Shown here: one piece after another, positions 1-64,000 of the stretch | How the letters are laid out: each line of letters opens with the position of its first letter | Numbering within the stretch: the first letter of the stretch is position 1 | Source: a virus | Lineage: Duplodnaviria; Caudoviricetes | Direction: 5' to 3' (one strand) | Virus record (IMG/VR): IMGVR_UViG_3300013383_000025 | Coordinates: 31,957 to 95,956 of that record | DNA length: 64,000 nucleotides | The notes under the pieces: model-generated | Seen by the model: only the letters and a program-made list of their open reading frames with translations | What the model was told of the DNA's origin: nothing | Database searches by the model: none | Made by a program: the position numbers and the translations under genes

Positions 1-1
1 T

Positions 2-3000
2 AATGATAGCGATTCAGCAACACTGGCAAAGGTGGCTACTACATTCCAGAATGTCAGCGATGAGGCAATAAGCGCAAGTGAATCAGCCGACTTTATTATT
101 GCCCAAATGAAGGCATTTAATATTGAGGCTGATGACGCAGAGCATATCATCGATGCGGTCAACGCTGTAAGTAACTCCTATGCTGTGTCATCTGGGCAAT
201 TAGCCAAGAATCTTGGTAATATGTCCTCGGCGTTGGCGGTTGGCAACAATTCATTTGAAGAAAGTCTTGGTCTTCTGACGGCTGGCGTTGAGGTGACACG
301 AAATGCAAGCAAGGTATCTCGCGCACTTGTGTCTGTGCAATCTCGCCTGAACCAAGTTATCGATGAATCATCGTCTACGGGGCAAGCGTTAACAGAATGG
401 TACCAAGAGCATGGGATTGCGATTCTTGACCAAGAGGGACAACTTCGTAGTCTATACGATGTATTAACAGACGTTTCCGAAATTTGGCCGACGTTAACAA
501 AGAATGAACAGGCGTATTATCTGAATCAGCAAGCGGGTGCTAACCAGTCACAGAATCTTGCTGCTATTCTTTCAAATTTCGACACGGCGGCAAAAGCGAC
601 CGCAACCGCACTGAATTCCGCAGGTTCGGCAATGCGCGAGAACGAAGCGTATCAATCCTCACTCGAATATCAAACCTCAGAGCTTAAAGCTGAGTTTCAA
701 GATCTAGCAAACAATGTCATTGATAAACAGGTTATAACTGGATTCTTAAATCTCGGTCAAACAATGCTCAAGGTTGCCAATACAGACTTTGGTCAATTTG
801 TAACTAAAGTAGGATTACTTGGCGGTGCTAGTTGGGGCATTGAGAGCTTGCTTCATGTGAGTAAAATTTTGCCAACCATTGGCAAACAGTTTACCAACTT
901 GGGCACAGCTATTAAATTAGCGGCCGGTGGAGCGGGTACTTTTGGCGAGGCGATTGCAGCAGTTGGTGGGGGAGCTAGTGTAGCCCTGCCAATTATACTT
1001 GCCATCTCAGCTGCTATTATCGGATGTATAGAGGCGTATAAGGCATTTGAAGAAGCCCAAGAAGCCAAAAAATTTGAGAATCTAGTTAATAACTATGAGT
1101 CGCTTAAAGAAGAAGCAGATGGCGCGGCAGACAAGCTAGAAGAGCTAAAGCAAAAGCTAGAAGACCTTAACGCCGTGCCAGAGGATGACCGAGACCAACA
1201 GTGGCGTGATGAACAAGCTGAGGTTAAGACGCTTATTGAATATTATAATCAGCTTGAACGTGCGAGAAAGGCGCAAGCTGATGAGGCAGGGGCTGCGGCA
1301 TATGGCGCAGACAGAGAAACCGGCGTTACAGTTGGACAATACTATCAAGGCAAATATGGCGTTGAATCAAAAGAAATTGGTAGATATGCGACAACCACGG
1401 AAGCTGTAACCAAACTCGCTGAAGAAAATGACGTAACTCTAACAAGGGAACAGATGAATGAACTATCTGAGCTAACCGATGATGGTGAACGTGCTGCCAA
1501 AGCCATTGATTTCCTTAAACAGAATCTTGAAGCTCTGCATTATACATTTGATTCTACCACGGTATCTGCGTCTGAGTATCAGTCCACTCAGGGACAACTC
1601 ATGCTCGATTTGGCTGAAACAGCAAGTAAATCCGGTGAGGTATCAGATGCAGTATTAGAGCAACGTGATGCCTATATGAATGCTAATGAAGCTGAGTATT
1701 TATACCTTATTGGGCTTGGAACGCTGAATGAAGCACAACAGAAGTTTGTAAACGGCTACGAAGCCATTGCTGAAATTGGTGGGACTCAAACTCAGAACAT
1801 TCGAGAGCTAGGCACAGCCGCAGAAGAATCAGTGGGCGCTTTTGAGCAATACAATAACATACTTGCGAATTATGAAGCTGCAACAGCAGGAGCATCTGGT
1901 GCAACTGAGAATCTTGTTAAATCGTTATTTGATACCAATGGTCAGCTTACCGATACTGCCAGTTATGCTTTGTCGACGAATGGCTCTATGGCAGACATGG
2001 CACAGTCATTTATTCAAGCCCAACAAGCGCAGTCTCAAGCAAACTTCCAAAACCTAATTAACCAAATATATTCAGTCGGTCAAGCGGCATCAATAACGAC
2101 TTCTCAAATATCAAGTATGATGTCCGCTGCTGGTGTTGGAATTGGAATTAGTGATACAGAATTATCAAAAAATCTTCGTCGCACCTATCAAGAAAAGTAT
2201 AAGAAGAGCGTAGAAAGCGACCCCGCAGCATATAAAAAATGGTTGCAGGACTATGCTTATAAGGCTGGACAAGAGAAATATCAAATAGAGCAAAAGAAAT
2301 ATCAAGAGCAACTTGAGCAGATATCGTCTTTTGTCTCATCGTCTTCTGGTGGCGGTGGCAGTTCATCCTCGACCAAATCCGACCAAGAAGAAGTCAAAGC
2401 CCAAACCATCAACACGATTGAAGAACTGCGCGAATATCTGACTGATGAATCAACACGTCTCAAGCTGATTGACCCAGACATTAGTAAATCTGATTTACAG
2501 TCGACCCTATCAGAAGTAGCCACTATATATCAATCCTATCAGGATTATCTGTCTCAACTCAAGCAACAAGGGTTTGATGAAACAAGCGAACAATATAAAG
2601 CTGCCGAGGCTGAATTTGCTCAATTCCTAGCGGTGCTTGAAGACCTATTTAATCAGATTGCTCAAAAGGGTAATTATACCATTGAAGAGCTGTATCAAAA
2701 ATTGCAGAGTGCATTGGGCGATAGTAGCGAATTGGTAAGTAGTCTGGCTGACGGTTTTAGCTCTGTCTCAAGTAGCGTAGACGAAGCTACCAGTAGTCTG
2801 AAGCAGATGATCAAGCAAGGCAAAAAGTTACAAACGCTCAATGTTGTCGCAATGGATTCGGCTACGGGGCATCGTGTTGAAATTAGCGAAGCTTATAAAA
2901 GTGGTGCTTTAAGTGCCGAAGACATTGTTAGCGGATACGAATCAGCTTGGGACACTCTTCGTGCCGAATATGACTATGACCAAGAGCAATATGAGCAAGC

Positions 3001-4402
3001 CGTCCAAGATGCGCTTAAAAATGCCGCCGCTGAAAAAGATGTAGCCGAAGAAGTATCCAATGAATATGAGTGGCAGAACAAGTTGCTTGAGGATAAGATT
3101 GCCCTTGAAGAAAAGCTAGAGGCGCTAGAAAGAGCCAAACAACGCCGTATGCTTGTATATAGCGAAGGGCGATTCCAATATATGCAAGATGCTGACGCAA
3201 TATCTAGCGCTCAAGCCGATTATCAAGAGACATATAGAGATGTTGAGCAAAGCCAGATTCAGTCATTGATGAATATGATTGGCAATGAATCATCGTCATT
3301 CTTCACTGATTATTTCTCAAAAGAAAACGCAGATGTTTTAGGATATGGTGAGGCATTGCGCGATCACCTGATGGGCTATCTTGGCGAAAAAATTGGCGGC
3401 TCTCTATTTGAGGGCATGGACGATGCCGGGCTTTATGATATATTTGGCGATGCGATGCAACCAGGTGCGGCATATTCTCAGATTCTGGCAGCTTATCGAG
3501 CAGAACAAGAAGCAGCTGAAAAACGCGCTGAAAAAAAAGCGGCTCTCAAGAAGCAAATTCGTGAAGAGAATGTAAGAAAATGGGGCGTCGACACTGATTT
3601 TGGTGAAAAGATAAAGAACGCTGAGTCCCAAGCAGAGGCGGCGTATTGGGCGGACTTGCGCGATGCCAAGCTTGAGATGATTAAAGAGTACAAAGAGGCA
3701 TATGGTACGGAGGCGGCCTCTAAATATTTTGGTACTGACGCATCGAGTATTGATAGTTGGAAATCCAATGAAGATCTATATCGAGAAGCGTGGGATAGCG
3801 GTAACACTGGATATGCTACATCTGCAAGCGACTTTGAGCGTCAACATTTAGCGTATGACAGCGATGGCAGTGATAGGTATACTGTAGAAAATCCAGACCT
3901 TGAAGCGGCTGAATATAATGTTGCGTCTGGTCTTACGTTTGATGGATATAGCAAGGCAGACCAAGCTCTATATAACAAGATATTTGAAGGCTCTGTTACA
4001 AAAGACCAATTACAAAAATTATATGATAGCGACGAATTATCTGATGTGACAAAGGGCTATATCCTTAATCTTGCCTCAGAGTTAAAAAAATCTGGTGCAA
4101 CCGGTTATGCCAGTGGTACAAAATCAGCAAGTGGCGGGTTATCTCTGGTTGGTGAAAATGGCCCAGAGCTTAGAGTCCTCAATCAAGGCGACGGTATCTT
4201 GCCAAATAGTATCACAGATAATTTATGGCGCTGGGGTTCTATGACACCTAGTGATATGCTGACATCGTTAGCCCAGAAGGCGCAGAGTTGGGCGCAGACG
4301 CTAAATATTAGCAATGTCACGTTGCCCAATGTGCGCGATGCTCAGTCGTTCGTAAGCGGACTTAGAGAATTGGCGCAACAATATGTAACAAGACGTAGTT
4401 AA
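2..4402 (+). CDS. Tape measure protein, 5'-truncated by the window edge
   Basis: Frame is open from base 2. Long Ala/Glu/Gln-rich helical protein with a TP901-type TMP core (NAVSNSYAVSS...L) and a C-terminal GYASGT...LVGENGPE motif. Followed by tail genes. Confidence 0.92.
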   Translation, partial: NDSDSATLAKVATTFQNVSDEAISASESADFIIAQMKAFNIEADDAEHIIDAVNAVSNSYAVSSGQLAKNLGNMSSALAVGNNSFEESLGLLTAGVEVTRNASKVSRALVSVQSRLNQVIDESSSTGQALTEWYQEHGIAILDQEGQLRSLYDVLTDVSEIWPTLTKNEQAYYLNQQAGANQSQNLAAILSNFDTAAKATATALNSAGSAMRENEAYQSSLEYQTSELKAEFQDLANNVIDKQVITGFLNLGQTMLKVANTDFGQFVTKVGLLGGASWGIESLLHVSKILPTIGKQFTNLGTAIKLAAGGAGTFGEAIAAVGGGASVALPIILAISAAIIGCIEAYKAFEEAQEAKKFENLVNNYESLKEEADGAADKLEELKQKLEDLNAVPEDDRDQQWRDEQAEVKTLIEYYNQLERARKAQADEAGAAAYGADRETGVTVGQYYQGKYGVESKEIGRYATTTEAVTKLAEENDVTLTREQMNELSELTDDGERAAKAIDFLKQNLEALHYTFDSTTVSASEYQSTQGQLMLDLAETASKSGEVSDAVLEQRDAYMNANEAEYLYLIGLGTLNEAQQKFVNGYEAIAEIGGTQTQNIRELGTAAEESVGAFEQYNNILANYEAATAGASGATENLVKSLFDTNGQLTDTASYALSTNGSMADMAQSFIQAQQAQSQANFQNLINQIYSVGQAASITTSQISSMMSAAGVGIGISDTELSKNLRRTYQEKYKKSVESDPAAYKKWLQDYAYKAGQEKYQIEQKKYQEQLEQISSFVSSSSGGGGSSSSTKSDQEEVKAQTINTIEELREYLTDESTRLKLIDPDISKSDLQSTLSEVATIYQSYQDYLSQLKQQGFDETSEQYKAAEAEFAQFLAVLEDLFNQIAQKGNYTIEELYQKLQSALGDSSELVSSLADGFSSVSSSVDEATSSLKQMIKQGKKLQTLNVVAMDSATGHRVEISEAYKSGALSAEDIVSGYESAWDTLRAEYDYDQEQYEQAVQDALKNAAAEKDVAEEVSNEYEWQNKLLEDKIALEEKLEALERAKQRRMLVYSEGRFQYMQDADAISSAQADYQETYRDVEQSQIQSLMNMIGNESSSFFTDYFSKENADVLGYGEALRDHLMGYLGEKIGGSLFEGMDDAGLYDIFGDAMQPGAAYSQILAAYRAEQEAAEKRAEKKAALKKQIREENVRKWGVDTDFGEKIKNAESQAEAAYWADLRDAKLEMIKEYKEAYGTEAASKYFGTDASSIDSWKSNEDLYREAWDSGNTGYATSASDFERQHLAYDSDGSDRYTVENPDLEAAEYNVASGLTFDGYSKADQALYNKIFEGSVTKDQLQKLYDSDELSDVTKGYILNLASELKKSGATGYASGTKSASGGLSLVGENGPELRVLNQGDGILPNSITDNLWRWGSMTPSDMLTSLAQKAQSWAQTLNISNVTLPNVRDAQSFVSGLRELAQQYVTRRS

Positions 4403-4413
4403 TATAATATTAC

Positions 4414-4449
4414 ATCATGGTGGGTTGAGTTATATCCGCTCACCATGAT
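4414..4449 (+). terminator. Stem-loop after TMP (possible terminator or processing site)
   Basis: atcatggtggg (4414-4424) pairs with ctcaccatgat (4439-4449); weak U tail. Confidence 0.45.
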
Positions 4450-4469
4450 TATCATAAAGAGGTGATTTA

Positions 4470-4787
4470 GTGTTATCTAGCGAAGAATTATTACAATCCA
4501 TTGATATCTTGGCTCAAAATGCAGTTAAAGATTCAGTAAAAATATATACGGCCATTGTCACCTCTGTAGCGGATGATTATACCTGTTCAGTTAAAGTGAA
4601 TGGTAAGACGCATAGTGGTGTGACATATTATGGGGCGACTCCTAGTACCAATAAAAGCTATAGGGTATTTTGCCCAAACGGCTCAATGAATCAGGCATTT
4701 ATTGTTGTACCATTGCCAGCTTACACAAAAGATGATGCTGGGAAAACATTGTCCGTGGATAGCGATGGGCGATTAGTATGGAAATGA
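4470..4787 (+). CDS. Small tail/baseplate protein (spike-like)
   Basis: GAGGTG RBS, position after TMP, beta-rich. Confidence 0.55.
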   Translation: MLSSEELLQSIDILAQNAVKDSVKIYTAIVTSVADDYTCSVKVNGKTHSGVTYYGATPSTNKSYRVFCPNGSMNQAFIVVPLPAYTKDDAGKTLSVDSDGRLVWK

Positions 4788-4804
4788 TGTGGAGGTGATA
4801 TAAT

Positions 4805-7183
4805 TTGAATTTAAAGTTAATTGGAACCAAAGTGACACAAGATGTGCAAACATTTGCATTTCAGAAAAACAACTTGGTTGATAATATTACGGTTGAAGTT
4901 GATACTGACGAATCATGGCAATATAAACTAGACATACAATACGCGCGTAAAGATTGTTCTGGCAAGACATTATATAATATTATAAACTTAAATAGAACGG
5001 GTAATATCTGTACTGCACAATTGACTACAGATATGCTTCCATTTAACGGGCGCTATATTATGCAACTAAGAGCCATCAATGGGAATAAAATCCAACACAG
5101 CGACACATTTAATGCGTGGGTAGAGTATAGCGTTGAGCCAGGGTCGACATACGTCGATACCCCTAGTGAATTTTATCAAATCGAACAAAACATTACAGAA
5201 ATTAACAACAATCCTCCTTATCCCGGACCGAATGGGTATTGGATGATATGGAATCCAGATACTCACCAATACGAGCAGAGCGATAAACCTATCCCAGATG
5301 GCAGCCTCCCAGACATCGATGAATCCACTAATGGAAAATATCTAACTAATGATGGCGAAAAATCATATTGGGCAGATGTGCAAGGTGGTAGTAGCGAAAG
5401 CAAAATTGACAAGATTGAAGTTAATAGCATAGAACAACCTATAATTGATAAGGTAGTACAGATAGTTATTAGTAAGGATACGATTGGGCTGAATAACGTC
5501 AATAATACATCAGATGCTGATAAACCTATCTCTATACAGACACAAGCCGCCCTTAATAAAAAGCAGGATGTTATCAATGTTAATGGATTGCTCAAAGGCG
5601 ATGAAACCGGCGCTGTTTCTCAAGCAGAGGCAGGAATTGATTATATTGCTCCTGATGCAATTAGTCAATTACTAGGTGCTAGCGCAGATAAGATACCAAG
5701 CGAAAAGGCCGTTTCAGATGCTATTGCATCTATGAGTGGTGGCGATATGCTACAATCGGTGTATGACCCTAGTGGTGTGGTAAAAGATGCTGGTGGTATT
5801 CCTTCTTATGTAGAAGCCAATGGTGGTAAAATTGACGCAATCCAAGTTAATGGCGAAACTCAGGATATCGTCAACAAAAAGGTCAACATTATAGTCCCAA
5901 CCAATGTTAGCGAATTAAACAACGATTCTAAGTATATTACGAATGAAGCATTATCTGATTATGCGACAAAGGCAGAATTACCAACCAAGACTAGTCAGCT
6001 AGAAAACGATAGTAATTTTATCAACGAATCGGCACTAGATGGCTATGTAAAGACGGTTGATATGCCGACTAAGATTAGCCAATTGGAAAACGATGCTGGC
6101 TATGTTACTATCGAGACCGCCCCTGTGAAATCTGTCAATGGTCAGATTGGCAATGTAAAAATAGATATTCCAAAGCAGTATGAATTGCCAGTGGCAACTG
6201 CCGAGACGTTGGGCGGCATTAAAGCCGAGGCTAAAACAGAGGAACAGACTGTGCCCGTTGGTATAGATGTCGATGGCAAGTTGTGGGTTCATATTGAAGG
6301 CGGCAGCTCTATTGACACTATTTTAGCTGATAAAGTTATGTTTGATGGTGATATGGTATTTACCGAGCAATTTGGTAAATATGAACCAAGTGGCGGTAAG
6401 GTCACTATTCCATCAGATGGAAAGAGCTTAAAAGAGTTGTTGCTTGATGCTTATAGTGAGGATAAAAATCCTGTTATCACACAACCAAGTGTTGGCATTA
6501 CAAGTCCAACAGCTAGAGCTTATGAAGTTGGCACGGTTGTTACGCCTCAATATAGCGGTTCATTCAACGCTGGTAAATATGAATACGGGCCAACTCCAAC
6601 TGGCGTATCTGTCACAGAATGGCAAGTGACAAACAACGTGACTGCTGAAACAAGGGCGACTCAGGCCGGTTCATTTGCGACCTATACTGTACCAGATGGC
6701 TCAAATTATAGAATTACCATTAAAGCAACATATAGTGACGGCATGATTCCTGTTACCGCACTAGGCGCTCAATATGAGGTCGGTAAAATTTCAGCATCAA
6801 GCAAGTCTGCTCAAAGCGGCGCTATCAGCAGCTATCGCAATAGTTTTTATGGTACATTGGCTGATAAATCGGTGGATGTTACAAATTCCATTATTAGAGG
6901 TTTACAACAAAAATCTAATAAAACTTTAGCTAATGGTAATACATTTACCGTAAATGTCCCTATCGGTGCAGAGGCCGTGCTTATTGCTTATCCGGCCACG
7001 TTGCGTGATGTTACGTCAATCAAGGACGTAAACGGATTAAACGCCGACATTACATCTGCATTTGTCGGCAGTACCATAGACGTTACTGGCGCGAATGAAT
7101 ATACCGCCATTAGTTATAAGCTTTATAGGCTTGATTATGCAAAACCAAATGATGTAGCAAATAAATATACTGTTACTATTTAA
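4805..7183 (+). CDS. Minor tail/fibre protein with BppU-like N-terminus and internal fibre repeats
   Basis: Repeats PTKTSQLEND, VKSVNG, GLNNVNNTSDADKP and YELPVATAETLGGIK typical of phage fibres. Confidence 0.7.
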   Translation: MNLKLIGTKVTQDVQTFAFQKNNLVDNITVEVDTDESWQYKLDIQYARKDCSGKTLYNIINLNRTGNICTAQLTTDMLPFNGRYIMQLRAINGNKIQHSDTFNAWVEYSVEPGSTYVDTPSEFYQIEQNITEINNNPPYPGPNGYWMIWNPDTHQYEQSDKPIPDGSLPDIDESTNGKYLTNDGEKSYWADVQGGSSESKIDKIEVNSIEQPIIDKVVQIVISKDTIGLNNVNNTSDADKPISIQTQAALNKKQDVINVNGLLKGDETGAVSQAEAGIDYIAPDAISQLLGASADKIPSEKAVSDAIASMSGGDMLQSVYDPSGVVKDAGGIPSYVEANGGKIDAIQVNGETQDIVNKKVNIIVPTNVSELNNDSKYITNEALSDYATKAELPTKTSQLENDSNFINESALDGYVKTVDMPTKISQLENDAGYVTIETAPVKSVNGQIGNVKIDIPKQYELPVATAETLGGIKAEAKTEEQTVPVGIDVDGKLWVHIEGGSSIDTILADKVMFDGDMVFTEQFGKYEPSGGKVTIPSDGKSLKELLLDAYSEDKNPVITQPSVGITSPTARAYEVGTVVTPQYSGSFNAGKYEYGPTPTGVSVTEWQVTNNVTAETRATQAGSFATYTVPDGSNYRITIKATYSDGMIPVTALGAQYEVGKISASSKSAQSGAISSYRNSFYGTLADKSVDVTNSIIRGLQQKSNKTLANGNTFTVNVPIGAEAVLIAYPATLRDVTSIKDVNGLNADITSAFVGSTIDVTGANEYTAISYKLYRLDYAKPNDVANKYTVTI

Positions 7184-7200
7184 GAAGGGAGGTTGGCCTA

Positions 7201-7656
7201 ATGGCTATTGAATCGTTACCAAAATTAAATTTTAGCGTGCCACTTGCCATGACGGCGGCAATGCCGGTTGATTACAATTCCTACTTTGACGATTATGACA
7301 AGGCTGTGGCGGCAGCGTTAACCGCTGAAGAAATAGGCTCTTCTAATACTATTTATCATTATGGTCAAGAAATTATAGTTATTACCCAGGCATCTGCTGA
7401 CCTCTATCTTATTCAACCAGATAGGACACTAAAACTGATAAGTAGTTCTGGTATAGGCGACGACAAAACATTTGTGTTCACACAATCAATTGCTTCTGAC
7501 ACATGGGATATTCAACACGACTTGAATAAATATCCATCTATAGCTATCGTCGACTCTGGTAACAATATTGTGTATGGCGATGTTGAATATGTGAATAAAA
7601 ATAATGTGGTATGTAAATTCACATCGGCATTTAGCGGAAAAGCCTACCTAAATTAA
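7201..7656 (+). CDS. Tail-associated structural protein
   Basis: C-terminal WDIQHDLNKYPSIAIVDS...FSGKAYLN motif common in phage fibre accessory proteins. Confidence 0.6.
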   Translation: MAIESLPKLNFSVPLAMTAAMPVDYNSYFDDYDKAVAAALTAEEIGSSNTIYHYGQEIIVITQASADLYLIQPDRTLKLISSSGIGDDKTFVFTQSIASDTWDIQHDLNKYPSIAIVDSGNNIVYGDVEYVNKNNVVCKFTSAFSGKAYLN

Positions 7657-7699
7657 AAGGTAGTCGATATATAAATGTATATTAGGAGGAAATTTTATT

Positions 7700-9442
7700 A
7701 TGGCGAAATATTTAACCAATATTGATTTAATGAAAAACGAGCTTCAGAATGCCGTTCTTCAACCACTAGCGGTTGCTCCATCTAATCCAAAAGAAGGCCA
7801 GTTCTACTATAATAGTGGTGATAAGGTTGTATATAGATATGATGGTACAAGTTGGGGACCGATTGGAGTTGTATATCAGCAAGGTTCTACTACTGGGGCT
7901 GTCATTACAGGTCTTGATGAAAGTGGAAACGTAACAACCACTGACGTTGTCAATCTGACTCTAGCTGGGTATACACCTGTTGAAGATGGCTATGTGAGTG
8001 CTGATATGAGTCTTGAAGATGCGTTGAAGGCGCTTGATACAGCTGTTAAAAACGCTGTTGCTGGTGGTGGCGAAGTCAACCAGAACGCATGGTCTAATAT
8101 CAGCGTAAAGAAGCAGAGTACGGCTACTACAGCTGTGACTGGTGCAACTGCCGACACCACCCTTGCCGCAGCAAGCAAGACAGATACGTTCTCTGTAGCG
8201 TCTGGTAATAAGTGGGTTGACATCAACGGTTCTGGCAAGACGGTTAATATTGGTCATAGTCTGAGCGGTGCTACTGCTGGCACATATGGCGCGGCTGGCT
8301 CTGTGGCTCAGGTTACAGTTGATGAGGCGGGTCATGTTACTGCGGCGCAGAATGTAGCCATTACCCCAGCGGCTATTGGCGCGGCAACTACTGATGCCGT
8401 CGAGGCGGCTCAGACGGCTGCCGATAATGCACAGACAGCAGCAGATAGCAAAGTAGCATCTGTTGGTGCTACTGCCAATGGTGGTATTACTATTGGTGGT
8501 ACGGCCACTGAGCCCACTGTTGGTATTAAGCTAGATACAACCAATGGCAATGCGGCCTCTCTATCTGCTGACGGCCTCATGGTCACCATTCCAGAGGTCA
8601 ACGTGCCAGAATATACCATTACTAAGTTGACTACAGCTACAAGCGGCTATCTAGCATCCTATCAGCTTGAGAAGGATGGGGTTAAGGCTGGTGAAGTTAT
8701 CAACATTCCCAAGGACTATCTAGTTAAGAGCGCGTCCATCAAGACCTCTGCTGGTGAAGATGACCCATCTGGTTTACCTGCCGACTCTAAGTATATTGAT
8801 TTCGTTATCAATACACATGACACTGCGTCAGGGACTGGCACAGAGAGCCATATTTATTTAAATGTTGAAGACCTAGTTGATGTTTATACGGCTGGTAATG
8901 GCATTAGCATTGATGCATCTAATGTTGTGTCTGCTAAGGTTGTTGCTGGCAACGGTTTATCTATTGACGAATCTGGCATTAAGATGGGTGCGGCTTCTGC
9001 TACTACCGCAGGTGCTATGAGCGCCGATGATTTCAGCAAGCTGGCTGGTATTGAAGCTGGCGCAACCAATAATAAAATTACACTAAACGGCACGACAACC
9101 AAGAACCCAAGTTTCTATGCGCCTACTACCGGAGGTACTGCCGGTCAGCATCTTGTCTCTAATGGCTCTGATGCGCCAGCTTGGCAAAATATGCCAACTA
9201 TTCTTAAGAAATATACTGCTACAAATGGTGAACTTACTGCCACCGGTGGTGTATACTCATGGACAATTGCTAAGGCAACACATGGAGTAGAAACACCGGC
9301 AACTGTGCAACTATATGAAGTGGCAACTAATGAACAGGTCATTGCAGATGTTGTAATTGCCACCAATGGGGGGGTTACCATTAAAATTAACGGAACCGGT
9401 ACTCTTGAGGCTGGCACATATAGAGTAGTAATCATTGGATAA
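7700..9442 (+). CDS. Tail fibre-like protein
   Basis: Thr/Ala/Gly-rich; YTAGNGISI and SKLAGIEAGA fibre motifs. Confidence 0.7.
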   Translation: MAKYLTNIDLMKNELQNAVLQPLAVAPSNPKEGQFYYNSGDKVVYRYDGTSWGPIGVVYQQGSTTGAVITGLDESGNVTTTDVVNLTLAGYTPVEDGYVSADMSLEDALKALDTAVKNAVAGGGEVNQNAWSNISVKKQSTATTAVTGATADTTLAAASKTDTFSVASGNKWVDINGSGKTVNIGHSLSGATAGTYGAAGSVAQVTVDEAGHVTAAQNVAITPAAIGAATTDAVEAAQTAADNAQTAADSKVASVGATANGGITIGGTATEPTVGIKLDTTNGNAASLSADGLMVTIPEVNVPEYTITKLTTATSGYLASYQLEKDGVKAGEVINIPKDYLVKSASIKTSAGEDDPSGLPADSKYIDFVINTHDTASGTGTESHIYLNVEDLVDVYTAGNGISIDASNVVSAKVVAGNGLSIDESGIKMGAASATTAGAMSADDFSKLAGIEAGATNNKITLNGTTTKNPSFYAPTTGGTAGQHLVSNGSDAPAWQNMPTILKKYTATNGELTATGGVYSWTIAKATHGVETPATVQLYEVATNEQVIADVVIATNGGVTIKINGTGTLEAGTYRVVIIG

Positions 9443-9456
9443 TGGGGTGTTGACCA

Positions 9457-10116
9457 ATGAAATATATTGGCACATACCTCAATGATGAATCCATTGTCAC
9501 CAAAGATAAATTAGACAATGTAAAAAATAGTATTCCAGCTAAGACAAGTCAGCTAACAAATGATAGTGGTTATATTACAGAAGATGATATTCCTGTTAAG
9601 TCGGTAAATGGGAAAACCGGCGTTGTGCAAATAGACAAATCCGGCATTGGTTTGGGCAATGTTGACAACGTCAAGCAATACAGTTCAACCAACCCTCCAC
9701 CATATCCTGTCACAAGCGTGAATGGTAAGACTGGTGCGGTTACAGTGGATGTAGACCTGCCTGATGGGTTGGTTAAATACGAGTCGCTAGCACCTGTAGA
9801 AGCGACTACGCCAATTGATGCCAATACATTGCAGGGGCACAATGCTAGTTACTTTGCTACATCTAGCGCATTGGCTACTACTAATAGCAATGTATCATCC
9901 AATAGCTCAGATATATCCACATTGCAATCGGGACTATCTACAGCCAATACAAATATTGCTAATAAACTCAATAGATCTGGCGGTACTATGACGGGCGCAT
10001 TAGTCGCTCAGACAAATACTAGCTATACTACGCGCCAAGTTCGCAACATTATTATCTCCACATCCGACCCAAGCGGTGGTTCGTCAGGAGACATATGGAT
10101 AAAATATCAGGCATGA
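9457..10116 (+). CDS. Short tail fibre/adaptor protein
   Basis: VKSVNGKTG repeats, KLNRSGGTMTGAL motif, C-terminal STSDPSGGSSGDIW. Confidence 0.65.
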   Translation: MKYIGTYLNDESIVTKDKLDNVKNSIPAKTSQLTNDSGYITEDDIPVKSVNGKTGVVQIDKSGIGLGNVDNVKQYSSTNPPPYPVTSVNGKTGAVTVDVDLPDGLVKYESLAPVEATTPIDANTLQGHNASYFATSSALATTNSNVSSNSSDISTLQSGLSTANTNIANKLNRSGGTMTGALVAQTNTSYTTRQVRNIIISTSDPSGGSSGDIWIKYQA

Positions 10117-10124
10117 GGTAGGAT

Positions 10125-11102
10125 ATGGCAAGTATTAAAACAGGCGACGTCCTCAATTACACATATACTGGCTCCGTGCAATCTGTCCAGTTACCTCCAG
10201 GTACATATACACTAGAATGTTGGGGTGCTCAAGGCGGCTATAGGTCCAGTTCTACATATGGCGGCAAGGGTGGCAAATCATATGGTATATTAACATTAAA
10301 AAGAAAGACCACGGTATATATCTATGTAGGTGGGGCTGGTAATACAGGAAAGACGAATGGCGGTTTCAATGGCGGTGGCAAGCGCGGTTCATACAATGGC
10401 GGCGGCGGTGCGTCTGATATTCGTATTGGCACAGATAGCTTATATGCTCGTGTTATCGTAGCTGGTGGTGGTGGCTCAGATGGCGCATCCTCAAAGACAG
10501 GTATGTATGGTGGCGGCGAATCTGGTGGCTCATCATCTGAGAATTATGGTACGGGCGGCTACGGTGGTACACAGACAGGCGTTTCTAGTTCATCATGGCA
10601 AACAACTAGTCAATCGACATCTACAACGACTCAAACTGGCGCATATGCCGGATTTGGCTTTGGTGGAAATGGTATCACTAGCAGCTCGGGCTATGGTGGT
10701 GCTGGAGGCGGAGGTTGGTATGGCGGCTCAGGTTCATACCCAGATGGCTCAGGAGATGATGATAGAGGTGGCGGCGGTGGCTCGGGATATGTATATACGT
10801 CATCTACCGCTTCTAATTATCCAACCGGTTGTTTGCTGAATAGTGAATATTATTTATCTAATGCCGTAACGAAGGCTGGTAATGTATCGTTTACTGGAAC
10901 GGGCGGTTCTAGCGAAACAGGACATAGTGGAAATGGATACGTGCGCATTACAGCCAATAAAGTTCAGTCACTGAATATTCCTGTTAATATCGGTGGTACT
11001 TGGAAAGATATGGATTCTGCATATGTCAATATTGGTGGCGTATGGAAGTCAGTAGAAGCCGCATATGTGAATGTAGGTGGAACATGGAAAGAATTATCAT
11101 AA
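10125..11102 (+). CDS. Glycine-rich (polyglycine-II type) virion protein
   Basis: ECWGAQGG...GGGGASDIR...VAGGGG pattern; VNIGGTWK-like repeat x3 at the C-terminus. Confidence 0.75.
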   Translation: MASIKTGDVLNYTYTGSVQSVQLPPGTYTLECWGAQGGYRSSSTYGGKGGKSYGILTLKRKTTVYIYVGGAGNTGKTNGGFNGGGKRGSYNGGGGASDIRIGTDSLYARVIVAGGGGSDGASSKTGMYGGGESGGSSSENYGTGGYGGTQTGVSSSSWQTTSQSTSTTTQTGAYAGFGFGGNGITSSSGYGGAGGGGWYGGSGSYPDGSGDDDRGGGGGSGYVYTSSTASNYPTGCLLNSEYYLSNAVTKAGNVSFTGTGGSSETGHSGNGYVRITANKVQSLNIPVNIGGTWKDMDSAYVNIGGVWKSVEAAYVNVGGTWKELS

Positions 11103-11117
11103 TAAAGGAGGGAGAAA

Positions 11118-11414
11118 ATGGCAGAAAGAGTAACATTAACAGATGCGACAACTGGCGATGTAATTTATCCGCAAACGCTAGTTGACTCTGTTCAAAATGA
11201 ATCTGGTGCATTGCTCAAGACGTTGGTTCTCATGTTGAACAATACCACGCCTTTTACTCCCACGGGGGATTATAATCCAGCCACAAAGAAATATATAGAT
11301 GATTTACTGTCCGGATTTAAGGGCGGCGTAGATATTCAATTATCCACAACTCAACCAAGCGGACAATCATCTGGTGATTATTGGTATCACGTTACAGGAA
11401 CGGCTGACATCTGA
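11118..11414 (+). CDS. Small fibre adaptor protein
   Basis: PATKKYID motif; C-terminal STTQPSGQSSGDYW. Confidence 0.55.
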   Translation: MAERVTLTDATTGDVIYPQTLVDSVQNESGALLKTLVLMLNNTTPFTPTGDYNPATKKYIDDLLSGFKGGVDIQLSTTQPSGQSSGDYWYHVTGTADI

Positions 11415-11435
11415 AACAAGAAAGGAGGATGAGAC

Positions 11436-12518
11436 ATGGCATTAACCAAGCCTAGCCTATTTCCGGTTGCTGCATTTGACGCAAGCAAGGAGCAACAATT
11501 TAGATTCTATTCACAAGGCGGCTCTCAGGTCACAGGCAACATATTAACAATAAGAAATAATGTAACGCTGGAACAGGTGTATAAACAGACAGTTACGACG
11601 TTTGCTTATATTCATACATTATCAGCTGATACATTAACCAATGGTACGCGATATCAGGCGACAATTCAAACGATTGATGCTCAGGGCAATATATCGGTTG
11701 AGTCAGACCCAATTTTATTCTATTGCTATACTCGGCCTACTTTGGCATTCACTAATATGCCCGCAAGCAATAATATCCCCAATGCTTCATTTAAATTTGA
11801 GGCGCAATACAATCAGGTGCAATCTGAGCAACTGGCACAGTATCAATTCAATTTATATGACGCGCAGGGTGGCCTAGTGGCAACAAGCGGCACTAAATAT
11901 CTACAAAATCAGGCCGTACCTACGGTTATAGCATATACATTTTCGGGTTTTGAGGATGGGCTTACCTATCAGATTGAGGTGGTGGGGCAGACTGTAGAGG
12001 GCACAGCCGTAGAATCTGGTAAGACGAGCATATACATCGTTTACTATGTGCCGCGCGTCTATACCACCATGTATCTGACAAATAATTGCCATGATGGCTA
12101 CGTCACAATTGAGAATAACATGATTGGTATTCCGGGTGATTCTAATCCATATCCTCCTACATATATCAATGATAAAGAGGTCGACCTTAGAGAGACTGAT
12201 ACATGGGTTGAATGGAAAGATAATTACGAGATAGCTGGTGATTATACCATGGGTATATGGGGGCGTGACTTTAATCCTAACTCAAAAATTCTCACATTCA
12301 CTAACGACGATGGCGCTACTGTCACATTGATATATCGTGAAGAGAATGAGTATATATGGGTAGAGTTAGCCTCCAAGCATCCAAAATGGGAACATTACTA
12401 TGGTATCTTCTCTAATAAGATAGCCAAACCAGCCGACACAGAATATCTATTCATTTGGAATCGGCGCATCAACAATGTATATGACTTAAAGATTGAGAAT
12501 AGAGGTGAGATTGTTTGA
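11436..12518 (+). CDS. Baseplate/tail protein with fibronectin/Ig-like beta domains
   Basis: Strong RBS, beta-rich, context. Confidence 0.55.
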   Translation: MALTKPSLFPVAAFDASKEQQFRFYSQGGSQVTGNILTIRNNVTLEQVYKQTVTTFAYIHTLSADTLTNGTRYQATIQTIDAQGNISVESDPILFYCYTRPTLAFTNMPASNNIPNASFKFEAQYNQVQSEQLAQYQFNLYDAQGGLVATSGTKYLQNQAVPTVIAYTFSGFEDGLTYQIEVVGQTVEGTAVESGKTSIYIVYYVPRVYTTMYLTNNCHDGYVTIENNMIGIPGDSNPYPPTYINDKEVDLRETDTWVEWKDNYEIAGDYTMGIWGRDFNPNSKILTFTNDDGATVTLIYREENEYIWVELASKHPKWEHYYGIFSNKIAKPADTEYLFIWNRRINNVYDLKIENRGEIV

Positions 12519-13423
12519 TAGCTGTATTAGGATATAATTTTTGTTCAGATAGAAACGCCATCGACCCAATGCCTACAAACGTCTCACATATTACAAAGAC
12601 GCGCATTGAGAATGGCATATATGACCATTTCAATGTGACTAATAATGTAACAAAACCATACAGTCCAGAAAAGCCCACTGATTGGGATTGGGAGACTATT
12701 ATGGATTGTAACTTTGACAACAACATCTCGGCGGGCAATGTCGACCAGATTGCTAAGGATGTGACTGGCTATAGGCTGAAGCGGCGCAAAGTTGGTGAAT
12801 TTGAGTGGACAACGATTAAAGAGGCTGAGATTAACGACTTGTCTGAATTGGCGTTCACATTCACTGACAACTTGGCGCTTAACTTTACCGACTATCAATA
12901 TGCCTATGTGCCCATGATGAGTGGTGTTGAGGGAGACTATATGGTCGAGCAGATTACTACTAATTTCAAAGGCGTGTTTATCTGCGACTTGGATACTGTA
13001 TATAAGATATACTGTGGTGTGGCATATGGAAATAACGACCAAGTGCGGCAAGTGGGCGTATTTACACCATATGGGCGCGAATTCCCTATTGTTATTAGTA
13101 ACGGCTTGCAGAATTATCAGACTGGCTCAATTCAAGGCAAGGTACTGCCAGCCGATTTTGAGGAGACAGGTAGTATTGATAGGAAAGAAATTGTGGCAAG
13201 GCGCAATACCCTGCTTAAATTCCTGACCAATGGCAAGCCAAAGATTATTAAGGACTGGAATGGCGGTTCTTGGCTTGTTTGCGTTACTGGTAATCCATCT
13301 GTATCTTATGACGCAAGTTATGGCATGGGCATGTGCGATGTTAGTGCAAGTTGGACTGAGACGGGTAAAGCAGACAGCAAGAGCGACCTATTTATGAATG
13401 GGCTTATCCCAACGGAGGCTTAA
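12515..13423 (+). CDS. Tail protein (distal-tail-like)
   Basis: Overlaps the previous stop; FLTNGKPKIIKDWNG motif seen in phage tail proteins. Confidence 0.55.
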   Translation: MIAVLGYNFCSDRNAIDPMPTNVSHITKTRIENGIYDHFNVTNNVTKPYSPEKPTDWDWETIMDCNFDNNISAGNVDQIAKDVTGYRLKRRKVGEFEWTTIKEAEINDLSELAFTFTDNLALNFTDYQYAYVPMMSGVEGDYMVEQITTNFKGVFICDLDTVYKIYCGVAYGNNDQVRQVGVFTPYGREFPIVISNGLQNYQTGSIQGKVLPADFEETGSIDRKEIVARRNTLLKFLTNGKPKIIKDWNGGSWLVCVTGNPSVSYDASYGMGMCDVSASWTETGKADSKSDLFMNGLIPTEA

Positions 13424-13426
13424 TAT

Positions 13427-15505
13427 ATGGCATTAAATATTACACAGGACGATTATAATATTCTTAGGCAATCATATATTAAGCAGTATATTAAGCTCGA
13501 CCTGTTAGACTTCAACATGAACGTCGTAGATGAGTTGAGTGGCAACCTCATCGGCTTCTCTGTGGCGGTTGATGCAAATGCTGATTTGCGACGTTCATGT
13601 GAATGTAGCTTAGTTGTTACAGACAGCTCCTTTGAGATTAAGGCTGGTGGCAAGATTTTTCTTGATAGATATATTCGCCCATGGATTGGCTATGAGAATA
13701 TGCGAACAGGTAACATTCAGTGGTATAATCAGGGCGTATATCTAATCAATGCACCTAGTTATCAGTATGATGCCGCTAATTACACTTTGTCATTTTCTGG
13801 GCTTGACCTGATGGCCAAGTTGACAGGACTGAGAAATGGTGAATTACCTGGCGTACCGACAAAAATTCCTATTGGCTCAGATGTGCGTGGAGCAATTATT
13901 GCCGCATTGGAATTAGGGGGGTTTACCAAATATATTGTCAGTGAATGTAAGAACGTAGATGACACAATACAGGAAGTGCCATATGATATTGAGATAGCAC
14001 AGGGTGGCACAGTATATGATATTCTCAAAGAGTTACTTGCTATCCTACCTCAGTATCAGATGTATTTTGATGTTGATGGCGTATTTCACTATGAGCCTAT
14101 CCCAACCGGAGCAAATGACCCAGTGTTGATTGATGATGATGTGTGGCAAAATATTGTTATTCAAGAATCAGTAAGCACTGATTTTGAGAATGTCAAGAAC
14201 TATATAGAGGTATATGGCCGCAGTCATGACATCGACCACTTTAGCGATAAGACAACCGTAGATGGCTCGACCGTCACGTTGCATATACCGTCATTAACGC
14301 CGACAACAACAGGGTCATTTCCAATTGATGAATTTACGCTAATTGGATTTGTGCCTCCTAGTGATGTAACTGGCGATATTCAGCTAAAGGTAACGGCTGG
14401 CGCTAGTGAGGCCGAGGCTACTGTATTGGGCACATATAAATTCGTTAATAAGGATGGTTCATTCGTGACCTCACTGACAAACGGCACATACTATGTTGGC
14501 CAATTTCAAGCAGATGGCACATTCTTAGATATTGGTCAAGACCAAGCAGTGGGCACGGCATATGATAATAATCCAGACAGCCCCTTCTATGTGGGCGACC
14601 CCGTTGGCTCTAGCTCGGTTGGTATCATTAGACACGTATGCTATAGCGGCGAATACGACAATATTACATCAAACGACCTAGCTAAGCAACGTGCCGACTT
14701 AGAACTATATTGGCGGTGTCGGCTAAACGATAGCATCTCATTGGCTACTATACCAATTCCTTGGCTTGATGTTAATATTATTATGAGCCATGCCATGAAA
14801 TTACAAGGCGACCAAAAGAAATATATGATACAGTCATATAATGCCCAATATGGCGATGCAAACAGTATGACCATATCAGCGTCAAGTTGGTATCCTTATT
14901 ATTTGGTCGACGGAACATCTGAGCCGGTTGAGCTACAGTATATTATGTCTACGGGTAGCCAGCTTATTAGCACCGGCTTTATCCCAAACAATAACACACG
15001 TGTTCAGATGGTGGTAACGCCAATGAATAATACAAGTGGCTACATATTCGGCTCATTATATACCAATGAGAAGGAAGATCAAGCCGCAGATGATACATAT
15101 ACATATTTTGGGGTGTCATACAATAATGGTACGGTCGCGTTTGGCTATAATCAAGACAACACGCAAACAATATCAGTAGGCGCGTCATTTGCCAAGATGA
15201 CCGTGGATATGAATAAAAATCAACTTACAGTCAATGGGCAAACCGTGCAATATGATGCAAGCGAATTTAAGATGAAGAACAATATGGCGCTATTAACTTA
15301 CAGCAAAGACGGATTTTTTCAAAAACCGGCATTGGCGGCGTTCCTACATTCGTGCAAAATATGGGATGATGGCGTGCTGATTAGGGATTATGTTCCATAT
15401 CAGAACAAGCTGGGCGATGTCGGCCTATGGGATAGAGTGAATAGTGTATTTTATGGAAATATGGGCACAGGCAAATTTACGGCTGGCCCAGCAGTAGAAG
15501 AATAA
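13427..15505 (+). CDS. Baseplate hub/Tal-like protein with C-terminal lectin-like beta domain
   Basis: N-terminal RRSC..SLVV and YQMYFDVDGVFHY hub motifs; C-terminal LQYIMSTGSQ...IRDYVP...GLWDRV. Confidence 0.65.
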   Translation: MALNITQDDYNILRQSYIKQYIKLDLLDFNMNVVDELSGNLIGFSVAVDANADLRRSCECSLVVTDSSFEIKAGGKIFLDRYIRPWIGYENMRTGNIQWYNQGVYLINAPSYQYDAANYTLSFSGLDLMAKLTGLRNGELPGVPTKIPIGSDVRGAIIAALELGGFTKYIVSECKNVDDTIQEVPYDIEIAQGGTVYDILKELLAILPQYQMYFDVDGVFHYEPIPTGANDPVLIDDDVWQNIVIQESVSTDFENVKNYIEVYGRSHDIDHFSDKTTVDGSTVTLHIPSLTPTTTGSFPIDEFTLIGFVPPSDVTGDIQLKVTAGASEAEATVLGTYKFVNKDGSFVTSLTNGTYYVGQFQADGTFLDIGQDQAVGTAYDNNPDSPFYVGDPVGSSSVGIIRHVCYSGEYDNITSNDLAKQRADLELYWRCRLNDSISLATIPIPWLDVNIIMSHAMKLQGDQKKYMIQSYNAQYGDANSMTISASSWYPYYLVDGTSEPVELQYIMSTGSQLISTGFIPNNNTRVQMVVTPMNNTSGYIFGSLYTNEKEDQAADDTYTYFGVSYNNGTVAFGYNQDNTQTISVGASFAKMTVDMNKNQLTVNGQTVQYDASEFKMKNNMALLTYSKDGFFQKPALAAFLHSCKIWDDGVLIRDYVPYQNKLGDVGLWDRVNSVFYGNMGTGKFTAGPAVEE

Positions 15506-15520
15506 GGAGGTCGTATAAAT

Positions 15521-16831
15521 TTGTCAGAAAAATTGATTACAATGAAGGAATACAATGGCTCATCCTATGATGACCTGTACCCTAAAAATATAAGCGGTCA
15601 AGTATATTTAGATGCGACGGCTCAAGGCGTGCTCAACCTACCAAGCGGCAAGACGGTAAATGATGCATTTAGCGCTATGTCCAATGGTGGCGCATTCAAT
15701 GTAGGTGACATCCTTGTTACTAGTAGGACAGATTTGGACGATAGGTGGTTGTTGTGTAATGGAGAAACTGTTTCTCCTTATGATTATCCGAATTTGATAA
15801 ATGCATTACCGGCTTTTAAAACAGGAACGTGGTTTGAAGATGGTATTTTTACGACTTCGTCTGAATACAAAGATTCTCATTCTATTGTAAAGCTCGATGA
15901 GAAGTGGGGCATATTATCAGCAAATCAACAAACCTCGCCAAGTTACGCAACAAATGGCAGAGTGTTTGTTTTGAGCAATTTGAAAAATGGGACAATCGCA
16001 GACACCGGATTGGGCGCTAGAGCGTCTGGTGCAGTTGCCGCAGTTGCTGCCCATGTTAATGATGGCAAATCGATGTGCGGTATGGTGTATGCTTTTACGG
16101 ACTTATTAACAAATCCAACGAGCAGCCAGATGTCTGCTTCTAACGGATATTTTATTTATAATTCGAATGATGGATATTATTATAACTATTCGAGAAATGA
16201 TTCATCCCCGTTCAATACAATCGTCAAACGGAATAATTTGACGAGTAGCGCTACAACATCAATAATAGAAGAATCTGGAAGCATTACATCTATAGGATTG
16301 CGACAGTTTATAAATGGGCATATGATTGGTGTTGGTGATGGTGGTAGTGGTGCTAACATTCATTTTATTCCGATTCTTGTAAATGAAAGTGGTGCTGGGA
16401 CAAGATTAAATTATAACACTCCAACCGGTACTATGTCGAACACGCCACCCATTCCTACAATTCAGTATCTTAATGGATATTATTACGGATTTGGAGATAC
16501 GACTATATATAGAACGCAATCTTTAACAGGTAATAACTGGCAATCATGGAAAACAATGCCTGATGGTATTAACTCTGGACTAAGTTATATGGGCGACAAT
16601 TGTATTTTACTAACAAGCGGATATACAATTACAGCAGATGAACAATTGATTGAATGGAGTGATAAACCGTCTTTTACAAATCCTATATATATTGATGAAG
16701 TAAATAATCAATATATATCTCAGATCGGTACGTCAAATATGTATATATATACCCCCATTTCTAATTTTATTAAAATCCCAACATGGACTCCCGCCGATGG
16801 CTTATACGCCTATATTAAAGCAAAGAAGTAA
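15521..16831 (+). CDS. Putative receptor-binding protein 1 (RBP1): collar-like domain with inserted variable core, no poly-G
   Basis: N-terminal KEYNG..YD.LYP and VGDILVTSRTDLDDRWLLCNG..YP.L; C-terminal IPTWTPADGLYAYIKAKK; both shared with RBP2 and RBP3. Confidence 0.75.
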   Translation: MSEKLITMKEYNGSSYDDLYPKNISGQVYLDATAQGVLNLPSGKTVNDAFSAMSNGGAFNVGDILVTSRTDLDDRWLLCNGETVSPYDYPNLINALPAFKTGTWFEDGIFTTSSEYKDSHSIVKLDEKWGILSANQQTSPSYATNGRVFVLSNLKNGTIADTGLGARASGAVAAVAAHVNDGKSMCGMVYAFTDLLTNPTSSQMSASNGYFIYNSNDGYYYNYSRNDSSPFNTIVKRNNLTSSATTSIIEESGSITSIGLRQFINGHMIGVGDGGSGANIHFIPILVNESGAGTRLNYNTPTGTMSNTPPIPTIQYLNGYYYGFGDTTIYRTQSLTGNNWQSWKTMPDGINSGLSYMGDNCILLTSGYTITADEQLIEWSDKPSFTNPIYIDEVNNQYISQIGTSNMYIYTPISNFIKIPTWTPADGLYAYIKAKK

Positions 16832-16848
16832 AAACAAGGAGGTAAATT

Positions 16849-17061
16849 ATGGTAATAACTAGACCTCAGTTGCCAGCTAGAGCTGGATATGTAGAAATCA
16901 TTAATGAGAATGGCGAACACGTATACAAGCCAACTCAAGAGACTATTGATAGACAGAATCAAGAAAATCTCATCCTTGAGTTGCAGAATAGGCTGGTAGA
17001 AGCAAATTCTGTAATCGATGCGATGATTGGCGTTAAGGAACAGGAGGTGGCGACTGAATGA
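16849..17061 (+). CDS. Small fibre chaperone-like protein
   Basis: GGAGG RBS, coiled-coil C-terminus, follows RBP1. Confidence 0.5.
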   Translation: MVITRPQLPARAGYVEIINENGEHVYKPTQETIDRQNQENLILELQNRLVEANSVIDAMIGVKEQEVATE

Positions 17062-17708
17062 TTGACAGAATAGCACAAGCCCAGCAATTTAGAAAAGCGG
17101 TACAATATTTCACGGCTACATTACCTGAAGAAAAGGCGCTAGTTGTATCTAGCGTATTTGATGCATGGGCGGCCAATGTCAAATATATCACAGGCGAATG
17201 GGTGTCATACGGTGTCAATGCTGTAGGTGACCCACAGCTATATCAGGTGCTACAAGACCATACTAGCCAAGAGCAATACACGCCAGATACGGCTACGAGC
17301 TTATATAAAGCGGTTGGCATTGACCCAAGTGGTATTCCTACTTGGGTTCAGCCACTAGGCGCAACAGATGCTTATAAGCTAGGTGATATCGTCATGCATA
17401 ATGACAAGAAATGGAAGAGTGTAGTTGACGCTAACGTGTGGGAGCCGGGCGTATATGGCTGGGAAGAAGTAACAGAGGATAGTGGTGAAACAGACCCTGT
17501 TGAACCTACTGAACCAACAGAGCCAGACGAACCAGATACGCCGAGCGAGGATACAATCCCTGACTTCGTTCAACCTACAGACGCAACCAATGCATACAAC
17601 AAGGGCGATAAGGTAAAATATAACGGTAAGGTATATGAGAGTCTGATGGATGGAAATGCGTATAGCCCAGACGCATATCTTGCCGGTTGGAAAGAAATTA
17701 CGGAATAA
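17058..17708 (+). CDS. Carbohydrate-binding (CBM5/12, ChiC-like) repeat protein
   Basis: WVQP.GATDAY..GD.V..N.K.W.S repeats with a Pro/Glu linker. Confidence 0.75.
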   Translation: MIDRIAQAQQFRKAVQYFTATLPEEKALVVSSVFDAWAANVKYITGEWVSYGVNAVGDPQLYQVLQDHTSQEQYTPDTATSLYKAVGIDPSGIPTWVQPLGATDAYKLGDIVMHNDKKWKSVVDANVWEPGVYGWEEVTEDSGETDPVEPTEPTEPDEPDTPSEDTIPDFVQPTDATNAYNKGDKVKYNGKVYESLMDGNAYSPDAYLAGWKEITE

Positions 17709-17733
17709 CAATGGAAATTAGGAGGAATATATA

Positions 17734-18063
17734 ATGAGTGCAGAACAAATTGTTAGTCTAGTGGTAGCGCTACTTGCCGGTCTGGCAACCTGTATCCCGC
17801 TTGTTCTCAAGTTGGTACAGTATGTAAAAAAGGCGACTCAAGAAAAGAACTGGGCTGGACTACTCGACCTAGTTATGAAGCTAATGGAACAGGCCGAAAA
17901 GAAATTCGCTGATGGCGCGACCCGTAAAGAGTGGGTTATGGCTATGGTGCAGACAAGCGCAGAATACGTGCAGTATCCAATGGACGTGACAGCTCTTAGC
18001 GATATGATTGACCAACTGACCAACCTGACTAAGAATGTCAACGCCAAGAAGGAGAGCAAGTAA
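17734..18063 (+). CDS. Holin (single N-terminal TM, LL-H-like)
   Basis: Hydrophobic N-terminus, AEK.F..G..RKEWV motif, directly upstream of the endolysin. Confidence 0.75.
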   Translation: MSAEQIVSLVVALLAGLATCIPLVLKLVQYVKKATQEKNWAGLLDLVMKLMEQAEKKFADGATRKEWVMAMVQTSAEYVQYPMDVTALSDMIDQLTNLTKNVNAKKESK

Positions 18064-18731
18064 TGGCTGTATATATTGGTCAGGCCAGTATTGACGAAAA
18101 CGGTAATATCAAGAACGGTCAAGCTGGCAATCAATCGGGGCGTGAACTAAACAAATCGGGCTGGTATAGCAATGGCTGGACATTACTGATTAGAGCTAAA
18201 GACCCAAAGACGGCTGAAAAGATGGCTGAGGCGTGTGAGGCTGGTGTAGCTAACAGAAATATTGGCTACGACCAGTGGCAGAGAAACACGCTTAGAGCTG
18301 AAGCAAAAAAGGCTGGTTGGAATCTAGCCGCAATCAAGGCCCCATGTGAGACGGACTGTTCGGCGTTTATGGCGGTTTGTGCCGAGGCGGCTGGTGTCAA
18401 TATGGATATGACATATACGGCTGGTAATGCGCCCGCTACGTTCCAGATGCGTCAACAGTGGGCTAAAACAGGCAAGTTTGATATGCTGACCGATAAGAAA
18501 TATCTAACATCGGCTGATTATCTAAGACGTGGTGACGTGCTAGTCAATGAAAGCCGTCATACTGTAATGGTGCTTAATGATGGTGCTAAAGCCGAGAAGG
18601 CCAATCCTGAGCACGAGGCGAATAAGGTCAAAGTAAAGTCGCGTTTTGGATTTGACGATAAGACAATCGATTGGCTCGACACATATAAATGGAATGAGGC
18701 GCTATTTGAGAAATTAGCGACCAAGCCATGA
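18063..18731 (+). CDS. Endolysin (NlpC/P60-CHAP-like Cys peptidase/amidase)
   Basis: IGYDQ..R, ETDCSA and GDVLVNE..HTVMV (Cys/His dyad) motifs. Confidence 0.8.
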   Translation: MAVYIGQASIDENGNIKNGQAGNQSGRELNKSGWYSNGWTLLIRAKDPKTAEKMAEACEAGVANRNIGYDQWQRNTLRAEAKKAGWNLAAIKAPCETDCSAFMAVCAEAAGVNMDMTYTAGNAPATFQMRQQWAKTGKFDMLTDKKYLTSADYLRRGDVLVNESRHTVMVLNDGAKAEKANPEHEANKVKVKSRFGFDDKTIDWLDTYKWNEALFEKLATKP

Positions 18732-18985
18732 ACCGACTTAGCTATAAGCGAAGATGGGCTAAAGGACAGATGAGTAAAACAATCGTTCTATACTGCATTA
18801 GGGCAATCACTCTAATTGCAGTATGGGCGGTTGCCATTAAGACATATGCTGTTTTCAAGTGGGGCGCGACCGATATTAGTGATGTGTTGATATTTGCTGC
18901 TACAGCATTTGGTGGTGAATTGCTCTTATTGGCATTTAAGCGTGTCTTTGCTAAAAAGAATGAAGATGTAAACGAATATAGTTAA
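18728..18985 (+). CDS. Two-TM membrane protein (second holin/antiholin-like)
   Basis: Two hydrophobic segments, basic ends, overlaps the endolysin stop. Confidence 0.55.
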   Translation: MNRLSYKRRWAKGQMSKTIVLYCIRAITLIAVWAVAIKTYAVFKWGATDISDVLIFAATAFGGELLLLAFKRVFAKKNEDVNEYS

Positions 18986-18999
18986 AAAGGGGTGACATA

Positions 19000-19326
19000 A
19001 TGGCAACTAAATTCCCCGGACAAGTTGATACATTCCCAACCATGCTTGATATCGCAGCTGACGATGCTGAGTTGGTCAAGCAATATCAGGAGGCCATGGA
19101 GGCTGGGAGTTACGATGTAGCGCAACAGGTGCTATCACAGATTCCTAACGGCCAAAGAAAGATTATATCCGCAGGGTTGATGAATGACGTATTAGATGGC
19201 TTAACCGCAACAGAACAATATTTTGGTGATAGATATAGTCCGGCCTATATTGTATCTGAGACACAACCTACATATCAGCAAGCCACGGATTTCTGGTTTC
19301 ATGTAACAGGTGAGGCTGACATATGA
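19000..19326 (+). CDS. Tail adaptor-like protein
   Basis: C-terminal SETQPTYQQATDFWFHVTGEADI resembles the C-terminus of 11118-11414. Confidence 0.55.
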   Translation: MATKFPGQVDTFPTMLDIAADDAELVKQYQEAMEAGSYDVAQQVLSQIPNGQRKIISAGLMNDVLDGLTATEQYFGDRYSPAYIVSETQPTYQQATDFWFHVTGEADI

Positions 19327-19604
19327 CAAAATACCAAGACCTACATCTAACGGATGTTGACCTGAACACCCAATTCAAACAGTATATGACTAATGGTCAG
19401 TATGGGGCGGCGCTGGCCATCCTACAAAATGACCAACTAGCCGATAAGACGGTAATTGCGGCATTGTTTAATTATGTGACCAGCCGTATTATACAGGTAC
19501 AGTCGACATCTGACCCTACATTCAAACAAGATAAAATTCAGGTTGCCACTACGCCTCCTAGTGGCATGACAAGCGGACAGGTATATTTTCAATTAAAGGA
19601 GTAA
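19323..19604 (+). CDS. Tail adaptor-like protein (paralogue of 19000-19326)
   Basis: KQY...G.Y..A..IL pattern shared with the previous gene; C-terminal TTPPSGMTSGQVYF. Confidence 0.55.
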   Translation: MTKYQDLHLTDVDLNTQFKQYMTNGQYGAALAILQNDQLADKTVIAALFNYVTSRIIQVQSTSDPTFKQDKIQVATTPPSGMTSGQVYFQLKE

Positions 19605-19608
19605 TATA

Positions 19609-20918
19609 ATGTCAGATAAACTAATAACGATGAAAGAATATAATGGCAATTCCTATGATGCCTTATATCCTGAAAATACGAGTGGACAGGTCAATCTTGA
19701 CGCATCTGCCCAAAACATCCTCAACCTCTCTACTGACACTACGCTGAATGATGCATTCACTGCGTTGACCACGGGGGGGGGTATTCAGTAGGCGACGTAT
19801 TAGTCACTGCTAGAACTGACCTTGATGATAAGTGGTTGTTGTGCAATGGGCAAGAATTTGATAGTGCTGAATATCCTGCATTAAATGGCGTACTTGGACA
19901 GAGTGTCAGCGTATTAGATAGTTCAAGATGGAGTACAGTGACATATGATGGTGTTTTGGGGAACAGATTGTATTATTGTGGTGGAAGGTTCTATGCTGTT
20001 ACTAGATTACCTTCGACCGAATATTTAAGTGGCAACTACAAAAAAGATTCCTATCATGGAGATTCGTGGAGTAGTGTTGTAATCAACAACAGCAACTATT
20101 ATATATTACATGATATGTGCGATGTAAACGGGGTTGCCTACGCTGCCATAAGTCAAAACTCCTATTCATCACGAGAAACACCATACCTTTATAAGTTGGA
20201 TGAAAATAACAATGCGACTATGATTGGAAGCAATATCTCCGTATTTGGTATGTGCGAATATAATGGAAAAATATTGATATCAAATAATGGTGTGAGCCTA
20301 GTAGACCCTTCGACAGGGGCCGTAACAACCTTTACGTCATCCTCTTTGGGGAGTGGGGATTGGTTTCATGTTGGCAATATGGTTTATTGTGTAAATAAAG
20401 TTCTTGACTTGCAAACCAAAACAATAAGCGCGTTGAGTACGACTGGTACTGGGAATTCTTTTGGATATTACAACGGTTATTATTATATGTCGAGTTCGCA
20501 ATCTGTCTACAACCCCCAAACCAAACAAGACGTTATAAACATTCATCTTTTACAGTCTAGTGACGGTGTTACATTTACTTCTATATATAACAGAACTATT
20601 AGTGGCTCTTTGGGTCAAGATGCGGAAGATCCTCATCTTGTATTATTTATTATCGGCGATGAATTATTATTCGATACGAATATTTACAAATTGACCGATA
20701 CTGGAGCACAGTTAATATCTTCTAGTAACAGTCACGTGTGCAATTGCGCGGCTATGAACAATGTAAATGTGTCAAATGAAAAATCTATTGTAATAAACAT
20801 TAATGAGAGGAACGGTTCTGGTTACTCAACCGTGTATCTATTTAATAGAAGTGGAACAAAAACCCCAACATGGACTCCCGCCGGTAGTCTGTACGCCTAT
20901 ATCAAGGCAAAACGATAA
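19609..20918 (+). pseudogene. Putative RBP2, frameshifted at a G9 tract (phase-OFF)
   Basis: ORFs 19609-19791 and 19836-20918 join if G9 becomes G10, giving TGGGYSVGDVLVTARTDLDDKWLLCNG, collinear with RBP1 NGGAFNVGDILVTSRTDLDDRWLLCNG. Confidence 0.88.
19773..19781 (+). repeat. Poly-G tract (G9) in RBP2
   Basis: acc ac GGGGGGGGG tattcagta. Confidence 0.95.
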
Positions 20919-20948
20919 AATAACAACTCTAAGGAGGTTGAATATAAA

Positions 20949-22361
20949 TTGGCAACTAAGAAAAATTTTACTGTGAAGGAATACAATGGTGCAGATTATG
21001 ACACTCTGTATCCAGAAACAAATAGCGGACAGGTATTGCTTGATAACACCGCCAAGGCAGAGCTAGGGCTTGCGGGGGGGGGGCAGACTCCACCGACTCT
21101 TGATGATGCGTTAAGCAAGCTAAATAAATTTGATAATCGCTACGAGATTGGCGATGTATTGACAACAAGCAGAACCAATCTCAGCGACAAATGGTTACTT
21201 TGTAATGGTGCTACATTGGATAATGGTGAGTATCCTGAATTGGGTGCTCAGTTTTCCGGCGTTGAAATGCATTTTGATAAAGTTAGCAAACAGAGCTTTA
21301 CTATGAGTGCAAATATAAAACCATTTGACTATAGTGTTGCATCAAGGAAGCTAGATAATGGAAGCGAAGAGCTTTTAATGTCAATAAAGTATAAGTATGA
21401 TTATGTATCGTCTTTGTATTATAAAAATTTATCAGTTAGTGGCGATTGGGTTTTATTAGGAGATGCAGATACAGTATATTATGCATATTCTATGAATAAT
21501 AATTTTGTCATTATTCCAATATCAAATGCTGACTTATCTAGCTACAAAGCCAAGTATTGTATTGGAAGTCCGACTTCCTTTAGTAGTTTCCAAAATTTAC
21601 AAATACCGTCTTCTTTACCATCTTATCCACATTGGGCAGATGCCAAATATTATAACGGAAAGTATTATTTTGGTATACGGAGTGATTCTGGACAGGTGTG
21701 GATTTATGATTCGTTATCATCGTCACCAATAGTTGCATCATACGATGTTGGAGAGTATGGTACTGGGCATGGATGTTTGGGTATTGCAGATGGAAAAATA
21801 ACTACAAGTTATACACGATACAGAGGTAGTGATGATTATAGTCTTGGGTTTGTTGGCATAACTGGTGACGGTGGAACTGTTGAAATATCATCACACTATG
21901 GAGCATCGTCATCTTCTTATCAACCATTGCCAACTGCAATTTGGAAATTTGCTGGGAAATATTATTATGTGGCGTTTGGTTCTAATATTACTTCATCGTA
22001 TGTGTATCTTACCGTTAATCAAGCAGATTCGCTTTCGGATACCCCAACACAAATAAAATACATCTCAACAGATTCAACATTAGGCAAAAAAAATAATCCA
22101 TGGGCAACGTATATGGTGACAGATAATGCAATACTATTGCCAGATAAAACATATATAAACTTAAACAATAAATTAAAGAGCTGGGAAAACACCTCTTCTA
22201 TATCGCAATCGCAGTGTATGTCATTCTCTCAAACCGATTCAGCTATTTACGCAATGTGCCCACAATACGAAATCTGGCGCTCAAGCAAGTCAGCTCAATT
22301 CAAGCTCCCTAAATACTCTCCTGCGACTGGGCTACGTGCCTACATCAAAGCAAAAGATTAA
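20949..22361 (+). CDS. Putative RBP3 with in-frame G10 tract (phase-ON)
   Basis: Same N-terminal anchor and collar motifs; C-terminal LPKYSPATGLRAYIKAKD. Confidence 0.78.
   Translation: MATKKNFTVKEYNGADYDTLYPETNSGQVLLDNTAKAELGLAGGGQTPPTLDDALSKLNKFDNRYEIGDVLTTSRTNLSDKWLLCNGATLDNGEYPELGAQFSGVEMHFDKVSKQSFTMSANIKPFDYSVASRKLDNGSEELLMSIKYKYDYVSSLYYKNLSVSGDWVLLGDADTVYYAYSMNNNFVIIPISNADLSSYKAKYCIGSPTSFSSFQNLQIPSSLPSYPHWADAKYYNGKYYFGIRSDSGQVWIYDSLSSSPIVASYDVGEYGTGHGCLGIADGKITTSYTRYRGSDDYSLGFVGITGDGGTVEISSHYGASSSSYQPLPTAIWKFAGKYYYVAFGSNITSSYVYLTVNQADSLSDTPTQIKYISTDSTLGKKNNPWATYMVTDNAILLPDKTYINLNNKLKSWENTSSISQSQCMSFSQTDSAIYAMCPQYEIWRSSKSAQFKLPKYSPATGLRAYIKAKD
21074..21083 (+). repeat. Poly-G tract (G10) in RBP3
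   Basis: ctt gc GGGGGGGGGG cag act. Confidence 0.95.
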
Positions 22362-22381
22362 ATATAAAGAAAAAATATTCA

Positions 22382-22413
22382 GAGCGCCCTGCAAATTGGG
22401 GCGCTCGATTTAT
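22382..22413 (+). terminator. Stem-loop/terminator after RBP3
   Basis: gagcgccc (22382-22389) pairs with gggcgctc (22399-22406), then gattttatt. Confidence 0.55.
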
Positions 22414-22427
22414 TGAGGTGATAATAT

Positions 22428-23732
22428 ATGAAAACAATTAGAGCAAATGATGGTGGATATCTATTAAATGCAAAACAGTTTAGTTATACGAAAGACGAAC
22501 AAGGCAGACCTGTGCTAAATGTACAAAGTGTAACTGGTGGCGACTTCAAAGCGGATGGCACAGTGCCTATGACCGGCAATCTGTATATGGACGGAAACAG
22601 TATCATAGGCGTTAATTCCATTAGTAATACAAATAGCGGTATCGCCATCGAATCAGAGGTTAGTTTGAACAATCACAAGATTACAGATTTACTCGATCCT
22701 ACAGAAAATCAAGATGCCGCAACTAAAACTTATGTTGATGGCAAAGTGCCGACAAAAGTTAGCGAATTAAGCAATGATTCTAAATTTATTGTAGCGGCTG
22801 AAGCGCCTGTTCAATCGGTCAATAAAAAGACCGGTTCTGTCAGCCTAACTGCATCTGACGTTGGGGCGCTACCTTCTACTACTAAGATTCCCACCAAAAC
22901 CTCCGAGCTTGAGAATGATGCTGGTTTCTTAACGAACTCTGCTGTTAAATCGGTTAATGGGAAGACAGGCGTTGTGACGTTGGTGGCTGGTGAAATCGGT
23001 GCTGTCCCTACCACGAGAACAGTGGCTGGTCATACGCTTTCCGCAAATGTGACGCTTGTAAAGGGCGACGTTGGACTTGGCAATGTAGATAATACCTCGG
23101 ATGCTGACAAGCCAGTTTCTACAGCAACTCAAACGGCGCTTGACGACAAAGTATCAACGACGCGCAAGGTTAATGGCAAGGCTCTATCGGCTGACATTAC
23201 TTTAACCGCCACTGATGTTGGCGCGGCAACTAAGGCCTATGTAGATGAACATAGCTTGCTTGGGGACAATGGAAAAGTTGATAGTGACTTAGATATGAAC
23301 GAGCATGGTATTATCAATGCTCATAGAATTAGCACAGACGGGCCAGCACCACTATATATTGGCTCAACTATTGAGGATTCTGGTACAAACGCACCAAGGT
23401 TGACCGGTTCTAATGATGGAACTGCGGCATTCGTCAAGGCTGATACTCAATCAACTTATGTTGCAGTTAGTGTTGGTGCACCAACCGCAACAAACCATGC
23501 AACCACCAAAGAATACGTTGATGGAAAAACTGGGGCTGTTCAAGCTAGTGCGTTGCTTAAATCCGGGGGTACTATGGTAGGAAAATTAAAACTGACCGCT
23601 GAGGCAACCGAGGATAATGACGCTGTTAACAAGGCATACGTTGACGCTATTTTACCAGCCTTTACCGCCAATGACAATGGTAAAATATTAGGCGTTGTTG
23701 ACGGCGCTCTTGCATGGGTATCAAAAACATAA
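22428..23732 (+). CDS. Fibre protein with repeated AATK.YVD and VKSVNGKTG motifs
   Basis: DAATKTYVD, HATTKEYVD, DAVNKAYVD and GLGNVDNTSDADKPVS repeats. Confidence 0.7.
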   Translation: MKTIRANDGGYLLNAKQFSYTKDEQGRPVLNVQSVTGGDFKADGTVPMTGNLYMDGNSIIGVNSISNTNSGIAIESEVSLNNHKITDLLDPTENQDAATKTYVDGKVPTKVSELSNDSKFIVAAEAPVQSVNKKTGSVSLTASDVGALPSTTKIPTKTSELENDAGFLTNSAVKSVNGKTGVVTLVAGEIGAVPTTRTVAGHTLSANVTLVKGDVGLGNVDNTSDADKPVSTATQTALDDKVSTTRKVNGKALSADITLTATDVGAATKAYVDEHSLLGDNGKVDSDLDMNEHGIINAHRISTDGPAPLYIGSTIEDSGTNAPRLTGSNDGTAAFVKADTQSTYVAVSVGAPTATNHATTKEYVDGKTGAVQASALLKSGGTMVGKLKLTAEATEDNDAVNKAYVDAILPAFTANDNGKILGVVDGALAWVSKT

Positions 23733-23752
23733 TAGAGGGTGGAGGATAGAAT

Positions 23753-24283
23753 ATGGCTAATTTTTGTGGCGGCATCAAACTTGGTGCTACACTCAAACTA
23801 ATCAATGGGGTGATTTGTGATGCAAATACAACAACTGTTGATAAATCTAAGGCAGTTTCTACTTGCGGCCAGCTCTGGGATGGCGCACTATTTACCGTGG
23901 CTGCGGTTGGCGGCGCTAAGCTTATTACTCTACACAATAGCGAAGGCGAGGAAGTTGGTACGCCTGTTGTCGGTAGGGGCAATTGTGGTGTTGGTCTTGA
24001 TGGACGTTTTTTCAAGGTTGTAAAGGGCACTGTTGAGCTACAGGACGGTTTTGTATTGACTGTTGATGTAACACCAAAGGATGCTATCATTACTGTCACC
24101 GATGCTGATGGCGAAGAGGTCGACCCTGTTAGCGACAATGCCAAGCAATTTCTGCTAAGTGGCATTGGCGATACATACACTGTCACGGCCACTAAAACAG
24201 GATATACTACTGAAGCTAAACAAGTCAAGAATACTGGCGACCAGACATTTAAGATGGTGATGAAAGCGGTTGCTGGCGACTAA
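23753..24283 (+). CDS. Virion protein with C-terminal PEGA/Ig-like domain
   Basis: LTVDVTPKDA.ITV...YTVTATKTGY pattern. Confidence 0.55.
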   Translation: MANFCGGIKLGATLKLINGVICDANTTTVDKSKAVSTCGQLWDGALFTVAAVGGAKLITLHNSEGEEVGTPVVGRGNCGVGLDGRFFKVVKGTVELQDGFVLTVDVTPKDAIITVTDADGEEVDPVSDNAKQFLLSGIGDTYTVTATKTGYTTEAKQVKNTGDQTFKMVMKAVAGD

Positions 24284-24286
24284 TAT

Positions 24287-24342
24287 AAAAAAATGGGGAA
24301 CATGGCAGAATAAATATCTGTAATCATGTTCCCCATTTTTTT
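24287..24342. terminator. Bidirectional intrinsic terminator between the convergent modules
   Basis: aaaaaaatggggaacatg (24287-24304) pairs with catgttccccattttttt (24325-24342). Confidence 0.88.
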
Positions 24343-24656
24343 TATTCTATAGTATCTTTGCCCAGAGCATCTGCAACGCCACGTTTATATCCATCATCGT
24401 AGCCGTTTGTATAACCACATTCCTTGCCATCTTCTAGTCCATTCAGATACGCCTCATCACAACTGACAATATCAGTATCTAGGTTTTCATATGCCGCCAT
24501 TGCTCGATTATGTCTATCGCATAAATCCTCAATCACGGCTTGAATAATCGTGTCTCGTTTACGGCATAGATAGATACTGTCGCCATCGACTAATAGCTCG
24601 TAGTAGAGTCCGATTGGTCTAAACTTCCACATTAAATTCGCCTCCTTCCATATCAT
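24342..24656 (-). CDS. Hypothetical protein with GY..G repeats
   Basis: ORF in a packed operon; start uncertain. Confidence 0.55.
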   Translation of the reverse strand: MIWKEANLMWKFRPIGLYYELLVDGDSIYLCRKRDTIIQAVIEDLCDRHNRAMAAYENLDTDIVSCDEAYLNGLEDGKECGYTNGYDDGYKRGVADALGKDTIE

Positions 24657-24849
24657 CTATTGCGTCATTGTAGCCTACGTCATAGCCGTCATCATAATTC
24701 TCTAGCATCATATATAGCATATTGGTAAATAGGTCACATGATGAACGAGCCAAGCCAGACATGGTGGCAATGGGATTATCTGGGTCTTCAGGATAATACA
24801 GCTCTACACGGTATCTGCTACCATTGATACATAGTCGCGGTAGAATCAT
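24619..24849 (-). CDS. Hypothetical protein
   Basis: ATGA overlap with the HNH stop. Confidence 0.55.
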   Translation of the reverse strand: MILPRLCINGSRYRVELYYPEDPDNPIATMSGLARSSCDLFTNMLYMMLENYDDGYDVGYNDAIDDMEGGEFNVEV

Positions 24850-25472
24850 GTGCCAGTACCCTCCTTCGGCAAGAATCGACCAGTCTTCTCATCTCTTTTG
24901 TGTGGCTTTTTAGCGTTATGCAGTCTTATATGGTCGCTTTTAAGTAAAACTAATAAATTTGACGGATCGTTGTTAAGTCTATTTTCATCGATATGGTGCA
25001 CGTCGTATTCTTTCTTTAGATACAACGCCCTATTGATTTCGACGCTATTTTCTTCTGTTAATAAATATTTTTCTGCAACGAGTCTGTGTTCAAATACAAA
25101 ATTGTCACAATCTCTAAAAGGATGATCTAATACCCGGATTTTCCTATAACCATAATGAGTAATTTTTTCATCTGTTTTCCAAGTTGGATTTAATTTACCT
25201 TTTAAGCCGTACTGATGGTTCCCTTCACCTTTCATCCTTTTGCTTAAATATTTAAGATAGCATTCTTTCGAGCAAAAGACGTGCTTATAATTTTTTATAT
25301 CTCGTGGGTTTGCATGAAAATTCTTATTGCACGTTGGACACACATAATTTGGCTTTGTTAATGATTTTCTTAATTCAGACTGGCATTGTTTTGAACAGCA
25401 TATGTGTTTCGCTTTTAATCTTGATGGGTGTATATTAAATTCTTTACCACACCATTCGCATTTATAAATCAT
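24846..25472 (-). CDS. Free-standing HNH endonuclease with N-terminal Zn-ribbon repeats
   Basis: CEWCGK...CCSKQC, CPTC...FCSKEC; EHRLV...VHHIDENRLNN...NL...H..LH. Confidence 0.88.
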   Translation of the reverse strand: MIYKCEWCGKEFNIHPSRLKAKHICCSKQCQSELRKSLTKPNYVCPTCNKNFHANPRDIKNYKHVFCSKECYLKYLSKRMKGEGNHQYGLKGKLNPTWKTDEKITHYGYRKIRVLDHPFRDCDNFVFEHRLVAEKYLLTEENSVEINRALYLKKEYDVHHIDENRLNNDPSNLLVLLKSDHIRLHNAKKPHKRDEKTGRFLPKEGTGT

Positions 25473-25570
25473 AAAATCTCTCCATTTCAAAGATTATATT
25501 TGGGTAGGGATGATAGGAAATGGCTATCATCCCTCAGAGCGAAAATACGTCTATCCGCGCACCCTATCTA

Positions 25571-25599
25571 ATTATATCATACAATCAGTGATTTGTCAA
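25571..25599 (-). promoter_or_regulatory. sigmaA-type promoter for the HNH gene
   Basis: TTGACA-17-TATAAT with extended TG. Confidence 0.8.
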
Positions 25600-25614
25600 G
25601 ATGTTTTTTTTTGT

Positions 25615-26118
25615 TTATTCTCCAGTGGAACCGAATCCGTTTCCGCCTCTAGCGGTTTCTTCAAGCTCGTCCACAATATCAAATTCTGCCTGATAATATT
25701 TTCTAACTGCCATTTGTGCCACTCTATCTCTGTTATTTACGAAAATATAATCATCGCTAGTATTAAGTAGAATCACAATGATCTCAGAATTGTAATCATT
25801 ATCTACAATACCACCAATCGGGATTAGCCCTTTGCTTGCTAGACCAGACCGCTGTAGAATTTGTAACATATATCCTTCAGGCGGCTGAAATGCCCATCCA
25901 GTAGGAATCTTGATGGTGCTATGAGGCGCAATGCCCACACGCTGAATCGGGCCGTTTTCATTGCCACTAATATTGCGCACTTCTACATCCGGATTAAGCG
26001 TGATGCAATGGTCACTTAAATCTGCATATAAATCCATACAAGCCGCGCGTTCGCTACCATAAGTAGGTAACTTGGCAGTATCGGTTATGCGCTTTGCTTT
26101 AATCTTCATTTGGTTCAT
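25615..26118 (-). CDS. dut: Trimeric dUTPase
   Basis: Motifs ACMDL, QRSGL, GIVDNDY, DRVAQ, RGGNGFGSTG. Confidence 0.95.
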   Translation of the reverse strand: MNQMKIKAKRITDTAKLPTYGSERAACMDLYADLSDHCITLNPDVEVRNISGNENGPIQRVGIAPHSTIKIPTGWAFQPPEGYMLQILQRSGLASKGLIPIGGIVDNDYNSEIIVILLNTSDDYIFVNNRDRVAQMAVRKYYQAEFDIVDELEETARGGNGFGSTGE

Positions 26119-26719
26119 ATCCTCTCTGTGTTAGTTCTAGGAATTGAGGCAAACCTTCGCAAAAATCACAAAACATCTGCCAGTCAGGAAGCGCGTGATG
26201 CCGTCTCTGCTGATATACAGTTTTAAGCTGACGATAATTGGTGGTCATTGCGGCTGTAAGCTCAAATCCGCTAGGGATATTATACAGCATCTCAAGTCGT
26301 GCTTCTTTCAGTGTATTGTCTGATACAGCAATCCCCTCTTTGCGTACTTTGAGTAGACGGTTATATTCATCAATCTTTTCATTCAACACATCGATGGCTC
26401 TTGGGTCAACATAGCGGTTGCATTGCATTCTGGGTTTCATGTTTTGCAGTTTATGCATTGTAGAGCAAGAGGATACAAAGTCAAAGAAGTGATATCTTTG
26501 CAATTCTGGCCATGCCTTCTGACTGAATGTGAGGTCAAATTGAACAATGATGCCGTTTAGAGCATTATCATGCCCTTCTCCGGTTGGACAATTCAAGCAA
26601 GCCTTAATACCCTTAGTAAGCTCGGCGGTCAAGCCGTCAAGCTCAACCGCCTTTGGATACTTAGCTGCTCTAATCGCCTCATCTAGTCCATATACACGAA
26701 CATTAGATACACTTGGCAA
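26099..26719 (-). CDS. ThyX-like (flavin-dependent thymidylate synthase fold) protein, degenerate motif
   Basis: GH..., ELQRYH...SCSTMHK, TNYRQL...QRRHH.LPDW; adjacent to dut and nrdJ. Confidence 0.6.
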   Translation of the reverse strand: MPSVSNVRVYGLDEAIRAAKYPKAVELDGLTAELTKGIKACLNCPTGEGHDNALNGIIVQFDLTFSQKAWPELQRYHFFDFVSSCSTMHKLQNMKPRMQCNRYVDPRAIDVLNEKIDEYNRLLKVRKEGIAVSDNTLKEARLEMLYNIPSGFELTAAMTTNYRQLKTVYQQRRHHALPDWQMFCDFCEGLPQFLELTQRGYEPNED

Positions 26720-26974
26720 TTAGTAGTCCTCCTCACTGTCCGTTTCATCATCTCGAATGACGTATACGTCGACAAATCCTGTTGCCCCACTGTCATACAG
26801 GTCATATTCGACATTGCGTACTAGATATCTAGCACCTAGCCCATCTTCTGTTGGTAGCCAGACGTGCTCACCAATGCGTGGCACTAGCATACGGGCGGCA
26901 TGAGTGTATTCATATTGATGCTCTGGTTTACAACAATTTGCATGATTGATAAAAAATCTTAGTAGGTACTCCAT
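26720..26974 (-). CDS. Hypothetical protein (paralogue of 26976-27200)
   Basis: P..G..VWLP..G...Y.V shared; GGAGG RBS. Confidence 0.55.
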   Translation of the reverse strand: MEYLLRFFINHANCCKPEHQYEYTHAARMLVPRIGEHVWLPTEDGLGARYLVRNVEYDLYDSGATGFVDVYVIRDDETDSEEDY

Positions 26975-26975
26975 C

Positions 26976-27200
26976 TCAATCCTCCCAATTATATGGCTTG
27001 CAGAAATAGGCAATTTCATCGCCTGAGATATATTTCTGCATGACTACATACATCTCGCGGTCTTCGTCATCACCATCTAGGGGCAACCATAGTAGGTCAC
27101 CTTTGTTTGGTTCGGACATGAGGTCAAGTTCATCACATGAGCAAATCCAGTCCTCATCACCTAGTCGATTCTTATAGAAATTGATACGGGGTTCTGTCAT
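26976..27200 (-). CDS. Hypothetical protein
   Basis: AAGGAGG RBS. Confidence 0.55.
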   Translation of the reverse strand: MTEPRINFYKNRLGDEDWICSCDELDLMSEPNKGDLLWLPLDGDDEDREMYVVMQKYISGDEIAYFCKPYNWED

Positions 27201-27218
27201 TTGGTTAATCCTCCTTAT

Positions 27219-28757
27219 TTATTCGCACTTTGTATATCCACATGACTTACAGGTGCAGCAACCGCCCTCAAACACAAGCGGTTCGCCACATTCAGGGCAT
27301 ACACCATTGTTCGTATTTAATACGTTTATTTTGCCAATCTCGGATTTAATCGGTACTTTCTTTACCGGCTTATCGTCATCCTCTTTATCATCTAGCTCTG
27401 CTTGCATCTCATTATACATATCAACTAGAGCATTGCCAATAGCCATGGGGCAACAAGACCCCTTACTGGTATCATGGTTGGTTGCTCTGCGCGTAGCATA
27501 AGAGGGGCATACACCTGTTGAATCAAGCTGGTCTTTGATGGTCATAATATCTACACCGGCACGGCATAGTAGGCTGATTGCGCGACTCAGACCAACCATG
27601 AAATTCTGGCATCCGCCTGTCGAGCCTTTGTTGAAATATACCTCTTGTAGACTGCCGTCAATAGGGTCAAAGAAGCCGATGACGTGTAAGCTGCCACATC
27701 CTGTCTGAATCTTGCGCTTTTTGCCAATCAGGTCATTGCTTGGCTCGATGATTGAACCGCGAGGGAGAGTTGGTGGTTCCATCGATTCAGATTTTTCTTC
27801 GCCTTGCTTATTATCAGTCAGCAAAATGCCCTGACGAATAGCATTAGGTCTAAAGATGGTGCAACCCTTAATGCCTTTTTCCCAACATTGCATATAAATG
27901 TCCTTGACTTCATCAAACGATGCTTCAGTAGGAACGTTGATTGTCTTGCTGACGCTCATGTCGGTATATTTGCTAATAATAGCAAGCATGGCTACATGGT
28001 CATCAACAGACATATTGAGCGCAGTCGGGAAAATATCATGCTCGTCAAAATCTAGGGACTTGCCTTCATCTTTTAGTTTATGGTATAGATAGTAAGCATA
28101 GTCCATCATCTTGACGATTTTGACATCCTTATCGTCTTGCCCGCCAATCTTTACCTTGCGGTCATAGCTCAGAGAGAAAATTGGCTCGATGCCACTAGAG
28201 CAGTTGTTACCAAACACCATGGAGATTGTGCCGCATGGTGCAACTGCCTGAATCTTGGCATTACGAATACCGTACTCGGCCATTTCATCGAGAATACTAT
28301 CCTCAAGCACATCCATAACATAACTACCACTCATATGCTTATCAGGCTCACACAAAGGGAAACAGCCCTTTTCTTTAGCAAGCTGCACAGAGGCATAATA
28401 TTCAGCATTGGTAATCATCTGCATTAGAGATTCGACATAATCTCTAGCCTTCTTGCTATCATATTTCATGCCAAGCATAGCAAGCATATCTGCTAGACCG
28501 GTGACGCCAATACCAATAGTGCGCATACCCTTCTGATAATTCTCATAAATCTTATCTGGAAATTTATTGACATCAATAATATCGTCGAGCATACGGACGG
28601 CAACAGAGATTGTGTCTCTTAGTGCCTCAGTATCAAGATGTGCCTGTTTAGTAAATGGGTTACGCACAAAATTATGAAGGAACAATGAACCAAGATTGCA
28701 AGCACCACCATACTGCGATGGGTCGATTGCGTTAATTGTTCCTGCTAGATATTCTGC
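27219..28757 (-). CDS. nrdJ: Class II (AdoCbl) ribonucleotide reductase, exon 2
   Basis: AEY...ACNLGSL, IGIGVTGLAD, APCGTIS...SSGIEP, SVSKTIN; C-terminal TSCPD-like domain and CPECG...C..CG Zn ribbon. Confidence 0.92.
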   Translation of the reverse strand, partial: AEYLAGTINAIDPSQYGGACNLGSLFLHNFVRNPFTKQAHLDTEALRDTISVAVRMLDDIIDVNKFPDKIYENYQKGMRTIGIGVTGLADMLAMLGMKYDSKKARDYVESLMQMITNAEYYASVQLAKEKGCFPLCEPDKHMSGSYVMDVLEDSILDEMAEYGIRNAKIQAVAPCGTISMVFGNNCSSGIEPIFSLSYDRKVKIGGQDDKDVKIVKMMDYAYYLYHKLKDEGKSLDFDEHDIFPTALNMSVDDHVAMLAIISKYTDMSVSKTINVPTEASFDEVKDIYMQCWEKGIKGCTIFRPNAIRQGILLTDNKQGEEKSESMEPPTLPRGSIIEPSNDLIGKKRKIQTGCGSLHVIGFFDPIDGSLQEVYFNKGSTGGCQNFMVGLSRAISLLCRAGVDIMTIKDQLDSTGVCPSYATRRATNHDTSKGSCCPMAIGNALVDMYNEMQAELDDKEDDDKPVKKVPIKSEIGKINVLNTNNGVCPECGEPLVFEGGCCTCKSCGYTKCE

Positions 28758-29660
28758 CACACATATTTAATGTGTTAGACTATATCTTATCCCTCGTCTT
28801 TACACGTTAGGGCAATCGCACTGCGTAAATTTATTTGGAGTTGCCAGTTTTCATCACTCATCCATACGGGTTGATACTCATATCCGAGATATAGTTTATA
28901 CATCATACTATCAACCATATATGGTTTTATTAAATTGATAAATGTTTCATAACTAGACTGCTGAATGCGCAACCGTCTAAATTTATCTCTTTTAATAATT
29001 GAGCAATTAAGTCCGAATTTATCTTTGAGCATCTTGCTCATTGCTTCAACTGTTTCAAGAGAATATCTATCTGTGCAAATATTAATGCGTCTCGATCTAA
29101 TATTATTAGTTGACTTACCTACAAGACAAACATATCCATCACTCATATACCAATTGGCGAGTCCGTTTGGGGTCAGCCAACTTAATGCTTCTTTAGATGC
29201 TGTTCTATGTTTGTAGTCATCGTAGAAATGATGGTACTTTTTAGCGAAGTACGGATGAGCTTTAATGTATAATTCCCAATTATCTTTATGATTACATCCA
29301 TTCGCCCATTTACCTTGATGGTAATTCACAACAATATCAAAATTAGAACAAGACTCTAAATCAGATTTAATCTTATAAATAAAATCCTTATTGATACTAC
29401 TCATTCTAATAGCACGCTTAGTTACGCCGTTATCAATTCTTGCATCTCCAAAAATAAGCCCTGTTAAATATCCTTTTAACTCTGAACTGTTCATACTATT
29501 ATAGCCTCCTATAATTTCGTACCATATTAAATTTACATTAGTCGTTGAACCTTCCAACCTGTTGTTGGCTTGGCTGCTGATTAGCTTTAGCTTTCCAGCA
29601 ATTCACGATTGATTATTTCCATTAGATTTCTCTAAAGCCCTGCACTTTTTATCTAGGCTT
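28758..29660 (-). mobile_element. Group I intron (903 nt) in nrdJ
   Basis: 5' exon ends CCCTGT, paired to IGS GCAGGG with a U-G wobble. Elements P AATTGCTGGAAA, Q AATCAGCAG, R GTTCAACGACTA, S AAGATATAGTCT; P9 ACACAT/ATGTGT and terminal G. Splicing restores NPC-AEY. Confidence 0.93.
28787..29494 (-). CDS. Intron-encoded LAGLIDADG homing endonuclease
   Basis: YLTGLIFGDA and LANWYMSDG motifs; AGGAGG RBS; lies between the R and S elements. Confidence 0.9.
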   Translation of the reverse strand: MNSSELKGYLTGLIFGDARIDNGVTKRAIRMSSINKDFIYKIKSDLESCSNFDIVVNYHQGKWANGCNHKDNWELYIKAHPYFAKKYHHFYDDYKHRTASKEALSWLTPNGLANWYMSDGYVCLVGKSTNNIRSRRINICTDRYSLETVEAMSKMLKDKFGLNCSIIKRDKFRRLRIQQSSYETFINLIKPYMVDSMMYKLYLGYEYQPVWMSDENWQLQINLRSAIALTCKDEG

Positions 29661-30482
29661 ACAGGGATTGCTGCATACAATTCTTTCTACATACCATGCA
29701 GGATTGCGGTTATTAGCATTATCCTCATAGAATACGCCCGGCTCACCATTATCATATGCCATCTTCATGATTTCGTTCCAGATATCACGAGCTAGCACTA
29801 GCTTGGTAAACTGCTTATCCCACTTGGCTGGTGGTAACTTATTGCCCTTTTCATCATAAATAGGCCAATGCAACTGAACTTGACCATCGGCAATGACTAA
29901 CTGCATAAAAGCATCATCTACAACTACGGATAGATTAAAATGATTAAGCCGTCCTTCAGTTGCAGACTTGGCGCGTATAAATTCAAGGATGTCAGGATGA
30001 TACACACTGAGCATACCCATGTTTGCGCCGCGCCTGCTACCTTGCTGCACCGTAGCTGTCTGAGCATTAAATACATCCATAAAACTAACTGGGCCAGATG
30101 CAATAGCGTCATTGCGCGTCTTATAGCCATTGGGAGCTAGATTACTGAACGCATATCCAATGCCACCTCCGGCCTTATGTGTCATAGCGCCTAACTTAAC
30201 CGCATCAAAAATCTGCTCCATACTATTGCCAATAATAGGCGCGACAAAGCAATTATTGAGGGTTAGTTTTTCACCAACGCCAGCATTGCTCATGGTACGA
30301 CCAGCAGGAAAGAAATAACCTTCTTTCATAATTGAGTAAAACTTATCAGCCCACATATATGGCTTATCATCTTCTGCTCTAGCAATAAATTCAGCTACGC
30401 GCCATAGTTGCTCATCATATGACTCACCATCCTTTTGGTATCGGTCTTTCCAGATAGACTCATATACCTCATTTACAAACAA
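29661..30482 (-). CDS. nrdJ: Class II ribonucleotide reductase, exon 1 (TTG start)
   Basis: FPAGR, TLNNCFV, GGGIG, ASGPVSF, RRGANM, HPDI..FI, FNLSV, GEPG, CSNPC; AAGGAGG RBS. Confidence 0.92.
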
Positions 30483-30495
30483 TATATCATCCTCC

Positions 30496-30675
30496 TTATT
30501 TATCCTTAACATGAATAACAATATTTGGCTTATTTGTATCCATGTCAATTACTGTGTCAATGTGGTCAATGTCGTAGAGCTGGTTGCCAATGTGGATACG
30601 GACGTGCGCCGTATCTTCAGCCATTGTACGCATTTTCGACAAATTGTTGATTAGTTGCTGTTTTGTCAATCGCAT
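30496..30675 (-). CDS. Hypothetical protein
   Basis: GGAGGT RBS downstream of a promoter at 30692-30720. Confidence 0.5.
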   Translation of the reverse strand: MRLTKQQLINNLSKMRTMAEDTAHVRIHIGNQLYDIDHIDTVIDMDTNKPNIVIHVKDK

Positions 30676-30697
30676 TACCTCCTTGTCATCTATATTA

Positions 30698-30916
30698 TCA
30701 CGATTCGGTTGATTTGTCAAGAGTGATTTTTAGTGTTTGAACATAATTATAAATTGAATCGGCACAATCTTGGCAAACATCACAAATGGTCAGCTCACAA
30801 TTTTTTTGCCCGTATTTAAGGACGTTAACGCCAACTGCAGATTTAATTGACACGAGCCATCTCTCTCTATTATCAGTAATTAGTTTGCCACAAATATCAC
30901 ACGTTGTTCTCGTCAT
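30698..30916 (-). CDS. Hypothetical Zn-finger protein
   Basis: CDICG...CQDC. Confidence 0.55.
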   Translation of the reverse strand: MTRTTCDICGKLITDNRERWLVSIKSAVGVNVLKYGQKNCELTICDVCQDCADSIYNYVQTLKITLDKSTES

Positions 30917-30918
30917 TT

Positions 30919-31305
30919 TTATTTCTCCATCAATTTATTCACAGCATCAACAAGCTCATTGATTTTATCAATCATCTTGCCATTATAAACAAACTTAACG
31001 TACTCTCCATCGCTAAAGTATTGCTTAAATTCAACCGTTTTATCTTTAATTCGTCCCTCTACTGGCAAGTCTTTTTCAAGATGTTCAATCTTCTTCTTTT
31101 CTTTCTTAGTGAAATCATATGCGCCGATACGAAGAAAATTATTTGTGACATTTAAGTCATTAACTTTAAAGGGCACAAGGTCTTCATCTTCGCAACGTAC
31201 ACGAACTACAATGTTCCCATCTCCCAAGTCTGAGACATTATCAATATACCCGATATATCCAGCTCTTGTCTTAACATAATCCCCTACATGAAATTCATAA
31301 TTCAT
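30919..31305 (-). CDS. Hypothetical phage protein
   Basis: F.VGDYV N-terminus; DKINELVDAVN C-terminus. Confidence 0.6.
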   Translation of the reverse strand: MNYEFHVGDYVKTRAGYIGYIDNVSDLGDGNIVVRVRCEDEDLVPFKVNDLNVTNNFLRIGAYDFTKKEKKKIEHLEKDLPVEGRIKDKTVEFKQYFSDGEYVKFVYNGKMIDKINELVDAVNKLMEK

Positions 31306-33477
31306 TTAATCAACGCCATCCTTTAACACCTCTCTCAACCACGTATTCCTACATTTTTCTTCCTGCACATTTAGTCCTGTCTCAATCGCCTCCATATCGC
31401 CAATTACTACTAGCCGCTCTTGCGCCCTTGACACCCCAGTATATAGCAGGTTGCGCGAAATAAGCCGCATATGGCTTCTATCTACCACCACAATCACCGC
31501 CTTTGCTTGACAGCCCTGGCTGCTATGTGTGCTGATACAATATCCTAGCAACATCCTGCTGATATGCGCCTTATCAACTAGACAATCGCCACAATCAAAA
31601 CGTACGACCATCTGCGGCATCTTATCATCAGGCTCAATATCCATAACGCGCCCCATATCACCATTGGCTACAAACACCGTAGCCTCCCTATCGACAAGTG
31701 GCATACGATATTCATTCTTTTTATTGATGACCTTATCACCAACACGGAACTTGACTTCCACGCCATTCATTGTCCAACCAACATCTGTAGGTGGATTTGG
31801 GTTAAATTTATCTTGGATATAATTGTTGATAACCAATGAGCCGCATTGCCCCTTATTGAATGGCGACAGAATCAATATATCATCCTGCCCATAGCCACTA
31901 GCCAACAGAGCCGCATATTCTCGCTCAATTTGCTTGATTGGCAATGTATCAATTTTAACAAACTTGTAATCCGTGAAAGTATCTGTCAGATGGCTACTAT
32001 CACTATTTCGTACATCAGTAGCAATAGTTATAATGCCAGATGTGTTGTATCTGAACACCTTGGTCAAGTTGCATATAGGCACGATGCCGCTATCAAGCAT
32101 ATCGCGCACAACATTACCACATGAGATAGAAGCAAGCTGAGATGGGTCGGCAATAAAGATGAGCTTGGTGGTATCATTGAGCTTATTGAATAGAGCGGAT
32201 AGCAGGTCAACTGCAACCATGCCAGATTCGTCAATCAACACATAATCGCCCGCCATCGCTTCACTCAGCAAGAACATATGAATGGTGCTGGCTTCACGAC
32301 TTGTTGCCTCACGCATCCTCTTTGCGGCGATTCCTGTCGGAGCTAGCAGTGTATAGCCATAGTTGTTAGCTTCAAGCATCTCAATAATGGCCTTGAGCGT
32401 CTGACTCTTACCAGAACCGGCACTCCCCGTCAACATCATTACATCCTGCTTGCAAGCCATCTCAAGAATCTGCGTTTGTTCATCTGTCAGATCTAAGCCG
32501 TCTACACTTGTAAACTTCTGCCAATCCATAGGAGAATAATGTGGATTGGCTATTTTTTTCTTCACGACCTCAGCTACATGACATTCAGCCATATAGGTCG
32601 ATTTGCGGCTTACATACTTGCGCTCTGGCTCATAGTAGATTTTAGACGATGTAGTGACTGCCTCATAAATATAACTAACCGATTCAGGGCATAGCGACAC
32701 GAACTGGTCAAATAGCTCAGATGCGCCGATTCGCGTGTTGCCATCATCCTCATTTCGCTTGAGTAGATAGATACAGGCGGCTTCGGCTCTATTTAATGAG
32801 CAAGCAAGAGATGGCGCACATTTCATTACCGCTTTATCAGCCCTAGTCCAGCCCCAATCAAGCACGTTTATCAGCACGTTATATGGGTTCTGCTCTATGT
32901 CCTCTTTGAACTCATCAATATTTCCGTATCGCGCCGCAATTTTATTCAGATTTTCATCAGATTCAATAGACCATTTAGCCGCCTCTTCCATGAACGCGAC
33001 ACGGTTATTGATTGACTTGATTTTAGCAATATAGCGGCTCAACAGCACATTCTTAACATACTTGATTTTATTGGGGTCAATTTGTTCTTGTTCGCCATTC
33101 AGCACCATGCTGACGAAACGAGGATAGGCGGCATGGCATGATTCGGCCTGCCTATTCGTCATCAAGCTGCGTAGAGCCTGTAGCTCCTGTTTCTCTGTCA
33201 ACTTGAATTTGCCGCCCTTTGCTTCAAACGAGCCAAAACTGATAAATTTATAGCTATATGGATGCTCCTCGTCAATGATTGGCTCAATGATGCAGTCAAT
33301 GCGGCGATTCAGCTCAAAGTTGGCTATATTTGCGCCTTTTAGCGTGAGATTATGATATACGGGGTGCGTCTCTATACCGGCAACAGGATTAACCAGCTTG
33401 CATGACAAGATGGCAAAATCGGTCTTGGCGTCACGGTATAAGAATCGCTGTGGGAGCAATTTTGCTTTTGGCATCAA
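31306..33477 (-). CDS. recD2: RecD2-like SF1B helicase
   Basis: GSAGSGKS, APTGIAAKR, TIH, IDESGM, QLASI, FRVGDKV, NGDMG, SQG, RNLLYTGVSRA. Confidence 0.92.
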   Translation of the reverse strand: MMPKAKLLPQRFLYRDAKTDFAILSCKLVNPVAGIETHPVYHNLTLKGANIANFELNRRIDCIIEPIIDEEHPYSYKFISFGSFEAKGGKFKLTEKQELQALRSLMTNRQAESCHAAYPRFVSMVLNGEQEQIDPNKIKYVKNVLLSRYIAKIKSINNRVAFMEEAAKWSIESDENLNKIAARYGNIDEFKEDIEQNPYNVLINVLDWGWTRADKAVMKCAPSLACSLNRAEAACIYLLKRNEDDGNTRIGASELFDQFVSLCPESVSYIYEAVTTSSKIYYEPERKYVSRKSTYMAECHVAEVVKKKIANPHYSPMDWQKFTSVDGLDLTDEQTQILEMACKQDVMMLTGSAGSGKSQTLKAIIEMLEANNYGYTLLAPTGIAAKRMREATSREASTIHMFLLSEAMAGDYVLIDESGMVAVDLLSALFNKLNDTTKLIFIADPSQLASISCGNVVRDMLDSGIVPICNLTKVFRYNTSGIITIATDVRNSDSSHLTDTFTDYKFVKIDTLPIKQIEREYAALLASGYGQDDILILSPFNKGQCGSLVINNYIQDKFNPNPPTDVGWTMNGVEVKFRVGDKVINKKNEYRMPLVDREATVFVANGDMGRVMDIEPDDKMPQMVVRFDCGDCLVDKAHISRMLLGYCISTHSSQGCQAKAVIVVVDRSHMRLISRNLLYTGVSRAQERLVVIGDMEAIETGLNVQEEKCRNTWLREVLKDGVD

Positions 33478-33731
33478 TCGCCCTCCTCAACAATTAGCTG
33501 TTCCCATCTATCGATAATCGTTTCCATCAGCTTAGTTGCACCAAATGCCGGTTCCCATCCTTTATCATACACCCAATGGATTCGCTCTGTACTGATAAAT
33601 GTAACCCATCTATATTTACTCGCCACAACCTTAAATTCATTATCTACAATAGTTACAGTTGCTTTCAACAAGCTATTACAGATGTCGCATACCACATCGA
33701 GCCATGCTGTGTAGGTAAGTATATCTTGCAT
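33474..33731 (-). CDS. Hypothetical protein
   Basis: Overlaps the recD2 start. Confidence 0.55.
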   Translation of the reverse strand: MQDILTYTAWLDVVCDICNSLLKATVTIVDNEFKVVASKYRWVTFISTERIHWVYDKGWEPAFGATKLMETIIDRWEQLIVEEGD

Positions 33732-33735
33732 TTAA

Positions 33736-33984
33736 TTACTCCCTCCAATCGTCATAGATTTCAATGGTCGGAATTTCATCGTTTACATCAATGATAATGG
33801 GGTGGTTTGTTGTCTTGTTCAATTCAATCAGCTTCTTAAAAGAATTGATTTCAATACAAGCACCCATGTTTCCAAGCCAACCAATCTTTTCATCGTGCAT
33901 AACATAATAGCTGAGGATCGGGTAAATACGTCTAAGTTGATCTGCGGTTTCACAATTCAATGTGCGATGGATATAAAATTTCAT
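33736..33984 (-). CDS. Hypothetical protein
   Basis: C-terminal IEIYDDWRE; GGAGG RBS. Confidence 0.6.
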   Translation of the reverse strand: MKFYIHRTLNCETADQLRRIYPILSYYVMHDEKIGWLGNMGACIEINSFKKLIELNKTTNHPIIIDVNDEIPTIEIYDDWRE

Positions 33985-33990
33985 AATTAA

Positions 33991-34046
33991 ACAACCTCCT
34001 GTTCAATTTGTACCATAAGTATATCACATGAACAGGAGGTTGTCAA
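33991..34046 (-). promoter_or_regulatory. Promoter fused to a 15-bp inverted repeat covering the RBS
   Basis: TTGACA (34041-46)-17-TATACT (34018-23); arms 33991-34005 and 34029-34043. Confidence 0.85.
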
Positions 34047-34199
34047 TAGGTTATTTAATTATTTTTCATCATTTCTTTTAGTGCGCCAAATAGCTCTCTA
34101 CCGCAAATAGGACAAGTCGAATCTAGGTCAACTACATATTTTTCATCTACGACCAAGCCGCAATTCGGGCAATGAATAGGCGCATATTTCATGGGTCGC

Positions 34200-35297
34200 T
34201 CAATCTTCTTGCGGCGGTTGCGTTCTGCTCTGCTCAATTTTTTCTTTCTCCTTATACTTAGCTCTATATTCATCTCGCTTGGCTTCATCGCCATCATTCC
34301 ACCATTTGACATTGATATAATCTAACACTTTAGCCATACCAAGTCCCTTGTCAGGAATCCACATGCCAGATTCGTTGTATTTGCCGCCACGCATACAGTA
34401 ATCGTAGAGCTGGGGGTGTGTATGTGCCAACGTTTGGAATTTGTTTGATTCTTTTTCAAGATGGCAACCAAAGCCACAGAAAATGCAACCTGTGCGCTTT
34501 TGCTTAGTTGTGGTATATACGCCGTCCTGTTCTATGATGTCACCATAGATTTCTTTGACATATGGGATGTTGTATTTAACTATATAAGATAACACATCTG
34601 ATTTAGTCCAAAAAGATAATGGATTGCTTGTTGGCCTATCCTTATCAAATGCGTTGCAACCAAATTTTAGCCAATTTGTCTCGCGTAGAGCGCTTTCGTC
34701 TGTCATAGTGCCGATATACGGGTGTAGACCTGTCTCATGCTCAAATCGTTTGGATGGATTTTTCTTCATAATATCACAGCATTTATTGCTCACGGGTATA
34801 TGGCAAGACGGCTCGACAAACTTGAGCCATTTCTTAGAAATTTTACCGCGATTGTATCTATTACCATTAAGTCTAATTTGTTTTAAGCGTTCACTTTTGG
34901 TTGCCCTGTATTCTTGAATAAACGCGGCCTGTTCTTTGCTAATAATTGGATAACCGTATTTTTTAATAACTTTAGCAAAAGATGTGTGTTGCCATGATTT
35001 TGTTTTTCTATCATATATAGCTGGTTTCAACACAATCACACCTGGCTTACTTATAATAAAATCTCTTAGTTCAGGATATTCTAGTCCTGTATCACAATAC
35101 ACATCTGGTACATCAGGATATAGAGAATGGACGAGATGACTGAGAGTAGTAGAATCAACACCTCCCGAATTAGAGATATATACTTCACCATCCCAGTGTT
35201 CATATCACTCTTTGATTCTCTGTTTAGATACAATAATTTTCGCTTCAAGTGGTAATGCTTGCTTTTGACGCAAGTCACCAATCGTCATTTTACCCAT
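34200..35297 (-). pseudogene. PAPS-reductase family (PP-loop, Fe-S) protein with in-frame TGA at codon 31
   Basis: MGKMT...RIKE*YEHWDGEVYISNSGGVDS is in frame with DTGLEYPE, KCC, RTGCIFCGFG; TAATG coupling to the upstream gene. Confidence 0.85.
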
Positions 35298-36232
35298 TAT
35301 TGAAAAATCCTTTCCCAATCAAATTCATCGTTTTTCTTATCTGCAATTTCATATCGCTCGATTATTGCTTGCGGCTTAATTTGCCCATTATATTCATTCA
35401 ATCCAAGAGATACCACAACCTCTATGGATTTGCCCTGTGCCGCCTCAAACTGACTTGCTTCTTCATTGCTAACAAAGAATTTAATGAACTCAATGCCGTC
35501 CTGAATCAGCTTGACAGTAGTTAAGCGATTACGATATACATAAATCTGTGGAGTTGTTAAAGTACAATGGAATAGTGGCTTGGGGCACCCCTGTCCGAAC
35601 AAACCCTCATTATCTACACAGATTTGACATAGCGCCTGTGTAATCTGGCTTGGTTCAATACTGGCTGCAACCTCAACAACACCAACCATATCAATCTGTT
35701 GCTCGTCAAACCACTTGACGAATCGCTTGGCATTTGACACCTTCAAGAAGCAACCGGCGGCACAACCGTGACCCTGCGCTGTAATTAAACCACTGCCATT
35801 AAGCAGGCCGATAATATCAACAGGCGAGCGATAACTACCTGATAGAGTGCATGGGTCTAATTTTCTAAACACAAATGCAGTCTTATTGTATTTGGACATT
35901 AGCTTATTAGCCAATAAACCTGTATATTCTTTGTATTCATTATCAATCATTGCTACGACGCAATTTTTATAAATGTTGAGATTGTCAATAGCTGAATCAA
36001 ACAACGCCTTGACTTCACGAGTTTGTTTACTATGGCAACGAGTAGCAACCTTAATAGCCGTCTCAGGCTCTACGTTGCCCATAAAGCCGTCAATCAGCAC
36101 CGCTCTATCATCTTGCGTGCCATTACGGAAAACGGCGTTAATCTTGGGCACAACGTTCCAGGACACGTTTGTTGGAGAGGGCGGCCTACCTTTGCCCAAC
36201 TTCTCTACCATATAGGTCAAAAATTCATTCAT
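35297..36232 (-). CDS. recJ: RecJ-like exonuclease, C-terminal half (DHHA1)
   Basis: PKINAVFR, GLLANKL, SGSYRS, QGHGCAAG, FGQGCPKPLF. Confidence 0.8.
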   Translation of the reverse strand: MNEFLTYMVEKLGKGRPPSPTNVSWNVVPKINAVFRNGTQDDRAVLIDGFMGNVEPETAIKVATRCHSKQTREVKALFDSAIDNLNIYKNCVVAMIDNEYKEYTGLLANKLMSKYNKTAFVFRKLDPCTLSGSYRSPVDIIGLLNGSGLITAQGHGCAAGCFLKVSNAKRFVKWFDEQQIDMVGVVEVAASIEPSQITQALCQICVDNEGLFGQGCPKPLFHCTLTTPQIYVYRNRLTTVKLIQDGIEFIKFFVSNEEASQFEAAQGKSIEVVVSLGLNEYNGQIKPQAIIERYEIADKKNDEFDWERIFQ

Positions 36233-36947
36233 TCGGCTTGCTCACCGCCTTCTCATAATCTCTTTGCCATTGATTGATATAGGCTCTATTCTCTAGGTCG
36301 CGTAAATCCATAACATCACCAATAAGCGACATGGCTACAAGGTCGGCATATTCGTCTTTATCGTTGCCCAGAACGGTATTGGCGAATTTGCTTGCTATCA
36401 ATGCGCCACTTGCTGATTGATTAGTATCGCTCTGTTGCAGACAATTCACAATAACTGCGTATGGATTATTTGAAAAATCATATAGATGATGGTCTAGGAT
36501 AAGCACGTCACAGTCATGCTCTCTGAGCGTCTGGCATGATTCTCTATCTGCGCTTGCGTCTGGGATGATAAGTAGAGATGGCGCATATTCAAGAATATCA
36601 TCCAGCACCTTATCAGATGAGTCGGCTCTAATACCGTGCGCCTTTGCAACCGTATGGAAGAAGATACGATATTCAGCATTGAGCCGCTTAAGCATATCTG
36701 CAATGATAACGCATGAACACAGGCCATCGTCGTCCTCGTCGCACAAAACTGCGATTCTACTCATTTTTGTAAGATGTTGTTTAAGTAGCAGTACAGCCAC
36801 ATCCATATTCTTATACATATCTGGGCTTTGATATTCAATCTTATCTGGATGCAGATAAGCATCAATATCATCTATACCACAGACACGTAAATATGCTCGT
36901 AAAAATGTGGCTTCATTAAGGGAATCTAGTAGTGGATGAATTTTCAC
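36225..36947 (-). CDS. recJ: RecJ-like exonuclease, N-terminal half (DHH)
   Basis: D.DDDG, HGI, PD, ILDHH, SGA, GDVMDL..LENR. Confidence 0.82.
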   Translation of the reverse strand: MKIHPLLDSLNEATFLRAYLRVCGIDDIDAYLHPDKIEYQSPDMYKNMDVAVLLLKQHLTKMSRIAVLCDEDDDGLCSCVIIADMLKRLNAEYRIFFHTVAKAHGIRADSSDKVLDDILEYAPSLLIIPDASADRESCQTLREHDCDVLILDHHLYDFSNNPYAVIVNCLQQSDTNQSASGALIASKFANTVLGNDKDEYADLVAMSLIGDVMDLRDLENRAYINQWQRDYEKAVSKPNE

Positions 36948-37196
36948 TCAACCACCATCCTTTTCTGGCTCTGGGAAGTTGATATATGCCCATTGGTCAT
37001 CTTCATAAACCTCATACACATCTGCATCCCATACACATCGCCACATATATTCGTCACCATATGAATAATGATTGACAAACATCTTCATCAGATGAACAAA
37101 TTCTTCTGGGTATGTGCCATCCGTTTCTGAACCAGCTACAAGAACCGATTTACTACATGGCGGCAATACATCTTTTACTTTACGCCATTCAATCAT
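36948..37196 (-). CDS. DUF551-like small protein
   Basis: EWRKVKDVLP...VLV...WAYI..PEP. Confidence 0.55.
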   Translation of the reverse strand: MIEWRKVKDVLPPCSKSVLVAGSETDGTYPEEFVHLMKMFVNHYSYGDEYMWRCVWDADVYEVYEDDQWAYINFPEPEKDGG

Positions 37197-37202
37197 AATA
37201 AA

Positions 37203-37259
37203 AATCAACCTCCTTATTGTTGATATAGCGATTATACCACAAATGAGGTTGATTGTCAA
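37203..37259 (-). promoter_or_regulatory. Promoter with spacer complementary to the downstream RBS
   Basis: TTGACA (37254-59)-17-TATAAT (37231-36); arms 37203-37212 and 37245-37254. Confidence 0.85.
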
Positions 37260-37266
37260 GTATTAT

Positions 37267-37587
37267 TTAATTAAACGTTATGCCGTACCAAGGCTCATAT
37301 TCATAACCACAACAAGGACAATAGTTGGACGTGCCAATAATTTCTTCGCCACATCTGGCGCATTTATATATATAGCCATATTGCTCGTCAAGACATTGGG
37401 TTGGTATCCAAGACAATTTTGTATTATCCCCTAAAGACTTATGCTTTGTGCAACATTCTTTGCATCCATCGTCACATTCAAACGGCTCCGGCACAGCAAA
37501 GCATTCATTAACAGTCACATCTTTTAGTTCGCCATTCACAAACCTGTTATATGTGATCTCATGCGCATACTTACATGGTGTTCTCAT
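37267..37587 (-). CDS. Cys-rich Zn-ribbon protein
   Basis: CARCG...YCPCCG. Confidence 0.6.
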   Translation of the reverse strand: MRTPCKYAHEITYNRFVNGELKDVTVNECFAVPEPFECDDGCKECCTKHKSLGDNTKLSWIPTQCLDEQYGYIYKCARCGEEIIGTSNYCPCCGYEYEPWYGITFN

Positions 37588-38639
37588 ACTTTCACCCTAC
37601 TTTCCCATAATTTCATTGCTTGCTCATATGGTATATCCATCATATTGCATTTATACATATCATAGCCTTGATTGTTATAGACGATTGAAACGTTGAAATA
37701 ACTGCGCAACTTAGCCACCAATTTCTTCATCTTAACCACAAAGAATTTGAACTCATCATCACCCACAACATGATAATCGCTATCCATGGCCAACACAACC
37801 TCATTTACGCCCAACTCAAGCAATAACTGGATATGCTGCTTGCTGATATTAGAGCCAAAGACAGCTATGCTGTTATGTAGGTCGTATTCGGGCGCTTTTA
37901 GCACACTTTTTTCAGATTCAAATAGCACCACTTGGCGTGACTTTTCAATAGCGGCTCTATTCTGGTCATAGCCATAAAAGCAAGCACCGCTTGGGAATTT
38001 AAGCACCTGTCCATCAAGCGTACATATCGGCCTATACTTGCCTTTAGCCACATCATGTTCTCTTGTATATCGTCCTCTCACGCCTACGAGTTGCCCATTA
38101 AACACCACAGGTATGGAAATACACGCTTGCCGTGCATACCAACCTACGCCGAATTTATCAAGTGTATCTTTTGTTATCCCATAATCTAGCCAATCTTGCG
38201 GGTATAAGTGGTCAAATAGGGATAAGACGGCTGGGTCATATGTGGCCAACTTACATGGCTCTGGCTCGGCATTGGGTAGGAATCGACGCAACTCAGCCCA
38301 ATTATCAAGTTGCTCATTTTGCTCTACTTGACCGACTTGCAAATGTAGAGTAGAGCAAATATAGGTAATCGCTTGATTGAAGTCAAGGTGTTTGACGTGC
38401 TGAACTAGAGATATGGTATCACCTGAAAAGCCACAACTCCAACATTTGTACTGCATGAAGTCTAGGTATAGCCAGAGCTTAGCGGAGTGAGCTAATGGGT
38501 CACTCTGGTGGCAGATAGACGGGAATACAAGATAATTGCCATCCGCTTTCATCAATGGCGCACCAAGAGCATCCATCAGCTCAATAATGCGGTCTTCGGT
38601 TAATTGAAGTTTGAGAGAGGCAATGTCAATCATTTTCAA
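37584..38639 (-). CDS. dnaG: DNA primase (Zn-binding and TOPRIM domains)
   Basis: ICH...CWSC, IPV...GR, LFESEKS, AMDSD. Confidence 0.85.
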   Translation of the reverse strand: MKMIDIASLKLQLTEDRIIELMDALGAPLMKADGNYLVFPSICHQSDPLAHSAKLWLYLDFMQYKCWSCGFSGDTISLVQHVKHLDFNQAITYICSTLHLQVGQVEQNEQLDNWAELRRFLPNAEPEPCKLATYDPAVLSLFDHLYPQDWLDYGITKDTLDKFGVGWYARQACISIPVVFNGQLVGVRGRYTREHDVAKGKYRPICTLDGQVLKFPSGACFYGYDQNRAAIEKSRQVVLFESEKSVLKAPEYDLHNSIAVFGSNISKQHIQLLLELGVNEVVLAMDSDYHVVGDDEFKFFVVKMKKLVAKLRSYFNVSIVYNNQGYDMYKCNMMDIPYEQAMKLWESRVKV

Positions 38640-39042
38640 CGCTTTCTCTTAACAACAACTGGTATTTTCTCACGCCCGTTTTTCCACTCCCAATAATAAT
38701 CGCTGTCGTTTATAGTGGCGACAAGAAAGTCCATAGCGTCTGCAAGTTCACCGGCATAACAATAGTATGCCCCACCATAATCACCTCCGTGTTGAATAGC
38801 GGCTTCAATAACCTCGTTTAACGCTTTGATTTGTTTATCGTTCATCGGTCATTCTCCTTATACCACTTCACAACCTCCTCTGGTACATATCTCTGTACCA
38901 CCTTGACAAACGGCGCTTCGTCATTATGCAACCCAATGACAATATCGCAGTCTTGATAATATGGAACATCTGCTAATAACTTATCAGCATTTGCAGCAAT
39001 ATCTTTCGCGCATAAGCATAATTCTTTTACTCTATCTGTCAT
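38636..39042 (-). CDS. Two small hypothetical genes (38636-38845 and 38842-39042)
   Basis: ATGA-coupled ORFs. Confidence 0.5.
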
Positions 39043-39242
39043 TTTCGTGAATATCTCCCACTAATTTTTACAGCATAATCGTACACATCGCCAAGTTTCT
39101 TGTCTCTCATCATCTGTTTCAGAACGATTTTTTGATACCATTTCAATTTGATATTAAACCAATCCTCAATAAATATATCAGGATTACGCAGATAAAATTC
39201 GCGCCAAGCATCATTATTCTTTTGTTTTAATAATTCATTCAT
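39039..39242 (-). CDS. Small protein resembling the N-terminus of a terminase large subunit
   Basis: FYLRNPDIFIEDWFNIKLKWYQKIVL. Confidence 0.5.
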   Translation of the reverse strand: MNELLKQKNNDAWREFYLRNPDIFIEDWFNIKLKWYQKIVLKQMMRDKKLGDVYDYAVKISGRYSRK

Positions 39243-39245
39243 ATT

Positions 39246-39428
39246 TCACTTTGTCATCAGTGTAATAATAATAGTCACGACACACAACACCAATGTTACA
39301 TATGCACTATACAATGTCGCCAACATACTAAAACTATGATTCTTCTTGTATCCACGTTCAAGTTCGCTGATTCCAGCAATCGTAAATCCGCTGATAGCAG
39401 CTACAATACAACAAATCAAGTGACTCAT
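39246..39428 (-). CDS. Small two-TM membrane protein
   Basis: Two hydrophobic segments; overlaps the dnaB stop. Confidence 0.5.
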   Translation of the reverse strand: MSHLICCIVAAISGFTIAGISELERGYKKNHSFSMLATLYSAYVTLVLCVVTIIITLMTK

Positions 39429-40900
39429 TTCGCATACACCAACCTTGTCTTACTGAGCGAATAGGGCTGGTCAAACTTGCTCGTTACAAAACAATCCTTT
39501 GTTCGCCCAGTATTCAAATCGAGATTAAAATAAATCTTAATGCCCTGTTCAACCGATGAGAAGCGCATTTTGTAGACAGATAACACACGATTCGGTTTGA
39601 CTCTATCAGGGTACTTTTCGGCCATCATATCAGCTATGTCCTGTTCTTTGCGGCGCAATGGCATAATAACACCGGCCACATCAGCCTTATTCTGAATAGC
39701 TCTTGAACCAGCCGCAACACCACTATCCATAATTTCTTGCGTCATAGCATTGGCATTAACTTGAGTAAATGTAAGGACGGCAATATTATATTCAACAGCT
39801 AAATCCTTAAGCTTGCTTGCAATACCTGATAAGACCTGATCTGACCGTGTAGCCACACCGTTCTTTTTGGCAATATCGCTCGATACTGAGGCTGACTCGA
39901 CTATATAATCGTAGCACAAATAGCCGACCCCTCGGTTTACCACATAATCCTTGACATATGATTCAATCAGGTCAACCGTATAATTAGGCATAGTGACGAT
40001 ATACAGATTAGATTCATGCAGAATCTTAATCGCCTCATCAACCCGCTCTTCCTCGCCCTCTTCATAGCGGCCATTCAAAATGCTAAAGCATGGTACGCCG
40101 CTAATTGTAGCCACGATTTTAGGCGTGACTTCAGTATCACCAGCCATCTCAAACTGGAGATACAGACCAGCCTTATGTTGATAGCATGGGTTGTCTACAT
40201 ATTGCTCCTTGTCTATATCATAGATTCTAGGACAGCATACTTGCACAAGATTAGCCAAGCCGATAGTTGACTTACCTATGCCTGAGCCGACCGAATAGAT
40301 TGACAACTGTCCAGGAATCCAGCCTCTAGCAGCCGTGTTCAGATATTCACTGAATGTTGTAGCACCAAATAGCGGCTCTGCCTTGAAGCCCTCTTTGACC
40401 GCCTCAAAGCCATCACCAGCCTTTAGTTCATCAACATCCTTGTCTTTATAAAACGCCTTTTTGATAGCTATCTGTTGTGCGTCAAACCACTGTACAATAT
40501 CTTCAATGGATGCTTGGTCATCTTGCTCAAACTTGTCTACATTGTACCCAGCCGCCTTATACGCTCTAATCAACGTGCACCGGCGCACATTTGCGTAATA
40601 TACGTCAAAGTTGCCGACATTGGCAAGTTGCTTGACCGTATCAATAAAATCGTCAAGTTGATTTGCCTTGAATATGTCCTCTACCTGCTTGTTGTTCTTG
40701 CATAACATATAAATATCTAGGCTTGATATGGATTCAGCGCCACGACGAGCAAGAGCCACACAGGCTTGCCAAAGACGTAAATGAAACGACACTGGTTCTA
40801 GGTCGGCTTTGGACATGGGGTATTTATCGGAGATGGCAAGCGATGGCTTGATTAGCAGACAACCTAATAAAAGACGTGCTGAATTTGCATCATAGAGCAA
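39425..40900 (-). CDS. dnaB: Replicative DnaB-like helicase
   Basis: GSGIGKST, FEM, YDYI, LKDLA.E.NIAV....Q.N, SRAIQNKAD, K.RF. Confidence 0.9.
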   Translation of the reverse strand: MLYDANSARLLLGCLLIKPSLAISDKYPMSKADLEPVSFHLRLWQACVALARRGAESISSLDIYMLCKNNKQVEDIFKANQLDDFIDTVKQLANVGNFDVYYANVRRCTLIRAYKAAGYNVDKFEQDDQASIEDIVQWFDAQQIAIKKAFYKDKDVDELKAGDGFEAVKEGFKAEPLFGATTFSEYLNTAARGWIPGQLSIYSVGSGIGKSTIGLANLVQVCCPRIYDIDKEQYVDNPCYQHKAGLYLQFEMAGDTEVTPKIVATISGVPCFSILNGRYEEGEEERVDEAIKILHESNLYIVTMPNYTVDLIESYVKDYVVNRGVGYLCYDYIVESASVSSDIAKKNGVATRSDQVLSGIASKLKDLAVEYNIAVLTFTQVNANAMTQEIMDSGVAAGSRAIQNKADVAGVIMPLRRKEQDIADMMAEKYPDRVKPNRVLSVYKMRFSSVEQGIKIYFNLDLNTGRTKDCFVTSKFDQPYSLSKTRLVYAK

Positions 40901-40912
40901 TAGTCAGTCCTC

Positions 40913-41616
40913 TCAATCTAACCGTTGTCCACATTTGTCACAATATTGACAATATCTGTCAATCCCCATATAACAATTTGAACACCAATAGAAATATTTT
41001 GTGTCGGGTACAAGCGGCATTGGTTTGGGTTTGGCAGGAATTTGTTTCTTCAACGCCTCAACAACAACATCCATATACGGCTCGATATCGCTCGTATCAA
41101 GCATACCATCCGCCAGAGCAACAAAAGCCTCCGCGTATTTGTTTACAAATTCAACCATCTTTTAATCCTCTGGCAATTCAATATATGCCCAACGATCTGT
41201 ATCGTCGGTAGCTATGTATACACCAATAGGAGTACGCCAGCAATCACCATCGCTAATATCGCCTGGGCACAGTTGAGCAACAAAACAATTATACGGGCTT
41301 CTAATGCTATAAAGACACTGTGAAACCATCACAAATTTATTAGGGTCTACAACGTTAGTTGATTTATATGGAAAGTCTTGCATTTTATGCCATGTCATCT
41401 AATCAAATCCTCCTTAGATAGATCCATTCGAGCAAGCAATTTTTTGCCGCTATTATCCGTTAGCATGAATTGATCACCGTTGATTCCAACAACTACATTC
41501 CTAGAGCAACTATAAGGTTCGCATGTGATATATTGAATATTCGATGTGTTGATATACACCCTTTCAACTCTATCAATCCAGTCAAGCCCAGTCCTGTAAT
41601 ATTCAAGTAAAATCAT
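40913..41616 (-). CDS. Three small hypothetical genes (40913-41158 Zn ribbon; 41162-41398 DUF551-like; 41395-41616)
   Basis: Tightly packed or overlapping ORFs. Confidence 0.5.
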
Positions 41617-42142
41617 CCAAACACATCATCCTTCTTACTAATTCTCTCAAATACAAGTTGAGATGGTAACACGTTGTGACACAAATAGCCACTTTGAAAC
41701 GGGACAGAGCCAGAGTGCAATTAGGTCTAATGTATGACACGCGAGGACTGAGCCACATCATTTCACAGCCATTTGCTTCAAATAGGTCAAAACGCACCTT
41801 GTTATCAAAGATACCTTGAAAATTTATAAGCATAGCGAATGGCTTGCCGAGGTTGTATAGCCTTTGAAAAACTTCTGTCTTTAGGGAATATGGAGGATTA
41901 GAGATGATATAGTCTGTTCCAAATGGCGGCTTGTTCTCAAAGAAATCTAGCCCTATTGAAATATGTGCATATATGACGTTATGTCCAGCCTTAGACAATA
42001 CTTGAACAAATTGACTCTCTTCTGTGTCAAATGGACACTAAATATTGCTATGAGGTAGAAGATATTTGAGAAGCGGCTTGACCGCATATGCAGGAGTGTA
42101 ATATTCATCATTCTTATTGAATTTATATTGAATTTGAGACAT
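41613..42142 (-). pseudogene. N6-adenine DNA methyltransferase pseudogene (TAG at codon 35 plus a frameshift near 41705-41722)
   Basis: NDEYYTP...I*CPFD (family motif recalled as IWCPFD), ISNPPYS; the alternative frame gives PFQSGYLCHNVLPSQLVFERI ending in an ATGA overlap. Confidence 0.85.
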
Positions 42143-42624
42143 TAACTGAACACATCCTCCTTTTTCTCTTTTCTAACAACCTCAACATCATTATCTTTTA
42201 GTTGCCAATCAGCAACAACCTGTTGCATTTTTTGCCGCCAGCTGTAATATTTTTTAGCCGCTTCAGTATAATACGGAACTAGAGGCAAGCCCGACCCGTC
42301 AAACCTAATCTGCAAATGTTCGCGCATATACCACAGAGTATAATGTATAGCTTGCGGTGTTAGCCCATAATCGCTCTGCATTTTCTTGACCGTCTGTACA
42401 AATTTAACCCATTCAGTATCAGGCGCATATGTCTGCACGTAATCCGTCAGCTTGCGCAATGGGCTATAATCCTCTTTTGGTTTGTCTTGCTTTTTACGGC
42501 CAACCACCCATTTATCAGCGCAGTCTTGGCAACAGAACCAGAATTTATTGGGTAGCTGGATTGCATCTGATTTAGGATGAGATTGACCACATTGGCGGCA
42601 TTTGATTAGTTGTGGTTTAGGCAT
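42142..42624 (-). CDS. Zn-finger replication-associated hypothetical protein
   Basis: CRQCG...CCQDC; ..YTLWY...LVPYY..A..YY. Confidence 0.55.
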   Translation of the reverse strand: MPKPQLIKCRQCGQSHPKSDAIQLPNKFWFCCQDCADKWVVGRKKQDKPKEDYSPLRKLTDYVQTYAPDTEWVKFVQTVKKMQSDYGLTPQAIHYTLWYMREHLQIRFDGSGLPLVPYYTEAAKKYYSWRQKMQQVVADWQLKDNDVEVVRKEKKEDVFS

Positions 42625-42818
42625 TGGCTTTACATACAGGCTGAGCCATGCTATATCTATTGTCAAACTGACGAGCTAATGCAATTGCTTCATCAAATGA
42701 ATCTACTGCTACATACATCGCATCCTCAATCCAGTCTTTATAGAACCATACTTTCCAAACCATAATCCTTACCTCCATCTCTTTGATAATCCAAGTATAG
42801 CATATATTGTTTGGTTTG

Positions 42819-43460
42819 TCAAGAGGTTATTTCAATCTCAAGCAGTATATTTTTCATCTGCTCATCATCTATATATTCATTCAATGGTGCACAGCCCACC
42901 ATCTTCAGTCCATACGGCTCAACCTTGACCACATCACCATCGGCAACCGCGCCATTACCATAATCCAGCTTGAGCCGATATAGCCGCTTCTCATAGCCGT
43001 CAATAGCTGGGATATGAAACAGCCGTGCCCATTCACCTGTCAGATTAACGAACTTCTCATTATCCACCCATTGCCCATCCATCTCTATGCTTAGTCCACA
43101 TCGGCTTGCAGCTGGCTCTGTGCGGCAATATTGCATATTATAATACAATGCTTTTTTATATTCATTGACATTACCACTAACTAATAGCCTAGTTGGTGTA
43201 TCTGATTTTTTCATTGTATAATAACGTTGATTTTTTACATATACATAGCCGTCTATGCGCGGATGCAGGGCTGGTATCATGTCAAGCCACGACTGGATTT
43301 GCTGTGCGCCCCATTTGCGACTTATGGTCTGCTGGCAAGTGATGATATTTGCGGAGGTGATAGCAAGTGACAGCTTGATGCGCATATGCGTCTTGAATAG
43401 GTCGATGCGGATTTCTTGCAGATCACCACATCCAAGAAATCTGTTTATCATTGCTATCAC
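42819..43460 (-). CDS. Hypothetical protein (possibly OB-fold)
   Basis: ORF with its own upstream promoter. Confidence 0.5.
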   Translation of the reverse strand: MIAMINRFLGCGDLQEIRIDLFKTHMRIKLSLAITSANIITCQQTISRKWGAQQIQSWLDMIPALHPRIDGYVYVKNQRYYTMKKSDTPTRLLVSGNVNEYKKALYYNMQYCRTEPAASRCGLSIEMDGQWVDNEKFVNLTGEWARLFHIPAIDGYEKRLYRLKLDYGNGAVADGDVVKVEPYGLKMVGCAPLNEYIDDEQMKNILLEIEITS

Positions 43461-43476
43461 CTACCCTTCATGGGTT

Positions 43477-43516
43477 ATTGTACAATAAAAAGCCGGAGTT
43501 GTCAAGCCCCGGCTTT
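43477..43516 (-). terminator. Intrinsic terminator with an overlapping promoter
   Basis: aaagccgg/ccggcttt stem and U tract; TTGACA in the loop, 17 bp to TACAAT. Confidence 0.75.
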
Positions 43517-43524
43517 AATATTTT

Positions 43525-43794
43525 TTAATCTTTCTCTTCGCTATCTGTTACTTCAATTGATGTATAACCTTCTCTCGCCAATTCCATACCAAGTTGGATT
43601 GCATTTAAATAGTCATCGCCATTGAATAAACCTCGATAAATAGTAGCATCTTCGGGGCATTCGCAAAGATCGTAAGCGGTAAAAACAAACTTGCTTGAAT
43701 CAGGAGAATTTAGCTTGTGCCCACAAACATCCCCCCATCTGTCCATTACGGTGATAAAATTAACGTGCAGAATTTTATCCATAATCAACCTCAC
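43525..43794 (-). CDS. Hypothetical protein
   Basis: DL.ECPEDA.I.R.L motif. Confidence 0.55.
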   Translation of the reverse strand: MRLIMDKILHVNFITVMDRWGDVCGHKLNSPDSSKFVFTAYDLCECPEDATIYRGLFNGDDYLNAIQLGMELAREGYTSIEVTDSEEKD

Positions 43795-44423
43795 GCAAAT
43801 GGATTAGAATCAGAATCGTCCCAAGGTGTTGCATCATCTGCTTCAGTTACAGAGGTGGCAGGGGCGCTATTGAACACAGATTCAAAGTCTGGGATTGGCT
43901 CATTGGTAGGTGCAGCGGTTGTGGTCTTGGTGGTGGTTAGGCGCTTAATCTCTCTGATAGTAAAATCACCACTACGAATCTTGTCAACACTGTGGAACAT
44001 ATCTGGCTTGCAACTAACAGCGACCTTTCCGTTCTGTCCGACAAATTCTTCCTCGCGGAACGTTGCTCCTACCAGTTTCTTTATAAATTGCTGCTCATGT
44101 TCTTCGTCCCAAACAAAACCCTTGTTACTATTCTGAACGGCGGTTACAAACTGCTTAAAGAATGGCAGAGCGCGTTCGTTATTTGCGTCGTAAGACTTAG
44201 AGAATCGGCCACCCCACTTCTTATTTGCGTTAGTATTTGTCTTATATCGTTCGTTGTAATAGTCCTTATACGGACCTTCTGCAATATCAAAATAGAAGTC
44301 GAGACGGTTGTACTCAGGCACATCCTGCACCTTGAGAATTTTTAGCACATAACCGTCTGCTGGTAGACGCTTATAGTTGCCGTTTCCTGCTTCCTGAACC
44401 TTGCTTAAGTCAACTTTCTTCAT
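43791..44423 (-). CDS. Phage single-stranded DNA-binding protein-like
   Basis: LPADGY..KI..V, acidic C-terminal tail ending DSNPFA; next to the Sak4-like ATPase. Confidence 0.65.
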   Translation of the reverse strand: MKKVDLSKVQEAGNGNYKRLPADGYVLKILKVQDVPEYNRLDFYFDIAEGPYKDYYNERYKTNTNANKKWGGRFSKSYDANNERALPFFKQFVTAVQNSNKGFVWDEEHEQQFIKKLVGATFREEEFVGQNGKVAVSCKPDMFHSVDKIRSGDFTIREIKRLTTTKTTTAAPTNEPIPDFESVFNSAPATSVTEADDATPWDDSDSNPFA

Positions 44424-44462
44424 GATAATTACCTTTCTGAAATTTAATGAAATTTATATATT

Positions 44463-45122
44463 TTACTCAGCCGTTTTAGCTGTAGTAGACTTCTTAGCTG
44501 GTTGCTTTCTTAGGCCATAATAATCTCTGATAGTGTCATCAACCATCTTTAGGTCATTATCAATTTCGACGGTTTCAAACATACCCATGGGCGATTTACA
44601 AGTATTAGTCCCATCAGACTGCGTAATAAAATAGTGCTTATTTTCATCTGCCTTAGCAAGTAGAACAATGGTAAACAAACCCTCCACTGTAAGCTGCTGA
44701 TCTAGCATCTTGCCAAGCGTCTTAGCCTTGACATTGCCATTATCATCAGTATCAACGTGCTGTAGCACATACACGATAGTATCAGGGCTTGTATTTTCCT
44801 GAATATGTCTCAACATTTCCTGATAATTCTTGGCCATAGTGGTGAATTTACCATAGCCAACTTCATTCACTTTGTCAAAGCTCTCAAACGCCATAAGATA
44901 CTGAGCATCATCAATGACCCAACTTAATTTCTGGCCAGATGATACAGCTTTCTTGATAACATCGTAGTTTGCCTTATTGAGCATCTGTAGTTTGTTTGTA
45001 TTCCTAAAAGGAAGCGGCTTAGATGCTACATTAAGAATACCCACTTCCTCCTGCTTAAAATTGCGTAGTGATGCAGATTTACCACTGCCACTGGTACCGA
45101 GAATCATCACCGCAATACCCAT
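44463..45122 (-). CDS. Sak4-like (AAA_24) ssDNA-annealing ATPase
   Basis: GTSGSGKS, VIDDAQY, KTLGKMLD...VEGLF, KSPMGMF...IDNDL. Confidence 0.85.
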   Translation of the reverse strand: MGIAVMILGTSGSGKSASLRNFKQEEVGILNVASKPLPFRNTNKLQMLNKANYDVIKKAVSSGQKLSWVIDDAQYLMAFESFDKVNEVGYGKFTTMAKNYQEMLRHIQENTSPDTIVYVLQHVDTDDNGNVKAKTLGKMLDQQLTVEGLFTIVLLAKADENKHYFITQSDGTNTCKSPMGMFETVEIDNDLKMVDDTIRDYYGLRKQPAKKSTTAKTAE

Positions 45123-45124
45123 AT

Positions 45125-46072
45125 TTATCCAACCTCCCTAATTTCCTTTTCGAGTGCCATAGAATCAACGCCAACTTTATGACAAATATAATTCACAGCA
45201 TTGGCATTACCAAAGCGCCAATACATATCGTCTTTGTCTGTCGCTTTGTTGTTGTCGGCGCTATCTCTGAGCAACGTTTCAACAGCGCTAATAAATTTAC
45301 GTCTTGAAATTAAACCAAACATTCACTTAATCCTCCTTATTGTCTTCTTTATTCAAAGCTGCTACGGCCATAGCAATGGCCTCTGATAATCTAATATCGC
45401 TATAGGTATGCTGATGATATTCCATACATAATGCCTTATACTTACTGTATTCTTTAACTAATAAATTTGCAGCTTCTTGATTTGTCATCATTCACCTCAA
45501 CTAATTTCTTTTAGCCAAAAATCACGACGACAATCCTCGCAGAATTTATAACTACATGGACTACGTTCTTGATACTCCTCATCAATGTCCATAGGGCATA
45601 AAAGTACACAACCATTTATTATTTTTGATTTGGGAAAAACATCGAGTAGTTTATCCTGCATTGTTTTGATGGGATGTTCTTTTGCCCATTGCTCAACGGC
45701 ACATACTTGTTTAACGCAGTCGTCATCTGTATCATCATCCTCACAATGAAACAATGGGCAACTATCTTCACAAATATTGTTATTACACAATCTTCTTCGA
45801 GTTTTCAAAAATTCAACAGCATCCATTATTTTAATCCTCCTTTACATTTTCTCGCATTGCCATTCGTAATCCTCAACAACAGCGTCTCGTATATCAAGCC
45901 AAAATCCAGCCAGATACTCTACTGAATATTCAGGGAATGCAGTGACTAAGGTTTTTGCCGTCTTCGGACCAGCACTGAGAACATTGTTAATGATACCAAG
46001 CAACTTATTACTTTTATTTACAACTTCTTCCATGCCTTCAACTCCTGATAAGTTTGGTCTGTTCTCACCCAT
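45125..46072 (-). CDS. Cluster of small hypothetical genes (45125-45322, 45497-45826, 45842-46072)
   Basis: Packed ORFs with GGAGG-type RBSs. Confidence 0.5.
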
Positions 46073-49000
46073 TCACCATTTTCATCCTTTTTCATCTTAT
46101 TCTTCTCTTGCGTCACAGCTCTAATTGCGTCTCCACGCTCTAGCTTATTCTTAGTCCAGAATTGACGGTTCGTCCGCATTTCACGCTCAACGCCAATGCT
46201 GATATTATACAGGCGGCAATATACCGTGCTATAATTAGTTGTCTTAACATCAAACACAAGCCAATCTGTAATGGGCGATTTAGGGTCACAAGTATCAACA
46301 TAGCCAAGTAGCTCAGATTGCCATTTTAGCCTATCAATAATCGTTGTTTTTGGCATTTTCATTGAACGTAGGATGGCCAGTACAATACCACGATTATCAA
46401 GCTGACTCGCCGTCTTATCCGTCATCTTACCGGCATAGGGCGCAAGCATATCTACATTATGCCCCATTTCGCGCCATTTGTCAAGTTTAATTGTCTTGCA
46501 TTTTGAAAATTTATTAAAAATCTCAATGCCAATCAATAGCGCTTTGGGTGGGCCAAATTCGTCAAAATAGCCGATCTTGACTAGAATATCAAGTTGGCGC
46601 GAATCAGGCTTTGATTCAAGCTGCTGGATGGCAAACAGCACATCAATAAAATTCTTAAACTGCATATCGCGCATACCATACAGAGCTTCAGCCACATCTG
46701 CGCTCATATACTTAATTGAGCCAAGCCCCTTATAGATTACATTTTCAGCAGTATCGCAAAAATAATCCGAGCGAGAATGACGGAATCGCGGCGACTTGAT
46801 TTTAATGCCCATCTTATGAGCATAGGCGGTCAGAGCCGATGTCTCAGAATCGTCGCCCTGATTGACATTTAGGCACACTGTCAAGAACTGAAACGGATAA
46901 TAATATCTAAGCCATCCCTCTGCATAGCCCTCATAGCTATATGGCTGACTATGGTTGAGAGAGAACAAGTAATTGCTGGCATCCTCAATGACCTGAATAA
47001 AATCCGCTATGGTTTTATCAGATTGCTCTTGGCTCATGCCGTATTGCTCAGCCATTGTCTTAGCGAATCCAGCCTTAATTTGCGGTATATCCTTATCTGT
47101 ACCCGTCTTCTTAGCGAAATGGCGGCGCACCACATCGGCCTCGCCCATAGTATAACCGCAGTATTTATGCAAAAATCCGATAATCTGGCATTGGAAGATA
47201 AGAAAGCCGAACGTATCAGACATGAAATGGTTAATAGCCTCATTGTCATATGTGCGAACATCGCCATTGGCAAGCTCATCGCGGTATGATGCGCCAGCAG
47301 GACGAATCGCACCGTTACCCATAGACAACAATGTGATATAGTCGATATCTGGCTGAACCTTGCGTAACTTGGCAATGGTTGTATCTGATAGCAACTTGGC
47401 TATATACTGCCTTGCGCTGCCTGATTCCCACTGAAATATTGCTGTCGTATCATCTCTGATAGAACGCCACACGGCGTTGTCTGCAACATCAATATTATCA
47501 GGTGTTAAGCGCTCAATTCCACACATCTTACACGTCTCATTGATAATCTGTATCGTAATCAGCTTTAACAAGTCGAGCTTTACATAATTCTGCAAGTCAA
47601 CCTCTTTCATATTGATTTGGCTGATTGGCACGGTATCGGTTGTTGTAGTAAATAACCCCATGCGGTCATCAATGCTATGCGGCGCAACAATCATTCCTGA
47701 TGGATGGTTGCCAACCGATACAACACAACCATTAACAATATCTACATACTTAAATAGCTCTGGGTATTTGGCGCGGCATCCGGCCTCGTCTTGTTCAACC
47801 TTATTGCAAATATCGCCCACCTCATCAAGCAACATTTCAAGTGCCCTACCAACATCCCGAATAGCACCCTTCAGAGCAATGGTATTAAATGTAACAATAT
47901 CAGCACAATACAACCCATGCTTGTTAAATACATAATTCTTTACTTCATCAATTCTGTTAGGCGGTATATCCGAGTCAATATCAGACAATGATACGCGCTC
48001 GACATTCATGAAGCGATCGAAATTAAGCTTATGCTTAATGCTATCCATCTCAGTAATGCCAAGCAGGTAAGCAATCAAACTGCCGGTGCAAGAGCCGCGC
48101 CCATATCCAATCTGAATATCTTGCGTTCTACACCAAGCAACAATATCTTCCATGAGCAGCATAAAGTCAATAGCACCGTTATGAATGTACGCCTTCATTT
48201 CATATTCAATGCGGTCTAGGTATTCTTGATAATTAGATAGTTTATCAACGCCGCGCCATTTAATGCCATCTGCTATCTTAGCTCTAAGCACAGCCTCGCT
48301 ATCATCGCCCCATAGATGAGGATATTTATAGCTATAATCAAGCTCGAACGGCTCAACCATATCAGCCACAGTATTGGTCATCTCGATAGCGTCCAGATAC
48401 ACATCCATGGGAAGCGCATCTTGCATACGGCATAGCTGAACTAGTTCATCGTAGTTCATCATCTCAAGGTGAAACCGGTCTTCGCCATCGAAGTGAATAT
48501 TCTTGGCTTTCTGCAAAATACGCCGCCCATCTACATGGGTTGAATTAAGCGCGTGAGTATCAGTACACATCAACAACCGCAATCCGCTCTGTTTGGATAG
48601 CGCCCATAGCGTGTTATTGTAGCTCTTTTGAGCCGGGTCAAGATGGGGCTGAATCTCAAGGAAACAGCGATCTTTATGCTCACATAACCAATGATAAAAA
48701 TCCCATCTGACATCATCTGGCGCTTTATTAAGAACGCCGCCCAAGCAAGCCGTGCTTACGATAATATTGTCGCTTGTATTTTTCACATCATCAATCGTGA
48801 TTCGCGGAACATAGTAGAATGAATTATCATCACGATTGAATGATTTGGTTGATAACTTGTTTAGCTCTAGTACGCCATCATAATTCTTGGCGATAAGCAG
48901 ACAGTGATAGTTGTCGCGAATTTTTTCTGATAGGGTTTGAGTTAGATAAAATTCTTCAGCTGCAATAAATTTTAAGCCCATTTCTTCGGCGTACAATTTT

Positions 49001-49170
49001 TTCTTAACCCACTGAAAAACAGACCCATGTTCACTGAACGCAATAGCCTTCATGCCAAGCTCTGCGGCACGATTTATATATTGGTCGTACCGTGTGACTG
49101 AATCAATATTAGTTACACCGTTAGACAGCATGGAATGAAGGTGAAGAATCGTATAATTCTTACTCATCAC
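46018..49170 (-). CDS. dnaE: DNA polymerase III alpha subunit (family C)
   Basis: PHP LHLHS...EHG; GRGS, DIDSD, HPSG, KLDLL, FQWES, RP, FSLNHS..Y. Confidence 0.95.
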   Translation of the reverse strand: MMSKNYTILHLHSMLSNGVTNIDSVTRYDQYINRAAELGMKAIAFSEHGSVFQWVKKKLYAEEMGLKFIAAEEFYLTQTLSEKIRDNYHCLLIAKNYDGVLELNKLSTKSFNRDDNSFYYVPRITIDDVKNTSDNIIVSTACLGGVLNKAPDDVRWDFYHWLCEHKDRCFLEIQPHLDPAQKSYNNTLWALSKQSGLRLLMCTDTHALNSTHVDGRRILQKAKNIHFDGEDRFHLEMMNYDELVQLCRMQDALPMDVYLDAIEMTNTVADMVEPFELDYSYKYPHLWGDDSEAVLRAKIADGIKWRGVDKLSNYQEYLDRIEYEMKAYIHNGAIDFMLLMEDIVAWCRTQDIQIGYGRGSCTGSLIAYLLGITEMDSIKHKLNFDRFMNVERVSLSDIDSDIPPNRIDEVKNYVFNKHGLYCADIVTFNTIALKGAIRDVGRALEMLLDEVGDICNKVEQDEAGCRAKYPELFKYVDIVNGCVVSVGNHPSGMIVAPHSIDDRMGLFTTTTDTVPISQINMKEVDLQNYVKLDLLKLITIQIINETCKMCGIERLTPDNIDVADNAVWRSIRDDTTAIFQWESGSARQYIAKLLSDTTIAKLRKVQPDIDYITLLSMGNGAIRPAGASYRDELANGDVRTYDNEAINHFMSDTFGFLIFQCQIIGFLHKYCGYTMGEADVVRRHFAKKTGTDKDIPQIKAGFAKTMAEQYGMSQEQSDKTIADFIQVIEDASNYLFSLNHSQPYSYEGYAEGWLRYYYPFQFLTVCLNVNQGDDSETSALTAYAHKMGIKIKSPRFRHSRSDYFCDTAENVIYKGLGSIKYMSADVAEALYGMRDMQFKNFIDVLFAIQQLESKPDSRQLDILVKIGYFDEFGPPKALLIGIEIFNKFSKCKTIKLDKWREMGHNVDMLAPYAGKMTDKTASQLDNRGIVLAILRSMKMPKTTIIDRLKWQSELLGYVDTCDPKSPITDWLVFDVKTTNYSTVYCRLYNISIGVEREMRTNRQFWTKNKLERGDAIRAVTQEKNKMKKDENGEWVRTDQTYQELKAWKKL

Positions 49171-49487
49171 TTCATCAGCTCGAACACGTCTTCTTTTTCT
49201 TCGTACTGAATAATCTGCCCAAGATAATATTCAACCTCGTCGTTACAGGTATCAAGCCAACATACAATGATTTTACCCGTATCGTTTGATTCTTCACGAC
49301 TTATCATTGTAATGATATATTCGCCATAATCCCTATGATGCACCTCGAGCCGCATCTTGCCATCAAACCTGCAATCATCGTCATATCCTTGAATGGCTCG
49401 ATTCGTTTCCATTTTTCTCTTAATTTCAACCTTAAATACACCAGCATCATTCTTGAGCTTGATAATATCCCCAATATTGTATTCCAT
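49167..49487 (-). CDS. Hypothetical protein
   Basis: Overlaps the dnaE start. Confidence 0.55.
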   Translation of the reverse strand: MEYNIGDIIKLKNDAGVFKVEIKRKMETNRAIQGYDDDCRFDGKMRLEVHHRDYGEYIITMISREESNDTGKIIVCWLDTCNDEVEYYLGQIIQYEEKEDVFELMK

Positions 49488-49501
49488 ATTTTCAATCCTC
49501 C

Positions 49502-50149
49502 TTACTTATTCTTTCTCACCGGCAATACTAACCCGTCGCCATTTTTACCCTCCATATACACGCCACTAACAGCATTGGTAGCATATGCCTTACAGCCAGG
49601 CAGACACTCCATGACGTTCAGCAGATATTGTGGATTGACCCAAAGTCCAATTTCTTCATTAAGCAGGTACGGCTTAAGTCCGGCATTAGTTGTTTTTGTT
49701 TGTTTGATCTTATGCGTCTTGATATATACCTTCAATTCGCCAATATCAGGTATGTCGATCTCCTTGCCCCCATCGGGCTTCTTAACAATACCATCAAGAT
49801 TCATTTCTTGTCCGTGATACTTACTATCGATTTCAGGCAGGGGCGGCCTATCCTTGAACCGAACAGCTACACAACCATCACATACACAATATAAGGTCGA
49901 GCCGTCTTTGTTCTGATTGGTGAACACACCTTCAAAAATTGGTTTTTCCCACGTTTGTGCGTTCTTGATAATGCGATTCGCCGCTGTAACAATTGACTTA
50001 GTACCAGATTTCTTTGCTTCGGCAAGGCGCATATCGGCTTCAAGTTGCTCCATCACCTTATTCATCTCAAATGCTGTACTGGTCATTCCCTCAGCATTGC
50101 AGAAATCTCGCCACGATTTGATTGCGTCATACAGTTTCTCAGTGGTCAT
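49502..50149 (-). CDS. Hypothetical phage protein
   Basis: VNPQYL...GLVLPVR C-terminus reminiscent of clamp-like folds (weak). Confidence 0.55.
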   Translation of the reverse strand: MTTEKLYDAIKSWRDFCNAEGMTSTAFEMNKVMEQLEADMRLAEAKKSGTKSIVTAANRIIKNAQTWEKPIFEGVFTNQNKDGSTLYCVCDGCVAVRFKDRPPLPEIDSKYHGQEMNLDGIVKKPDGGKEIDIPDIGELKVYIKTHKIKQTKTTNAGLKPYLLNEEIGLWVNPQYLLNVMECLPGCKAYATNAVSGVYMEGKNGDGLVLPVRKNK

Positions 50150-50153
50150 AATA

Positions 50154-50210
50154 ACAACCGCCCTTTTCATTTGATATTTGGATTATATCATAGATTGAGG
50201 CGGTTGTCAA
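50154..50210 (-). promoter_or_regulatory. Promoter with spacer complementary to the downstream RBS
   Basis: TTGACA (50205-10)-17-TATAAT (50182-87); arms 50154-50162 and 50199-50207. Confidence 0.82.
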
Positions 50211-50220
50211 TAGGGTTTAT

Positions 50221-50535
50221 TTAATTTTTTCTTAGAATTTTAACATCTACTAATTCTGTTTGTTTAAGCCATTCCAAATCATCCTCGGTGTCAATAATAG
50301 CTCGTTTTGTTTCTTCGTCAATCGTAAATTTATCAGGATTATATTCAATGGTGGCTCGAATTTTACCAACTTGTCTAGCTAATCTTTGGTCTTCGCCACA
50401 ATTATAACGGAACACATTCATATCAAATGTAATCAGCCCATCATGTAATTTGACATTAGATACACACCAAGCAACATCAATCTTATGCCTTACTTGTAAA
50501 ACAAAATTCTGTTTAATAAATTTATCAAACGTCAT
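50221..50535 (-). CDS. Hypothetical protein
   Basis: ORF in operon. Confidence 0.5.
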   Translation of the reverse strand: MTFDKFIKQNFVLQVRHKIDVAWCVSNVKLHDGLITFDMNVFRYNCGEDQRLARQVGKIRATIEYNPDKFTIDEETKRAIIDTEDDLEWLKQTELVDVKILRKN

Positions 50536-50536
50536 A

Positions 50537-51937
50537 TCATAACCACACTTTCTGGTCTTGTTGAGTTGCTACAACTCTACTTGATTTACCTTGTTTGACA
50601 AGCGCGTCTTGTAGAGTATGAGCAAATTCGACCTTACTCGAAAATTCACTATGCACCAAGCACAGCCTGTCATAATCAATTTGTTTATAATATTGCATTA
50701 GTTGGTTGTAATTAGCATGAGACGAGAATGTGTTCAAGCAATATATCTGGGCGTTGTTCTGAATCATCTCACCATCAAGCATAATTTCCTTAGCGCCATG
50801 CTTGATTTCATATGCAAGCGTATTAGGGCTGGCATACCCTGAGAATAGCACGGCGTTGTGGCTATTTGGCAGAATATATTTAAGGTAAGCTAATGCCCTC
50901 CCCGCATTTAGCATGCCACTACTAGCGACTATAATAGCACGTTCGTTCGATTGCTGGACGGCTTGGCTTTCTTCCCATGATTCAATCAGGCGCAAATTCA
51001 GCTTATCTTCATATTCTAGTACGTCTGGCCATGCCTTATATATGCGATAAGCAAGAGGCGAATCAAGATAAACAGGTATCATCTGTCCGTCAATCTTGCG
51101 CTCGGTAACTCTAGTACGCCATAGTACATCAAGAATATCCTCGGCTCGTTGTAGGCTAAAGCACGGCATTAAGATGCGGTTATATTGATATATGGCCGCA
51201 TTGATAACCTGCTCATCATACCAACGGTCTTTCTTTATGCTGTAACATCTAGTCGGGTCGCTATAAGTACATTCACCAACCACAACGTTACATCTAGGCA
51301 ACGGCTCGATTGGCGGTACAGATACACTCTTAGCTTCAGTGTTAAAGTCGCCTGTAAAGCCAACTCGCTTAATACTGTAGCCTTGTTTGATTTCCAACAT
51401 GGCTTGAGCCGAATGGACGATGTGACCGGCATGATAATAGGTTAGTTTTGCGCCACCTACGATTGTCGTAGGAACGTCAAACGGCACTTCTACAAGCCAT
51501 TGCATCACCTTATCAATATCGCCCTCAGTAGCCAATGGAGGCGCTTTGATACCATGTTTATTTTGCATCTTTAGGCTATCCTGCGCCATGATTTTAATAC
51601 AGTCTTCCATCATTATTTTGAGAATAGGGATTGAGCCTTGAGGAATATAGATGTATGCCTGCATACCTATAGCAACTGCGGCTAAGAGTCCCATACAATG
51701 GTCTGAATGGCAATGTGTAATCACAACACCATGTATGCTCTTTGGTTTGATTTTCTTCATCAGGTCGCGATTCGCGCGATAATCAGCAACTAGATTATTA
51801 GTCTGAATCATGCCCATATCAACCGCCAACTTAATATTGTCAAATCGAACAATGGTGCATGAGCCTGTCACAGATGCCGCATTACCACCAATGAAATGTA
51901 AATATGGCTTGATAGTACCAGATGACTTAGCTGGCAT
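50537..51937 (-). CDS. Metallo-beta-lactamase/beta-CASP nuclease (RNase-like)
   Basis: VTGSC, THCHSDH, AGHI, TGD, ECTY, DSPLA, SSGML.AGR, GY, FSSHA, LVH. Confidence 0.9.
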   Translation of the reverse strand: MPAKSSGTIKPYLHFIGGNAASVTGSCTIVRFDNIKLAVDMGMIQTNNLVADYRANRDLMKKIKPKSIHGVVITHCHSDHCMGLLAAVAIGMQAYIYIPQGSIPILKIMMEDCIKIMAQDSLKMQNKHGIKAPPLATEGDIDKVMQWLVEVPFDVPTTIVGGAKLTYYHAGHIVHSAQAMLEIKQGYSIKRVGFTGDFNTEAKSVSVPPIEPLPRCNVVVGECTYSDPTRCYSIKKDRWYDEQVINAAIYQYNRILMPCFSLQRAEDILDVLWRTRVTERKIDGQMIPVYLDSPLAYRIYKAWPDVLEYEDKLNLRLIESWEESQAVQQSNERAIIVASSGMLNAGRALAYLKYILPNSHNAVLFSGYASPNTLAYEIKHGAKEIMLDGEMIQNNAQIYCLNTFSSHANYNQLMQYYKQIDYDRLCLVHSEFSSKVEFAHTLQDALVKQGKSSRVVATQQDQKVWL

Positions 51938-53828
51938 TATCCGCCTCCATATCTCTCTTGCCAGTGGGCATATAAGCCCATGCTACAACATCATCCCAAT
52001 CGCCATGATTGTCAAGATATAACGAATTGTATCCAGCATATCCATCATCGGCCACACAAGTGTCCTGCCATACATAGCCACTTGTACCCAACACTAAAAT
52101 ATCTCGGTTATCATCCGGCATTTCGCAATCAAAGCTGTATGGTGGATACTCAGATTCGGACAATCCCCATTCAGCCCATCCTTCATTTTCTTCTTCAGTG
52201 GGCGGCCTAGTCGTGACCTCATGCCATACAATTTTTTCAATCCATTCCATTACGCCGTCTTGCCCTCCTTCTTCATCTTCAGCACCGTCCTCAAAATACA
52301 ATCCATACAACTCAAGTCGGCATCATTCCACATTTTTTCTCTCTGTGCCACCATGCGATTGTCAATTTTTACATACTTATCGCAATCAGATTGATAATCA
52401 CAACGCATACATGGGATTTGCCAGACGTGGCAGGGGCGTTTACTCATAATCATCATCCTCATATTCAGATTCAGAATCTACCTGAAAACCAATAGCTTGT
52501 GTCATCTGAGGTGTTGGCTTAATCGTCTCAGCAGCAGCCTGTGCCTCTCTTTGGTCAAGCTCTAAGTCAATCTGCATACGGTTAATATGCGCATTAATAG
52601 CCGATGAAATCCATGTAACCATAGAGTCAATAAGCGGCATAGCGGCTGATACAAATAATATCGAGCCGCCAGCAATCCACAGTGGCAATAGATGATTTTT
52701 GTCTTTCATACATCACCTTTCTTGATTTCATAGAACATTAAGCCGAGCCATAGAAGCATAAACACACCCAGCCGCCATACATCATCCATTCTTCTTTCCT
52801 CTTGTATTGGCTTCAGCCACCTTGCGCTTAATTACCTCTTTGATTGCTTTGGCAGAAGTCAGGCCGTTCGTCAGCTTGTCAATCTCATAGATACAAGCAT
52901 CCCAGCCGGTCATCAAGCCCTGATTGAAATAGCTCTGAAATTTAGGCTCAAGTTCGGCTTTCAGCACATCATGCAATTCATTATCCGACATAATCTCCTC
53001 CTCTGATGTCGCAATATGGGCAATATACCTCTGTGACTGACTCATAATACGGCGGCTCATCAACTTCGCTATGATACACCCTATGAGTGTATGACTCTAG
53101 CTTACAGCCGCAAGTAGGGCATCGCCCCATTGATTCTAGTGCCGTGGTCGCTGTGTACGCTAATGGCAGGACTTTTAGGCTAGATAAATATACCAAGCAA
53201 TCAGCCGCAATATCCTCATCAGCGCCCTTGTACTGCTCTACAACGGCTTCCACGACCTCATTGTGCATCTCGATCATTCTACTAACCTCAGATTATCATA
53301 ATCAACCACATACAAATATGCAGTTACATTGCTTTCGATTAAAGCCAATTTTTTGCCGCTCTTTGCAGACAAACATCCAATAGCCAAAACGCGGTATTTA
53401 TAATCCATAGATGGCCTATTAAGGTTTAAATTGGCCTGAACAACACGAATAATGTGCTCTGCAGGAATATTGTTCTCTTCAAAGAAACTCGTCAAGTTTG
53501 TAAAACCATACTTCTGAGAAGACTTTACCTTAACAACATCCCCGACCTTAATCTCTCTGGGCTTCTTTGCCTCAGCCATTCTATCCTTCAGCTCGTCTAA
53601 GCCGACCTGCAACCGCCAATCATCATCAGGATGACAACGAGTTTCAACACTCTTACCATCCTTGCTCGTCATCACCATGCGATTACCCTCAATATGCAAG
53701 CTATAATCGCCCTCTAGCCACTTTGGTGCTAAATTCTTTTCGTAAAATTTGTACTCAAGTTCCATATTTTTCTTAGTCCTTTCTTCAAATTCTTTCAGTA
53801 CGTCCAACCACAGTGAATACGGAATCAT
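51927..53828 (-). CDS. Cluster of small hypothetical genes (51927-52250, 52250-52462, 52440-52709, 52782-53063, 52981-53277, 53274-53828)
   Basis: Overlapping packed ORFs; some are Zn-ribbon or DUF551-like. Confidence 0.5.
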
Positions 53829-53846
53829 TATTGTATCCTCCTCAAC

Positions 53847-54683
53847 TTAAAAATTCATAACAGCCATAGCATTGACTGCCCTCTGCTCAGTGCGCTTGAT
53901 GTATCTGGACGTGATAGCCAAACCTGAGTGCCCCATTGCCTTACTAATTATCTCAATAGGTACGTCGGCCTCAGACATCATCGTAGCAAACGTGCGGCGC
54001 ATCGTATGATTGCTGATATGCAGCTCCTCCCAATTCTCAATACCAGCCTTCTTAGCGCACACCTTAAGCATTGCACTCGTGTTCTTACCATCCATCTTAT
54101 TGCCGCGATTGCCGACGAACAGGTATTCGCAGCCGTCTTTGCGCTCATTAGCAATATAGCTATCAATCAACTTAATTGTCTCATCAGCCAGGCCAACCAA
54201 TCTGTCCTTGTCGCCCTTGCCGCGAATAACCAACACATTACCATTGCGGCTCTGATACTGCTCAAGCGTGATGTTGGCAAGCTCGTAAATACGCAATCCG
54301 GTCTGAGCCAGCATCGTGATAATCGCCTTGTTACGCAGATTGGTTGCGGCGTTAATCATTGCTCTGACCTGTTCACCATCAAGAGCTGACTGCTCACGGT
54401 TCTTAATGCTAGGAGCTTCAAGCATATCGGCTGGATTACGGTCAATGAATTCATTGCGATACAAAAACTTGAAATATTCCCTAACCGCCGATGTGCGCTG
54501 TGCCACAGATGCAGAGCTAAGATTGCTCAAACTGGACTGCCACAGCTCAAGGTCGATCGGCTTGATTTCGGTTTCAGGCTTCTTGACATATGACAAGCAG
54601 TTCTCGACCGCCTTGATGTATTCACGAATAGTACCCTCGCTGCGATGCTTTGCTTTAAGCGACATAATAAACAGTTCGTTCAT
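53847..54683 (-). CDS. Tyrosine recombinase (XerC/D-like)
   Basis: TGLRI.EL, GKGDK.R, HTMRRTFAT, MGHS...T.RY catalytic residues. Confidence 0.92.
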   Translation of the reverse strand: MNELFIMSLKAKHRSEGTIREYIKAVENCLSYVKKPETEIKPIDLELWQSSLSNLSSASVAQRTSAVREYFKFLYRNEFIDRNPADMLEAPSIKNREQSALDGEQVRAMINAATNLRNKAIITMLAQTGLRIYELANITLEQYQSRNGNVLVIRGKGDKDRLVGLADETIKLIDSYIANERKDGCEYLFVGNRGNKMDGKNTSAMLKVCAKKAGIENWEELHISNHTMRRTFATMMSEADVPIEIISKAMGHSGLAITSRYIKRTEQRAVNAMAVMNF

Positions 54684-54716
54684 ATCGTTCAGCTCCCTGT
54701 CTCATTTGATGGTTTA

Positions 54717-54745
54717 AGTATAGCACCATAGCGGCGATTTGTCAA
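54717..54745 (-). promoter_or_regulatory. sigmaA-type promoter of the recombinase
   Basis: TTGACA-17-TATACT with extended TG. Confidence 0.78.
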
Positions 54746-54758
54746 GGGTTATTTTTAG

Positions 54759-54794
54759 AAAAATCCCTACAATCTTTCGACCATAGGGATTTTT
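54759..54794 (-). terminator. Terminator after HU
   Basis: aaaaatcccta pairs with tagggattttt. Confidence 0.7.
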
Positions 54795-54808
54795 AACAGG
54801 AGGATTAT

Positions 54809-55084
54809 TTACTCATTGATAGCCGCCTTGAATGTGCTTGTCGGCTTAAATGCCAGCGCATACTTGGCAGGGACTTCAATAGTTTCGCCGGTCTGTGGAT
54901 TACGAGCAGTTCTAGCATCGCGCAGCTTGGTCTTGAATGTGCCAAATCCATGAATCGTCACGTCCTCATGCTCAACCAGCGCATTCTTGACATAGTTGAT
55001 AAATTCATCAACAATTTCTTCTGTGTCCTTAATAGTATGCTCGGTCGAGCCAGCCACATACTTGATTAGTTCCTTCTTTGTCAT
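54809..55084 (-). CDS. hup: HU-like DNA-binding protein
   Basis: MTKKELI...GFGTF...ARTARNPQTGE.I.VPA....FKP. Confidence 0.95.
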   Translation of the reverse strand: MTKKELIKYVAGSTEHTIKDTEEIVDEFINYVKNALVEHEDVTIHGFGTFKTKLRDARTARNPQTGETIEVPAKYALAFKPTSTFKAAINE

Positions 55085-55199
55085 TGTTCCTGATAATTTC
55101 CTTTCGATTTCTAATAAAATTTTATTAAAACAAGTCGCTATGTTCATGCGCATATTGACTTGATATATAAGGTTATTGTTCCACTATCAACTACTTACA

Positions 55200-55598
55200 G
55201 GGTCCTCTTACCCAAGCCATATATTGTTTTGCGCGGAATAGGCATTCACCGTGCTATGAGTCTGCCGCCGCTCACTCTTTGTGATTACTTATTTGAATCC
55301 AGTCAACCTTGAACATTCCGGACGATTCAAGGATTTATAAATTGCCACACTCCTTACAAATTCGTTTAATTTGAATTTACAGTTGCGCAACCATCTTAAA
55401 ATCGAGAGTGTGGCGGCGTTGCCTCATAGCGTCAGGTGGTCAGTCATCAACTATTTAGCAACTGGCATTACAACCTATAAACTAGACCATCCGCAGTGAC
55501 CAAATCTTGAGGACGGCCTTACAAAGCTAGGATTTTAGGCTTTTCATCAGACGGCCATCAAATGTGCTTGCAATACTTAAACAGAGGCATGATGGACG
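55200..55598 (-). ncRNA. Candidate structured ncRNA domain
   Basis: No credible ORF; nested helices 55253-60/55423-30, 55344-52/55406-14, 55307-13/55326-32 and 55555-60/55590-95. Confidence 0.5.
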
Positions 55599-55601
55599 TT
55601 T

Positions 55602-55674
55602 TGACCGTGGTAGGATTCGAACCTACATCTCAACCGCTATGGACGGAGAGTATTACCAATTAGGAGACGCGGTC
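55602..55674 (-). tRNA. Degenerate tRNA-like element (CAT loop; pseudo-tRNA)
   Basis: GACCGCG/CACGGTC acceptor with 1 mismatch, perfect T arm GTAGG-TTCGAAT-CCTAC; D arm and anticodon stem degenerate; no CCA. Confidence 0.55.
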
Positions 55675-55679
55675 ATATG

Positions 55680-56328
55680 GAAATGGGCTTTAAGGATGAA
55701 CTCATTTCAACTCAAGCCGACTTCCTACCTCATAGCTACTTCTAGCATCGGCTCGTGAATGCTGTTTACACAATATCCTTATATCACCTTTGCCGGTATG
55801 TTTTTGCATGGATGCTACCGTGGCACGATTGAGCGCGACCCCAATTCTCTAGTCTGTATCTGCCGCTTCTCAAACTCTGCGCAGACCCCAGTGCGGGCGT
55901 GATATAGATTTGACGGTTATCTTCAAATCCGGTCGGATATTGTATCATTGTCAATCCCAATCCCTTTATTATGCCGAACAGATTGACCGGTGAGCCCCCT
56001 TAGCATGAGGCAATTACGCCATTCATGCCTATCTCATTTATCTCACACACGTTCCCGAAATGCTCTTTTTTTCATCCAATACCGACATTCCACGTAGGAC
56101 ATATGGTTAGATTGGCTTGCCTCTCGCACGAGCAGTGCTAAGGTTAATAATGGGTTCAACACCCATTGCGCTTGTGTAGTCTACACAATCTGATACGCAC
56201 GATTTCTCGCGATATCACCTTAATGATGGCTGTTCATCTCACTCCATTTACTACTGCTCCTGTATTCCCCAGCTCGGCGGTCAGCTGATACCGTCTTCTG
56301 TGGGCTTCGTAGCACCATCATCTTTACA
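55680..56328 (-). ncRNA. Candidate large ornate ncRNA (about 650 nt)
   Basis: Own promoter, no credible ORF, many local and long-range helices (see findings). Confidence 0.6.
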
Positions 56329-56334
56329 TTCTCA

Positions 56335-56363
56335 ATTATACCACATTCGATTTTATTTATCAA
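56335..56363 (-). promoter_or_regulatory. Promoter upstream of the ncRNA region
   Basis: TTGATA-17-TATAAT with TGTGG extension. Confidence 0.78.
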
Positions 56364-56529
56364 GAGGTATTTTAATTATTTTTTCAACACGTCGCTTGCC
56401 CATGCTGCACCACACACAAACATAAACAATGAATAGCCGATTCCAGCAAGGAAACAAATCCAATCGTTAAGATTCATACACTAATAATCAATAAAATTTC
56501 CTTTATTATTTACACTACAACTTACCTTA

Positions 56530-56775
56530 CTAATCTTCTTGTTCAGAATTTTCTACATTATTTAATGAAGATTTTTTAGCGAGACGTGCTGATTTGAGCC
56601 GTTCTGCCGCAGCTTGCTTCTGTTCATCGGTCATTGAGCGGGTGCGCCTTGTCTTTCCTAGGCGCAAGTCGTAAAGCGGGCAAGTCTTGATTGGACAATT
56701 CTTGACTTCCCCCGGTGAATCGCCTGAACATTGCAAGCAATATTGTCGTATTCGTTTTAGTGGAGATAGTTCCAT
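56530..56775 (-). CDS. Cys-rich hypothetical protein
   Basis: IRQYCLQCSG....EVKNC....CPLY..RLG; GAGGTG RBS. Confidence 0.65.
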   Translation of the reverse strand: MELSPLKRIRQYCLQCSGDSPGEVKNCPIKTCPLYDLRLGKTRRTRSMTDEQKQAAAERLKSARLAKKSSLNNVENSEQED

Positions 56776-56806
56776 GTTGTCACCTCGATTGGTTTGATTT
56801 TTTAGT

Positions 56807-56898
56807 TGGTCCCGCCACCAGAATTCGAATCCGGACTGCGCCCCCATCTAGGACTCAGGGTGTATAAAGCCCTCGTGCTACCATTACACTATAGCGGG
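56807..56898 (-). tRNA. tRNA-Ile(TAT) with a long variable arm, CCA encoded
   Basis: Acceptor CCCGCTA/TGGCGGG plus ACCA; D stem GTGT/GCAC; anticodon arm AGGGC-TT TAT AC-ACCCT; T arm CCGGA-TTCGAAT-TCTGG; about 22-nt variable region. Confidence 0.85.
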
Positions 56899-56995
56899 AT
56901 ATTGTCGAGCCTTTTATCGTCATGCTCAGGACTATATTTTCAGGAGGTTCACAATGCCGCAAATCAGGCTTCCCCAATTCCCTCATTGCTTCTTA

Positions 56996-57024
56996 ATTAT
57001 ACCACACGATTTGCTGTTTGTCAA
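56996..57024 (-). promoter_or_regulatory. Promoter of the tRNA transcript
   Basis: TTGACA-17-TATAAT with TGTGG. Confidence 0.82.
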
Positions 57025-57206
57025 CTACAAATTTTATTCATCTCAATAAATTTTTCACAAGCCCAGCCATTGAACACAGGTACATCGTCACAACAATATC
57101 CCCACAGACCAGTTTCTCGGTCATAGCGGTCAACGCGGCAAATATAATCGCCAATTTTGAAATAAGTATTAAGCATAATCGTTATCTCCGTTCATTTGAT
57201 AATTTG

Positions 57207-57235
57207 ATTATACCATATAGAATCGCATTTGTCAA
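57207..57235 (-). promoter_or_regulatory. sigmaA-type promoter
   Basis: TTGACA-17-TATAAT. Confidence 0.75.
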
Positions 57236-57657
57236 GCCCCTTTGACAAATTTATTTTTAATATCTACCCATTTTTTAATCTGGTCGTCTACGCGCACCCA
57301 TCCACCATAATGCAAATCTGGGTCGAACCACCATAGACCATAATAGTTCGGGTGCTCATCGTCCTCAATGGCTCGAAACGGATTGCTATAGCCATGCCAT
57401 TCAAAGAAGTCTTTAGCGAATTTTACGTCGCTATCATTAGCAACTGTAAATGCCATCACATCGTCAAATTCAGCCCATACGAAACCAGGGTCATCAAATT
57501 TGATTTCTGTGCCATCTTCCTTATAAAATCTAAGGCTGCCACCGTCACGTTTCTTCACGTCGACATACCAACACACCCATTCATGGCAATTCGCCTCATA
57601 TTCATCATCAAACTCCGCTCCACAGTATTCGCATTTATAAATCGTTGTTTCGATCAT
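57232..57657 (-). CDS. Hypothetical protein with an N-terminal C2H-type Zn finger
   Basis: YKCEYCG..F......CHE; AGGAGG RBS. Confidence 0.6.
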   Translation of the reverse strand: MIETTIYKCEYCGAEFDDEYEANCHEWVCWYVDVKKRDGGSLRFYKEDGTEIKFDDPGFVWAEFDDVMAFTVANDSDVKFAKDFFEWHGYSNPFRAIEDDEHPNYYGLWWFDPDLHYGGWVRVDDQIKKWVDIKNKFVKGA

Positions 57658-57787
57658 TTCTTAATTTCCTCCTTGACTTGCTGAATGATGCAAATTATAC
57701 CACATGCTAAAAGAATACAAGTTCCAATGGTTGCCAATGCAAGTGCAATAGTACCAGCAAGAGAAATAATATTCCACAATATATCAG

Positions 57788-58363
57788 TCATTCAAACAAC
57801 TCCTCCATTTTTCTTACATGATATTTCCTATTCTTTAAATCGTCCACTCTAGTCTTGGTCGTTTCCCAATTCGACCCGGCAAATCCCTTAGTGACAACAT
57901 CCGCTATAATCTGCTCGTCCTTATATCTACGCCGTTCGAGCCGCAAATCATGTAGCAGCTTATACATCTTATATCCATCACGGGCATTATAGCTATTAAA
58001 TTCAATGGCGTGTAGCACATCCTGAATCTTGTTTTCGACCTCATTGAGCTTATATTCAACCCATGCCGCCCTTGCTACAAGCTGGTCATGCAAATCACAG
58101 AATGCCCCAATTTGTGCCAATGCTGAATCGTAATTTACCAATTCGACATTTTCAAACTGGTCGATATCGACGGGTTTAGATGGCTCATCGATTTGCTTGA
58201 TCTGATAGCCAAGATTGCGTGTTGCTTTTGGTAAATTGGCAAGCGCATTTTCGGCTTTGATACGGTCTTTGAATTTGAACGCCTCAGCTAGATTATCGGC
58301 TGGAATCCACTGTCCAATTGCGTTTTGCATAAGATAATATTTTTGATTATATAAGACGTACAT
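57788..58363 (-). CDS. Hypothetical coiled-coil phage protein
   Basis: DVLHAIE......GYK.YK.L..LR..RR..KDE motif. Confidence 0.65.
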   Translation of the reverse strand: MYVLYNQKYYLMQNAIGQWIPADNLAEAFKFKDRIKAENALANLPKATRNLGYQIKQIDEPSKPVDIDQFENVELVNYDSALAQIGAFCDLHDQLVARAAWVEYKLNEVENKIQDVLHAIEFNSYNARDGYKMYKLLHDLRLERRRYKDEQIIADVVTKGFAGSNWETTKTRVDDLKNRKYHVRKMEELFE

Positions 58364-58369
58364 AGGTTG

Positions 58370-59210
58370 TCATTTCTTTCTTTTTGATTTGCGGCGTTCT
58401 GCGCGATTTGGAGGATATGAGATGCCATCTGGATATAGATAGTCACCCAATGCTAGAGTAAAATCCTTAAATGAAGTATCATATGACAATTTTAACTTGC
58501 CACACCACATACGCCACCATTCGTCAAATCCCGTAGTCCATGTAGTCATTCCTTCGTCATCGCACGATTCAAGATATTCAAAAAGTCTATTGTTCATTTC
58601 GCTTTCTCCTACGTTCGGCTCGATTTCCAATTCTATCTTCTCGTGGCAACTCGATGACCCATTTGTTATTCTTATTTAATCTTACATTTGGAACATCGGT
58701 GTATAGCCAACCAGCGTCTGAGCCATCATTGTTTATCATGCGCCTCTTATACATAATGTGATAATCACCATCTGCTTTTTGTTCCATAGTCCAGCATTCT
58801 TCGTCGTATGATTTTAGTAATTCAAATAATTTATTCTCCGTCATAGCCAATGCCAATACGCCCAATCATTTATTTCAAATATACCGGCTATGATCAGTGC
58901 CAAAGCTGGAATCGCAAATAGTCCAAGCCAACTTCCACAAGAATAACCCAAATATGCAACAAAAAATCCAAGACATACTAAAATTATAATAATAAATATC
59001 CATAATGCGTGTAGCAGAAAATCAATCATTTTTCTCATTTTTCAGTACCTCATCCAATCCAATAAAATACGGGCAATCCCCTACATCTTTGCAGACGTGC
59101 TTTTCTTCTCCAACTTGACATACCCAATTATGAAATTCTATATCGCCTTCCAGACGACAATTGCGACATTCATATGGATAGGTTGGCATTTTATCTATGA
59201 TGATTTTCAT
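58370..59210 (-). CDS. Cluster of small genes (58370-58597, 58587-58844, 58841-59038 membrane, 59022-59210)
   Basis: Overlapping packed ORFs. Confidence 0.5.
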
Positions 59211-59477
59211 GTTTTCCGCTCCCATTCTTTACACATCAGGTGGGTGTGTTTGCCGCAGTATCGAATATCATAATATGGATTGTAAGTAACGACAGCATAT
59301 TTCAAATGTTTACAGTCATCACACCAACTTCCCAGTTGGCAATCTTCCGTTTTGTCCGTAATTTCTCTACTTAATTCTTTGATTTGTTCTTTAAGACGTT
59401 CAATCTCTGTAATATAATCCTGTTTTTTAACTTCTTTTTTTTAATTCTTCAACTTTAGCCTTCTTAAAAATATCCAT
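59207..59477 (-). pseudogene. Small gene frameshifted at an A8 tract (59435-59442)
   Basis: 271 nt from ATG to an ATGA-coupled stop; removing one A gives an open 89-aa coiled-coil/Cys-rich ORF. Confidence 0.7.
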
Positions 59478-59570
59478 ATTTCAATCCCTTATTTCAAAAA
59501 TCCGAGGCACAACTAAACCGGTTAGTCCACCCTCCATAGTATTATGGATATTATGGCTCTTTTAATTTAA

Positions 59571-60056
59571 TCATAAATCTCTATATTCCCCTTTCCAATC
59601 TCCAAGCTCAAATAACTCTCTTGCTTTAGTGATAAACATTGTATATGCGATTGATTTAGGCTCTGTCTTTGGATTCAAAATTCTGCGCAGTTTAGATTCA
59701 GATATATAAGGTAACTTCTTACAACTCGTTGTCGTCTTAAGCTTGCATTTACCATTCCAATTCTCATAGAGCCAATACGATTCCAAATCGCCAACATTAT
59801 ACATGATACCAAGATGATAATTATTATCGAATTGGCGCGTATTAGATACGAAAATTCTATATGGTTCAAAAGACCATTCACCATTGATGCACTCGCCATG
59901 ATACGCCTGACAGAAACCCTGATTTGGCGTTGACATATCCTCATAATTGTCAAATTCATCGCCATTAACGCACGGCGCGTGATTCTTTGGCTCATTACCG
60001 CACCACATATTATAGGTATAATTTGGGAAACATTTTTTCATATACTCAAAATCCAT
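59571..60056 (-). CDS. Hypothetical protein
   Basis: GAGGTG RBS; ORF. Confidence 0.55.
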   Translation of the reverse strand: MDFEYMKKCFPNYTYNMWCGNEPKNHAPCVNGDEFDNYEDMSTPNQGFCQAYHGECINGEWSFEPYRIFVSNTRQFDNNYHLGIMYNVGDLESYWLYENWNGKCKLKTTTSCKKLPYISESKLRRILNPKTEPKSIAYTMFITKARELFELGDWKGEYRDL

Positions 60057-60071
60057 ATCTCAATTCACCTC

Positions 60072-60839
60072 TCACGGCTCAATCATATCATATTCATTTA
60101 CATCTGTCAAGAGGATATTTGTCCATTCTGCATTTACATCTTCAGCAAGATAAAAGAACTTATGGTTGGCAATACTTTTCCAATATTCCTGAGCTTCATG
60201 CCAATCACTACGACCATATGCGGGTGCATAGAAATATAAAATCGGTTTATCAGTTACAAATTTGCCGCCATAGAACACATCGGCTACAGCATTTTTAACC
60301 TCATCATATGCTTTGGGGTCTTGCTTATCCAGATTTTCATTCCAGCCACTATATCCATATGCCGATTTTACTTCTGTGGCTGACAAGCCGTCCTTCAGCA
60401 TTGCGTCAAAATAGCACTGAGCAACGGCCAGTTTACCCTTATACGGCTCACCAGCAGCCTCACCAGCTACCACACATTCAACAAACCATGTCTCGTATTC
60501 TGTCAAATGAAATGGCGGCACATAGACATAATCCGATTCTAATTCTTCAATCTGCTGCTCGGGCTCAGGCTCAACCTCGGTGACTACAGTCTCCATCTCG
60601 ACTATACCCATATCATCATCATCGGATGGCAGATATTCGATTTCAGTTGCGCCAACCGGCTCTTGTACATCAATCGGCACACATTTAATTGAATAGGATG
60701 CCGACTTTGATTTTGCGGCTCGTTCATCCATCATGGCATTATATTCATTGATTTGCTGATAGACAAATGCGCCACAAGCAGTAAATCCAATTACAGCCAA
60801 TCCAATTCCTGCAATGATATATCGAATCTCATTTTTCAT
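60072..60839 (-). CDS. Cell wall hydrolase (SleB/Hydrolase_2-like) with an N-terminal membrane anchor
   Basis: VAGEAAGEPYKGKLAVAQ, LYFYAP, WH, IANHKFF. Confidence 0.78.
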   Translation of the reverse strand: MKNEIRYIIAGIGLAVIGFTACGAFVYQQINEYNAMMDERAAKSKSASYSIKCVPIDVQEPVGATEIEYLPSDDDDMGIVEMETVVTEVEPEPEQQIEELESDYVYVPPFHLTEYETWFVECVVAGEAAGEPYKGKLAVAQCYFDAMLKDGLSATEVKSAYGYSGWNENLDKQDPKAYDEVKNAVADVFYGGKFVTDKPILYFYAPAYGRSDWHEAQEYWKSIANHKFFYLAEDVNAEWTNILLTDVNEYDMIEP

Positions 60840-61871
60840 TTTCGTTTCTCCTCCCCAAATCTATGGCTCGTATATACATATAGCATATTTGATTTCATTT
60901 GTCAAGTAGAAAAATCAATTTTAATTCTGGGGCTTGTATGTATGTAAGCAAAATATTAATCTCGATTTTGAGTTTTGATTTTCCATTCATATGTACAATC
61001 TCGCAGACGGATTTCAAATTTCCGGCTCGTACATACATAAATATCCACCTATATATAACACACGTTATATATCAATCTGCACATACATTCACATATTCAT
61101 ATGCATATACATCTACATCATCATGCACATAAATGATGCAGATAGCAATACGCATGACGTAGATATATGTATTTATCGGCAATGCGCATATATACATCAC
61201 CATACTTTCTTGCACATATCACGATTTATATTAGTATGAAAGTTGCACTAATCACATTTTTCATATGAATATTCACACACATATGACACTTTTTCGTAGG
61301 AGATTTTTATACATTCACACATTTTTCCGTCGTAAAATAATGTGTTGTTGTCATTTATTCCGAGTTCTGAATGGATAACACAAGATTTTGCTTTTTGCGC
61401 CGATATGAGATAAACAAGTTTTAAGCGCAGATTACGTCAAGATTATATCATAGCCGTACAGCCAGCTCGTGCCGATTTGAGCCATGTTTACATCCACCCT
61501 AGGCAGATTATGCCCACGGTCGATTCGAGCCTCCACGCCTGTCCTGAGCCGTCCCTGCGCCGCGCCGCAATCATATATACGCATATATTACTGGGGGAAA
61601 TCCGCTTGGCCTAATCCACACACGCGTACACGAAAAAACCCTGCTCGATTTTTGCCGCGCCTGACCAGTATATGTACTGTATATTGTTGGGAAAATGTAA
61701 AAAAATTGTAAGGTCATATGCGTGAGGATTTTTCGTCTCGATTTATTGCTTCACTTGGCTAAAGCATAGCTGGTAAAATCTGGTGATTGGAAGCCGCTGG
61801 TAATTCAGTTAAACGCCTTTAACTCATGGTCGACCTCCCCCTCCTCATAGGTGCTTCCCTGGGTCACTTTG

Positions 61872-61900
61872 ATCATAGCAGATCGTGCGCCATATGTCAA
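61872..61900 (-). promoter_or_regulatory. sigmaA-type promoter in the non-coding region
   Basis: TTGACA-17-TATGAT with extended TG. Confidence 0.65.
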
Positions 61901-62017
61901 CAAAAAATTGCATAAAAAATGGTCGTCCATTTTAGGCATATTGTACAATGCCATTATGGCGGCTCTGGCGGCTTGCTATGGCGCGATCGTGCCGGGAATA
62001 TAGGAACATAGTGGAGC

Positions 62018-62053
62018 AAAGAAAAGCCCGCCAGCAGACCGCCAGCGGGTTTA
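62018..62053 (-). terminator. Intrinsic terminator of the 62.2-63.8 kb operon
   Basis: cccgctgg/ctggcggg stem followed by cttttcttt on the - strand. Confidence 0.65.
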
Positions 62054-62190
62054 TATCTGTATTCCGTTTTATGTTCTCGCCGTCCTTTTTTGTCTCATGC
62101 CTTCAGCGCCTCGACACGGGCTTTTTAGCGCGTTGGGCTATGGTTTATCGGTTTGCATTATTCGCGGCGCGGCGGGTTTGCTATGCCGTC

Positions 62191-63296
62191 TCAGGCGTAC
62201 GCGCGGGAGTATGCCATATTGCAGAGATCCCTGACATAATAGCTACGAACATCGTATTTTTCCCCGATATAAAACAGGCTGTTTTGCAGCTTCCACGGGA
62301 TTCTATTTTTATCCATGGAAGAAATCAGGTCTTCCATATTTTTCTTGATTTCCATTTTTTCCCACTCTGTGTTCCGCTGATGAAAAAGAATCGAAAGATT
62401 CACAACTACGGCCTCCATAATATGCCGTTGATTGATGGTATAATTTTCCATGGTAATTTCCTCCTCAAAATTTACAATTTCTAACAGACTCGATGTGTTC
62501 CGATACTCGATACAATAGTGGCAAGATAGCCGGATCTGCCTTTTTCGTTCTGCCGGACAACGTAGCAGGCAGACAAGCGCAAGCGGCTATATAGTCCGCG
62601 TCGTTGTCAATATCATATCCTACGGAGTCCGCGAGACTCTGCAAGGCAAGCAATTTTTTATCCCAATATTTTACAGTGTGCATCACATTAAACCAACTTT
62701 CTGCAATTCTTTGATAATTTTACTTTCTGATTCTAAAATCATTTTTACCGCTTCCGATTCCGTGATATATCCACGGATATATGAATATTCAATTTTGTCC
62801 AATTCCTTATTATGTAAAATGCGTCCACACTCCGGCATATACTCACGCGGACGTGATTTTTCAAAATGTGCATATTCGAGAACGAATCTTTTCATTACGT
62901 CAACCTCCTAAAATTTTACAGACAAGCGCAGGAATCCAGAAAATGCTAGTAAATGCAATCATGCCGCCAAAGAATTGAACGGTCCAGTAAACAGGACTTA
63001 GACGGCGTTTTTTCGATTTTTTCATATCAAACAAGCTCCTTTTCATTAAATGCGCGATGCTCCTCAAACATTTTGACCACTTGCGCCCGTGCATTGTACG
63101 GCTTTTCATCGTCGAGCGACGCGGCTCTGTCAATAAGATAGAATGCTGCATCACGGAGCGCGGTAAGATATGCAGATTGACTAGCGGTTTGAATAAACGA
63201 TACGGGCGTTTTTTCACCTGACATTTTGACCGTTGTCGTTCTTTCCGTATGGTTTACAATAACAGAAATGGAAACTTTTGATACGTCTTTTTTCAT
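62191..63296 (-). CDS. Small putative early genes (62191-62451, 62465-62686, 62683-62895, 63027-63296)
   Basis: Packed ORFs with RBSs; no recognisable domains. Confidence 0.5.
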
Positions 63297-63376
63297 TGTA
63301 GTTGCTTCTTTCTTAAAAATATTTATTGAGTAGGGCTTTTTTTAGCGGAAACCCCTTAGAAACCGCGCGGGAATGT

Positions 63377-63769
63377 TTATCCGTAAAATTCTACGACGAA
63401 CACGGGCTTTCCGTTTGACAGATATTCCCCGGCAGCTTGCACAGCCTCTTGATTGCATCCGGTACCGCCGAAACCAGAAGTTACCATGCCAGCAGCACGG
63501 AAAGCTGATTCAGCAGCGGCGCTCCCCTTATCGTATCCATAGCCGGAAGCCTTGCCAGAACCGTATGCCCACTTATCCGCGCCTTTAAACCATACGCAAG
63601 CATATGCAGTTGATGCGGTTGCACCGATTCTCAAATCTACCAGTTCTACCAGTTTTTCCCCGTCGATTGCTATGGCCTTGAATCCCTTGCAAAGATGCTT
63701 TGCTTCCTGGTCCCTGATGTAAGCGTTCATGTTTTCTTGCGGCTCAAAAGATTTTACAGTGATTTCCAT
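63377..63769 (-). CDS. Hypothetical phage protein
   Basis: GSGKASGYGYDKGSAA motif; AGGAGG RBS; promoter at 63820-63848 (TTGACA-17-TATACT). Confidence 0.65.
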   Translation of the reverse strand: MEITVKSFEPQENMNAYIRDQEAKHLCKGFKAIAIDGEKLVELVDLRIGATASTAYACVWFKGADKWAYGSGKASGYGYDKGSAAAESAFRAAGMVTSGFGGTGCNQEAVQAAGEYLSNGKPVFVVEFYG

Positions 63770-64000
63770 TTTTTTTGTTCCTCCTGAAATGTTTCGTTGT
63801 AGTTGTTTATCGTGCCTTGAGTATATCCGATAAATTTATTTTTGTCAATCGGCATTTTGTACAATTTTTAAGTGATTGTTTGGTTTATTTTAGCGGTTGG
63901 CCGGATATTTCGCCGGCCTTCCCCGCGTCACTGCTGCGATATGATATACCAGAACGCTGCAAAAGTCAATAGTACATTTTGCACAAATTACAAGCGTTTC

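What the first reader, a model, noticed from the sequence alone, without database searches (positions are those of the whole stretch)
19609..20918. Phase-variable RBP switched OFF by a G9 tract (candidate contingency-locus host-range system)
Seen: G9 at 19773-19781 shifts the frame and stops at 19791. One more G restores exact collinearity with RBP1 (TGGGYSVGD vs NGGAFNVGD). RBP1 encodes the same glycines as GGT GGC, and the Gly-rich gene at 10125 almost never uses GGG, so the run is not forced by the protein. Established: hypermutable poly-G tracts switch RBPs in Campylobacter Fletchervirus phages. Inference: an analogous system in a Bacillota-type phage, with one fixed RBP and two stochastic ON/OFF RBPs (four states). 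The OFF allele still makes a 60-aa anchor-only peptide that could cap the docking site.
Basis: partly seen in the sequence, partly recalled or inferred. Interest (0 to 1): 0.9.

Follow-up and report, generated by a model that had tools for sequence, protein, structure and literature searches.

The report
Poly-G switches in gut-phage tail fibres
Two neighbouring tail-fibre genes of a 96-kb gut phage each carry a long run of G bases that differs in length between otherwise near-identical public copies, so each fibre gene is found both intact and broken, much like the poly-G switches known from Campylobacter phages.

Summary
G9 lies at 19773-19781 and breaks a 436-aa tail-fibre/RBP gene after 60 codons; one more G gives TTGGGYSVGD. 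The next paralogue (20949-22361) holds a G10 at 21074-21083 and is intact. These are the only G/C runs of 9 or more in the 95,956-bp genome (expected about 0.1).

- RBP2: of the 15 listed members (of 21) of its 90%-identity cluster, 10 are full-length ON forms and 5 start at internal start codons (OFF-like). One ON form matches the window's two fragments at every residue.
- RBP3: of 15 listed (of 29), 6 are ON and 9 OFF. The residues imply G8, G10, G11 and G13. An A8 run in the same gene stays in frame in 15 of 15.
- Relatives: more distant metagenomic kin and cultured Enterocloster bolteae phages also carry G8-G12 runs in fibre genes.

No sequencing run was listed, so heterogeneity within one population is untested, and so is any effect on host range. 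The closest known system is the poly-G tracts in Fletchervirus RBP genes. I file this as a new member of that kind, in a Lachnospiraceae-type siphophage lineage. The anchor-only "cap" peptide is speculation.

The parts
13427..15505 (+). Baseplate/tail protein (692 aa) that precedes the first RBP. It was used as the anchor for finding relatives.
   Evidence: PHROG 1887 tail protein, E 7e-18. Pfam DUF5048, E 4.8e-21. 42% identical to the protein annotated as baseplate hub in Enterocloster phage PMBT24.
15521..16831 (+). RBP1, 436 aa: a paralogue without any G run, taken to be the constitutive fibre.
   Evidence: Shares the N-terminal 60-aa anchor (65% identical to the RBP2 fragment), the collar-like motif and the C-terminal ...PTWTPA.GLYAYIKAK. 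The junction NGGAFNVGD is encoded with GGT GGC.
19000..19604 (+). Two small ORFs (108 and 93 aa). In relatives they lie directly upstream of the single RBP; here they lie upstream of RBP2.
   Evidence: Synteny by tblastn. Relatives run tail692, o108, o93, RBP. The window runs tail692, RBP1 ... o108, o93, RBP2, RBP3.
19609..19791 (+). RBP2, 5' fragment of the OFF allele: 60 codons (anchor domain), ending at TAG 19789-19791.
   Evidence: A strong Shine-Dalgarno AAGGAG lies upstream.
19773..19781 (+). G9 tract, the switch of RBP2, at the junction between the anchor and the collar-like domain.
   Evidence: G10 or G7 joins the frames. The 10 full-length members among the 15 listed of the 90% cluster all read TTGGGYSVGD.
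19782..20918 (+). RBP2 downstream frame (378 aa): collar-like motif, variable domain and the conserved C-terminus.
   Evidence: Pfam Collar PF07484 scores 23.9 bits against a cut-off of 24. P0020 (436 aa) equals the 5' fragment plus this frame with 0 differences. The internal starts at 19836 and 19938 lack an RBS.
20949..22361 (+). RBP3, 470 aa, TTG start: intact (ON) in this genome.
   Evidence: RBS AAGGAGG. The AF2 model has a confident all-beta domain at about residues 100-460 that matches beta-propellers.
21074..21083 (+). G10 tract, the switch of RBP3. It encodes GGG GGG GGG in the loop ...GLAGGGQTPP.
   Evidence: Cluster members read LAGGGQ, LAGGGGQ, MRGGGQ, MRGGQ, or start further downstream.
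22086..22093 (+). A8 run inside RBP3, used as an internal control homopolymer.
   Evidence: 15 of the 15 listed cluster members read through it in frame.
22428..23732 (+). A different tail-fibre protein (434 aa) with repeats. It closes the fibre module.
   Evidence: Many PHROG tail-fibre and minor-tail families, best E 6.5e-20. Conserved in relatives.

Best explanation
The G9 and G10 runs are hypermutable contingency tracts in two paralogous tail-fibre (putative receptor-binding) genes. The phage is a roughly 96-kb siphophage-type genome related to Enterocloster (Lachnospiraceae) phages.

Inferred mechanism: slipped-strand mispairing during replication adds or removes G residues. In RBP2, lengths G7, G10 and G13 keep the anchor domain in frame with the collar-like and variable domains (ON); in RBP3, G10 and G13 do. 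Other lengths stop translation after 60 codons in RBP2 or about 45 in RBP3 (OFF).

Inferred consequence: RBP1 has no tract. A lysate would therefore hold virions with RBP1 alone, with RBP2, with RBP3, or with both, which is bet-hedging on host surface receptors.

Shown here:
- The tracts exist, and their composition is not forced by the protein.
- ON and OFF forms occur among otherwise identical or near-identical copies.
- Switching has happened repeatedly.

Inferred only:
- The slippage mechanism.
- That these proteins are incorporated into virions.
- That they bind receptors.
- Any effect on host range.
For: 1. The tracts are real and non-random. They are the only G/C runs of 9 or more in 95,956 bp (expected about 0.1). 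GGG is the rarest Gly codon at 10.2%. Relatives encode DGGGF at RBP2's site with no G run of 5 or more.

2. RBP2's 90% cluster has 21 members, of which 15 are listed. Ten are 436 aa and read TTGGGYSVGD. Five (326, 326, 326, 267 and 359 aa) start at internal GTG, TTG or ATG codons, as a gene caller does on a frameshifted gene. P0020 (ON) has 0 differences from the window's two fragments. ON and OFF members are identical over the shared 266 residues, and the tree needs at least 3 switches.

3. RBP3's cluster has 29 members, of which 15 are listed.
- 3 read LAGGGQ and 3 read LAGGGGQ (ON).
- 2 start MRGGGQ and 2 start MRGGQ (OFF, started at TTG-CGG inside the tract flank).
- 5 start further downstream (OFF).
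- Inferred lengths are G8, G10, G11 and G13.
- A tree of at most about 0.05 changes per site needs at least 5 ON/OFF changes and 9 tract-class changes. P0038 (ON) and P0154 (OFF) are identical over 381 columns.

4. Control: the A8 run in RBP3 is in frame in 15 of 15.

5. Recurrence in kin.
- In three 54-55% relatives, every G run of 8 or more in the whole record lies in a small fibre gene with the same N-terminal motif: G11 (ON) and G8 (OFF) in L014, G12 (ON) in L015, G9 (OFF) in L016.
- Cultured phages CB457P1, CB457P2 and CB473P3 have a G9 at the anchor/variable junction of a collar fibre.

6. The two window tracts lie at non-homologous positions, which implies independent origins.

7. Context fits a fibre module. 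The genes follow the baseplate protein. Their conserved N- and C-termini flank a variable domain; RBP3's was modelled and is a beta-propeller.
Against: - No reads were available, so heterogeneity within one population is not shown. Tract lengths in other copies are inferred from protein sequences, not DNA, on the assumption that the Gly codons are all GGG.
- Some ON/OFF differences could be homopolymer errors of assemblers. ON and OFF forms of both genes list a longest contig of 95,997 bp, which could be two assemblies of one sample.
- Only 15 of 21 and 15 of 29 cluster members could be seen.
- The closest IMG/VR relatives (84-91% in the tail protein) have no G run of 7 or more in the fibre genes. 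L002's G7 at 14074 follows the RBP's stop. Four of five whole records searched have no G8 anywhere, and the fifth has only an intergenic G10. The trait is therefore patchy.
- The three cultured Enterocloster phages that carry the G9 all have the same length.
- Receptor binding is not shown. The Pfam Collar hit is just under its cut-off, and the propeller match is generic.
Confidence: 0.78

Rival explanations
1. Sequencing or assembly artefact. The true allele is G10 (ON) everywhere, and the G9 here and the OFF forms elsewhere are homopolymer miscalls in short-read assemblies.
For: - Long G runs are error-prone.
- All 10 ON members of RBP2 have the same inferred length.
- ON and OFF forms of both genes list a longest contig of the same length, 95,997 bp.
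- No reads could be examined.
Against: - RBP3's inferred lengths span G8 to G13, differences of -2, +1 and +3. Single miscalls would not produce these.
- 9 of 15 listed RBP3 members and 5 of 15 listed RBP2 members are OFF.
- The A8 run in the same gene is never out of frame (15 of 15).
- An artefact would not explain why the tracts exist against codon usage, or why they recur in fibre genes of relatives.
Confidence: 0.1
2. Programmed recoding. The G9 allele is the working form, and full-length RBP2 is made from it at a fixed rate. The route would be -1 ribosomal frameshifting on G GGG GGG, or transcriptional slippage, giving both an anchor-only peptide and the full fibre.
For: - In the zero frame the run reads AC-G GGG GGG-GGT, which fits the X XXY YYZ slippery pattern.
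- A -1 shift there gives exactly the protein of the G10 allele (read).
Against: - No stimulatory structure lies downstream. The 116 nt from 19765 fold no better than shuffles (z -0.55; 51 of 200 shuffles fold at least as well).
- Most listed copies of the gene (10 of 15) are simply in frame.
- RBP3 is in frame here, with G10.
- The tract length varies, which a tuned recoding site would not tolerate.
Confidence: 0.05
3. Gene decay. RBP2 and RBP3 are redundant accessory fibres that are being lost. The OFF alleles are ordinary pseudogenes, and the G runs are neutral by-products of Gly-rich linkers.
For: - The closest relatives manage with one or two tract-free RBPs.
- The Gly-Gly-Gly motif at RBP2's junction is shared by relatives.
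Against: - The OFF copies carry no other lesion. The downstream 378 aa are open and identical to ON copies.
- ON/OFF changes map at least 3 and at least 5 times on very shallow trees.
- The runs use the rarest Gly codon three times over.
- Loops with a Gly run at RBP3's site persist in orthologues down to 45% identity (P0039, P0042, P0046).
Confidence: 0.07

Closest known systems
Hypermutable poly-G tracts in the receptor-binding protein genes of Campylobacter Fletchervirus phages. Source: Sorensen et al. 2021, Cell Rep 35:109214. The paper is not held in the library; I know it only from passages that cite it in 10.1101/2025.10.21.683753 and PMC10877375.
   Same: - G runs of 7-11 inside RBP genes, on the coding strand.
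- Frameshift ON/OFF as the switch.
- Several RBP genes per phage (up to four, rbp1-rbp4), so a stock would be phenotypically mixed.
   Different: - The host phylum and phage type differ. The Fletchervirus genome is about 130 kb at 26% GC and infects Campylobacter; that these are myoviruses of a Gram-negative host is recalled. This genome is about 96 kb at 41% GC, and its nearest cultured kin are Lachnospiraceae siphophages.
- The Fletchervirus passage I read describes a pectin-lyase domain in RBP1. RBP3 here has a short anchor, a collar-like motif and a modelled beta-propeller. No Fletchervirus sequence was compared directly.
- Here only comparative evidence exists. There is no read-level or phenotypic proof.
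Phage contingency loci in T2 and T4. Source: Gomez, Barrick and Waters, bioRxiv 10.1101/2025.10.21.683753 (abstract, outline and passages read).
   Same: Homopolymer slippage produces reversible frameshifts and population heterogeneity in phage genes.
   Different: - That work concerns runs of 6 or more, mostly in non-structural genes such as agt and rIIA.
[quoted passage not shown]
- Here the long runs are confined to fibre genes.
Enterocloster bolteae phages PMBT24 (proposed family 'Kielviridae', PMC11035940; abstract and passages read) and CB457P1, CB457P2, CB473P1, CB473P2, CB473P3.
   Same: - Genome size of 96-107 kb.
- The tail protein is 41-42% identical over 71% of its length.
- A similar module order, with a CBM5/12 protein and lysis genes inside the fibre region.
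- G9 and G10 runs in fibre-module genes.
   Different: - They are distant at 33% GC.
- Their RBPs are not orthologous to RBP2 or RBP3.
- The PMBT24 paper has 0 occurrences of 'homopolymer' or 'frameshift'.
Other host-range switches in phages: Mu/P1 invertible fibre segments and diversity-generating retroelements. They are listed together with poly-G tracts in PMC12823448 (passages read).
   Same: Stochastic diversification of receptor-binding proteins within a phage population.
   Different: - A different mechanism: site-specific inversion, or reverse-transcriptase mutagenesis.
- I did not search the window specifically for an invertase or a reverse transcriptase. None of the 20 ORFs scanned matched one.

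Membership tests
Poly-G contingency loci in phage RBP genes (Fletchervirus type) | A homopolymeric G run of 7 or more inside the coding sequence of a tail-fibre/RBP gene. | tested here: met
   G9 at 19773-19781 and G10 at 21074-21083, inside two paralogous fibre genes.
Poly-G contingency loci in phage RBP genes (Fletchervirus type) | Tract length varies among near-identical genomes and gives in-frame and out-of-frame alleles. | tested here: met
   - RBP2: 10 ON and 5 OFF among 15 listed of 21 members.
- RBP3: 6 ON and 9 OFF among 15 listed of 29, with inferred lengths G8, G10, G11 and G13.
- ON and OFF members are identical elsewhere.
- Lengths are inferred from protein sequences, not from DNA.
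Poly-G contingency loci in phage RBP genes (Fletchervirus type) | A mixture of tract lengths within one phage population, above the sequencing error seen at control homopolymers. | not testable with these tools
   The look-up of sequencing runs listed no run.
Poly-G contingency loci in phage RBP genes (Fletchervirus type) | ON and OFF variants differ in receptor use or host range. | not testable with these tools
   This needs an isolate and a host. The host is unknown; the nearest cultured kin infect Enterocloster bolteae.
Poly-G contingency loci in phage RBP genes (Fletchervirus type) | Sequence homology to the Fletchervirus RBPs. | not tested
   No Fletchervirus sequence was fetched or compared. 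Homology is not needed for the mechanism.
Phage tail collar domain fibres (Pfam PF07484) | A score at or above Pfam's gathering cut-off of 24 bits. | tested here: inconclusive
   - The RBP2 downstream frame scores 23.9 bits and RBP3 scores 17.4 bits.
- Several family members carry a precomputed PF07484 label.
- PHROG tail-collar and tail-fibre hits are weak, E 5e-5 to 1e-2.
Programmed -1 ribosomal frameshift site | A slippery heptamer together with a downstream stimulatory RNA structure. | tested here: not met
   The heptamer G GGG GGG is present in frame. The downstream fold is no better than shuffles, z -0.55.
'Kielviridae'-like Enterocloster phages | Shared core genes and genome organisation with PMBT24. 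| tested here: inconclusive
   - Only the tail protein was compared: 42% identity over 71% of its length.
- Genome size is similar, and a DNA polymerase III alpha subunit is encoded in both.
- No genome-wide comparison was made.

The most novel reading that the evidence does not exclude
Poly-G contingency switching of tail fibres is a lineage-wide strategy of the large (65-107 kb) Lachnospiraceae-type siphophages of the human gut, and it reaches cultured isolates.
- In Enterocloster phage PMBT24, the gene annotated as a hypothetical protein at 48032-48757 would be the OFF phase of a fibre-module protein of unknown function. Its real start would lie ten codons upstream of a G10.
- In the window phage, RBP2 and RBP3 tend to be ON alternately, because they compete for one docking site through their near-identical anchors.
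Probability: 0.3. Interest if true: 0.75.

Novelty: new member of a known kind. Interest (0 to 1): 0.66.

Why it matters
In what I read, poly-G phase variation of receptor-binding proteins is described only for Campylobacter Fletchervirus phages, with a poly-G tract in a baseplate gene of PB1-like phages mentioned in passing. A 2025 preprint reports homopolymers as depleted in the tail fibres of coliphages.

This locus suggests that the same bet-hedging device arose independently in abundant, mostly uncultured phages of gut Bacillota. There are at least two independent tracts in one genome, and more in relatives.

Three consequences would follow:
- Such phages have a heritable but unstable host range, which matters for predicting hosts from metagenomes.
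- It bears on how such phages and their hosts coexist in the gut.
- Annotation pipelines that call these genes as truncated or "hypothetical" would be misreading them.

The cultured Enterocloster bolteae phages, which carry similar tracts, offer a way to test the idea at the bench.

Tried and rejected
- Reads: the look-up of sequencing runs on window 15500-23800 listed none.
- DNA of the near-identical copies:
  - Flank patterns with a variable gap found 0 matches in viral contigs for either tract.
  - The search for related loci with the RBP2 downstream frame in metagenome contigs gave only two distant loci, L020 and L021.
  - RBP3 in genome contigs gave none.
  - Megablast of 15000-24000 against 'phages' gave no match.
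  - Tract lengths elsewhere therefore rest on protein sequences.
- A wider DNA survey of the RBP family in IMG/VR with alignment A2 returned only 11 loci, mostly ones already held. No enrichment statistic across the family was possible.
- Programmed frameshift: rejected as the main explanation (and the variable tract length).
- Structure: the AF2 model of RBP3 gave only generic beta-propeller matches in the PDB. No phage RBP stood among the 42 rows displayed (ranks up to 50). The N-terminal 80 residues were modelled with low confidence, so nothing can be said about docking or the proposed cap peptide. No complex prediction was sent.
- ON/OFF pairing of RBP2 and RBP3: matching members by equal 'longest contig' length gives three pairs (11,472, 49,066 and 6,122 bp). 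All three are RBP2 ON with RBP3 OFF, the opposite of the window. This matching is indirect and n is 4, so I treat it only as a lead.
- Paper supplements were not opened. The supplementary tables of the PMBT24 and contingency-locus papers might list homopolymers that I could not see.
- Literature: five full-text searches turned up no report of poly-G switching in fibres of phages of Bacillota. This covers only the held library.
Full report
**1. What is in the sequence**

The window is bases 31957-95956 of a single 95,956-bp contig (41.4% GC). A terminal overlap of about 75 bp marks it as a complete, circularly assembled phage genome.

- G9 occupies 19773-19781.
- The ORF that starts at ATG 19609, behind an AAGGAG ribosome-binding site, reads 60 codons and stops at TAG 19789-19791.
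- The frame that begins at 19782 is open for 378 codons, to 20918. G10 or G7 would join the two and give ...TALTTGGGYSVGD...
- The next gene (20949-22361, TTG start behind AAGGAGG) is intact at 470 aa. It holds G10 at 21074-21083, read as GGG GGG GGG in ...GLAGGGQTPP....
- A third paralogue, RBP1 (15521-16831, 436 aa), has no run and encodes the matching glycines as GGT GGC.

The three proteins share three features (wider family):
- a conserved N-terminal segment of about 60 residues (KEYNG..YD.LYPE..SGQV);
- a collar-like motif (VGD.L.T.RT.L.DKWLLCNG);
- a conserved C-terminus (P.Y/W.PA.GL.AYIKAK).

Between these lies a variable middle.

**2. More than chance**

- The two runs are the only G or C runs of 9 or more in the genome.
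- A mononucleotide model expects 0.135 such runs. In 200 first-order Markov simulations the mean was 0.075 and the maximum was 1.
- GGG is the rarest glycine codon, 163 of 1605 in 90 crude ORFs. Of 17 Gly-Gly-Gly tripeptides, only RBP3's is all GGG (expected 0.018).
- The Gly-rich gene at 10125 uses GGG once in 81 glycines.
- Relatives that have DGGGF at RBP2's junction encode it with no G run of 5 or more.
- The two tracts are at different positions in the alignment. RBP3's sits in a loop insertion, and RBP2's sits at the junction of anchor and collar. This points to independent origins.

**3. What the genes are**

The genes lie in the tail module. Upstream are:
- a tape-measure-like protein (PhageMin_Tail);
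- a 692-aa tail/baseplate protein (PHROG 1887 and DUF5048).

Inside the module are a CBM5/12 protein and an endolysin-like-domain protein. Downstream is another fibre protein.

Evidence on the RBPs themselves:
- Pfam's Collar model scores 23.9 bits on RBP2's downstream frame, against a cut-off of 24.
- An AlphaFold2 model of RBP3, built from an 18-sequence alignment, has mean pLDDT 75.8. Residues from about 100 to 460 form a confident all-beta domain, and the first 80 residues have low confidence.
- Foldseek against the PDB returns generic beta-propellers.

A conserved anchor, a collar-like motif, a swappable propeller and the position in the genome fit a receptor-binding fibre. Binding itself is inferred, not shown.

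The nearest cultured relatives, by the tail protein (41-42% identity over 71% of its length), are the 96-107-kb Enterocloster bolteae phages PMBT24 and CB457P1, CB457P2, CB473P1, CB473P2 and CB473P3. PMBT24 is a siphovirus with thin tail fibres at the tail tip (PMC11035940, passages read). The actual host is unknown.

**4. Does the tract vary?**

No sequencing run was listed for the region. Heterogeneity within one sample could not be tested. The public protein collection gave a substitute.

*RBP2.* Its 90%-identity cluster has 21 members, of which 15 were listed.
- Ten are 436 aa and all read TTGGGYSVGD.
- Five are 326, 326, 326, 267 and 359 aa. They begin at internal GTG, TTG or ATG codons, which is what a gene caller produces on a frameshifted gene.
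- P0020 (ON) is identical at every residue to the window's two fragments.
- ON and OFF members are identical over the shared 266 residues. A poorly resolved, very shallow tree needs at least 3 ON/OFF changes.

*RBP3.* Its cluster has 29 members, of which 15 were listed.
- Three read LAGGGQ and three read LAGGGGQ (ON).
- Two begin MRGGGQ and two begin MRGGQ. These starts were called at the TTG-CGG that overlaps the left flank of the tract, so the upstream part is out of frame.
- Five begin further downstream (OFF).
- If the glycines are all GGG, these forms correspond to G10, G13, G11 and G8, plus at least one other out-of-frame length.
- On a tree with at most about 0.05 changes per site, at least 5 ON/OFF changes and 9 changes of tract class are needed. 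P0038 (ON) and P0154 (OFF) are identical over 381 columns.

*Control.* The A8 run at 22086-22093 in the same gene is read in frame in 15 of 15 members.

The switch therefore changes faster than single amino acids do, which is the mark of a hypermutable site. Differences of -2, +1 and +3 are hard to put down to miscalls.

**5. Relatives**

*Close relatives lack the trait.*
- Twelve IMG/VR loci with 84-91% identity in the tail protein show no G run of 7 or more in the fibre genes. L002's G7 at 14074 follows the RBP's stop. In the ten of these loci that reach beyond the tail protein, a single RBP follows it.
- The closest complete record has two RBPs and no G8 anywhere.
- One record has only an intergenic G10.
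- Compared with these relatives, the window has RBP1 directly after the tail protein. The cassette o108, o93, RBP2, RBP3 is placed after the lysis genes.

*More distant relatives carry it.*
- In three records at 54-55% identity (65-75 kb), every G run of 8 or more in the whole record lies in a small fibre gene that begins MADYNV.MKQ(Y/W)NG.SFDN(I/V)LP:
  - L014: G11, in frame, and G8, which splits the gene.
  - L015: G12 plus two extra bases, in frame with one more glycine. Its orthologue of the split gene is intact and has no tract.
  - L016: G9, which splits the gene.
- Among cultured phages, CB457P1, CB457P2 and CB473P3 have a G9 exactly where the conserved N-terminus of a collar fibre meets its variable part. 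CB473P1 and PMBT24 have an interrupted run there.
- RBP3 orthologues at 66%, 57% and 45% identity keep a G(L/I)AGGG(G) loop, while others read LPSGS. Their codons could not be seen.

The trait is patchy but recurrent in this phage group.

**6. Mechanism and rivals**

The best reading (confidence 0.78) is slipped-strand mispairing at the G runs. It would switch two accessory fibres on and off independently, beside a constitutive RBP1. A population would then hold up to four virion types.

What is shown:
- the tracts themselves and their bias against normal codon use;
- natural ON and OFF alleles on identical backgrounds;
- repeated switching.

What is inferred: slippage as the cause, incorporation into virions, receptor binding and host-range effects.

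Rivals:
- *Assembly error* (0.10). The range of lengths, the stable A8 and the existence of the tracts speak against it. It cannot be excluded for single copies, including the window's G9.
- *Programmed recoding* (0.05). The run fits a slippery heptamer, and a -1 shift would give the protein of the G10 allele. There is no downstream structure, and the length varies.
- *Plain decay* (0.07). OFF copies carry no second lesion, and the changes recur.

The internal starts after the tract lack ribosome-binding sites. The downstream part is therefore probably silent in the OFF state.

**7. Comparison with what is known**

- Fletchervirus phages of Campylobacter carry poly-G tracts of 7-11 in RBP genes and encode up to four RBPs. 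The source is Sorensen et al. 2021, which is not held and is known here only from citing passages.
- The 2025 preprint on phage contingency loci adds T2 and T4. It mentions poly-G tracts in a Bordetella phage methylase gene and in a baseplate gene of PB1-like phages. It reports homopolymers as under-represented in the tail fibres of 41 coliphages.
- A 2025 gut-phage paper lists poly-G tracts only as a possible determinant of host range.
- My five full-text searches found no report for phages of Bacillota. The PMBT24 paper does not mention homopolymers or frameshifts.

I file the locus as a new member of a known kind. The device is the same, but the lineage and host phylum are different, and no Fletchervirus sequence was compared.

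**8. Verdict**

The phenotype is untested. Interest is 0.66.

Noticed in passing
L018 (Enterocloster phage PMBT24, OQ326496.2) locus 20056-20912; record about 47901-48757: - A G10 (locus 20083-20092) lies ten codons after an ATG that has an AGAGG ribosome-binding site.
- With G10, that frame stops at 20130, while a 293-codon frame (20031-20909) is open across the tract. G11 or G8 would join them.
- GenBank annotates only an internal start (record 48032-48757, hypothetical protein).
- This may be an OFF-phase gene of the fibre module in a cultured phage.
   Followed up: partly
L018 locus 14160-14167 (PMBT24 record 42005-42012), and PMBT24 record 78317-78325: - A G8 lies just upstream of the start of the 945-aa protein that follows the chitin-binding-domain gene. 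It may act as a Shine-Dalgarno-like run.
- A G9 on the minus strand lies in an unannotated 570-bp gap between two minus-strand genes near recA.
   Followed up: partly
L042 (G007:C1:77415-77424), a relative with 88% identity in the tail protein: A G10 sits in a non-coding stretch upstream of a 346-aa gene, outside the tail module. Its function is unknown; it might lie in a promoter spacer or a hairpin.
   Followed up: partly
window 15521-22361 compared with L002-L012: The gene order differs.
- Relatives have tail protein, o108, o93, then a single RBP.
- The window has RBP1 directly after the tail protein, and the o108, o93, RBP2, RBP3 cassette after the lysis genes.
- This suggests a recombination or duplication that added two fibres.
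   Followed up: partly
window 23753-24283 (+): A 176-aa ORF after the fibre genes has a weak Pfam hit to class II bacteriocin (PF01721: E 1e-5, 25.9 bits against a cut-off of 24.5, residues 18-45). It is conserved in relatives.
   Followed up: no
window 10125-11102 (+): A 325-aa glycine-rich protein matches the ALK/LTK glycine-rich domain (PF12810, E 6.5e-43). This is an unusual domain for a phage tail module.
   Followed up: no
window 9368-9374 (+): A G7 run lies inside the 580-aa ORF 7700-9442, near its 3' end. It is the third longest G run of the genome. Variation in relatives was not examined.
   Followed up: no
RBP2 and RBP3 cluster members: - Members matched by equal 'longest contig' length (11,472, 49,066 and 6,122 bp) are all RBP2 ON with RBP3 OFF. 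The window is RBP2 OFF with RBP3 ON.
- This may mean alternating use of the two fibres.
- The matching is indirect and n is 4.
   Followed up: partly
window 46018-49170 (-): The phage encodes its own DNA polymerase III alpha subunit (PHP, NTPase, finger and HHH domains), as PMBT24 does. If this is the replicase, its slippage behaviour on G runs would set the switching rate.
   Followed up: no

Follow-up and report, generated by a model that had tools for sequence, protein, structure and literature searches.

What does a phage genome encode in a gap that holds no gene but is faced by a strong promoter? This question is raised by positions 55154-56529 of the 64,000-nt stretch of DNA analysed here (the window), which corresponds to bases 31957-95956 of a 95,956-bp IMG/VR virus record. 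The gap lies between the gene of an HU protein (54809-55153; PF00216, E 4e-31) and a gene of 105 aa (56530-56847). All genes near it, namely those of a DnaE-type polymerase, a tyrosine recombinase (integrase, 53847-54683; PF00589, E 2e-33) and HU, are on the minus strand, as are the promoters, modules and tRNA-related elements described below. A first-pass annotation had proposed that 55680-56328 is a single large ornate RNA of about 650 nt, possibly akin to ROOL and GOLLD. Our comparison of the window with 48 related phage loci indicates that the gap is a chain of separate small folded RNAs in a tRNA island and not one giant RNA.

The lack of a credible open reading frame, on which that proposal partly relied, was borne out. 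No ORF of at least 60 aa occurs in 55154-56529 under table 11, and reading TGA as W, TAG as Q or TAA as Q only opens random-looking, stop-riddled frames; hidden coding was therefore rejected under tables 11 and 4 and with TAG=Q or TAA=Q. A 33-codon frame inside module BC (see below) was also rejected as a gene since it is poorly kept: of 15 copies, 10 have it open, 2 retain only 28 codons of it with the frame shifted, 2 have lost the start and 1 has an interruption. Another 33-codon ORF, hydrophobic and without any Pfam match, is found just upstream of the island promoter (56376-56477, minus strand), in a stretch that differs among relatives. Further upstream, the 105-aa ORF overlaps the 3' part of a tRNA-Ile(UAU) gene (56807-56898), so that its true start is probably an internal ATG near 56778. 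This tRNA gene is 92 nt long, its variable region carrying an insertion of 19 nt, and its versions in relatives measure 76 nt or 88-95 nt. Two promoters scoring 12/12 (TTGACA-17-TATAAT with TG) are located at 57235-57207 and 57024-56996 on the minus strand, the former preceding a 51-codon ORF (57021-57176) and the latter lying about 90 nt before the tRNA-Ile gene; together, the promoters in 56996-57235 look like an early-promoter cluster.

The DnaE of the phage that carries this locus has as closest relative among deposited phages that of Clostridioides phage pCD1602_4 (48%), followed by those of large Bacillus phages, and the related contigs come from human-gut metagenomes, judging from record names. 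These two features suggest that the host is probably a gut Firmicute. When the 1.5-kb region was compared by blastn with 50,697 phage records, nothing matched. The strict pattern of module F, the largest of the island, found 20 matches in viral contigs, all from the same lineage, 37 in metagenome contigs and 0 in 185,579 species genomes, and matches to the patterns of modules E and I were likewise confined to this lineage. These searches indicate that all modules are limited to one uncultured phage lineage.

The strong promoter announced by the first-pass annotation is indeed present at 56335-56363. It is of the sigma-70 type (TTGATA-17-TGgTATAAT), scores 11/12 and has an upstream TG; transcription is predicted to start near 56328. 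An alignment read by eye revealed TTGACA or TTGATA, a 17-nt spacer and TGNTATAAT in all 43 of the 43 island-bearing distinct intergenic sequences. Promoter and island are missing together in L009-L011, which represent two distinct sequences (L009, and L010 identical to L011). A few bases past the predicted start, the promoter joins module BC in most loci, module E in L005, L026 and L059, and module F in L027. This direct fusion to E or F implies that any module can be transcribed first. No terminator-like site was detected in a scan of 54500-57500, including the interval between the promoter and HU. Thirteen RNA-library runs share 8-13% of sampled words with the locus, and four of them searched at 85% likeness provide short contigs over B, BC, E, F, G, I and the start of HU, with none over D, these sequences being contigs of relatives in which RNA and DNA, strand and ends are not distinguishable.

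The organization of the island became apparent when relatives were compared. A recombinase search retrieved 26 related IMG/VR loci and a region pattern retrieved 37 metagenome loci; 49 loci with both flanking genes gave 45 distinct intergenic sequences, whose length ranges from 165 to 2234 nt. BLAST comparison with the window reveals sharp-bordered blocks, each of them present or absent independently, in a constant order. The window has, in this order, BC, D1, D2, E, F, G, a hairpin with a tRNA-shaped element, H2, I and J0. Across the relatives, the series opens with promoter B and continues with BC, D, E and F; an optional 291-nt block may separate F from G, after which come the first tRNA slot, a leader hairpin and the second tRNA slot, then H2, I, J0 and the pre-HU stretch. 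Close relatives gain, lose or swap modules singly, and segments absent from the window form 53 additional clusters. The optional block is an ORF-free segment of 291-293 nt that is located between F and G in the islands of 11 relatives (e.g. L003:6260-6550); it is absent from the window and has no Rfam match in the loci scanned.

The modules also differ from their surroundings in their conservation. At the 26 IMG/VR loci, the DNA identity with the window has its highest medians in F (95.3%) and G (94.6%), then in E (87.7%) and I (83.3%), followed by the genes of the integrase (80.9%), HU (79.5%) and the 105-aa protein (74.6%). Hence, F and G are much more conserved than the neighbouring genes (about 95% versus 75-81%).

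These data bear on the possibility that the gap serves the HU-integrase operon as a long structured 5' leader, which would act in cis and yield no free small RNAs. Such a leader would have the same orientation as HU and integrase, as the island does, and the interval from promoter to HU holds no terminator-like site. However, L009-L011 retain HU and integrase behind a spacer of 165 nt, with neither island nor promoter. Modules vary freely while the pre-HU stretch stays put, F and G are far more conserved than the HU gene that they would control, and the tRNAs embedded in the islands of relatives must be cut out, which would sever any leader. We therefore consider a cis-acting leader unlikely.

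The same comparison weighs more heavily on the initial proposal of one ornate RNA with long-range helices and perhaps self-association through a 10-nt repeat. All nine helices listed in support of it are 100% Watson-Crick complementary in the window, a single promoter stands at the 5' end and the locus is tRNA-associated, as is often the case for GOLLD and ROOL (PMC5737381). Yet the helices do not share the same fate in relatives. Those internal to a module are kept: helix 1 (closing stem of BC) in 14/14 relatives, helices 6 and 7 (P2 and P3 of F) in 39/39 and 34/34, and helix 9 (stem of G) in 41/41. In contrast, the helices that join modules are mostly lost, helix 4 (D2 with E) being kept in 0/3 relatives in which both arms could be placed, helix 5 (E with F) in 5/30 and helix 8 (F with the leader hairpin) in 5/19. 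The failing helices are exactly those that a single large RNA requires. The 10-nt repeat does occur at both positions given for it, as the 3' strand of helix P3 in F and as a junction sequence, but the latter copy is found in only 2 of the 15 aligned BC copies. Furthermore, the modules are inherited separately, alone or in other combinations, with sharp borders and with the promoter fused to E or F elsewhere, and the whole 649-nt stretch folds with an MFE z-score of -1.37 (1/20 shuffles equally stable). Its proposed 3' limit, 55680, falls just before the tRNA-shaped element, and the island continues for about 360 nt beyond it. The comparative data thus largely refute the single large RNA, which we now regard as very improbable; what stands of the proposal is a non-coding, apparently promoter-driven stretch with minus-strand RNA structure in a tRNA-associated phage locus.

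Searches for known families agree with this. A cmscan search against Rfam, including ROOL and GOLLD, assigns no family to 55680-56328. Over 3 kb, Rfam 15 at gathering score recognizes only the tRNA-Ile(UAU) gene at 56807-56898, and with E<=10, over 3 kb and 0.9 kb, the tRNA-shaped element is the sole notable match, the rest being noise. Neither ROOL (RF03087; 574 positions, cut-off 99.1 bits) nor GOLLD (RF02032; 416 positions, cut-off 150 bits) matches anywhere in the 95,956-bp genome at E<=10; the control genomes likewise have none for ROOL. The island shares with both families a tRNA-adjacent location in a phage, given the slots of relatives, the tRNA-Ile(UAU) gene and the virus record, and contains no large RNA whose multistem junctions and pseudoknots would be kept together as one unit. 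Rfam ribozymes (hammerhead, twister, pistol, hatchet, HDV-like) are not detected in the window at E<=10. At gathering score, 32 related loci contain no ribozyme either, but only tRNAs and one RAGATH-33 (RF03102), in the island of L006 (139.9 bits for a cut-off of 120.4). Therefore, the wider island includes at least one module that Rfam already lists as a small RNA in its own right. RAGATH-33 is absent from the genome of the window, where the best score is 10.8 bits, outside the island. Its name does not appear in the searchable literature or in the main text of PMC5737381, whose supplements may describe it. Several island modules fit no catalogued RNA family.

The strongest case for a folded RNA is module F (55771-55942), which spans 172 nt, comprises seven helices (P1-P7) with many invariant unpaired bases, and includes one copy of the 10-nt repeat. 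It is present once in the genome of the window and has no Rfam 15 match by cmscan, at gathering score or at E<=10. In a MAFFT alignment of 17 copies, long invariant unpaired runs separate variable stems, and RNAalifold predicts seven helices with 44 pairs in all, of which 10 show both-side changes, this alignment being model-free. A covariance model built for F gave 56 matches in 58 sources, corresponding to 47 distinct sequences. In the alignment of these 47 sequences, which was fitted to the model, 97.9% of cells are paired versus 30-45% when partners are slid by 1-3 columns, and 17 of the 44 pairs changed on both sides versus 2-5 when slid and a mean of 6.0 in shuffles (0/500 as high). Since the covariation evidence comes from few clades, and since naive screening of the F alignment lets through 178 column pairs that are not part of the structure in addition to 17 that are, it is the slide control, not the raw count, that carries the argument. 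Moreover, G-U alternates with G-C or A-U at many F pairs, which is compatible only with an RNA of the minus strand, the strand read by the promoter.

The copies of F fall into two allele classes, with about 70% and 84-98% identity to the window, suggesting exchange by recombination. A shorter paralogue, F' (143 nt, 73 bits), is found between BC and E at L019:6113-6255 and L022:5310-5452; it retains P1, P2 and P3 with compensating changes and is devoid of P6 and P7. A looser F pattern added L086 and L087, both of which were rejected by the F model. A pairing between the P2 and P5 loops is not claimed, as it relies on one A-U to C-G switch among the 178 clade-confounded pairs. The invariant loop of F, AGAGUUUGAGAA, contains the Leu codon UUG followed by a purine, and the commonest anticodon of the neighbouring tRNA is CAA. 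Since the loop is unchanged when the neighbouring tRNA changes, this match is only a lead.

Pairing was also assessed in other modules. BC (56223-56322), about 100 nt and proximal to the start, would form a closing stem and a swappable inner arm. Its 22 pairs are formed in 98.5% of cells versus 21-61% when slid, and the both-side changes (7/22 pairs) are all in the inner arm, which exists in three versions. Module I (55415-55546), a structured segment of about 132 nt, has 26 pairs with 97.2% of cells paired versus 32-48% slid, and both-side changes in 6 of the 26 pairs, in 61 cells (for cells, 0/500 shuffles). The patterns in F, BC and I thus point to genuine minus-strand RNA structure. Module G (55711-55766) is predicted to be a hairpin with a GAAR loop (R = A/G) and a purine-rich internal loop and, in relatives, sits directly 5' of the first tRNA slot; 99.4% of the cells of its 13 pairs are paired versus 14-40% slid, and 3 of the 13 pairs changed on both sides (3/500 shuffles). 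Module E (55948-56058) measures about 110 nt; its 3' half hardly varies, and its variable hairpin is swapped. The proposed fold of E is plausible, with 21 pairs, 99.4% paired versus 25-48% slid and both-side changes in only 1/21. The short leader hairpin (55676-55710), which precedes the second tRNA slot, has a stem AUGGGU/GCCCAU that is replaced by GUAGGU/GCCUAC in other relatives.

Folding energies are of little help here. The z-scores of single modules are mostly ordinary (BC -0.69, E -0.77, F -1.46, G -1.66, I +0.09) and are uninformative for most of them, the exceptions being D1 and J0. D1 (56146-56222), which holds helices 2 and 3, is predicted to fold into three hairpins and a closing stem with a cloverleaf-like outline (-27.0 kcal/mol, z -3.76, 0/200 shuffles equally stable) and is found only in the window and in one 98%-identical contig. 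The adjacent D2 (56059-56145) is common to seven relatives (L002, L062, L075, L078, L006, L020 and L081). J0 (55344-55414) would consist of a long hairpin followed by an A/U-rich tail (-29.7 kcal/mol, z -2.17) and may mark where the island transcript ends.

At the same locus, relatives carry tRNA genes for Leu (CAA), Ile, Val, Phe, Gly, Met and Thr. In the first slot, after G, Leu(CAA) is the commonest tRNA (22 islands, one of which has a Gly-UCC ahead of it); Ile(UAU) and Phe(GAA) occur there in 4 islands each, Leu(UAA) in 2 and Val(UAC) in 1. Nothing occupies this slot in 9 islands, that of the window among them, and 3 islands are without G. The second slot contains Met(CAU), Ile, Thr, Leu(UAG) or, in the window, a sub-threshold tRNA-shaped element (55602-55674) with a CAU anticodon-like loop. 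This element scores 25.2 bits against the tRNA model (RF00005; cut-off 29) and receives no ARAGORN call in the window, whose island includes no canonical tRNA. Among 18 distinct homologues of the element, ARAGORN recognizes a tRNA-Met(CAU) in 5 and a tRNA-Leu(UAG) in 1.

Several observations concern the tRNAs of relatives. Near-identical islands have, about 74 nt after G, a tRNA-Val(UAC) in L017 and a tRNA-Ile(UAU) in L007, L008 and L018, which looks like an anticodon switch in one tRNA gene. The 'tRNA-Leu(CAA)' that is common in slot 1 (L006:6397-6473) is 77 nt long; its variable loop is short and its CCA end is encoded. As the variable arm of bacterial tRNA-Leu is normally long, the amino-acid identity of this tRNA is uncertain. 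A third tRNA slot, holding a tRNA of about 91 nt (33-38 bits), is located just before HU in some relatives, at L003:7205-7295, L058:4286-4376, L080:7143-7233 and L059:1202-1292.

The sub-threshold score of the tRNA-shaped element, the only one of its kind in the island of the window, could mean that the whole island consists of recombination debris or of a tRNA array in decay, with modules as functionless leftovers. The locus is a hot spot of insertion and deletion, and the ordinary folding energies of most modules would also fit. However, debris would hardly be expected to accumulate compensating changes in register, to preserve long invariant unpaired stretches in F, or to keep F and G at about 95% identity between genes at 75-81%. 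In addition, the window keeps its promoter and BC, E, F, G and I intact despite the loss of every canonical tRNA, which argues for a function of the modules themselves. Decay thus appears quite improbable, though slightly less so than the single large RNA.

An element acting as DNA, such as an attachment site, an array of recombination cassettes or a replication origin served by the tyrosine recombinase and HU, was also envisaged, because both proteins are encoded directly downstream and the presence/absence pattern is cassette-like. The alternation of G-U wobbles fits only an RNA of one strand, however, and a consensus promoter marks the 5' edge. Besides, among representative genomes, the 3' half of the tRNA-shaped element has an exact match only at the ends of two Chloroflexi MAG contigs. 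Hence, it is not the copied end of a tRNA gene from a plausible host, and the attachment-site idea was rejected. We regard any such DNA-level role as extremely unlikely.

Taken together, these results lead us to propose that the gap is probably an accessory RNA island, i.e. a promoter-driven polycistronic precursor of small RNAs and tRNAs that resembles the tRNA cluster of T4. The host-type promoter (56363-56335, minus strand) would drive a non-coding transcript of about 1 kb, made of independently folding domains from BC to J0; in relatives, the chain holds genuine tRNA genes in two or three fixed slots. Host tRNA-processing enzymes and single-strand-specific RNases would cut the short A/U-rich linkers and the tRNA ends, releasing separate small RNAs that would act in trans during infection. 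Their likeliest field of action would be the interface between tRNAs, translation and defence that is served by phage tRNA islands. We infer transcription, inter-module cuts and any function of the island RNAs. Phage tRNAs can defeat tRNA-cleaving host defences, and this anti-defence role has renewed the study of phage tRNA islands (PMC10264068, PMC11555353); our preferred guess would accordingly place the island RNAs at the interface with tRNA-targeting defences.

A bolder reading would make F, BC and I, perhaps along with E and G, new phage RNAs specific to this lineage, which would form with the tRNAs an exchangeable cassette array, serving as a kit for counter-defence or takeover of translation. 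Some of these RNAs might then be decoys for tRNA-targeting nucleases, or might bind tRNAs. We hold this reading to be unlikely. In any case, the locus displays non-tRNA partners of phage tRNA islands as discrete units that are better conserved than the neighbouring protein genes and that come and go among near-identical gut phages. With its 172 nt, seven predicted helices and long invariant loops, F is a compact candidate for structural probing and for registration as a new family.

Two known systems are close enough to be compared with this island. GOLLD and ROOL are structured non-coding RNAs found beside tRNA genes in phages and prophages (PMC5737381), and the tRNA-adjacent phage context is common to them and to the island. 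ROOL averages 581 nt, whereas the largest unit of the island has 172 nt and the 650-nt stretch is not a unit. The tRNA cluster of T4 is expressed from one promoter as a long non-coding primary transcript that yields tRNAs and non-tRNA small stable RNAs of unknown function, and this region varies between close relatives such as T2L, RB1 and RB3 (PMC2330249). No sequence or Rfam relation was found between this cluster and the island. The island differs from the T4 cluster in that its non-tRNA modules outnumber the tRNAs and in that the host of the phage is probably a gut Firmicute. Since the island of the window is without a canonical tRNA, the analogy holds for its relatives only: in these, as in T4 with its species I and II RNAs, tRNAs and non-tRNA structured RNAs appear to be mixed on one strand behind one promoter.
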